A stretch of DNA of 24,000 nt from Candidatus Iainarchaeum sp. (lineage in GTDB: Archaea; Iainarchaeota; Iainarchaeia; Iainarchaeales; GCA-2688035), in assembly GCA_020053055.1 (NCBI GenBank), contig JAGVNX010000025.1, forward strand, positions 20,996 to 44,995, written 5' to 3'. Positions within the stretch are counted from its first letter, which is position 1. Every line of letters begins with the position of its first letter. The notes beneath the pieces were generated by a model. The model did not search any database and had not been told where the DNA came from. It worked only from the letters and a program-made list of their open reading frames with translations. A program made the translations under genes and the position numbers. Shown piece by piece: positions 1 through 24,000 of this stretch.

Positions 1-2
1 GC

Positions 3-356
3 CTCGGGGAAGGCAGGTATTACATTTCGCAAAAGCCTTATCTGGAACAATTCAAAAAATTGCTTGGCTTTAAGCCTTTTCTTGGCACCCTGAACCTTGT
101 TGTTGAAACAGAAAAACTTGAAAAATTCCTTTTGAATTCAAAACCAATTTTCATTCAGGGCTTTTCAACAAAAGAAAGAAGCTTTGGAAGCCTGAAAGCA
201 TTCAAAATAAAAATTTTTGGCGTTCAAGGCGCAATAATTATTCCTGAAAGGGCAAAACACCAAAAAAATACTGTTGAAATAATTTCACCTGTTTTTTTAA
301 GAAAAAAATTCGGCTTCAAAGAAAAAAGCAAGGCAAAAATAATGCTTGAAAAATAA
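3..356 (+). CDS. ribK: CTP-dependent riboflavin kinase (archaeal RibK type), 5' partial at window edge
   Basis: The frame is open from base 3. The translation LGEGRYYISQKPYLEQFKKLLGFKPFLGTLNLVVE... carries the G-E-G-x-Y-Y...LGF-x-P-x-x-GTLN signature of MJ0056-type riboflavin kinases. The TTG at 60 in the ORF track is internal to this frame. Stop is at 354-356. Confidence 0.8.
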   Translation, partial: LGEGRYYISQKPYLEQFKKLLGFKPFLGTLNLVVETEKLEKFLLNSKPIFIQGFSTKERSFGSLKAFKIKIFGVQGAIIIPERAKHQKNTVEIISPVFLRKKFGFKEKSKAKIMLEK

Positions 357-365
357 AAACGGCAT

Positions 366-1169
366 TTATCTTTTTCTTCCAGTTGCACGCCCGTAATCTG
401 CCATCAGTCCCGCAGTTCCGGAAACCTGTGCGTCAAACCATTTTTCAGCATCAGACACAGCTCTTTCAAAAACAGCATTGTCTCCGGTTCTTTGAAATTC
501 TTCAAACGCCCCGTTCACTGTTTGAGAATAAGCGTTCAATGTTGCCTGTGCTCTTTCCCCAACACGCGCATCTTCAAAAGCCCTTGCCCTGCCGGCAGCA
601 TTTGCTTGATAATCCGCAACCTGTCTTCTTCTTGATTTTCTTCCAATCCCAAATGTTGCAATGCGAATGGGAAACAGCCTGTTAAGAGTATGAAGTGGGT
701 GATAATACCATGCATTAGAAACGTTAAAAGGATTCCAGGAGCCAAAAGCGCTTCTCACAGGATGGGTTTTATCACGAAATGCCTGTGTTCTTGCCTGCAC
801 TGCCTGCGCCCGATTAAAAGGCACATTTTGCTGAATTTCTTCAGGAGTTCTCACAGGCATTTTTATTAAACCCTCAATCTGCCTTCTCCTTTTTTCCATT
901 AATGCTTCAATTTCCCTGTGCCTTGCTTCAAAATCAATCTGCGGCTGCGGCCTTGCTGCTTTTCTTTCCCTGCGCCTGCCAGTGCCAGTGTGAACATGAA
1001 TATGTGTATTGTCTCCACGCATATTTATTTTTCTGCGGCGCACTTCCTTGCCTTCAACAAATATTCGCCCAGCATGCCTTCTAACATGCGTAGTGTCACC
1101 ATGCACATTAACCAAGGCTCTGTCTCCGGGAATATTTGTTACGCGGTCAAATTGTCTTCTTCGTGGCAT
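366..1169 (-). CDS. Arg-rich hypothetical protein (267 aa), unknown family
   Basis: ATG start at 1169 with AGGA about 8 nt upstream. By hand count it has about 40 Arg and fewer than 10 Lys, the opposite of its neighbours. Local GC is visibly higher. The N-terminal motif IPGDRALVNVHGDTTHVRRHAGRIFVEGKE is shared with the adjacent 82-aa ORF. Confidence 0.6.
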   Translation of the reverse strand: MPRRRQFDRVTNIPGDRALVNVHGDTTHVRRHAGRIFVEGKEVRRRKINMRGDNTHIHVHTGTGRRRERKAARPQPQIDFEARHREIEALMEKRRRQIEGLIKMPVRTPEEIQQNVPFNRAQAVQARTQAFRDKTHPVRSAFGSWNPFNVSNAWYYHPLHTLNRLFPIRIATFGIGRKSRRRQVADYQANAAGRARAFEDARVGERAQATLNAYSQTVNGAFEEFQRTGDNAVFERAVSDAEKWFDAQVSGTAGLMADYGRATGRKR

Positions 1170-1248
1170 AATATATTCCTTTTTATAAATGAGTTATAAA
1201 AACAGCAGGATTAATTCAAATTTTTAACTGTTTTTTATTTTTAAATAT

Positions 1249-1497
1249 TTATTGCCTTCTTCTTAATGGCCTTCTGATAATTTCTGGGCCTCCGCCTTCT
1301 TTTTCAATTATTATCCTTCCCCTTGGCCTTACGATTCTGGTTGTGTCAGGATGTACAGTTACTACTGTTGAATCTCCAGGAATCCTTATTTTCGTTTCCA
1401 ATCCCTGTCTTGGTTCTTGTCTTCTGTCCCTGTGAATCGCCTGGTTCCAATGCTCCCCTGGCCTTATTGGCCTTTTTTGCCTTCTTGCTGGTGGCAT
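1249..1497 (-). CDS. Small Arg-rich hypothetical protein (82 aa), paralogous to the N-terminus of the 267-aa neighbour
   Basis: ATG at 1497 is preceded by AAAGGAGGAAAAAAA, a strong GGAGG Shine-Dalgarno about 8 nt upstream. The motif IPGDSTVVTVHPDTTRIVRPRGRIIIEKEG aligns with the 267-aa protein (IPGD..-V-x-VH-x-DTT...R..GRI..E). Confidence 0.6.
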   Translation of the reverse strand: MPPARRQKRPIRPGEHWNQAIHRDRRQEPRQGLETKIRIPGDSTVVTVHPDTTRIVRPRGRIIIEKEGGGPEIIRRPLRRRQ

Positions 1498-1532
1498 TTT
1501 TTTTCCTCCTTTTTTTAAATTAATAATTTTTT

Positions 1533-2336
1533 TTATGTGTACATTGGGGTTTGTATGTCTTCGAATTTTTTTACTTCTTCGCCTGTTTTTTTTAATTGTT
1601 CAAGGTGGCTAAGCAGGGCTTTTTCTGTTTCTTTTGCTTCTTTCAGCAGTGGTTTTGTGTCAATTTCCAGGCCGAGTATTTGGGCGAGTTTTTCAATGAG
1701 AAGCGAGCTTGCCTTGTAATCAGCTGCAATTTCAACGTTTCCAAGTAATGAAAAAGCATCAATGTTCTTGTCTTTCATTTCGAGGAGGATAAGGGCGTTT
1801 ATGCCGGAGGTTATCCCTTCTTTTATTATTTCAACGTTGTTTTCAATTAAAATTTTTTTTGAAGCCGCGTCTGAAGCAATTCCGTAAATAATTGGCTTTT
1901 CGCTGTTTTCCGGCATTGCTTTTATTCCCGAAAGCGAAATTAACCTTGCAATTTTTTTCTTTTCAATCCATTGCACGACTGCTTTTGCAAGCCTGTCAAC
2001 GAGCACCTGTGGAATAATTTGTTCGGAAAGCAGTATGACAATTTTGTGTTTTTCGCTTACATAAATTCTTGAAGGGTGAACAGGCATTCCTTCGTGAATC
2101 CGAATAATTGGCAAAAACATGTTTGATTCAATATAGCCGATTTCCTTTAACCCGAGTTTTTCAGCCAGGTATTTTGCGCTGATTGTTCCAACAAGCCCCA
2201 TTCCCGGAAAGCCTTCAATCAGGGAATAGCCCTGCAGGTTCATGGGCTTTGTTTCAACAAAATTGATGACACTATTGTCAATGTAAATTTTCAACAAACC
2301 ACCTAATAACAAATTGTTTAACTCCTTAATAAACAT
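1533..2336 (-). CDS. PAC2-family proteasome assembly chaperone (PbaA/PbaB-like)
   Basis: It has the LIEGFPGMGLVG motif typical of the PAC2 family (COG1938). The C-terminal ...TPMYT fits the HbYX proteasome alpha-ring docking motif. The start is uncertain: a TTG preceded by AGGTGG lies about 15 codons downstream. Confidence 0.75.
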   Translation of the reverse strand: MFIKELNNLLLGGLLKIYIDNSVINFVETKPMNLQGYSLIEGFPGMGLVGTISAKYLAEKLGLKEIGYIESNMFLPIIRIHEGMPVHPSRIYVSEKHKIVILLSEQIIPQVLVDRLAKAVVQWIEKKKIARLISLSGIKAMPENSEKPIIYGIASDAASKKILIENNVEIIKEGITSGINALILLEMKDKNIDAFSLLGNVEIAADYKASSLLIEKLAQILGLEIDTKPLLKEAKETEKALLSHLEQLKKTGEEVKKFEDIQTPMYT

Positions 2337-2351
2337 TTATCTTAATTTGCC

Positions 2352-3230
2352 CTAAAAAATTATTGTTTTTGCAATTAGGTTTATTGCAAAAGAAACAGGC
2401 AGGAGGAACAGAGCATACAGAAACGCTTTTTTAGGGTTTCCCTCCTGGTTTGCAATGAAAAAACTTGCAAGCAAGGCATATTCAGCAATATAAATCTGGC
2501 TTGCCAAAGCAGTTGCTTCAAGAAGAGAATTTCTCTCTGAATTTTCAGCTCCAATTTCAAGGCTCTGCAAGCCTGAAAAATCAATTCCCGAAACCATTCC
2601 AAAAAGCAATCCGAGTATTGCAGGCACAATAAGGCCGCCTGCAAAAAACAGAGTGTATTTTTCGATTATCAGGGCAGAGTTTCTTTCCCTCAGAATGGAA
2701 TTTGTCTCAAAAAAATCCTCTGCAGATGCCCTGAAAACATTGCTTAAATCAGCTCCGCTTTCATAGCCCCTGATCATCAAGTCAATTGCCCTGCTGATAA
2801 TCCTGCTTTTGCACCGCTTTTTAATATTGCCCAGTGCTTCTTCGACAGAGACTCCTTTTTCAATTTCAAGCAAAGCAATTTCAAATTCCTTTCCCAGCAG
2901 GCCAAAATCCGCTTTTGAAAAAAACACAAAAATTTTGTTGATTGAAACCCCTTTCGGAAAAGCGCTTGCCTGCAGCAACAGGTCAGGCACAAGGCTTTCT
3001 TTTGCAAGTTTTTGGCTTTCGGATTTATAAAGCTCAAAAAAATAAAAGCAGATAATGGCTGCAAAAAAAGAGCCCAAAGAAAAACAAGTTATGTATAAGA
3101 AAGTGGTGTTGGTTATTATTCCGATTATTATTGCCAAAAAGCAAAATGCAAACCCGAGAAAAAAAGATTTTTTCAAAAAATTTTCTTTTTTTTTGATTTC
3201 CAAAAAAATTTTTTCTTGTGCAAAACCCAT
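2352..3230 (-). CDS. T2SSF-domain membrane platform protein (TadC / half-FlaJ-like)
   Basis: N-terminal TM segments are followed by a soluble helical region (LVPDLLLQASAFPKG...IISRAIDLMIRGYESGADLS) and C-terminal TM helices. This is the architecture of type II secretion system F domain proteins. It sits immediately downstream of its sister gene and the ATPase. Confidence 0.7.
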   Translation of the reverse strand: MGFAQEKIFLEIKKKENFLKKSFFLGFAFCFLAIIIGIITNTTFLYITCFSLGSFFAAIICFYFFELYKSESQKLAKESLVPDLLLQASAFPKGVSINKIFVFFSKADFGLLGKEFEIALLEIEKGVSVEEALGNIKKRCKSRIISRAIDLMIRGYESGADLSNVFRASAEDFFETNSILRERNSALIIEKYTLFFAGGLIVPAILGLLFGMVSGIDFSGLQSLEIGAENSERNSLLEATALASQIYIAEYALLASFFIANQEGNPKKAFLYALFLLPVSFAINLIAKTIIF

Positions 3231-3239
3231 TTTAATCCC

Positions 3240-4022
3240 TCAAAGCTTCAGAAACACAGGCGTTTTTGCCCGAATATAAAACAATACAAGCAAATCAACT
3301 AGCGGAAAGCCCAGGACAATTGCCAAAAAGACTTGTGCCAGAGTAAAATCTATTTTCAAAATCATGCTTCCCACAATTATAAAACTCTGGAACAAAGCCG
3401 GAACAATTGCAGAAACAGCAATAAACAGCAGGGAAAAAACAACAAGTTTTCCAGAAAAAGCCTTGCTTTCAGACCTTTGCTTTGCCAGCAATTCCAAAGC
3501 AATTCTCCTTACTGCTTCTGAACTCTTTATCCTGCCAGCCAAATCCTTGCTGCTTCCATGCTCGTAAACACTGCCCAGCTGCAAAACAGCGCGCTTCACA
3601 GCAACACTTTTGTTTCTCACGGCAAACCCAAGCAAAGCCTCCTGAATGCTCAGGCCTTTTTCCTTAACATCAAAAAAAATTTTTTTGAATTCCCCCGCAG
3701 TGGCAAGCTCATTTCTTGACGCATTAAAAACGCATTTTTCAAATGCAATATTCAAATCCAGGTCCATTGAAATTGAAAGCAACGCAAAAGGCAAATCCCT
3801 TTCAACGAACGAAACCCGCTTTTTTTCAGCCATAACAGGAATCAAAAGCATTGCAAAAAAAACCGCGCAAAAACAAGACAGCCCAAGAGCCAGTGCCAAA
3901 AAAATTTCCTCAAAAACAAGGGCAAAAACAAAACAAGCCAACAGCCCTGCAATTGCAGGATACGCAAAATTTTTTTCAGAAAAAAAAGACTTTTTTTTAA
4001 ACAATTTTTTTAACCAGGCCAT
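3240..4022 (-). CDS. T2SSF-domain membrane platform protein (TadB / half-FlaJ-like)
   Basis: It has the same TM-helical-TM architecture (VERDLPFALLSISMDL...AVKRAVLQLGSVYEHGSS). I prefer the ATG at 4022, 1 nt after the ATPase stop (TGAAATG), over the TTG at 4040 listed in the track. Confidence 0.7.
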   Translation of the reverse strand: MAWLKKLFKKKSFFSEKNFAYPAIAGLLACFVFALVFEEIFLALALGLSCFCAVFFAMLLIPVMAEKKRVSFVERDLPFALLSISMDLDLNIAFEKCVFNASRNELATAGEFKKIFFDVKEKGLSIQEALLGFAVRNKSVAVKRAVLQLGSVYEHGSSKDLAGRIKSSEAVRRIALELLAKQRSESKAFSGKLVVFSLLFIAVSAIVPALFQSFIIVGSMILKIDFTLAQVFLAIVLGFPLVDLLVLFYIRAKTPVFLKL

Positions 4023-4023
4023 T

Positions 4024-5475
4024 TCAAAAAACCCCCGCAAGAGGCTTGTTTATAGCTTCAAAAAAATCTTTTCCCAAAACTTTTTTTTGCGCAATCCAAT
4101 CCAAAAATTTTTTTCTTTTTTCTATTTCCAACAAAAATTTTTTCCTGTCAAAGCCCAAAAAATCCCTTGCTTTTGAAAAAACTTTTTCGCTTTCCCCTGT
4201 TTTTTCAAGGCAATCCCGTTGAAAATCAAGCCCAAACAACTGCCTTGTTTCTGCACATTCCCCTGAAAAGCCTATTTCCAAAGCCTCTACAATCCTGCGT
4301 TTTTCAACAAAGCCATGCCCGGAATGCTGTGCCCATCTTCTCTGCACAAGCAGCAAATCAATTGCAGCAAGGTCCAATTCTTTTATGCCAAACGATTTCA
4401 GCCTTGCAATCGCCTCTTTGCCGCATTGGGCATGAAATGTCCCATAACTCCCCCTGCCCTGCCCAGCAAGAAGAGTATCCATAAAAGCAATTGCTTCACA
4501 ATTATTCCTTATTTCGCCGACAACAACCCTGTCTGGCCGCATTCTCAAAGTGTCAATTATCAGGGAATGCATGTCAAAGCCCTGTTCTTTTACAACAGTC
4601 ATTTTTACGCAATGCTCGTGCGGCAAAACAATTTCCGGTGTTTCCTCGACTAAAATTATTCTCTCTTGTTTTGGAACAAAGCCAAGCAGGCAATTGAGAG
4701 TTGATGTTTTTCCGCTTCCGGTATTTCCTGCAATCAAAAAACTGCATTCTAATTCAAGGGCAAGCCAGATAAAAGCGCAGAATTCGCTTGAAAAAGTATT
4801 GTTTTCAACCAAATCAATTGCAGTAAACGGTTCTGCGCGGAATTTTCTTATTGTAAGGCTTGCTTCCTCGGAAATCGGGGGAATTATTGCAGTCAGCCTG
4901 CTTCCATCTGGCAAATTTGCGTTCAGTTTTGGGCATTCAAGAGTCAGCCGCCGCCCGATTTTTCTCGCCATTTTGTTTGCCAAGTCCCTTACAAAAATTT
5001 CGCTTCCAAAAAAAACATTTGTCCTGACCCAGCCGAATTCCCTGTGAAAAATAAAAACAGGCTTTTTCCTGCCAATGCCAATAACAGAAATTTCTTCTAT
5101 TGCAGGGTCATTCAAAAAAAAGTCCAATGCAGAAAAACCAAAAATTCTCGACTCCAAAATTTTTTCAAAATACTTTCTTTGCTCGGAATCAAGCAGAATG
5201 CTTTTTTCAACACAATAATTCTCAATAAAATTTTCCAAATCTTCAGGCTTCTTTTTCAAATTTTGGCCCTGAAAATCCCTTGTCATTTTTTTCAGGACAA
5301 GCGCTTCCTGCAAAGTAAGCTCAGGCAATTTTGCAAAATAACACAATTCTCCCGAGTCAAGCTCAATTATGCTGTGATTTTCAGATTCCAGCAAAATTTT
5401 CTTTGCTTTTTTTTCACGCAAAGAAAAACAATTCCAGCCAACAATCCTTTCAACAGGCCTTTCAGGTTTATCCAA
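4024..5475 (-). CDS. Type IV filament / secretion ATPase (FlaI-ArlI / TadA-CpaF / VirB11 superfamily)
   Basis: Walker A is AGNTGSGKTSTLN, the Asp box/Walker B is ERIILVEETPEI, and the His-box region is RMRPDRVVVGEIR. The start is a TTG directly after an in-frame TAG. No in-frame ATG occurs for about 60 codons. Confidence 0.85.
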   Translation of the reverse strand: MDKPERPVERIVGWNCFSLREKKAKKILLESENHSIIELDSGELCYFAKLPELTLQEALVLKKMTRDFQGQNLKKKPEDLENFIENYCVEKSILLDSEQRKYFEKILESRIFGFSALDFFLNDPAIEEISVIGIGRKKPVFIFHREFGWVRTNVFFGSEIFVRDLANKMARKIGRRLTLECPKLNANLPDGSRLTAIIPPISEEASLTIRKFRAEPFTAIDLVENNTFSSEFCAFIWLALELECSFLIAGNTGSGKTSTLNCLLGFVPKQERIILVEETPEIVLPHEHCVKMTVVKEQGFDMHSLIIDTLRMRPDRVVVGEIRNNCEAIAFMDTLLAGQGRGSYGTFHAQCGKEAIARLKSFGIKELDLAAIDLLLVQRRWAQHSGHGFVEKRRIVEALEIGFSGECAETRQLFGLDFQRDCLEKTGESEKVFSKARDFLGFDRKKFLLEIEKRKKFLDWIAQKKVLGKDFFEAINKPLAGVF

Positions 5476-5652
5476 CTAAAACCACAATCAAAAAGTAAAA
5501 AAAGCGGTTTAAAAAACAATCAGCAAATTCGACAAATGACTAAACAGGCATTTAAAAATTTTTGGCACAAAAAACAGTTATGCAAACAGCCTTTTACTAG
5601 GCGTAATTTGAAGATTGAAGTCGGCATTGATTCTAATATAATCAATAGGAAA

Positions 5653-5907
5653 TTATTCTGTTTTCAGCAAGGTGCTTAAGAGTACTATTGTTCCTGCAAT
5701 GTATAATGCGCCGCCAAGCACTGAAAGGGGATTTAATACTTGCCCCCAGATTCCTTTGCAATACCAACTGCAATTCAGGTTTGCGTAAACAGAAATTACT
5801 AAGGCAAAGGTAATCAAAAGCCAGCCAAGCACCAGTCTAAACCCAGTGCTTTTGTAAATGAGTTTTTGTTTTGCTTTTTTCTGGATTTCTTGTTCTTTAA
5901 TTGGCAT
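5653..5907 (-). CDS. Small membrane protein (84 aa, two predicted TM segments)
   Basis: ATG start lies 23 nt downstream of the giant gene's stop. A Lys-rich N-terminus is followed by two hydrophobic stretches. There is no class III (prepilin) or Flp G/xxxxEY signal. Confidence 0.5.
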   Translation of the reverse strand: MPIKEQEIQKKAKQKLIYKSTGFRLVLGWLLITFALVISVYANLNCSWYCKGIWGQVLNPLSVLGGALYIAGTIVLLSTLLKTE

Positions 5908-5930
5908 TTTGAAATCATTACCGTTTTCTT

Positions 5931-8900
5931 TTATTTTTTATAGCCTAACTTGTTTTTTTTGCTTCTAGTAACAGCAATTCCAATTGTCACTATTGCAATC
6001 ACAATGAGGATTATGAGGCCAGCTGTTGCCAAGTTAATTCCGCCTGTTGCAGGCGGCTGGCTAACCTGTGGCGTTACTGCTGGCGCTGGGCAATCTGCCG
6101 GGCAATTTACAGTTGTTTCCCCATTCTCGCATGTGCCATTGCCGCATTTTGGCCCCGCTGGAGGAATCACTGGTATTTTTACTTCAGTATAACCTGTGAC
6201 AATCGGGCTTCTTATTGTGCCTGCAATTGCATCAGTAATATTTTTTGCAACTTCATATGTAACGCTTGCTATTTCCCCTGTGTTTACTGTTGGAACAGTA
6301 AATTCTATTATGGGGTCTGATTTCAATACTTTCATTGAATAACTGCTTGTTATTTCAGAAGCATTTGCCGCAATTGCTTTTGGTATTTCCACAACAAGTT
6401 TTATGTCTTTCCAGTTTTTTGTGGAATTATTTGTCAAAGCAATTGTGATTGTAGTATTGTATGAAACAACTCCGGCAACGCTTGTATTTTTTTCAACTTT
6501 GACACTCTGGCTTACTGGAACTGCCTGTGCAATTTCAAGCATTTTTGGAGTAATGCTTGCATATCCTGCTTCTGTCAATATTAAGGCTATTTCATCTGAT
6601 GTCAATGGTGGGCTTTCAATTGCCTGTTCAATAATTGTCTCTGTTGTTGGAGTTTCTGGTGTTCCAGTGCCGCCGCCAGGCCCTGTTGGGGTTATAGGCG
6701 GTGGTGTTACAGGCGGATTTACAGAGCCGCCGCTTGCTGAACTGAATGTTATTGTTTTTGATTGGGCTGAACTGTTTAAATCCATGAAGTCCATTGCCTT
6801 GAAGTAATAAGTTAGTGTTGCAGGCAATGAAGCGCTGCTTGTAATACAGACATTGTAAGTGTTGACCATGCCATTGTCTAAATAATTTGTTCCGTTGCTG
6901 CTGTACCAGAATTTCTTTATGTTTGATGTGTCATTTGCATCCATGGTTACTCCTACGCAGAGCCCAGTTGAACTGCTTGCCCCTAACACTGTTAAAATTG
7001 GGTTGTTTGTGTCATTTATTCCTGCCGGATTTCTTGTTGAATTCTGGTCGCTTGTTGCAGTTGACATTCTGCTGTTTACATCAAATGCCCAGCTTCCAGC
7101 GCCCCTGTTATTGTCTGTTCTTACTCCTAAGAGCATGTCAATAAAGTACCTGCCTTCAAACAGGTTTTTTGCATTCAAATAAAAGCGACAATTTGTATCC
7201 CTGTTTGTAGTGTGGTTTTCATCTATTGTTCCCGCAACAGGCGCATTGCTGTGATAAGTGCATTTTACTGTGGTTTGCTGTGAATTTCCAATTGACCTGT
7301 TAGTATCTGAAAGCATTAAATTCAGGTCTTTGAATAGCAAATTGTTTTTGTCGCCTCTTGTCTGTGAATAGTATATTGAAAGGTTTAAGTCTCCCAGTGA
7401 CAGGTTTGTGTCCTGTATTCTTACATTAAAGTCTATTGCAAGGTTTTGGTCTGCAGTCAGGCCTGCCCTGTTGAAGTCAAAGAAAGTTGCGCCATAGCTG
7501 TTCATGAAGTTTGTATCCCAAATGTAAATGCTTGGCTTGTTGATTATTGTGTTTGCATCGCTTGTTGCACAAATAGTGTTTCCAACAGCAGCGCTTCTAG
7601 GCGCAGACATGTTGATGTCAATATAAAACTGACCCATTATTGTTGTGCGCAAATCCGGGAATGCCTGTACATCACCGCTAACTTTTCTTCTTGTTGTCCC
7701 AACAATGTATGTTCCTGAACCCGTTGTTCCAGTGAAATGGCTGAATCCTGCTTCACCACTGTCTTTATATCTTGCCAGGTCAAGACTTATTGAACAGGTT
7801 TGTGTTGTTGAAATGTTTGCATCGTCATCATTTAATGCATAGCCGTTTGTTGCCGTTGCTGCGAAAGATACTGGTGTTGTTGTACAACTAATTCCATTGT
7901 AATCCAAAATATTGTAGTCTGTGTACAGCAGATAGTGCTGCCCGCATTGCTTTTTTGACAAGTATATACTTACTGCAAAGTTTGCATCGCCTGGTTTCCA
8001 TGCTGAACTGTTTTGGTCCTGGTAATTTGTGTCTTTGTATGTGAATGTTACTGTCAAATTTCCATCTCTTGTGTAATATGTTCTTCCAGCATTAGAATCC
8101 CCGGTAACTGTTACAAATAAGCTTCCTGCGCTATATTCTGAAAAACCGCTTACTCTGAATGAAAGGTTTCCATCCCCTGCAATTGGGTCATAAACCCAAC
8201 TTGGCGTGGTGTCTGTAGCAGTGTAAATATTAGTATAAGAAAATGTGCCTGCATCAAGATTTTTGCATACTGTTGCGGGGCATAGTTTGCCGTTTCTTGC
8301 TAATGCTGGAATTGCCCCTGTGGACTTTATGTTATACAAAGTAATATTTGCATCTATTGGATTGCCAAAAGGATCTGTGCCAAATTCCGGCATTGTATCA
8401 GAATCAATTTTTGCCCTTCCTGAACTTCCATCCATGCCATTGTCATAGTCTCTTCTTGGGCCTGTCGCCATGTTCATGTCAGAATTCATTTTTATTTGTG
8501 CAATTAATACTGTTCCATTGGAGGTTTTCAATTGCACTTGTAATCCTGAAACTTGGCCTTGGTTTCTTATCATTCCGCCTCTCATGGCCTGGTCTACTGG
8601 CACTCTTTGGAATGTCTGCCCTGTGCCTGCTGCTTTGCAAGTATTATATCCTCCATTTGCGTCTTGGCAAATTCCAATTGTTACATTTTCATCGACGCTC
8701 ATTGTAAAGCCAGGCGTGACAATTATTTTTGCAGTTGCATTCATGTCTTTTACATACTGTGGGCTTAATCCACTGTTTATGTCAACCCTTATGTTATTGT
8801 CTGGAATTCCGTTTGGACCAGCAAGACTAATTGTAAATGGCACTTTGAAGTTCACATCAAACTGGCCGTTTGCATCAGGCCTTAGCATATAACCATAAAA

Positions 8901-9776
8901 GGGGGTTGTGACTTGTGGATTCAAATTCCATTGTGTTCCGCCATCTGGGATTATTCTCATGACTGTGTTTGCATTTCCATCAACGTATTTTTGTTGATTC
9001 CAGTCCATTTCCTTATTGTATCCTTCAGCGTATAGGTTATAGCCTATGGCATTTACATCTAAAAAGTTCATGTCTGTTATTGCGCCGTTAGCATCTTTGA
9101 ATTTGAGCCTTACATTTGCATCTGTTGGGAATCCATAGCCGAAAACTGTTACATTTCCGTCAACTGCCCCAAATTCAGGGCTTATTACTATTGCGGGCCC
9201 GATTACAAAGCGCACATTTGCATCAACGTTTGTACAAGTATAACTTCGAATTGCCCCTGCCCCTTGCTCTGCTACAAAAGACAATCTCCATAATTCCAAT
9301 ACTCCTGCTTTTCCGTTCATGTCCTGGTGGTTTGCATCAACAGGCACTGTTATTTTTACTTCGAAAGTATTTGCATCGCTTCTTATAAATCTTATAATGT
9401 TCATGTCTAACTGGCTGACTGTTGAATGAAAATTACTTATGCAGCCTCCGCCGACTATTCTTGCAGGAATTACATTTTCATCGCTTAAAGCCCCAAGATT
9501 TGCGTCAACAGCATTTAAGTCCCAGTATTTTGCGCTTCCAGATTGTGCATTGTAATTTATGTAATCCCATCTGAAGAAAACAGCGTAATTATAATCTGCA
9601 GTTATATTGCCGTCGGGGTTTTTTATTGAAAGGTTAAAGTCTTCGCCTGCGTTTGCGTGGTGTGCTCCTAAAGCATCGTAGGCTTTCAGCACTCCGCTTG
9701 CTGCAGTTGCATTCACAATTGAAAAAATAGTTATAAAAATTATTGAAAAAATTATTAGTTTAAAAAATCCTTTCAT
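5931..9776 (-). CDS. Giant surface protein (1281 aa from the preferred start): Sec signal, N/T/D-rich ectodomain, Cys-motif, Pro-rich stalk, C-terminal TM anchor
   Basis: ATG at 9776 is preceded by GGAGG (9785-9789) at 8-nt spacing; the track's TTG at 9815 is less likely. The signal peptide is MKGFFKLIIFSIIFITIFSIVNA-TA. The C-terminus reads KCGNGTCENGETTVNCPADCPAPAVTPQVSQPP, then INLATAGLIILIVIAIVTIGIAV, then RSKKNKLGYKK. Confidence 0.85.
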   Translation of the reverse strand: MKGFFKLIIFSIIFITIFSIVNATAASGVLKAYDALGAHHANAGEDFNLSIKNPDGNITADYNYAVFFRWDYINYNAQSGSAKYWDLNAVDANLGALSDENVIPARIVGGGCISNFHSTVSQLDMNIIRFIRSDANTFEVKITVPVDANHQDMNGKAGVLELWRLSFVAEQGAGAIRSYTCTNVDANVRFVIGPAIVISPEFGAVDGNVTVFGYGFPTDANVRLKFKDANGAITDMNFLDVNAIGYNLYAEGYNKEMDWNQQKYVDGNANTVMRIIPDGGTQWNLNPQVTTPFYGYMLRPDANGQFDVNFKVPFTISLAGPNGIPDNNIRVDINSGLSPQYVKDMNATAKIIVTPGFTMSVDENVTIGICQDANGGYNTCKAAGTGQTFQRVPVDQAMRGGMIRNQGQVSGLQVQLKTSNGTVLIAQIKMNSDMNMATGPRRDYDNGMDGSSGRAKIDSDTMPEFGTDPFGNPIDANITLYNIKSTGAIPALARNGKLCPATVCKNLDAGTFSYTNIYTATDTTPSWVYDPIAGDGNLSFRVSGFSEYSAGSLFVTVTGDSNAGRTYYTRDGNLTVTFTYKDTNYQDQNSSAWKPGDANFAVSIYLSKKQCGQHYLLYTDYNILDYNGISCTTTPVSFAATATNGYALNDDDANISTTQTCSISLDLARYKDSGEAGFSHFTGTTGSGTYIVGTTRRKVSGDVQAFPDLRTTIMGQFYIDINMSAPRSAAVGNTICATSDANTIINKPSIYIWDTNFMNSYGATFFDFNRAGLTADQNLAIDFNVRIQDTNLSLGDLNLSIYYSQTRGDKNNLLFKDLNLMLSDTNRSIGNSQQTTVKCTYHSNAPVAGTIDENHTTNRDTNCRFYLNAKNLFEGRYFIDMLLGVRTDNNRGAGSWAFDVNSRMSTATSDQNSTRNPAGINDTNNPILTVLGASSSTGLCVGVTMDANDTSNIKKFWYSSNGTNYLDNGMVNTYNVCITSSASLPATLTYYFKAMDFMDLNSSAQSKTITFSSASGGSVNPPVTPPPITPTGPGGGTGTPETPTTETIIEQAIESPPLTSDEIALILTEAGYASITPKMLEIAQAVPVSQSVKVEKNTSVAGVVSYNTTITIALTNNSTKNWKDIKLVVEIPKAIAANASEITSSYSMKVLKSDPIIEFTVPTVNTGEIASVTYEVAKNITDAIAGTIRSPIVTGYTEVKIPVIPPAGPKCGNGTCENGETTVNCPADCPAPAVTPQVSQPPATGGINLATAGLIILIVIAIVTIGIAVTRSKKNKLGYKK

Positions 9777-9859
9777 TTGCCAGGCCTCCAGGTCATAAAA
9801 TAAAAGTTGTTTCAAAAATATTATGTGTTAAATTTAGTACATAATTAGAAGTTCCTCAT

Positions 9860-12610
9860 TTAAATACTTTTCGCCGAAGTTTTTGCTTTGAATTTTATGA
9901 TTTTTTGCAGTATTTTTTCCGTGTAAGGGATGATTAATGCCGGCATTGCGAGCAGCAATGCAATCAGCCAGTTTTCCGGGCTTAAGGGGACTGTTCCTAT
10001 TGCGGTTTGCAATTGCGGAATTGTGATTGCTGCAGCGAGTATGATTAGAGAAGCAATTGTTGCAAGCACAAGGCTTTTGTTTCCAAACGGGTTTATTTGA
10101 AAAACATTTTTTTCGCTTCTGCAATTGAAAGCCAAGATTGTTTCGAATAGAATCAATGTTGCAAAAGCCATTGTCATTCCTGTTTTTGTGCTTTCTGCAA
10201 TTCCTATTCCGAAAGCAGCCAGTGAAACAATTGCGCCGGCAATTCCGGAAATTAAAACAAAAGAAACTGTTTTGCAATCAAGTATGCTTGTTTTTTTTTC
10301 CCTTGGTTTCTGGTTCATTAATTCTTCTCTTGCGGGTTCGTTTCCAAGTGCAATTGCAGGCAATCCGTCTGTTATCAGGTTAATGAACAATAATTGCACT
10401 GGCGCTAGGGGAAGAGCCCAATTTTTGTTTCCCAAAAAAAAACCCAGAATAATTGCCATTAAAATCAGGGTTACTTCTGCTGCATTTGCGCCTAACAAGT
10501 ATTTTATAAAATTCCTGATGTTTGCAAAAATCCTTCTTCCTTCGCGGACTGCGGAAACAATTGTTGCAAAATTGTCATCTAGCACAATCATGTCTGCGGC
10601 TTCCTTGCTCACTTCTGTTCCTGTAATGCCCATTGCAATTCCAATGTCTGCTTTTTTCAGGGCAGGCGCATCGTTTATTCCATCGCCTGTCATTGCGACA
10701 ACCTTGTTTTTTTTCTGCAATGCGTTTACAATTGCCAGTTTGTGTTCGGGATTTACCCTTGCAAAAACGCTTATTTTTCCTATTTTTTCCTCTAATTCTT
10801 TTTCGCTCATTTCTTCAAGCTCTTTTCCTGTTATTGCAGTTTCCCCGCTTTTCATTATGCCAAGCTGTTTTGCAACGGCAATTGCTGTCAGCAAGTGGTC
10901 TCCGGTAATCATTTTGACTTCAATGCCTGCGTTTTGGCACAATTTGATTGCATCAGAAGCCTCTTTTCTTGGCGCATCAATCATTGCGGACATTCCCAAA
11001 AAAACAAGTTCCGATTCAATATTTTCCATTTCTTTCAGGTTAATTTCTTTTTCCGCCTTAAATGCAAAGCCCAGCACCCTGTAGCCTTTTTCAGCAAGCT
11101 CGTTGTTTTTTGCCATTAATTTTTCGTATTCTGGTTTTGCCAGTTTTTTTTCTTTGCCTTCAACAAAAATTTTTGTGCTTTTTTCAAGCAATGATTCTAC
11201 ACTGCCTTTGCTGAAAACAATGCTGTTGTTTTCACTGCCAAAAATAACGCTCATCATTTTCCTTTGGGAATCAAACGGCTTTTCGCCTATAAATTCAAAT
11301 TGTTTTTCCAATTCTTTTTTTTCAATTGCAGCTTTTTTTGCAGCTGCAAGCAATGCTATTTCAGTGGGGTCTCCGGTTGAATCATTTTCAGAAAAATTTG
11401 CATTGTTGCATAAAACGCTGTTTTGAATCAGCAATTTCAATTCTTTTTCTTCGTCCAAATTCACTTCTTGTTTTTCAAAAAAAATTTTTCCTTTTGCATT
11501 AAAGCCAGAGCCGCTTACGTCAAACAATTTTTCATTGCAAAAAATTTTTTCCACGGTAAGCTCGTTTTTTGTCAGAGTCCCTGTTTTGTCAGAGCAAATA
11601 ACGCTTGTGCTTCCCAGTGTTTCAACTGCAGACATTTTTCGAATCAAAGCGTTTTTTCCTGCCATTATTTTCATTCCAAGCGCAAGAGTGATTGTAACAA
11701 CAGCAGTCAGCCCTTCGGGAACAGCTGCAACTGAAAGGCTCACTGCTGTAAAAAACATTAATTTCCAGCCGTTTCCCGAAAGCGTTCCGATTGCAAAAAT
11801 TGCAATGCAAACCAGTATTATTGCAATTCCAAGAGTTTTTCCAAAAGAATCAATGTTTTTTTCCAAAGGGGTTTTTTCTTTTTCAATGTTCTGAATCAAA
11901 CAGCTTATTTTTCCAAATTCTGTTTTCATGCCTGTTCCGGCAATTATTGCTTTTCCCCTTCCGTAGACAATTGTCGTGTTGGCAAAAACCATGTTTTCCC
12001 TGTCGGCAACTTGTGCATTTTCAATGATTTTTTCAGATTTTTTTTCCACTGGCTGGCTTTCCCCGCTTAATGCTGATTCATTGGCTTTGAGATTCATAGC
12101 CATTATTATCCTGGCATCAGCAGGAACCTTGTTTCCTTCGCACAGCACAATTAGGTCTCCGGGCACTAATTCAGCGGAATCAATTGAACGCGTTTTTCCG
12201 TTTCTAATCACAACTGCTTTTACCGATGCAAGCTTTTGCAGTGCATCCATTGCTTTTTCTGCCTTGAATTCCTGGTGAAAACCGAGCGCTGCGTTGAGGA
12301 TTATTATTGCAACAATTACAAGCGCATCTATGCTGGATTCATCTCCAATAAAAAAAGAAATTATTGCTGCCGCAATAAGAAGCCAAACCAGGAAGCTTGA
12401 AAACTGGTTCAAAAAAATTTTTAATGCGCCGGAAGAACTTTTTTTTTCAAGCTTGTTTTTTCCGAATTCCAAAAGCCTTTTTTGCGCTTCTTCTTCCTTC
12501 AAGCCTTTTTCAGAATCCGAGCCAAGCCTTGCAACAGCTTCCAAATAATCCAGGGCATGCCAGGCAATGTTTTGTGCGCCAGCAATATTTGTTTCTTTAT
12601 TATAAGCCAT
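9860..12610 (-). CDS. P-type ATPase, type IIA (Ca2+-transporting SERCA/PMCA-like)
   Basis: Motifs present: CSDKTGTLT phosphorylation motif, PEGL in TM4 (AVPEGLTAVVTITLALG), MITGDHLLTA, and the hinge VAMTGDGINDAPALKKADIGIAMG. It has 10-TM-type topology and is 916 aa long. Confidence 0.9.
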   Translation of the reverse strand: MAYNKETNIAGAQNIAWHALDYLEAVARLGSDSEKGLKEEEAQKRLLEFGKNKLEKKSSSGALKIFLNQFSSFLVWLLIAAAIISFFIGDESSIDALVIVAIIILNAALGFHQEFKAEKAMDALQKLASVKAVVIRNGKTRSIDSAELVPGDLIVLCEGNKVPADARIIMAMNLKANESALSGESQPVEKKSEKIIENAQVADRENMVFANTTIVYGRGKAIIAGTGMKTEFGKISCLIQNIEKEKTPLEKNIDSFGKTLGIAIILVCIAIFAIGTLSGNGWKLMFFTAVSLSVAAVPEGLTAVVTITLALGMKIMAGKNALIRKMSAVETLGSTSVICSDKTGTLTKNELTVEKIFCNEKLFDVSGSGFNAKGKIFFEKQEVNLDEEKELKLLIQNSVLCNNANFSENDSTGDPTEIALLAAAKKAAIEKKELEKQFEFIGEKPFDSQRKMMSVIFGSENNSIVFSKGSVESLLEKSTKIFVEGKEKKLAKPEYEKLMAKNNELAEKGYRVLGFAFKAEKEINLKEMENIESELVFLGMSAMIDAPRKEASDAIKLCQNAGIEVKMITGDHLLTAIAVAKQLGIMKSGETAITGKELEEMSEKELEEKIGKISVFARVNPEHKLAIVNALQKKNKVVAMTGDGINDAPALKKADIGIAMGITGTEVSKEAADMIVLDDNFATIVSAVREGRRIFANIRNFIKYLLGANAAEVTLILMAIILGFFLGNKNWALPLAPVQLLFINLITDGLPAIALGNEPAREELMNQKPREKKTSILDCKTVSFVLISGIAGAIVSLAAFGIGIAESTKTGMTMAFATLILFETILAFNCRSEKNVFQINPFGNKSLVLATIASLIILAAAITIPQLQTAIGTVPLSPENWLIALLLAMPALIIPYTEKILQKIIKFKAKTSAKSI

Positions 12611-12665
12611 ATTTTTTCATTTATAAATAAGATTTTGGAATTTAAATACCTGCCCTGCATTATTT

Positions 12666-13133
12666 TTATTTTAAATAATATGCCAATAGTTTTTCATTGA
12701 CCAGCCTGCCGTTCTGCATAAAATTTTTTTTCCTTTCGCCTTCAATTTCGAATCCGAATCCTGAATAAAAATCCAGTATTTCCGTGTTAGTTTCAACAGC
12801 AGCAGCCTCAATTTTTTGCTTTGCAGGATGCCGTTTTTCCAGTTCTTTCAAAAGAATTTCCAATACTGTTTTTTGCTGCAATTGCGGCTTTGCAATCAGA
12901 GTGCCAACTTTCAATACATGGGCTTTTTTTCCTGAATAATCAGTATAATATGCAAACCCGACAATTTTCTTGTTTTGTTCGACGACAAGAGCTTTTTTCC
13001 AGTTGTCCTGCCATTCCATCTGCCTTTCCCTTACAGAAGCATTTCTCCCGATTTCAACGAAATCATTCACTTTCGGGTTTAACAATAGTTCAAACACTTC
13101 CTTGAAATCCCCAAATTTTGCGTTTCTAATCAT
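12666..13133 (-). CDS. GNAT-family N-acetyltransferase
   Basis: 155 aa. The C-terminal ILDFYSGFGFEIEG matches the GNAT beta-bulge/motif B region. The size and secondary-structure pattern are typical. Substrate is unknown. Confidence 0.7.
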   Translation of the reverse strand: MIRNAKFGDFKEVFELLLNPKVNDFVEIGRNASVRERQMEWQDNWKKALVVEQNKKIVGFAYYTDYSGKKAHVLKVGTLIAKPQLQQKTVLEILLKELEKRHPAKQKIEAAAVETNTEILDFYSGFGFEIEGERKKNFMQNGRLVNEKLLAYYLK

Positions 13134-13197
13134 GGCAACACCTCAAGTATGCGGATATTTAAAAAATTGTTTTTCAACTTTTTGAAAAAAGAGTTAT

Positions 13198-13563
13198 TTA
13201 TGCTGGCAATTGCAGGTCAACAGGCTTTTCTTCCTGGCTTGTTTGTTCGCAGTTTTGGCCTGCTTCTTTAAGCTTTTCTTTCATTTCTTTGTCAACCTGC
13301 TTTAATAATTCTTCAAAATTTTTTTTATTTTTTCCAATGCTCTGGTTCATTGCTTTCTTGTATTGTTCCCAGAATTCCAAAGGAGTGATTTTTTTCATGA
13401 AAAGCGCCCTCTTCAAGCCCCAAATTTCCTTTCTGAATCCTTCGTCAACAAGCATTTGTTCCCGTGCAATCTCCTTTATTTTTGCAGTATAGGAAAAAAA
13501 TTTTTGCGTTTCTTCCGCATGGCTTTCGGAAAAAATATTCCTGAATATTCCGAAGGCAAGCAT
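13198..13563 (-). CDS. Hypothetical protein (121 aa), helical, Lys/Glu-rich
   Basis: ATG start. It is divergent from the KaiC-like gene across a 212-nt promoter region. I recognise no family motif. Confidence 0.5.
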   Translation of the reverse strand: MLAFGIFRNIFSESHAEETQKFFSYTAKIKEIAREQMLVDEGFRKEIWGLKRALFMKKITPLEFWEQYKKAMNQSIGKNKKNFEELLKQVDKEMKEKLKEAGQNCEQTSQEEKPVDLQLPA

Positions 13564-13601
13564 TTTGAACCACTTTCAGCATTAGAATAATGATTTTAAA
13601 A

Positions 13602-13630
13602 TTTTAACATTTAACACCATAATGTTAAAA
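13602..13630. promoter_or_regulatory. Perfect 10-bp inverted repeat (TTTTAACATT-N9-AATGTTAAAA) in the divergent promoter region
   Basis: Read directly: arms are 13602-13611 and 13621-13630. It lies between the divergent genes starting at 13563 (-) and 13776 (+). A TATA-like TTTATATA sits at 13735-13742, about 34 nt upstream of the KaiC-like ATG. Confidence 0.3.
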
Positions 13631-13775
13631 AACCTTTCCCAATTTTTTTCCAACATAAAAAAAAAGATTCTGTGAATTCAATAATTTTTTCCAAAATTTA
13701 TTATTAAAGATTTGCTGAAAATCAAAAAACAATATTTATATAGTAGTTGAACATTAATGACTATCTGGTTTTGTT

Positions 13776-14507
13776 ATGGTTAATGCAATCGAACGAATCC
13801 AATCCGGGATAAAAGGCTTTGACAGTTTTATTGAAGGCGGTTTTCCCGAGGGCAGCATTACTCTTGTCGTAGGAACCCCGGGAACGGGAAAAAGCATTTT
13901 TGTTGCCGAAGTTCTTTACAGCAATGCCTTGCAGGGCAAGCGTTGTTTATACCTGAATCTTGAGCAAAGCGAAGGCAAGCTTGAAAAGCAAATCTCGCAG
14001 TTTGGCTGGGACTTGGCAAAAGCAGGGAAAAACCTGCGAATTGTTTCAGTAGATTTTCCAAATCCGGGAATGGTTGAATTTGTTTTGGACGAAGTGCAGC
14101 GCCTGAATTATGATTTGATTGCAATTGATTCCCTTGATTCAATTTCAAGCAGCCCCTTGGAAACAGACGAAATTGGAAAAATGGGAATGGACAGGATTGC
14201 AGAAACAGTGATTCCAACTTTGTTCGATGCCCAGACAGTCGGCAGGCTGAAATTAAAAAAAATTTTTGCCGCAATTTCAAAATCAAAAGCCACTGCATTC
14301 TTAACAACGGAAAAAATTGAAGGCGCACAAGGAATAACAAGAGACACTATTTCAGAATTCCTCTGCGACAACATACTGGTAATGTACTATCTTGGCATTG
14401 GAAGCTCCCAATACAGAAGCGCACAAGTCCTGAAAATGCGCCTAAGCAACCACGAAAAAGACTTCATCCCATTCGAAATAACAAAAAAAGGAATCGAATT
14501 AAGATAA
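13776..14507 (+). CDS. Single-domain KaiC/RadA-like RecA-superfamily ATPase (COG0467 type)
   Basis: SGIKGFDSFIEGGFPEGSITLVVGTPGTGKSIF parallels the KaiC TGIEGFD...GG.P.G...L..G..GTGKT region and includes Walker A. Walker B is YDLIAIDSLDS. At 243 aa it is one KaiC domain. Confidence 0.85.
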   Translation: MVNAIERIQSGIKGFDSFIEGGFPEGSITLVVGTPGTGKSIFVAEVLYSNALQGKRCLYLNLEQSEGKLEKQISQFGWDLAKAGKNLRIVSVDFPNPGMVEFVLDEVQRLNYDLIAIDSLDSISSSPLETDEIGKMGMDRIAETVIPTLFDAQTVGRLKLKKIFAAISKSKATAFLTTEKIEGAQGITRDTISEFLCDNILVMYYLGIGSSQYRSAQVLKMRLSNHEKDFIPFEITKKGIELR

Positions 14508-14525
14508 ATTTTTTTAGGAATTTTT

Positions 14526-15182
14526 TTGCCCAGAACCCAAAGGATAAGAAGAGGCGTAGTCACATTTCCAAAGCATTCTGATTTTACAAAAGCCGCTAGT
14601 TCTATTGGCGATAAAGGTTCGTTGTTTCGCCTGCGGAAATTTTTCAAAGACAGCAGCAAATTAACCCAAAAAAGAGAGGCACTTCTTGAAAAACTTTTAA
14701 AAAGAAAACCACAAAAATTTTATGATTTCTATTGCAGAACAAGGACTCGCTACCAGGCACTGTTTGCAGAATTATTGGCTGGGCTGGAAAGATGCAATTT
14801 CAAAGTGGACATGGAATTATTTGAAAAGTCTGCTTCTAAAGCTCCAAGTTATTCCCATGATTTTTACCGCATCAAAGGAATCAGCTTAATTATTCCAAAA
14901 AAATTTGGATTCCGCAGGCAGCTTTCCCCGGCTGAACAGCAAGAACTTCAGGAATATGCTTCCGCATCGCTTAATCAAGCGAAAAGTCTTTTTAAAAAAA
15001 TGCTTCCAGAAATAACAATAACGGAACTGCATTTGGCGCATATGTGGAATCTTCCATTTGGCTACCCAAATACTGAAGAAATCCGAGCTAAAATGAAAAC
15101 ACGCCCAGTTCAAAGAGACATTTGCAATGGAGTTTCAGCAATTGCAAAATTTTTAACTGACATGGAAAAACCAGCCAGATAA
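14526..15182 (+). CDS. Hypothetical protein (up to 218 aa), no recognised family
   Basis: The ORF begins at a TTG 18 nt after the KaiC-like stop. The first in-frame ATG is far downstream, so the true start is uncertain. The composition looks coding. Confidence 0.5.
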   Translation: MPRTQRIRRGVVTFPKHSDFTKAASSIGDKGSLFRLRKFFKDSSKLTQKREALLEKLLKRKPQKFYDFYCRTRTRYQALFAELLAGLERCNFKVDMELFEKSASKAPSYSHDFYRIKGISLIIPKKFGFRRQLSPAEQQELQEYASASLNQAKSLFKKMLPEITITELHLAHMWNLPFGYPNTEEIRAKMKTRPVQRDICNGVSAIAKFLTDMEKPAR

Positions 15183-15198
15183 AAAATTCAGTTTTTTT

Positions 15199-15651
15199 TC
15201 ATCCAAGATAATCCAGTGCGTCAATTATTTCTTGATTTGTTATTTTTATTGCTACTCCAAGGCTTTTGTGCAATTCAATTTTTTTCTCTGAAACCTGCAA
15301 AGTAGGGTAAACAAAAAGGTAATGTGTTCCCTTGTATTTATAAAAATCAATCATGTCTGTTGACCTTGCGCCCAGCATTGCCCGAAGCCTTCCTGCAAAC
15401 CTTTCCCTTGCAACAGCTTTGGATTCTTTTTTATCAGCAAGGCCATTTTCCCATCTGGGCTCTGTTTTTTTCAAAGAACCAAATTGGATTTCTTCAATAG
15501 CTTGCCCTGCAATGAGTTCCCCGATGTTTCTAATGTGCCATCTTGCAGGATTCGGCATTAAAGGTTTTCTCAGGTCCCCAAAGCCACGAGCGTGTTCTCT
15601 GTGTTCCTGCAAAAACTTTGGAAGAAATTTTATTGCCCTGCGCAAAGCCAT
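15199..15651 (-). CDS. Hypothetical protein (150 aa), no recognised family
   Basis: I prefer the ATG at 15651 (MALRRAIKF...) over the TTG at 15660. It is convergent with the 14526-15182 ORF, with a 16-nt gap. Confidence 0.55.
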   Translation of the reverse strand: MALRRAIKFLPKFLQEHREHARGFGDLRKPLMPNPARWHIRNIGELIAGQAIEEIQFGSLKKTEPRWENGLADKKESKAVARERFAGRLRAMLGARSTDMIDFYKYKGTHYLFVYPTLQVSEKKIELHKSLGVAIKITNQEIIDALDYLG

Positions 15652-15757
15652 TTTAATCAAAAAAATTAGTGTTCAAGTTGTTAAAAATTGTTTGCTTTCA
15701 ATTTCTAAAGGCCTTTCATTTTATTCTTAATTTGTGGTTTTTCTCTTTTGGGCTCCT

Positions 15758-15792
15758 AAAAACTTTTCTCTTTTTTCTAGAAAGAGAAAAGG
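15758..15792 (-). terminator. Stem-loop plus T5 run, terminator-like on the minus strand
   Basis: The minus strand reads CTTTTCTCTTT-CTAGAAA-AAAGAGAAAAG-TTTTT. That is an 11-bp stem (15781-15791 with 15763-15773), a 7-nt loop and a T-run (complement of 15758-15762). It lies downstream of the hydrolase gene and directly abuts the tRNA-end repeat copy at 15793-15807. Confidence 0.5.
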
Positions 15793-15807
15793 ATTTAGCC
15801 CCGGAGA
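15793..15807. repeat. Direct repeat copy 1: ATTTAGCCCCGGAGA (duplicate of the tRNA-Gln 3' end plus 3-nt trailer)
   Basis: It is a perfect 15/15 match, in the same orientation, to 16614-16628. The flanking bases differ on both sides. Confidence 0.85.
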
Positions 15808-15816
15808 CAATATGAC

Positions 15817-15832
15817 GCAAAAGCATTAGCCC
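15817..15832. repeat. Inverted repeat arm 1: GCAAAAGCATTAGCCC
   Basis: It is the perfect reverse complement of 16597-16612 (GGGCTAATGCTTTTGC). It is preceded by ATGAC, so it mimics the hydrolase 5' end (ATGGCAAAAGCATTAGCCC) in inverted orientation. Confidence 0.85.
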
Positions 15833-15850
15833 CAAAGTCTTCCCTTTGGA

Positions 15851-16615
15851 CTAAAGTGTTTGCTTAAACCACCTAATAATCTCTTCGGTAAATTGCTTTT
15901 TCCAGTTTTCATTAGTTAAGTTATGAGTGGCCCCCTTTATTTCAAATTTCTCTTTTTTTCTAACTCTTTTTGCTTTCAAATAATAGCCGTCTGAAATTTC
16001 AGCAGGGATGATATGGTCATTTTCCGAAGTTATAACTAATAGACTGCCAGAGAAATTTGAAATTGCTTTAACGGCTGGCGTATTACTCACATCACGCATA
16101 TTTTTGAATATTTTTTCTTCATTCACCATCAATTGGGAAAGGGTCATGTTCATCAGCTCATCTGAATACGTTGCCGGAACTCTCATCGCCAAGCTTTTCA
16201 CATTTCTTTGTGCGCAAACCAATGATGCTACAGCCGCCCCTACACTAACGCCACAAATACCAATTCTCTTTTCATCGATATTAGGTTGAGAAATAAGAAA
16301 GTCGTACGCGGTCAATCCATCATTCACCAAGTCGGAAACGGTTAATTTGTTGAAATTTCCTTCGCTTTTTCCATGGCCGCGCAAACTCAACGCCAAACCA
16401 ACAATTCCCTCTTTAGCTATCGTTTCGGCAATTGGAACATATTTTTCTTTGCTGCTTGTCATCCCGTGGAAAAAAATTACAGCAGGAAGTTTTTCTTTTG
16501 TAATAGAAGGTAAAATCAGCGATCCGTCAATTTTTTGGCCTTCACTTGAGAATGTAACGTCGATCATAAATTTTTTCCTTGATTTTCTTAATCGTTGGGC
16601 TAATGCTTTTGCCAT
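15851..16615 (-). CDS. Alpha/beta-fold hydrolase (dienelactone hydrolase / S9-like serine hydrolase)
   Basis: It has the oxyanion region VIFFHGMTSS, the nucleophile elbow G-V-S-V-G (ICGVSVGAAVA) and a C-terminal catalytic His context KGATHNL. The ATG at 16615-16613 lies 1 nt after the tRNA discriminator base. Confidence 0.8.
   Translation of the reverse strand: MAKALAQRLRKSRKKFMIDVTFSSEGQKIDGSLILPSITKEKLPAVIFFHGMTSSKEKYVPIAETIAKEGIVGLALSLRGHGKSEGNFNKLTVSDLVNDGLTAYDFLISQPNIDEKRIGICGVSVGAAVASLVCAQRNVKSLAMRVPATYSDELMNMTLSQLMVNEEKIFKNMRDVSNTPAVKAISNFSGSLLVITSENDHIIPAEISDGYYLKAKRVRKKEKFEIKGATHNLTNENWKKQFTEEIIRWFKQTL
16597..16612. repeat. Inverted repeat arm 2: GGGCTAATGCTTTTGC
   Basis: It is the reverse complement of 15817-15832. 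It encodes codons 2-6 (AKALA) of the hydrolase. Confidence 0.85.
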
Positions 16616-16628
16616 TTAGCCCCGGAGA
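16614..16628. repeat. Direct repeat copy 2: ATTTAGCCCCGGAGA (within the tRNA-Gln 3' end)
   Basis: It is identical to 15793-15807. It covers the last 12 nt of the tRNA (T-stem 3' strand, acceptor 3' strand, discriminator) plus 3 nt of trailer. Confidence 0.85.
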
Positions 16629-16712
16629 GATTCGAACTCCCGTTTTCGCCTAGCTCCCTGTATTTTGAATACTCTCAGAGGGCGAAGTGCTTGGCCGCTA
16701 CACTACGGGGCT
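16617..16712 (-). tRNA. tRNA-Gln (anticodon CUG) with a 23-nt intron at the canonical 37/38 position
   Basis: Hand-folded structure:
- Acceptor AGCCCCG/CGGGGCT (A1-U72, as in archaeal tRNA-Gln).
- D arm GTGT/GCAC.
- Anticodon stem TCGCC/GGCGA.
- Loop C-T-CTG-A (anticodon at 16676-16678).
- T arm GGGAG-TTCGAAT-CTCTC, discriminator A.
The intron is 16652-16674 (GAGTATTCAAAATACAGGGAGCT). It can form a 4-bp helix (CUCU/GGAG) flanked by two 3-nt bulges that hold both splice sites, i.e. BHB-like. No CCA is encoded. Confidence 0.85.
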
Positions 16713-16723
16713 ATTGTAAGAAA

Positions 16724-17655
16724 TTAACTAAGTAACATATTTAACTTTTTCCTCTTAACGGGGTGGTCGAAACCTATTAGCATACTGAATTTTTTTAGGC
16801 TTTCTTTTTGCTGGATTCTTATTGTATATAATGGCAAATATTTGTTTGATTTAACCCATTTATTTTTATTGGTAAAAATCTCTTGTTGTTGTAATAACAA
16901 AAAAACCTGTTCAACTATGCCTTTGCTTGTGCTTGAGAAACTGGCCCATCTTTTAGTGACTGTTCCGTCAGAATCAAATAAGCCTTTAATGCAGGCATTT
17001 ATAATTTCTGCTTTGCCGCAATTTGCAATTCTGTTGGGGATTATTATTTTATCTGCCTTTTTGCCAGCCGCAATTTTGAAAAAAGATCTAAAAAACCACT
17101 GAACAACTTTTGAATAAAAATAGCATTCATAATAATGTTTCTTTGAAAAATAGAACTTTGGTTCTGTTTCGAAGTTGTCCTTGATTATTCTTTGATATTT
17201 TTGCATATGCTCGAAATTATCGAAGTAGACTGCGATTGCCCAATTCCGGTTTTATTAACTGTATCGCCTGCCAAATGGCCATCGCCAAGGATTAAGCCGA
17301 TAGCATAAGCCAAATCAGGAGTCAGCATTTTGGGAAATTTTAAATTCTGCCTATTTCGGTTGGTTCTTTGCACTGTAAACCTAATTGTTTTGCCCCAAAT
17401 TTTTTTCAAAATTTTGTGTCGGAGGTTCTGAGGAACTAATGCTAAAAGTGTGTTGAATTTTTTAAGATGAATTGGGATTCTGCCAGTGCGGGTTTCTTTT
17501 ATCGTAGAATAGGATACTTTACTGAGCCTGGCTGCTTTTGTGCTTCCGCCGAGATAATCTGTAAGTTCGCAAATTTCTTCTTTCAGTCCTGACAGATAAA
17601 TAGCTTCATTGAGCCAATCTTTTTGTATATCAAAAATATTCAAATCCGTCTTCAT
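16724..17655 (-). pseudogene. Free-standing HTH + double-motif LAGLIDADG homing endonuclease, split by a frameshift
   Basis: Two overlapping ORFs, 17185-17655 and 16724-17206. The first motif is AYAIGLILGDGHL and the second is IKGLFDSDGTV. The N-terminus has an HTH-like segment (STKAARLSKVSYSTIKETR). Adding one A to the run at 17250-17253 (T4 on the plus strand) gives a continuous ...GDTVNKNRNWAIAVYFDNFEHMQKY... reading frame. Confidence 0.7.
16737..16750 (-). promoter_or_regulatory. BRE/TATA-like promoter for tRNA-Gln, embedded in the 3' end of the endonuclease ORF
   Basis: The minus strand reads AAAAAG-TTAAATAT, and the TATA element ends 24 nt upstream of tRNA position 1 (16712). This is typical archaeal promoter spacing. 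Confidence 0.45.
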
Positions 17656-17710
17656 TTTATTATTGAGATTATTCTTGACTTAATCTTTTTGAGTCTGTGT
17701 TTCCGCTGTT

Positions 17711-18409
17711 TTATTTGCCGAATTTTCTTTGCCTTGCATAGTATTCTTTTATTGCTGAATCCAGGTCTGTTTGGCTTATTTCTGGCCAGTTTTTTTCCAA
17801 AAAGTATAATTCTGAGTATGCGCTTTGGTATGTCAAAAATCCGCTCAAGCGCTGTGTTCCGGATGTTCTTATTATTAAATCCGGGTTTTGGAAATCTGCG
17901 TACAAGAATTTTTGGAATGTGCTTGTTGTGAGTTCTGCCAGCTTGATTGTGCCTTGTTTGTATTGTTCTGCTATTTTTTTTGCTGCATCAATTATTTCTA
18001 TTTGCCCGGTGTATCCTATTGCAAGGTTCATTCTTTTGTTTTTGAAGTTTTCAGTGAATTTTTCAGTATCCTCTATTTTTTCGCAGAGTTTTTTTGGAAG
18101 CAGATCTGTTCTGCCTATGACTTTCATTTTTATTTGGTTTTTTTCAAACAATCCGGATTTTTTTATTTTGTCTAATTCTTTTTCAAAAATTTTGTATAAC
18201 AATTGGAGTTCTGTTTTTTTTCTCTGCAAATTTTCAAGCGACAGCGTATAAAATGTCCCTGTTTTTATTTCAGGATAGTTGTTTAGCCAGTCGAATACTT
18301 CCCAGGCTTTTTTTGTGCCTATTCGATACGCTTCGAACAGCCCGATTCCTTGTTTTTGTGCGAATCTCCTGTTTCCGTCCGGAATAAATGCTATTGAATT
18401 CAACGCCAT
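17711..18409 (-). CDS. uppS: Cis-prenyltransferase (undecaprenyl/dolichyl-type polyprenyl diphosphate synthase, UppS family)
   Basis: It has the FIPDGNRRFA motif (DGNRRxA) and the C-terminal IRTSGTQRLSGFLTYQSAYSELYFLEKNWPE (RTSGE.RLS.FL.WQ..Y.E..F....WP). Confidence 0.9.
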   Translation of the reverse strand: MALNSIAFIPDGNRRFAQKQGIGLFEAYRIGTKKAWEVFDWLNNYPEIKTGTFYTLSLENLQRKKTELQLLYKIFEKELDKIKKSGLFEKNQIKMKVIGRTDLLPKKLCEKIEDTEKFTENFKNKRMNLAIGYTGQIEIIDAAKKIAEQYKQGTIKLAELTTSTFQKFLYADFQNPDLIIRTSGTQRLSGFLTYQSAYSELYFLEKNWPEISQTDLDSAIKEYYARQRKFGK

Positions 18410-18537
18410 GTTTCCACTTTTTTAAATTAGTTTTATTTTTTGTTTAATTAATTGGGGGCAATAATTATTTATTAAGCGTGTTTTTTGTTTAAAAAGATAT
18501 TCTTTAATAATACAAAATTCAAATTATTATTGTTTTT

Positions 18538-18708
18538 ATGCAGCATCTTAAAAAAAACAGGGAAAAAGATTTTGAATTGGATGTTCTTGAAAATCCCAAT
18601 AACCCAAAAGAGGCTCCAAGGCTTGATTTGAACATAAGCCCGGAGAGGATTAAATTGCTTTTGGAGGAAATAAAAGTCCCTCCGCTCAAAATGCTGAAGG
18701 AAAAATAA
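18538..18708 (+). CDS. Small hypothetical ORF (56 aa), below the ORF-track cutoff
   Basis: ATG...TAA translates to MQHLKKNREKDFELDVLENPNNPKEAPRLDLNISPERIKLLLEEIKVPPLKMLKEK. Its composition is more protein-like than the overlapping low-complexity 82-aa minus-strand ORF. It sits just upstream of the DUF192 gene on the same strand. Confidence 0.35.
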   Translation: MQHLKKNREKDFELDVLENPNNPKEAPRLDLNISPERIKLLLEEIKVPPLKMLKEK

Positions 18709-18726
18709 TTTTTTTTGTGGCTTTCT

Positions 18727-19086
18727 ATGCTCTTAAACAAATCAAATTCAAAAAAAATAATTTTCAAAGTCCGGATTGCCGATACTTCCTGGAAAAGGCT
18801 CAGGGGCTTGATGTTTGAAAACCAGGCTTTGTTTGATTATGCGCTTGTTTTTAATTTGCCAAGGGAATCTGTTTTGCAAGCCACTATTCATATGCTTTTT
18901 GTTTTCTTCCCTATTGATGTTGTTTTTCTTGACAAAAACAGGAAAGTTGTTGATGTTATAAAAAGCCTCTTGCCGTTCACCCCAAGTTGTTCCCCAAAAA
19001 AGCCCGCAAAGTTCTTGATAGAATTGCCTGCCGGCAAAGCCAATGGCATAAAAGAAGGTGATGAATTGGACTGGCACGAGGATTAA
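18727..19086 (+). CDS. DUF192-family protein (COG1430-like)
   Basis: ADTSWKRLRGLMF...ALVFNLP...IHMLFVFFPIDVVFLDKNRKVV...IELPAG follows the DUF192 pattern (A.T...R..GLM.r, M....PLD..F.d). I prefer the ATG at 18727 over the TTG at 18715. Confidence 0.7.
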   Translation: MLLNKSNSKKIIFKVRIADTSWKRLRGLMFENQALFDYALVFNLPRESVLQATIHMLFVFFPIDVVFLDKNRKVVDVIKSLLPFTPSCSPKKPAKFLIELPAGKANGIKEGDELDWHED

Positions 19087-19099
19087 GCCAAAAATCAGT

Positions 19100-19279
19100 T
19101 CAAGTTCTTGTTTCTTCTATGTATCCTTCTTTGCATTTTTCAGAGCAAAAATTTTGAAACCACAAGTGTGTTCCTTCGTTTTCAAGTTGTTTTCCGCACT
19201 GAAGGCAAAATTTTTGCTTTTGGCCAGGCAAAATTCTCTTGTTGCTATTGCTTTTCTTAATATACCTGTCAAGATCCAT
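19100..19279 (-). CDS. Small zinc-ribbon protein (59 aa), TRASH/FCS-like C-x2-C...FCS-x2-C
   Basis: Hand translation: MDLDRYIKKSNSNKRILPGQKQKFCLQCGKQLENEGTHLWFQNFCSEKCKEGYIEETRT, ATG to TGA. It has four Cys in a CxxC-x16-CxxxC pattern. It falls below the 60-aa track cutoff and replaces the implausible plus-strand ORF 19058-19318. Confidence 0.5.
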   Translation of the reverse strand: MDLDRYIKKSNSNKRILPGQKQKFCLQCGKQLENEGTHLWFQNFCSEKCKEGYIEETRT

Positions 19280-19535
19280 TTTATCCCACTTATAGCGTAT
19301 AACTTAATAATAATCTAAAACAAGGATTAATTAAAATATTGTCTATTGGTTATTGCTTTAAAAAACAAACCCGGCTTATACTGCGATTGACGAAAAAACA
19401 ATCGTCATTTTATGAATTTTTTGGCTTGCTTTTTTTAGTTTTTTGAACCAACGTGTTTTTTATACTACTTTGCATTTAATATCTTGGTGGGTTGAATATC
19501 ACCCCCGAATTCTGTACATAGAAGGCAAAAGGCAA

Positions 19536-19585
19536 AGGAGGAAAGTTAAACTCTAATTCTTTTAACTTTCCTCTTATTTTATTTA
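19536..19585 (+). terminator. Strong hairpin (15-bp stem, 10-nt loop) followed by a T-rich tract, in an ORF-free 325-nt spacer
   Basis: AGGAGGAAAGTTAAA (19536-19550) pairs with TTTAACTTTCCTCTT (19561-19575): 14 Watson-Crick pairs plus one G-U. TATTTTATTT follows. No plus-strand gene ends nearby, since DUF192 stops at 19086. Confidence 0.45.
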
Positions 19586-19645
19586 AAGTTTTTCCTGTTT
19601 GAATATGAGCAATATTTATTAATCCAGACTTCTATATTCTAATTT

Positions 19646-20248
19646 ATGGGTTTTCTGCAATTAATTTCAACGGGATTTGAAAGGCTGGTTTTGGGCTTGA
19701 ATTTCTATGCGTTTGCAGTTTCAAGCGTGTTCAAAGGCACTATTATTTCCCCATTCGCGCGGATTACTTTTTATAATAACATTAAAATTGGCAAAAACTG
19801 TAGAATTTCTTCGGGCTGTGTTTTCAGGGTCCCTAAAACAGCCCGCTTGGTTATTGGAAACAATTGCGATTTCAGGGAATATTCCCAAGTGCTTTGCAGG
19901 GAAGGCCAAACAACAGAATTTGGCGATAATTGCCTGATCCAATCATTCAGCTTTGTTTCAGATAATGCCAAAATTGGCAATAATGTGATTCTTGCCCCGC
20001 ATTCAGTTATTATTGCCGCTACCCACAATTTTGGTTCCATTGAAATTCCAATTTTAAAACAAGGTTCTAACACCAGCCCAATTGAAATCGGCAATAATGT
20101 CTGGATAGGGACGCATGCAATTATTCTCGGGCCATCCAAAATCGGTTCGGATTCAATAATAGGCGCAGGAACTTTTGTAAAAGGAGATATTCCTGAAAAA
20201 TCAATTGTAAAAGGCGAAAGGAAATTAACAATTACAAAAAGGCATTGA
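19646..20248 (+). CDS. Left-handed beta-helix (hexapeptide-repeat) acetyltransferase, sugar O-/N-acetyltransferase type
   Basis: It has tandem hexapeptide repeats, e.g. IGNNVILAPHSVII and IGNNVWIGTHAIILGPSKIGSDSIIGAGTFVKGDIP. The TATA-like ATATTTATTA sits about 26 nt upstream of the ATG, suggesting a near-leaderless mRNA. Confidence 0.85.
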   Translation: MGFLQLISTGFERLVLGLNFYAFAVSSVFKGTIISPFARITFYNNIKIGKNCRISSGCVFRVPKTARLVIGNNCDFREYSQVLCREGQTTEFGDNCLIQSFSFVSDNAKIGNNVILAPHSVIIAATHNFGSIEIPILKQGSNTSPIEIGNNVWIGTHAIILGPSKIGSDSIIGAGTFVKGDIPEKSIVKGERKLTITKRH

Positions 20249-20275
20249 ATTCTTTTTTTCCAAGGTTTTTCTCTT

Positions 20276-21919
20276 TTAGAGAAAAAGCTTTTTTACTATT
20301 TTTCTCAGGAATTCAATCCTGAAGCCTGTTTTTCTTTCAATTGCAACCAATACTTCCAAATCTTCTTTTTCAAAGCATTTCAATGCAAGGAAAAACAGTG
20401 CATAAATCGGCAGGAACACAAGGCCGGTTACCAGGGCAGGCATTATTCCCGTGCCAGTGATTCCGGATATTAATTTGCCGATTATTGGAATGCCTGCGCC
20501 AAAAAGCTTGGCGCTTGCAGCCATGAATGCATTGATTCCGGCCTGAGTTATTGGCAGGGTTGCCAGCAAAAAGGCAATTGCTGTTCCGCTTATGCCTGCC
20601 AAAACAATTTTGAAGTATGTTTTTGTAAAAGGCTGTATCCTGAAAAGCCAGTGCAATTCAATTATGCCCAAGGCGCCCCAGGCAATGTAAGCTATTGCTG
20701 TTCCGATTGCAGCGCCTATTTGTGCGGAATTGCTTTGCATGAACAAAGGAATCAGGATTATATCAAGCACGGCAACAGTTACCCCTGCAATTATTGCATT
20801 AAACAGGGTTAGCTTTGTTTTTCCCGCGGCTATTAATGTTTGCTGGGCAGGGCCTGTTACTGCATAAAACAGAAACCCTGTGAGAAGAATGCTCATTGCC
20901 AATGCGCTGTTTGCATAGGCTTTTCCAAAAAACAGTATTTGGACAGGCTCTGCAAACAAAACCAGCAGCAATGAAAGTGGCAGTACCATTGCAAGAGTCC
21001 ATCTCGCAAGGGCATTGTAAATTTTTTTGAATTCTGCAAATTTTTCAAGTGCAAAATAGCTTGTTGCAATCGGAATCCCAAGAACAGCCATTATTTCAAC
21101 AGGAGTCAAGCCAAGCCTTGCAGTGTCAAGCGCAACACTGTAAATCCCTGTATTGTATGCTGGCGCAAAAAAGCCGAGCAGCAGCACATCGCAAATTGCA
21201 AGCACTGCCGAAAAAAGCCCCATTAAAAACAATGGCATTGAAAAAACCAGCATTTCTTTGCTGACAAAAATTGTTTTTATTTTTGAGTTCAGGGAAAAAA
21301 CTTTTTTTTCAAGGAAAAAAAACGCAAAAACAAGGCCAATTGCCTCGGAAAAAATAAATGTAAGGACTGCCCCGGTTAAGGTTAAGCCGGCGTAAAAAAA
21401 CCCCGCCAAGAGAATTATTTTTGCAATAATTTGTATTATCCTCCTGATATAAATCTTGTATTGGATTTTTTTGAATCCGTCCATTGCAAGCATAAGGTCT
21501 GATGCAATCAAGGAAACAGGCACGACAAAAGCCAATAATTTCAGCAAAAATCCAAGTTCGGGTTTTGAAAAAAAAGCAATTGCAATCCAGTCTGACAAAA
21601 AGAAAACAGTGATTCCAATTGCAATTGAAGAAACAATGTGAATTCTGATTGTTGAAAGAATGCTTCCCTTTACTCTTTCCAAATCTTTTTTTTCTTTGTA
21701 AAAGGCAACAAATCTTGTCAGGGAATCAGCTATGCCAATGTTTGCAATTATTCCAAAAAGCCCTATGACTGCAGTTGCAATAAAAAACAGCCCCAGTTCC
21801 GAAGGAGTAAGTATTCTTGCCAAAAAAATGTTGAAAAAATAGCCAAGTATCTTGCTTGCAATAACGCCCAAGGCCATTAATGCAGCGCCTTTTACAATTA
21901 GGTTTAAGTCTGCTTGCAT
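20276..21919 (-). CDS. MOP-superfamily polysaccharide/oligosaccharide flippase (Wzx/AglR-like)
   Basis: It is polytopic (about 14 hydrophobic segments). The N-terminal LIVKGAALMALGVIASKILGYFFNIFLARIL is typical of Wzx/polysaccharide biosynthesis proteins. I prefer the ATG at 21919 over the TTG at 21964. Confidence 0.8.
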   Translation of the reverse strand: MQADLNLIVKGAALMALGVIASKILGYFFNIFLARILTPSELGLFFIATAVIGLFGIIANIGIADSLTRFVAFYKEKKDLERVKGSILSTIRIHIVSSIAIGITVFFLSDWIAIAFFSKPELGFLLKLLAFVVPVSLIASDLMLAMDGFKKIQYKIYIRRIIQIIAKIILLAGFFYAGLTLTGAVLTFIFSEAIGLVFAFFFLEKKVFSLNSKIKTIFVSKEMLVFSMPLFLMGLFSAVLAICDVLLLGFFAPAYNTGIYSVALDTARLGLTPVEIMAVLGIPIATSYFALEKFAEFKKIYNALARWTLAMVLPLSLLLVLFAEPVQILFFGKAYANSALAMSILLTGFLFYAVTGPAQQTLIAAGKTKLTLFNAIIAGVTVAVLDIILIPLFMQSNSAQIGAAIGTAIAYIAWGALGIIELHWLFRIQPFTKTYFKIVLAGISGTAIAFLLATLPITQAGINAFMAASAKLFGAGIPIIGKLISGITGTGIMPALVTGLVFLPIYALFFLALKCFEKEDLEVLVAIERKTGFRIEFLRKIVKKLFL

Positions 21920-21979
21920 ACTATCTGCTTTGTTTAAAGTGTTTTTTAAATTCCATTGGTTCAAAGGGCAAACATATAA

Positions 21980-23116
21980 TCATATCATTTTAAGCAGGTC
22001 CGGAAGCAGGCTCCAAAGCTTTGGGCTGCGCAGCATTTTTCCCGTGAACCTGCTTGGATTGTCCATGTCTCCGTGTTCCTGCAAAAATTCTTCTATGCCG
22101 GCTTTTTTTGCTTTTAAAAAAAAATCGTCAATTTTTTGTTTTTCCAAACTGTTCAAATAAGACTTGATTTTCCAGTGCATTGCAAGCTCTTTGTTTATTT
22201 TGGAAAGTTTTTTGTTGTAATCCGAAAGTTTTTTCCTGTTTTTAATGTGCGCGATTATTGTATCACTGCAGGCTTTTGCTGCCTGCAAACCAGCTATTAT
22301 GCCTCCGCCAGTTGTTGCTTTTGCATGAAAACCAGCGTCTCCAACGAGCAGAGTGTTTCCAAAAACAAGATTCTGCATTGGCTTTCCAATCGGAATCATT
22401 GCGCTTGACTTGTCAAGAACATCCAGCACCAATCCTTTTTTTTCAACAAATTTTTTCAAATTATCAGCGGGATTTTCGTTCATTTGCGTTGCAAGGCCTA
22501 TTCTTGCAATGCTGTTGTTTTCCGGAATAATCCATGCAAACAGGCCTTTTGCGTTTTCGTCAAAATAAACTTCGACCATTTCCGGATTAAAAATTCCTTT
22601 TGCCCTGATTTGGTATGCGTGGACAAAATTTTCCTGTTGGATTTCCGGGGCAACAACATGCCTTACAATTGAAGAGACTCCGTCAGCCCCGACTATTATG
22701 CCTGTTTTTTTTAGTTCTCCGTGGCCATGGCTTTCCAAAAACAGGGAATTTTTTCTAATGTCAATAAGCTTTGTGCTTAATTGCACCTGAATGTTTTCTT
22801 TCAAGGCTTTTTTGTAAAACGCCTGGTCAAATTTGTACCTGTCAACTACAAGAGCAATCGGCTCCTTTTTTTTGATTGACAATTCTATTCCGCTTGGAGA
22901 AAAAAGCCTTGCGCCTTTTATCTCGTTCACAAAGGATTCTTCAATGTTCAAGCCAAGCTCTTTGCAGCCTGTTTTTGAAATCAAGCCTGCGCACTGCACT
23001 GGTTTTCCGATTTCCCTGTGTTCCTCTATAATGTCTACATCCAGGCCGTTTTTTTTAAGGTTTATTGCAGTCTGCAAGCCAATTGGCCCTGCTCCCACAA
23101 TAGTAATCATGCTCAT
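21980..23116 (-). CDS. FAD-dependent geranylgeranyl reductase family oxidoreductase
   Basis: The N-terminal dinucleotide-binding motif is ITIVGAGPIGLQTAINLKKNGLDVDIIEE. It also has IVGADGVSSIVR and LVGDAGFHAKATTGGGI (the GD motif) of GGR/FixC-type flavoproteins. I prefer the ATG at 23116 (or 23110) over the TTG at 23140. Confidence 0.85.
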   Translation of the reverse strand: MSMITIVGAGPIGLQTAINLKKNGLDVDIIEEHREIGKPVQCAGLISKTGCKELGLNIEESFVNEIKGARLFSPSGIELSIKKKEPIALVVDRYKFDQAFYKKALKENIQVQLSTKLIDIRKNSLFLESHGHGELKKTGIIVGADGVSSIVRHVVAPEIQQENFVHAYQIRAKGIFNPEMVEVYFDENAKGLFAWIIPENNSIARIGLATQMNENPADNLKKFVEKKGLVLDVLDKSSAMIPIGKPMQNLVFGNTLLVGDAGFHAKATTGGGIIAGLQAAKACSDTIIAHIKNRKKLSDYNKKLSKINKELAMHWKIKSYLNSLEKQKIDDFFLKAKKAGIEEFLQEHGDMDNPSRFTGKMLRSPKLWSLLPDLLKMI

Positions 23117-23236
23117 TAGAATCAGAAGAATAAAAAACAAAAGAATTTTTAAAGCAATTATGTTTTTTTTTGCGGGATTAAGATTTTCTTTTAAAGCATT
23201 GTTTTTTTATTGTTTTCAATCCAAAAATAATGCATT

Positions 23237-23509
23237 ATGATTGAAACAATCTTGTTCTTTGCAGTTCTTTTGGTTTTATTGCCAGCACTCGGCTTTTTTA
23301 TTACGCTTGCTTTTTTTCCAAAAAAAGAGCTTGATTTGCTGGAAAGAATTGTTTTCAGCGCTGTTCTTGGCTTGATTTTTCCCGCGCTTTTCCTGCTTTT
23401 GGAAAACCAGGTTTTTGGATTGCCAATCAATTTTGCTTCGGCAATCACAACAATAATCGCACTATTAATCGTGTCTTTTCTAATTTTTTATTTGAGAAAA
23501 AGAAAATGA
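23237..23509 (+). CDS. Small membrane protein (90 aa, about 3 TM)
   Basis: ATG start. It has hydrophobic segments separated by a KKELDLLERIVF loop and a basic C-terminus, RKRK. No family call. Confidence 0.5.
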   Translation: MIETILFFAVLLVLLPALGFFITLAFFPKKELDLLERIVFSAVLGLIFPALFLLLENQVFGLPINFASAITTIIALLIVSFLIFYLRKRK

Positions 23510-23529
23510 ATGAAACAAGGGCATTTTAT

Positions 23530-24000
23530 TTATTGCCCTTTATAACCCCATTTTCCCTTTTTTTCTTTCTTTTCAGAGGCATTTTTCTTCCAATTGTCCA
23601 AAAAACCCATTTTTCCACCACTCCAAGTCAAATTGCCATCAGGCCCCTGTGCTTTATTATAAGCAAAAAACCCGATAACTACTATTATTACAATTACAAT
23701 TATTATTCCCAACAATGCAGAATTTTCCGCAAGGCCTGCCAAAGAAAAAAAGCCTGCAACACTCGCATTGCCCATGCTTGTTTCTTTGTTCAAAACAATT
23801 GGCGGGGCAATGAACAAATCCATTGGCTTTGATTCAAGCAATTTGTCAGCCTCGTCTTTTGTCAATTCTTTTTTCAAGAAATAAACAATTTTTTTTGTTT
23901 CCCCTGCTTTTATTGCCAAGCCAAATTCTATTTTTGGATCTGCTTCAACAATAACCATTCCGCTGTTTGAAGACAGCAAATCAGAGTTTTCAGCAAATTC
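23530..24000 (-). CDS. Membrane-anchored surface protein, 5' partial (runs off the window)
   Basis: The frame stays open to base 24000 (EFAENSD upstream of the track's TTG start). The segment VIVEADPKIEFGLAIKAGETKKIVYFLKK aligns with KVLKSDPIIEFTVPTVNTGEIASVTYEVAK of the giant protein. It is followed by the TM anchor LLGIIIVIVIIVVIGFFAY and a Lys-rich tail. Confidence 0.6.
   Translation of the reverse strand, partial: EFAENSDLLSSNSGMVIVEADPKIEFGLAIKAGETKKIVYFLKKELTKDEADKLLESKPMDLFIAPPIVLNKETSMGNASVAGFFSLAGLAENSALLGIIIVIVIIVVIGFFAYNKAQGPDGNLTWSGGKMGFLDNWKKNASEKKEKKGKWGYKGQ

Follow-up and report, generated by a model that had tools for sequence, protein, structure and literature searches.

The giant surface protein encoded on the minus strand of the window (the whole stretch of 24,000 nucleotides analyzed here, from Candidatus Iainarchaeum sp., a tiny uncultured archaeon) shows a real and very strong D-x-N bias, about two thirds of its Asp residues being followed two positions later by Asn. 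The bias is best explained as a structural trait that marks a family of cell-surface proteins specific to the Iainarchaeota (DPANN) lineage, and the motif itself appears to be unreported and to match no known motif. The database record identical to the protein, P0001, is titled "hypothetical protein." Its gene, the parts of its product, and the neighboring genes are arranged as follows:

5931..9776, minus strand: surface-protein gene (1281 aa), start ATG at 9776 (MKGFF), stop codon 5931-5933
9708..9776, minus strand: putative Sec-type signal peptide, residues 1-23, ending at VNA/TAA
6774..9641, minus strand: D-x-N-rich ectodomain, residues 46-1001, holding all 55 units, predicted to be an all-beta, Ig-like sandwich array
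6636..6731, minus strand: Pro/Thr/Gly-rich linker, residues 1016-1047
6174..6635, minus strand: conserved membrane-proximal module, residues 1048-1201
6090..6149, minus strand: Cys-rich motif KCGNGTCENGETTVNCPADC, residues 1210-1229
5934..6038, minus strand: C-terminal transmembrane helix (1247-1269), then Lys-rich cytoplasmic tail (1270-1281), kept in homologs
9860..12610, minus strand: type-II (Ca2+-type) P-type ATPase, beside the family gene in all relatives examined
4024-5475, minus strand: FlaI/TadA-like ATPase, always downstream of the family gene in the relatives examined
3240-4040 and 2352-3230, minus strand: two TadC-like membrane proteins, likewise always downstream in those relatives

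The signal peptide and the linker were read from the sequence. The mechanical open reading frame runs further upstream, to a TTG at 9815. Homologs keep a hydrophobic N-terminus with a small-x-small motif at its end. The membrane-proximal module, which lacks D-x-N and carries several plain N-x-S/T sites, is also present in a different surface protein of a relative.

Strength and Level of the Bias

The whole protein contains 83 Asp, 114 Asn, and 55 D-x-N units. The original prediction had estimated by hand that about 55 of about 77 ectodomain Asp lie in D-x-N and that about one residue in ten is Asn; our recount of residues 1-1010 gave 55 units, 78 Asp, and 100 Asn (9.9%), and its sub-counts (DAN 13, DTN 6, DMN 5, DGN 5, DLN 4, and 18 D-x-N-x-S/T) proved exact. 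The strong excess over composition that it reported also withstood shuffling, as the controls never came near 55: the expected number was 7.4 ± 2.5 for the whole protein (maximum 18 in 10,000 shuffles) and 7.9 ± 2.55 for the ectodomain (maximum 19 in 20,000). In a scan of all 2,000 residue pairs at gaps of 0-4, D-x-N is the sole strong outlier, with a z-score of 16.9; the next genuine signal lies at about 4. The excess is limited to the one-residue gap (4, 6, 3, and 4 D..N pairs at gaps 0, 2, 3, and 4) and is directional (6 N-x-D versus 55 D-x-N); N-x-N and D-x-D occur three times each, S-x-N and D-x-T are depleted, and the near absence of E-x-N noted earlier amounts to a single occurrence among 30 Glu.

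At the DNA level, the ten plus-strand copies of [AG]TTTGCATC previously described were each recovered at their positions, with none elsewhere in the window. Read in reverse complement, this string is GAT-GCA-AAY, the codons for Asp-Ala-Asn. The pattern GAYNNNAAY occurs 55 times in frame versus twice in the other two frames together, and the codon pairs used for D and N are balanced (GAC/AAC 16, GAT/AAT 14, GAT/AAC 13, and GAC/AAT 12). A motif confined to the coding frame and written with balanced codons indicates that selection acted at the protein level. A search for DNA repeats found none.

Conservation in the Family and Predicted Fold

The protein has about 50 relatives, all of them uncharacterized and from Iainarchaeota (DPANN) metagenomes, and the bias is common to them. 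In the profile search, all 27 strong matches and most of the weaker ones have 50-65% of their Asp in D-x-N, and E-x-N counts across the approximately 50 relatives range from 0 to 5 per protein. Members of the family begin with a Sec signal peptide, followed by an ectodomain of about 950-1000 residues, a linker, a conserved stalk module, and a membrane anchor at the C-terminus, a layout that resembles archaeal S-layer or envelope proteins; each relative examined has one copy of the gene, at a conserved genomic position. About 30 D-x-N sites are conserved at 85% or more despite an overall identity of about 30%. When conservation is averaged by residue class, the Asp (0.81) and Asn (0.78) of D-x-N surpass Cys (0.72) and Trp (0.63), and together they account for 44 of the 80 columns with the highest conservation. 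Asp is replaced by N (43 cases), S, or G and rarely by E (7 cases), whereas Asn is replaced by T, S, or D; such swaps keep size or metal-binding ability.

The beta-rich fold suggested by the original prediction gains support, at moderate confidence, from structure prediction, which yields all-beta, Ig-like arrays. AlphaFold models the whole ectodomain as all-beta with medium confidence (pLDDT 67.5, 204 residues below 50) and residues 25-242 likewise, with a pLDDT of 79.1 and a pTM of 0.77. The models contain 52 strands for 55 D-x-N units, or roughly one unit per strand, and units are weakly enriched at modeled strand boundaries (67% of units vs. 52% of all residues, p = 0.03). Foldseek matches are Ig/MG-type domain arrays, among them the Nitrosopumilus maritimus S-layer protein (NmSLP, 8c8m; E = 1.8e-7), with which low TM-scores (0.10-0.16) indicate that only the architecture is in common. 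Like the archaeal Ig-array S-layer proteins (NmSLP and csg of H. volcanii), the protein has a signal peptide, an acidic ectodomain with about ten predicted beta-sandwich domains, and membrane-proximal anchoring, but it shows no sequence similarity to them, and a D-x-N bias is not reported there. With moderate confidence, it has the secreted tandem Ig-like beta-sandwich organization of archaeal Ig-array S-layer proteins.

The sequence logo of the unit consists of D, a hydrophobic-leaning x that is never Pro or Cys, N, and then alternating hydrophobics, the hydrophobic positions being +1, +3, +5, and +7; Pro occurs at +1 or +3 in none of 227 D-x-N sites. At individual sites, x is often a conserved hydrophobic residue, as at one site where all 22 of 22 sequences have F. 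The logo suggests that x faces the core while D and N are exposed next to each other, at the start or end of a strand. Units are spaced aperiodically, with broad peaks in the interval distribution at 5-7 and 11-13 residues and a density of 5-6 per approximately 100 residues (one every 18 or so), and a search of the surface protein for internal sequence repeats found none.

These observations separate the structural readings offered at the outset. The Asn ladder of a beta-helix and a sequence repeat were both rejected: the units are aperiodic, repeats are absent, the models show sandwiches, and N points outward according to the logo. The more general idea of a structural repeat survives as a family hallmark but not as a repeat of protein or DNA sequence. 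As for a Ca2+-binding or structural turn, the beta-rich structural part holds and fits better than a sequon, and metal binding is inferred.

Possible Cation Binding and Its Alternatives

The reading we prefer, as a possibility that falls somewhat short of probable, is that the D-x-N units bind divalent cations, stabilizing the array. Each unit would be a dyad that contributes one carboxylate and one carboxamide, dyads of adjacent strands or domains would jointly chelate Ca2+ or Mg2+, and these cations would neutralize an otherwise strongly acidic ectodomain. By analogy with the conserved Asp/Asn side chains of cadherins and of the extender domains of bacterial RTX adhesins, their binding may rigidify domains, their junctions, or lattice contacts, and a few conserved D-x-N-x-T/S units may additionally carry ordinary N-glycans. 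The net charge of the ectodomain ranges from -16 to -98 in the family; D-x-N aspartates contribute most of it, and the median falls near zero once their charge is cancelled. There are precedents, as Ca2+ is coordinated by conserved Asp/Asn side chains in tandem beta-sandwich adhesins (PMC7493085), and NmSLP, for which N-x-S/T glycans are also reported, depends on calcium for the integrity of the S-layer (PMC11153153). Cation binding is supported by a bias that is extreme, restricted to one gap, directional, Glu-excluding, family-wide, and conserved, by the substitution pattern and the logo, by the all-beta models and their Foldseek matches, by the acidic ectodomain, by these precedents, and by the adjacent Ca2+-type ATPase. 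The best NCBIfam matches of the latter are PMR1/SERCA-type Ca2+ ATPases, below the equivalog cut-off, and its ortholog in locus L008 clears the PMCA-type cut-off. Its synteny is nevertheless weak evidence, because the whole region of about 25 kb is collinear in the relatives' genomes, unrelated housekeeping genes included.

Cadherins and the RTX extender domains (MhLap, AhLap, MpIBP, and SiiE) share with the surface protein extracellular Ig-like sandwich arrays in which Asp/Asn are the best-kept residues, and in cadherins and extender domains these residues are Ca2+ ligands, both at linkers and on domains (PMC7493085). The local phi-x-phi-x-D-x-N pattern also recalls the end of a cadherin repeat. 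Unlike these proteins, however, the surface protein has no sequence or Pfam relationship to them, never uses Glu, and is built of domains that are not sequence repeats, and metal binding is here proposed by analogy. Cadherins display DxNDN(xP) once per approximately 110 residues along with DRE/DxD, as against 5-6 units per approximately 100 residues with no DRE/DxD companions; after N, where they have D-N-x-P, the surface protein has V, I, L, or F, and D is depleted five-fold. A cadherin-type Ca2+ repeat was accordingly rejected on the hydrophobic residue following N, the recurrence at about 18 residues, and the lack of a Pfam Cadherin match.

A single Ca2+ can be ligated jointly by an acidic residue and by an Asn two positions later, as in EF-hand-like DxDxDG loops and in the E-P-N of C-type lectins. 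These loops have further fixed ligands (x-D-G, or a cis-Pro plus WND), whereas D-x-N has no third fixed ligand, excludes Pro, and sits in a beta-strand context. The EF-hand-like D-x-[DN]-x-[DN]-G was rejected as well, D and N being depleted five-fold at the ligand-5 position. Residues 441-450 form a single classical Ca2+ loop, RRDYDNGMDG, separate from the D-x-N units. Known Ca2+ motifs (cadherin DxNDN, DxDxDG, and beta-gamma-crystallin N/D-N/D-x-x-S/T-S) do not match the unit, which speaks against cation binding, as does the fact that two fixed residues around a free, never-Pro middle also look like an enzyme recognition site. Also counting against it are the weakness of the enrichment at modeled strand boundaries and the medium confidence of the ectodomain model.

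Recognition by an Asn-modifying enzyme acting on this family is, in our opinion, unlikely. The enzyme might be an oligosaccharyltransferase or other glycosyltransferase requiring Asp at -2 and no S/T at +2, or one that modifies Asn or Asp differently. The unit is indeed sequon-like, with Pro wholly absent at +1 and +3, and D precedes 18 of the 21 ectodomain N-x-S/T sites of the window's protein at -2. S/T is enriched at +2 after D-x-N in that protein and when four proteins are pooled (63/228 vs. 26/203, p = 2e-4), but this association is gone in P0003 and P0004. Nearby genes include dolichol/glycan functions (a cis-prenyltransferase, a Wzx/AglR-like flippase, and an acyltransferase), and heavy N-glycosylation is usual for archaeal surface proteins (PMC11153153); on the other hand, no candidate modifying enzyme is conserved beside the gene in the relatives' loci examined. 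Nor does the bias extend, as the original prediction had contemplated, to other surface proteins: in six large secreted or membrane-anchored proteins from related contigs, one of which has 19 N-x-S/T sites, D-x-N is at chance or modestly above (2 observed for 3.5 expected, 3 for 3.8, 2 for 0.8, 1 for 2.0, and two with modest counts), and a seventh (1524 aa, L008) is mildly enriched (28 vs. about 10 expected), with two D-x-N-rich domains. Plain N-x-S/T sites without D occur in the surface protein's own C-terminal module. Moreover, positions that outrank Cys and Trp in conservation at about 30% identity are unusual for glycosites and unlike a glycan shield.

The specific proposal of an extended, PglB-like sequon (D/E-X1-N-X2-S/T), with an acidic -2 determinant as the cause of the bias, is not supported. 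PglB takes D or E, whereas E-x-N involves 1 of 30 Glu here and 0-5 sites in relatives; and the obligatory S/T at +2 follows only 18 of the 55 units, being missing at the other 37. At the majority of conserved D-x-N columns, it is present in 0-25% of sequences, and it exceeds 65% in only about 4-5 columns. Asp at -2, the 18 formally fitting sites, and Pro exclusion at X1 and X2 (0/227 each, also expected in beta-strands) are shared with PglB, while the restriction of the bias to one family, the invariant positions, and the archaeal origin set the unit apart. Archaeal AglB is not known to read the -2 position; neither the window nor the relatives' loci examined contain an AglB gene. A new sequon with strict Asp at -2 and no hydroxyl at +2, served by a dedicated archaeal transferase at about 50 fixed positions of one family, seems improbable; if true, N-glycosylation would have a third kind of sequon beside N-x-S/T and D/E-x-N-x-S/T.

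A metal-free role, in which D-x-N would be an Asx-turn-type strand cap or a hydrogen-bonded polar collar at the sandwich poles, setting strand register and protecting edges, strikes us as somewhat unlikely. Units do lie at turn-to-strand transitions, as when vDGNvTVfGyGF aligns with GGT-x-VTI-x-G-x-x-F, which we take to be the start of TIG-like domains; the site positions are conserved, and the substitutes (mainly N, S, T, and G for D; T, S, D, and G for N) are typical turn and cap residues. Yet Asx/ST caps normally interchange D, N, S, and T, while order and identity are strict here (N-x-D 6, N-x-N 3, D-x-D 3), no other Ig-like family is known with caps standardized in this way, and the retention of some 55 uncompensated negative charges is left unexplained. 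It is very doubtful that the dyads form a binding surface for host glycans (via Ca2+) or for mineral or metal oxide, which would make the protein an adhesin on a DPANN cell that may depend on a host. According to the logo, D and N should be exposed, acid-x-Asn is the Ca2+/sugar dyad of C-type lectins, the gene is always just upstream of type-IV-pilus-like ATPase and platform genes, and host attachment is reported for many DPANN archaea. However, the dyads are found in all domains and at both poles instead of forming one face or one tip domain, Foldseek finds no fold similarity to lectins, and adhesin ligand sites usually vary among relatives, whereas D-x-N sites are the most conserved residues.

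Significance for DPANN Envelopes

In DPANN archaea, which are uncultured or difficult to grow, envelopes are almost unstudied; the family described here is a conserved surface protein, and probably a major one, in one DPANN phylum, with a two-residue code conserved above even Cys and Trp. An Asp fraction in D-x-N above 0.5 together with E-x-N near zero offers a cheap signature with which metagenomes can be searched for related envelope proteins. Should the dyads be sites of modification, they would amount to a new sequon. If they bind cations, the family would provide an unusually dense, sequence-readable, metal-stitched beta-sandwich, with about one site per strand, and a design rule for protein engineering.

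Architecture and surroundings of the D-x-N protein

The D-x-N protein is encoded by a single minus-strand gene. The mechanical open reading frame (ORF; 5931-9815) opens at TTG 9815, 13 codons upstream (9777-9815) of the likely start, ATG 9776, which is backed by homologs and by the identical database entry P0001 and gives a product of 1281 residues.

Layout of the protein, from N- to C-terminus
Signal sequence: hydrophobic N-terminus, ending VNA/TAA
Ectodomain: about 990 residues
Linker: Pro/Thr/Gly, residues 1016-1047
Conserved module: about 150 residues, after the linker
Small Cys-rich motif: CGNGTCENGETTVNCPADC, after the conserved module
C-terminus: one transmembrane helix, then a Lys-rich tail

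This succession of signal sequence, ectodomain, linker, module, transmembrane helix and Lys-rich tail makes it a predicted type-I anchored cell-surface protein. A class III (pilin-type) signal peptide, considered because a pilus-type ATPase adjoins the gene, was not supported, as its K/R-G/A cleavage context is unconserved in homologs. The stalk/anchor module (residues 1048-1281, window 5934-6635) comprises the ~150-aa domain, a CGNGxCExGE...C..DC motif, the transmembrane helix and a KK tail. A relative has this module in another surface protein, which contains fn3 and has no D-x-N bias (L001:320-3133), so it looks like a cassette used for anchoring throughout the lineage. Apart from the D-x-N units, residues 441-451 (window ~8424-8456) form a classical DxDxDG-like calcium-loop sequence, RRDYDNGMDGS, within the highly conserved segment GPRRDY...TMPEF.

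The neighboring genes are archaeal (PAC2, a KaiC-like ATPase, geranylgeranyl reductase, and a FlaI/TadA-like ATPase with its TadC-like partners), and the organism belongs to the phylum Iainarchaeota (formerly Diapherotrites) of the DPANN archaea, since the metagenome-assembled genomes that hold the related loci are named Candidatus Iainarchaeum or "ainarchaeum". In every relative examined (58% and 30-32% identity), the D-x-N gene is preceded by a type-II P-type ATPase that matches Ca2+ pumps best (694 bits for the window copy vs a PMR1-type cut-off of 798; the ortholog at locus L008 lies above the PMCA cut-off), and is followed by a FlaI/TadA-like ATPase and two TadC-like proteins. The order Ca2+-type P-type ATPase, D-x-N protein, FlaI/TadA-like ATPase, two TadC-like proteins and PAC2 is kept in Iainarchaeota relatives down to 30% identity (window 2352-12610; loci L001-L010), with no obvious pilin gene; a small, 84-aa membrane ORF (5653-5907) lies between the D-x-N gene and the FlaI/TadA-like ATPase, and at locus L009 a CorA gene stands immediately upstream. 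This synteny is a weak hint at a possible functional link between the D-x-N protein and the Ca2+ ATPase, downgraded because these genomes are collinear over an entire region of ~25 kb that includes PAC2, riboflavin kinase, cis-prenyltransferase and a 1500-residue protein.

Elsewhere in the window, two very Arg-rich minus-strand ORFs of 267 and 82 aa (366-1169 and 1249-1497) share the motif IPGD..V.V.VH.DTT.I.R..GRI..E and have no Pfam match; ORFs of comparable size (55 and 260 aa) lie at the equivalent positions of L001 (18194-19217). A free-standing minus-strand ORF (16724-17206) that overlaps the end of ORF 17185-17655 encodes a LAGLIDADG_3 homing-endonuclease-like domain (E = 1e-12).

Extent and level of the D-x-N bias

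The bias described in the original prediction is correct and far beyond chance. The protein contains 83 Asp, 114 Asn and 55 D-x-N units, every one of them within residues 46-1001, against 7.4 +/- 2.5 expected by shuffling (maximum 18-19 in 10,000-20,000 trials). When all residue pairs at gaps of 0-4 were compared, D-x-N reached z = 16.9 and no other real signal exceeded ~4. The excess is confined to a gap of exactly one (4, 6, 3 and 4 D..N pairs at gaps 0, 2, 3 and 4) and is directional (N-x-D, 6 vs 55). A recount gave identical numbers for the tripeptides and for D-x-N-x-S/T (18 sites), placed the DNA word [AG]TTTGCATC, which is the reverse complement of GAT-GCA-AAY, at the same ten positions, and confirmed the near-absence of E-x-N (one among 30 Glu).

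Selection acts on the protein, because the pattern is found in frame only (GAYNNNAAY, 55 in frame and 2 in the other frames), codon usage is balanced over the four combinations, and no direct DNA repeats of at least 20 nt were found. The same observations led us to reject an origin at the DNA level, be it a repeat, a restriction-type motif or the AAY targeting of a diversity-generating retroelement. The 22 other ORFs examined in the window have 0-2 D-x-N apiece, which is the chance level.

Conservation, unit structure and fold

D-x-N is a trait of the whole family and its best-conserved feature. A word-index search retrieved three relatives, at 58%, 30% and 29% identity, which contain 57, 53 and 64 D-x-N, respectively, and a single E-x-N apiece. 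A profile search of 1.84 billion representative proteins gave 49 matches (27 below 1e-30), whereas another word-index homology search, this time with the 33-sequence profile as query, returned only five proteins. In the strong profile matches, D-x-N accounts for 47-80% of the aspartates (as much as 100% in short fragments), with 0-5 E-x-N, and weaker matches are enriched 3-5-fold. The majority consensus of the 33-sequence alignment consists mainly of "x", with D-x-N at intervals: 52 D-x-N column pairs are common to at least 10 sequences, about 30 being conserved at 85% or more. Averaged over columns, conservation of the D and N of the units is 0.81 and 0.78, ahead of Cys (0.72), Trp (0.63), Pro (0.61), other Asp (0.54) and other Asn (0.48), and D-x-N residues occupy 44 of the 80 most conserved columns vs ~12% of all columns. 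At lost sites the usual substitutes for D are N (43 cases), S, G and T, with E rare (7 cases); those for N are T, S, D and G, with Q rare. A lineage-specific insertion of ~200 residues in the relative P0004 has the same unit density as elsewhere.

A logo pooled over four proteins (227 units) places weakly hydrophobic or aromatic residues at -4 and -2, D at 0, a middle position enriched in A, M, V and Q and never P or C, and N at +2; after the unit, +3 is V, I, L or F (Pro absent), +4 is S, T, Q or A, +5 is F, I or V, and +7 is again hydrophobic. Single conserved sites often keep one hydrophobic residue at x (F in 22/22, L or V in most), or G (24/25). In the simplest reading of this pattern, x, +3, +5 and +7 would face the core, and D, N and +4 would face outward at the start of a strand. 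Spacing is aperiodic (minimum 4, broad modes at 5-7 and 11-13 residues), and chunk-against-chunk comparison of the window protein found no internal sequence repeats. Tandem domain repeats with one motif each were rejected, since 120-residue chunks compared all-against-all gave only weak matches driven by D-x-N itself.

The AlphaFold2 model of residues 25-1010, built on the 33-sequence alignment, is all-beta (mean pLDDT 67.5, pTM 0.45), with 52 strands of at least three residues for 55 units. This agrees with the beta-rich fold that had been envisaged and gives about one unit per strand. In the model's secondary structure, units are at or near strand ends somewhat more often than average residues (67% vs 52%, p = 0.03), so that unit placement rests more on the logo than on the model. 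In the stretch "PAIVISPEFGAVDGNVTVFGYGFPTDANVRLKF", D-x-N units fall at the turn-to-strand positions where TIG-like domains have G-G-T. Foldseek searches of the PDB matched multi-domain Ig/MG-type arrays (A2ML1, TEP1, complement C3 and C5, leptin receptor) and the Nitrosopumilus maritimus S-layer protein 8c8m (E = 1.8e-7), with TM-scores so low (0.1-0.17) that only the architecture is common to them. A better model of residues 25-242 (pLDDT 79.1, pTM 0.77) matched only generic Ig-V or reeler-type sandwiches (E ~2e-3, TM-score up to 0.48).

The protein is outside every defined family: we found no sequence relationship to Pfam (one spurious sub-threshold match), NCBIfam (zero matches) or PDB entries (marginal fn3/Ig profile matches, confined to the last ectodomain module). 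At L008:17880-22451, a 1524-aa secreted protein carries about seven propeller-like repeats of ~63 aa (IAVDDTNIHI.W.D.TNYAGAGTD.DIFYKTK); after these come two domains rich in D-x-N (residues 1111-1297) and several CGDGxC..E..C..DC motifs. Judged by eye, these domains resemble residues ~570-680 of the window protein; the family HMM gave no match to the L008 protein. Some other proteins also have domains moderately enriched in D-x-N; the rule seems to go with a kind of domain and not with a single gene.

Possible roles of the dyads

The original prediction had raised a PglB-like sequon with an acidic residue at -2 of the Asn. D does occupy -2 at 18 of the 21 ectodomain N-x-S/T sites of the window protein, and in the pooled set S/T at +2 of the Asn is about twice as frequent after D-x-N (63/228) as after other Asn (26/203; p = 2e-4). 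However, this association is not seen in the relatives P0003 and P0004, two thirds of D-x-N units lack the S/T, and a majority of the conserved units have it in just 0-25% of sequences, with only ~4-5 sites (e.g., DENVT and DANIT) keeping it. Moreover, Glu is excluded at -2, none of the seven plain N-x-S/T sites of the C-terminal module has D, and other large secreted or anchored proteins on related contigs are unbiased.

D-x-N in other secreted or anchored proteins (observed vs expected)
L001, 937-aa fn3 protein: 2 vs 3.5; same C-terminal anchor module, 19 N-x-S/T
L009, 1130-aa protein: 3 vs 3.8
L009, 372-aa protein: 2 vs 0.8
L010, 325-aa protein: 1 vs 2.0

The proteins listed for these three loci thus lack the bias, and the L008 protein with its D-x-N-rich domains is mildly enriched (28 vs about 10). 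In our view, a general sequon read at -2 does not account for the bias. It is rather unlikely that D-x-N is the recognition site of a family-specific Asn modification, to which its sequon-like character (two fixed residues, Pro excluded) and nearby genes for dolichol and glycan metabolism would be suited: no modifying enzyme is conserved beside the gene at the loci examined, and fixed-position conservation above that of Cys and Trp is atypical of glycan shields. That the units mark a new modification sequon is improbable. A run of dolichol/glycan-metabolism genes at 17711-23140 suggests that the organism can glycosylate surface proteins.

Dolichol/glycan-metabolism genes in the window
17711-18409: cis-prenyltransferase
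19646-20248: hexapeptide acyltransferase
20276-21964: Wzx/AglR-like polysaccharide flippase
21980-23140: geranylgeranyl reductase

No residues of the acidic ectodomain, which is predicted to be all-beta, are better conserved than the dyads; they present one carboxylate and one carboxamide, in fixed order, about once per strand and, to judge from the logo, on the same strand face. Invariant positions and restriction to one family favor a structural site over a general sequon. The ectodomains carry a net charge between -16 and -98; with the D-x-N aspartates neutralized, the family median would lie near zero. We tentatively favor the chelation of divalent cations by the dyads, probably two per ion. 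The dyads might instead act as a metal-free cap, a possible though less probable reading; a geometrically constrained metal site accounts better than a loose hydrogen-bond cap for the strict order of D before N, for the exclusion of the longer residues Glu and Gln, and for the swaps of D to N and of N to D. That they form a binding surface seems very doubtful.

There is precedent for calcium in comparable structures: the domain interfaces of RTX adhesin extender domains and of cadherins bind one to several Ca2+ apiece through conserved Asp/Asn side chains (PMC7493085), and the N. maritimus S-layer loses its integrity without calcium (PMC11153153). Full-text literature searches for the motif yielded only the cadherin DXNDN and the PglB sequon, and nothing for archaeal surface proteins. 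Cadherin motifs, DxDxDG loops and the PglB sequon each have a defining feature that the D-x-N protein or its units, when tested, lack. The closest systems are Ca2+-stitched beta-sandwich surface arrays in the proposed way of working and archaeal Ig-array S-layer proteins in layout, and we classify the protein as an Ig-like surface array with an unprecedented, family-wide two-residue signature. If the dyads do chelate cations, binding would neutralize the charge of the ectodomain and would stiffen its domains, their junctions or lattice contacts.

Follow-up and report, generated by a model that had tools for sequence, protein, structure and literature searches.

The window, a stretch of 24,000 nt from Candidatus Iainarchaeum sp., carries a tRNA-Gln gene followed by a single alpha/beta-hydrolase gene, which is enclosed between two short direct repeats and, inside these, between the two arms of an inverted repeat. 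From the distal end of the region back to the tRNA gene, the features are:

15758..15792, minus strand: original tRNA trailer and terminator (CC, a polypyrimidine/polypurine hairpin and T5)
15793..15807, minus strand: distal copy of the 15-nt repeat, the putative attR core, i.e. the displaced original tRNA end and trailer
15808..15816, minus strand: 9-nt linker (GTCATATTG, read on this strand) that separates the distal arm from the distal core
15817..15832, minus strand: distal inverted-repeat arm, GGGCTAATGCTTTTGC on the minus strand, belonging to the 3' module
15832..15849, minus strand: small hairpin predicted by folding (CCAAAG-GGAAGA-CTTTGG), directly 3' of the stop codon
15851..16567, minus strand: alpha/beta-hydrolase cargo gene, 238 aa from Met17
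16568..16616, minus strand: 49-nt spacer, the likely hydrolase 5' leader, containing the proximal arm
16597..16612, minus strand: proximal inverted-repeat arm, reading GCAAAAGCATTAGCCC on this strand and flanking the cassette on its 5' side
16614..16628, minus strand: proximal 15-nt repeat, made up of the 12 terminal nt of the tRNA (TCTCCGGGGCTA) and AAT, the putative attL core
16617..16712, minus strand: tRNA-Gln(CUG) gene, the putative integration target (attB side of attL)

Both repeats described in the earlier note, the direct one of 15 nt and the inverted one of 16 nt, were recovered at exactly the same positions, and both are longer than in any shuffle. The direct repeat (ATTTAGCCCCGGAGA) occurs in the window only at 15793-15807 and 16614-16628, even when up to 2 mismatches (<=2) are allowed, and was matched in 0 of 100 shuffles; the 16-nt arm at 15817-15832 is 100% complementary to its partner at 16597-16612. 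When the 160-nt flanks of the gene were shuffled 200 times, the longest inverted repeat was 11 nt and the longest direct repeat 10 nt. The remaining elements of that description held as well: the second repeat copy is made up of the 12 terminal nt of the tRNA and AAT from its trailer, the stem-loop with a T5 terminator is present at 15758-15792, and an ATG lies on the outer side of each arm, these two triplets (CAT/ATG) prolonging the inverted repeat, though imperfectly, with a bulge of 2 nt. The TTAGCCC of the proximal arm is complementary to the tRNA 3' end. No other copies of the arm were found within the 24-kb window. At 14 other loci with hydrolase homologues, none of the repeats bracketing the gene exceeded those in shuffles, so that the repeats are not a feature of the hydrolase family.

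The tRNA gene is matched by Rfam RF00005 (50.3 bits) and consists of exon 1 (16712-16675), an intron (~16674-16652) and exon 2 (16651-16617). Its identity, read by hand, is Gln(CUG), with a 23-25-nt intron in the anticodon loop; because of this intron the gene is missed by ARAGORN, whereas Rfam detects it. A scan of 15650-16760 for further RNA families at permissive thresholds returned only the tRNA and noise. The orthologous tRNA-Gln adjoins UPPS at six related loci (L017, L101, L103, L105, L009 and L018). Only the window and L100 have a LAGLIDADG gene upstream of the tRNA, at a distance of 12 nt.

The cargo gene matches Pfam Hydrolase_4 (1e-16, 61 bits against a cut-off of 27), as well as Peptidase_S9 and DLH, and Ser124 (in GVSVG), Asp200 and His231, in the numbering of the 254-aa ORF, are invariant across 13 sequences. 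By these marks it is classified as an alpha/beta-hydrolase gene, predicted to be of the esterase type. The 254-aa ORF runs from 16615, in keeping with the earlier observation of a hydrolase ATG 1 nt past the discriminator base of the tRNA, but translation starts not there but at Met17 (16567). Most of the 12 aligned homologues start at Met17, as do most members of the family (237-240 aa); in the closest relative, the N-terminal extension is interrupted by an in-frame stop, the NCBI call for the hydrolase is likewise 238 aa, and the first 16 codons of the 254-aa ORF show no conservation as coding sequence. The proposal of a leaderless mRNA is therefore not upheld, since a start at Met17 leaves a leader of 49 nt. 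This spacer has a conserved CAAGGAA 8-14 nt ahead of the ATG and no T-run beyond 3 (<=3), and 48 of 52 nt are identical to those at L101, the L001 sequence having been aligned by eye.

Comparison with related loci revealed both empty and filled versions of the site. In syntenic Iainarchaeota (L017, L103 and L106-L112), tRNA-Gln(CUG) is followed by AATCC and the same hairpin terminator, and the flanks join seamlessly, as in an empty attB site. The gene order at L017 is GGR, DUF192, UPPS (76% aa identity), tRNA-Gln and a P-type ATPase (67% aa), with the AATCC-hairpin directly 3' of the tRNA; seven further places, which stand for 24 contigs from the species of L017, are identical to this empty site, and the site at L103 (UPPS 81%) is also empty. 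The tRNA, AATCC and hairpin of these loci are what removal of the insert from the window had been predicted to restore. They also bear out the claim of a discrete insertion of about 0.8 kb between tRNA-Gln and its own terminator that carries no recombinase, the hydrolase being the only gene inside. The search for empty sites in relatives had been set beforehand as the refuting test; with such sites present, the insertion was not refuted. In the window, the distal repeat copy is followed by the ancestral trailer and terminator of the tRNA, and an intact tRNA is kept, as is expected of tRNA-targeted integration.

L100 (GCA_020056555.1), an independent MAG, has a filled structure like that of the window, with the 9-nt linker kept, an identical proximal arm and a distal repeat copy that reads TCTGCGGGGCTAAAT. 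The repeats might still be an assembly artefact, e.g. a chimeric join, for which there is only the general risk that attaches to metagenome contigs. This is hardly credible, given that the separately assembled contig L100 has the same architecture with scattered point differences, that the junction module recurs in a third assembly, L101, and that the flanks agree with the empty sites base for base. The earlier concern about an artefact was thereby settled in favor of a real structure.

At L101 (UPPS 88%), the same junction is occupied by another gene as well. There, tRNA-Gln is followed by a gene for RidA (TIGR00004, 111.6 bits; cut-off 106.25), then by an arrangement of arm', 9 nt, tRNA end, 4 nt and arm, and finally by the hydrolase gene. 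The junction 3' of RidA reads CTTTGGGGCTAACGCTTTTGC GTCATATCG TCTGCGGGGCTA TTTG GCAAAAGCATTAGCCC, and continues into the hydrolase leader and start. Its arm', which closes the RidA unit, is the distal arm with 1 substitution, its linker is GTCATATCG, and its proximal arm is identical to that of the window; at L001 the proximal arm is recognizable as TCAAAAGTAGTTAGCCC. Of the ~55 nt past the RidA stop codon, 48/55 are identical to the ~55 nt past the stop codon of the window hydrolase, and the small hairpin forms the first part of this conserved 3' module, with homologous sequence 3' of the RidA stop at L101; two unrelated cargo genes end in the same ~55-nt module. The L101 junction folds into a hairpin of 15/16 bp, and the reconstructed junction of the window folds with z = -4.8 (DNA) and z = -5.1 (RNA). 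Because of the L101 junction, we interpret the arms as the two flanks of a single tRNA-end core site that is split on integration. Since relatives are either empty or carry another gene at the same junction, the locus is more in keeping with a small site of gene capture than with a repeat arising by chance. A bulge-helix-bulge splicing site formed by the arms, which would serve mRNA circularization, was considered and rejected: the 16-bp helix is perfect, and on inspection its flanks lack 3-nt bulges 4 bp apart. In viral contigs, the module pattern had no match, and the arm pattern had two chance matches, both within coding regions that are unrelated.

The sequence of the cores further informs on the type of recombination. 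At L100 and L101, the element-side (arm' side) cores are TCTGCGGGGCTA, the tRNA-Gln(UUG) version with TCTG, vs. TCTC in the tRNA copies; the element core thus differs from the target core, and the two segregate as expected of hybrid sites. The match of the element-side core to tRNA-Gln(UUG) argues for attP x attB recombination as opposed to target duplication. The distal core of the window itself is TCTC, not TCTG, which counts against the attP x attB reading. On balance, the 806 bp at 15808-16613 probably represent a recombinase-less one-gene cassette that became integrated into the 3' end of tRNA-Gln(CUG) through conservative site-specific attP x attB-type recombination.

The earlier note had instead read the repeats as a target duplication with terminal inverted repeats, and a transposon-type insertion would correspond to this description: a non-autonomous inverted-repeat element, for which a casposon-derived miniature is one candidate, would have duplicated ~15 bp of target. 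Casposons make 14-15-bp duplications at tRNA 3' ends. The locus resembles them in the ~15-bp duplication at an archaeal tRNA 3' end and in the inverted repeats near the ends of the insert, and the perfect 15-nt direct repeat combined with the perfect 16-nt inverted repeat is what such an insertion would produce; tandem insertion into one target would also leave a single repeat copy between units, as at L101. We nevertheless consider it improbable. The arms are not terminal, lying 9 nt and 1 nt from the repeats, and at L101 they flank the repeat (a single core lies between them) rather than the cargo gene; the repeat length varies by event (12, 15 and 19-20 nt), and the window has no other arm copy. 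No Cas1, PolB or DDE gene is tied to the unit. At L100 and L101, one and the same base sets the outer copies apart from the target and makes them agree with another tRNA-Gln, a difference of the attP/attB type that target duplication cannot yield. The description as a target duplication with terminal inverted repeats is accordingly not upheld; the element-side G, which the target tRNA lacks, and the layout of the arms at L101 point to the attL/attR pattern of conservative site-specific recombination.

We compared the fraction of identical codons at conserved residues between the window and L101/L099. For the hydrolase gene, 186/209 codons were the same (0.89), compared to 732/1158 (0.63) in six neighboring genes (Fisher p = 4.6e-15); on the L099 contig, the fraction for the adjacent orf15199 was 0.66. 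The higher codon identity of the hydrolase gene compared to its neighbors indicates that the cassette moved after the species split. It counts against site-specific integration that the tRNA and terminator flanks are conserved, and that homologous recombination between them could have brought about this exchange between species.

The codon comparison also bears on the possibility that the unit is the decayed stump of a larger integrated element (a virus, plasmid or island) with an integrase, in which an internal deletion left the hydrolase gene, the unit being immobile and the inverted repeat incidental. Elements of 9-23 kb with their own integrase and repeats of ~40-50 bp are well documented in archaeal tRNA genes, where they leave a complete and a partial tRNA copy (PMC9897764). 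Decay of this kind is consistent with the short non-coding remains between repeat copies at L105 and L018, with L099, where the attR side is deleted and the hydrolase gene is broken by an IS, and with the absence of a recombinase nearby. However, the synonymous similarity (0.89 vs. 0.63) indicates that a small unit moved after the species split, integrase fragments are absent between the repeats, and the 3' module begins directly 3' of two unrelated stop codons (RidA and hydrolase) with a core copy between, an arrangement that is hard to obtain by random deletion. A decayed stump is thus unlikely, albeit the most serious of the alternatives.

The site also has a history in other relatives. At L105 the terminal 19-20 nt of the tRNA occur three times, ~100 nt apart, with the AATCC-hairpin 3' of the last copy, and L018 has a second partial tRNA copy 35 nt past the tRNA; judging from these copies, the site is used repeatedly. 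At L001/L002, the hydrolase gene with the same leader sits behind tRNA-Gln(UUG). This last locus could have served as donor in a local rearrangement by template switching or break repair, perhaps triggered by a LAGLIDADG break, as the LAGLIDADG gene upstream of the tRNA in the window and at L100 might suggest; the inverted-plus-direct partial tRNA copy at L018 is typical of fold-back events. But L101, L105 and L018 are duplicated at the same site without a LAGLIDADG gene, and a one-off repair leaves both the module at the RidA end and the recent inter-species exchange unexplained, so that we regard such a rearrangement as improbable.

Under site-specific integration of a one-gene cassette, the attachment site in its free or junction form would be a long imperfect palindrome, consisting of arm' (16 nt), 9 nt, the core, 1-4 nt and the arm (16 nt), the core being a copy of the 12 nt that end a tRNA-Gln. 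Crossover inside the core, presumably within CGGGGCTA, would place the arm beside an intact tRNA, and the other product would be arm' and a second core beside the displaced trailer and terminator; because the crossover splits the site inside the core, the hydrolase gene would come to be bracketed by both inverted and direct repeats. Reuse of the regenerated tRNA end would result in tandem stacking of cassettes, e.g. RidA and then hydrolase at L101. The process would involve a circular intermediate and a recombinase acting in trans. Cassettes that lie between tRNA and terminator, co-oriented with the tRNA, are probably co-transcribed from the tRNA promoter, and the mRNA would be released by tRNA 3' processing, the hydrolase being translated from Met17 behind the 49-nt leader.

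Several observations count against this reading. No integrase or other recombinase was found in the 24-kb window or in any of the fetched neighborhoods, including the flanking genes on L099, L100 and L105; the trans-acting transposase or integrase that the earlier note had proposed to look for was thus not encountered in the window and the fetched loci, apart from a single transposase that belongs to an unrelated IS, which has inverted repeats of its own and a 6-bp duplication. No circular form or excision junction was observed in the contigs compared. On its 5' side (TGAAAGAAACACGTTGC), the RidA unit lacks a clear arm, so that the palindrome may not be required, and the unsplit arm'-core-arm arrangement is known only between two integrated units, at the internal junction of L101. 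At 26 nt, the gap between the arms greatly exceeds the overlap of 6-8 bp in the core sites of known tyrosine recombinases. Past the core, the trailer reads AAT in the window and TTT at L101, a difference that a single simple crossover does not account for. The module is carried by two cargo genes and three lineages only, and none of the more distant hydrolase homologues (57-59% identity) adjoins a tRNA. 

The unit would represent a form of tRNA-targeted integration that is integron-like in layout. With archaeal elements in tRNA genes (PYG1, Thermococcus TKV/TPV and the SSV type), it shares the tRNA 3' target, the complete and partial tRNA copies and the functional tRNA. It differs from them in its size of 0.8 kb with one gene, the lack of an integrase and repeats of 12-15 nt, compared to the 44-bp repeats of PYG1 of Pyrococcus yayanosii, which occupies tRNA-Gln(TTG) (PMC9897764), as well as in the tandem stacking of units with a common ~55-nt end module. 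Integron cassettes and integrase-less cassette clusters (CALINs) have been reported in Archaea too (PMC9668308). Like these, the units consist of a single ORF followed by a hairpin-forming inverted-repeat recombination site, the array grows at a fixed site, the recombinase lies outside the cassette and the orientation follows an upstream promoter; co-oriented single-ORF units ending in the recombination site were found as RidA plus hydrolase at L101 and as hydrolase in the window, i.e. as two unit types. In contrast to integrons and CALINs, insertion is at a tRNA 3' end and not at attI, the site holds a copy of the tRNA end, and the two cassettes have almost the same module, while attC sites are variable. 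An attC identity of the site was rejected by eye, as the order RYYYAAC...GTTRRRY is lacking: GCCCAAC is at the 3' side of the palindrome, with no ordered GTTRRRY partner. No IntI or attI was found beside the array, where the upstream features in the window are the tRNA gene, UPPS and LAGLIDADG, with no tyrosine recombinase.

Cis-mobilizable elements (CIMEs), which have been described in Firmicutes, are deletion derivatives of ICEs, kilobases long and with several genes. They and the tandem accretion of islands at bacterial att sites resemble the present units in the attL/attR flanks, the absence of recombination genes, the tandem arrays on one att core and the presumed mobilization in trans, but the cassette here has one gene and is without a known parent element. 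In tRNA-mRNA operons such as thrU-tyrU-glyT-thrT-tufB of E. coli, a protein gene likewise lies 3' of a tRNA with no terminator between; tRNA processing would set the mRNA 5' end, and here the layout would have arisen by insertion of a foreign cassette.

More tentatively, the tRNA-Gln 3' end of Iainarchaeota (DPANN) might be a general, integron-like capture platform, at which promoter-less cassettes with a ~55-nt palindromic site around a tRNA-end copy would be stacked between tRNA and terminator by a host or helper recombinase, exchanged between species and expressed as tRNA-mRNA co-transcripts; we consider this broader proposal possible but doubtful. How DPANN archaea, with their tiny genomes and their dependence on other cells, gain genes is poorly understood. 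If the proposed integration is correct, it would constitute a minimal route of gene gain, in which one-gene recombinase-less units dock at a tRNA whose promoter probably drives them, and would provide direct evidence of a unit crossing between diverged species, and would connect the classical integration at tRNA genes with cassette arrays of the integron style. The short signature of arm', 9 nt and tRNA-end core (GGGCTAAYGCTTTTGCGTCATATYGTCTSCGGGGCTA) would be searchable across metagenomes for cargo genes, and the site would be a concrete one for tracing the responsible recombinase. The cargo family also occurs in CPR bacteria, an indication that genes flow across domains among ultra-small microbes.

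One gene next to the site, orf15199, was considered as the recombinase and dropped, having no Pfam, NCBIfam or PHROG match and 3-4 homologues among billions of proteins; the structure predicted by AlphaFold is of poor quality (pLDDT 52.7). In the window and at L100, L099 and L105, the gene is located downstream of the site; the empty loci L017 and L103 lack it.

All sequence features that the earlier note had described around the hydrolase gene were recovered at the following positions.

Features of the tRNA-Gln locus in the window
15758-15792: terminator, a polypyrimidine/polypurine hairpin plus T5 run, adjoining the distal direct repeat
15793-15807 and 16614-16628: the two copies of the 15-mer ATTTAGCCCCGGAGA
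15817-15832: inverted-repeat arm GCAAAAGCATTAGCCC
16597-16612: exact complement of GCAAAAGCATTAGCCC
16617-16712, minus strand: tRNA (Rfam, 50.3 bits)

The 15-mer has only these two copies in the window, even with up to 2 mismatches allowed, and is absent from all shuffles; the window holds no other close copies of the 16-nt arm. In shuffles of the 160-nt gene flanks (n = 200), repeats reached at most 11 nt (inverted) and 10 nt (direct). The arms lie 9 nt and 1 nt from the direct repeats, and hence are not terminal, and are 764 nt apart around the cargo. By manual reading it is a tRNA-Gln(CUG) whose anticodon loop is interrupted by an intron of 23-25 nt; because of this intron, ARAGORN reported no tRNA. 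A further perfect 15-nt inverted repeat, with arms 95 nt apart, lies within the hydrolase coding sequence (15939-15953 and 16049-16063; ATTTCAAATTTCTCT and AGAGAAATTTGAAAT); because one arm has two changed positions in L100, a contig of the same species, this repeat probably reflects chance in a coding sequence rich in AT.

To find syntenic loci, metagenome contigs were scanned with the last 25 nt of the tRNA, and others were then anchored on the neighbouring UPP synthase (UPPS).

Syntenic tRNA-Gln loci, with UPPS identity to the window
L100 (same species, ~97% nucleotide identity): filled, structure as in the window
L101, 88%: order tRNA, RidA, junction module, hydrolase
L103, 81%: empty, then KaiC-like, orf13198-like and GNAT genes, also present in the window
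L105, 77%: two additional copies of the tRNA's last 19-20 nt
L017, 76%: empty (tRNA, AATCC, hairpin), then P-type ATPase (67% amino-acid identity)
L106-L112 (24 contigs of L017's species), 76%: empty, identical to L017

The gene order in L017 is GGR, DUF192, UPPS, tRNA-Gln(CUG), P-type ATPase and a large protein, and AATCC directly after the tRNA is followed by a hairpin of the type found after the window's distal repeat. The empty sites in syntenic L017, L103 and L106-L112 establish that the hydrolase unit is an insertion, and an assembly artefact is excluded because L100 (GCA_020056555.1), an independent assembly, is filled alike. The hydrolase does not stand out in GC content. The window also encodes PAC2, geranylgeranyl reductase, archaeal pilus-type ATPases, UPP synthase, and KaiC-like and P-type ATPases; the nearest UPP synthases are labelled Candidatus Iainarchaeum or Diapherotrites, and the source is therefore a DPANN archaeon.

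The decisive locus for what the inverted repeat is, is L101 (GCA_028713935.1), where a 130-aa RidA gene (TIGR00004, above cut-off) starts 17 nt past tRNA-Gln and is followed by CTTTGGGGCTAACGCTTTTGC-GTCATATCG-TCTGCGGGGCTA-TTTG-GCAAAAGCATTAGCCC-AACGATTAAGAAGACCAAGGAAAAAATTT-ATG, ending in the hydrolase leader and start codon. Here the arms are adjacent, with 12 nt copied from the tRNA end between them, and fold into a 15/16-bp hairpin. The ~55 nt past the RidA stop match the ~55 nt past the window's hydrolase stop at 48/55 positions, although the two genes are unrelated; no clear arm was found at the 5' flank of RidA. The simplest reading of the L101 arrangement vs. that of the window is a Campbell-type scheme. 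The cassette site would consist of arm', 9 nt, core (the copy of the tRNA 3' end), 1 to 4 nt and arm; a crossover between the core and the identical tRNA 3' end would place arm beside the tRNA (attL), and arm' with core next to the tRNA's former trailer and terminator, now displaced (attR), which in the window would leave the arms 764 nt apart with the cargo between them.

The transposon-like mechanism of the earlier note, with terminal inverted repeats and target duplication, would derive both core copies from the target. The arm'-side copies read TCTGCGGGGCTA in L100 (past the hydrolase) and L101 (past RidA), and the core copies of tRNA-Gln(CUG) always TCTCCGGGGCTA; in the window itself, attR has TCTC. 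tRNA-Gln(UUG) ends in TCTG, and in contigs L001 and L002 an intron-bearing tRNA-Gln(UUG) directly precedes this hydrolase, whose leader there is homologous. Such a foreign base is possible in an element-borne core and impossible in a target-site duplication. Repeat length also differs among events (12, 15 and 19-20 nt). The arms, moreover, are not terminal. These observations favour site-specific recombination and do not support the mechanism of the note.

In the same note, cleavage by RNase Z would leave the hydrolase mRNA practically without a leader; the ORF that opens 1 nt past the tRNA discriminator base has 254 aa. Family members mostly have 237-240 aa (~93% query coverage), and in an alignment of 12 homologues the majority start at the position of Met17 or a few residues away. 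The closest relative, in L001 (75% identity), has a stop codon in the upstream frame 11 codons ahead of its ATG, NCBI annotates the gene on the window's contig with 238 aa, and the window, L101 and L001 have all kept a CAAGGAA motif 8-14 nt ahead of Met17. Judged from these sequence comparisons, the 254-aa start is not genuine and the gene is 15851-16567. The mRNA would therefore have a 49-nt leader, containing the proximal arm. Of the earlier interpretation the insertion is supported, and neither the mechanism nor the leaderless start is. Both cargo genes, RidA and hydrolase, are in the tRNA's orientation, their spacers (17 and 49 nt, respectively) contain no T-run >3, and the tRNA terminator is now downstream of the cassette; the economical model would have both tRNA and cassette transcribed from the tRNA promoter and the mRNA freed by tRNA 3' processing.

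Archaeal integration into tRNA genes that leaves complete and partial tRNA copies is standard, as for PYG1 at tRNA-Gln(TTG), with 44-bp repeats (PMC9897764). PYG1-type elements, however, are 9-23 kb long and carry their own integrase, whereas the cassette has no recombinase, and none was found in the window or any neighbourhood. Archaea are also known to have integron cassettes and integrase-less clusters (PMC9668308). Their layout resembles that of the unit here, with an array in which one ORF is paired with one palindromic site and the recombinase is encoded elsewhere; of the features of integrons, neither the consensus order of attC nor attI or IntI was seen here. Casposons share the ~15-bp duplication at tRNA ends but differ in terminal repeats, repeat identity and genes. 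We consider the cassette/att model for the hydrolase unit fairly likely, and class the unit as a tRNA-targeted site-specific integration with integron-like organisation, outside the PYG1-type, integron and casposon families. Weighing against the model are the missing recombinase, the RidA 5' flank without a clear arm, the 26-nt distance between the arms, the TCTC of the window's attR and the small number of cargo types.

The hydrolase of L101 is interrupted after codon 5 by an IS with an rve_3 transposase (L101 7416-7643, L099 1-26), imperfect 26-nt inverted ends (19/26 matching; TGTTACGTGACA...) and a 6-bp target duplication, GTTACA. This places L099 and L101 at one locus, on either side of a single insertion; L099 has lost its attR side by deletion (arm', core and half of the hairpin). 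Between the window and this organism, the fraction of conserved residues with an identical codon was 0.89 (186/209) for the hydrolase, vs. 0.70 for GGR, 0.51 for PST, 0.65 for Hexapep, 0.70 for DUF192, 0.64 for UPPS and 0.66 for orf15199 (pooled, 732/1158, 0.63; Fisher p = 4.6 × 10−15). Together with the 92% identity of the hydrolase leaders, this indicates that the cassette was exchanged after the species diverged, a transfer that homologous recombination via the conserved flanks could also explain.

By comparison of the loci, the tRNA-Gln 3' end is a site used repeatedly, with only two known types of cargo (RidA and hydrolase). L105 (717-1035) holds a cargo-less array in which the tRNA end and the two further copies are spaced by ~100 nt: three copies of TTCGAATCTCTCCGGGGCTA, each preceded by a TTTCCCAAGGC-hairpin, with hairpin-rich non-coding DNA between them and an AATCC-hairpin after the last. 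In L018 (UPPS 55%; 4020-4158, minus strand) a further, partial copy of the tRNA lies 35 nt past it, with no cargo, within a strong palindrome (z = -6.1) that pairs it to its own inverted copy around a GAAA loop.

The closest hydrolase relatives outside the lineage (L019-L027, 45-56% identity) are mostly from CPR/Patescibacteria, including Doudnabacteria, Staskawiczbacteria and Saccharibacteria, with one Nanoarchaeia MAG, a cross-domain distribution among ultra-small microbes. At 3/9 of these loci (L019, L024 and L027) a convergent tRNA gene lies ~20-250 nt downstream of the hydrolase.

The DNA that separates the tRNA terminator from the P-type ATPase (12611-15757 in the window) is a variable region with 0 genes in L017, 1 in L105 (an orf15199 homologue), 3 in L103 (KaiC-like, orf13198-like and GNAT) and 5 in the window; no repeat boundaries of this region were found. 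Neither orf15199 nor orf14526 matched a known family; orf15199, an ORFan with a poor structural model, occurs in step with occupied tRNA-Gln sites. On the other side, UPPS is separated from the tRNA by a free-standing gene for a LAGLIDADG homing endonuclease (16724-17655, minus strand), which stops 12 nt short of the tRNA; it consists of two overlapping ORFs (17655-17185 and 17206-16724) and is therefore frameshifted. It is also present in L100 and missing in L101, L103, L105 and L017.

The tRNA-Gln intron varies among close relatives: it has 23-25 nt in the window (~16652-16674, minus strand) and L100, is absent from L017, L101, L103 and L105, and has 51 nt in the tRNA-Gln(UUG) of L001 (91-214), where the 14-mer TTCCGAGACCTCCC is found twice, ~90 nt ahead of the tRNA gene (1-14) and within the intron (~145-158). 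The tRNA-Gln(UUG) genes of L010 (~6519-6552 and 6730-6767, plus strand), L014 and L016 (~1370-1407), not detected by Rfam, appear to be split or permuted. In L010 and L014 both halves share a strand, the 3' half comes ~180 nt before the 5' half and has an AATCC-hairpin terminator of its own, and about 10/12 positions are complementary between the trailer of the 5' half, TTCTTGGGAGAA, and the leader of the 3' half, TTCTCCTGAGAA. In L016 a 3' half stands alone; its leader likewise ends in GAGAAAAGAA, the sequence with which the 51-nt intron of L001 also ends at its 3' side.
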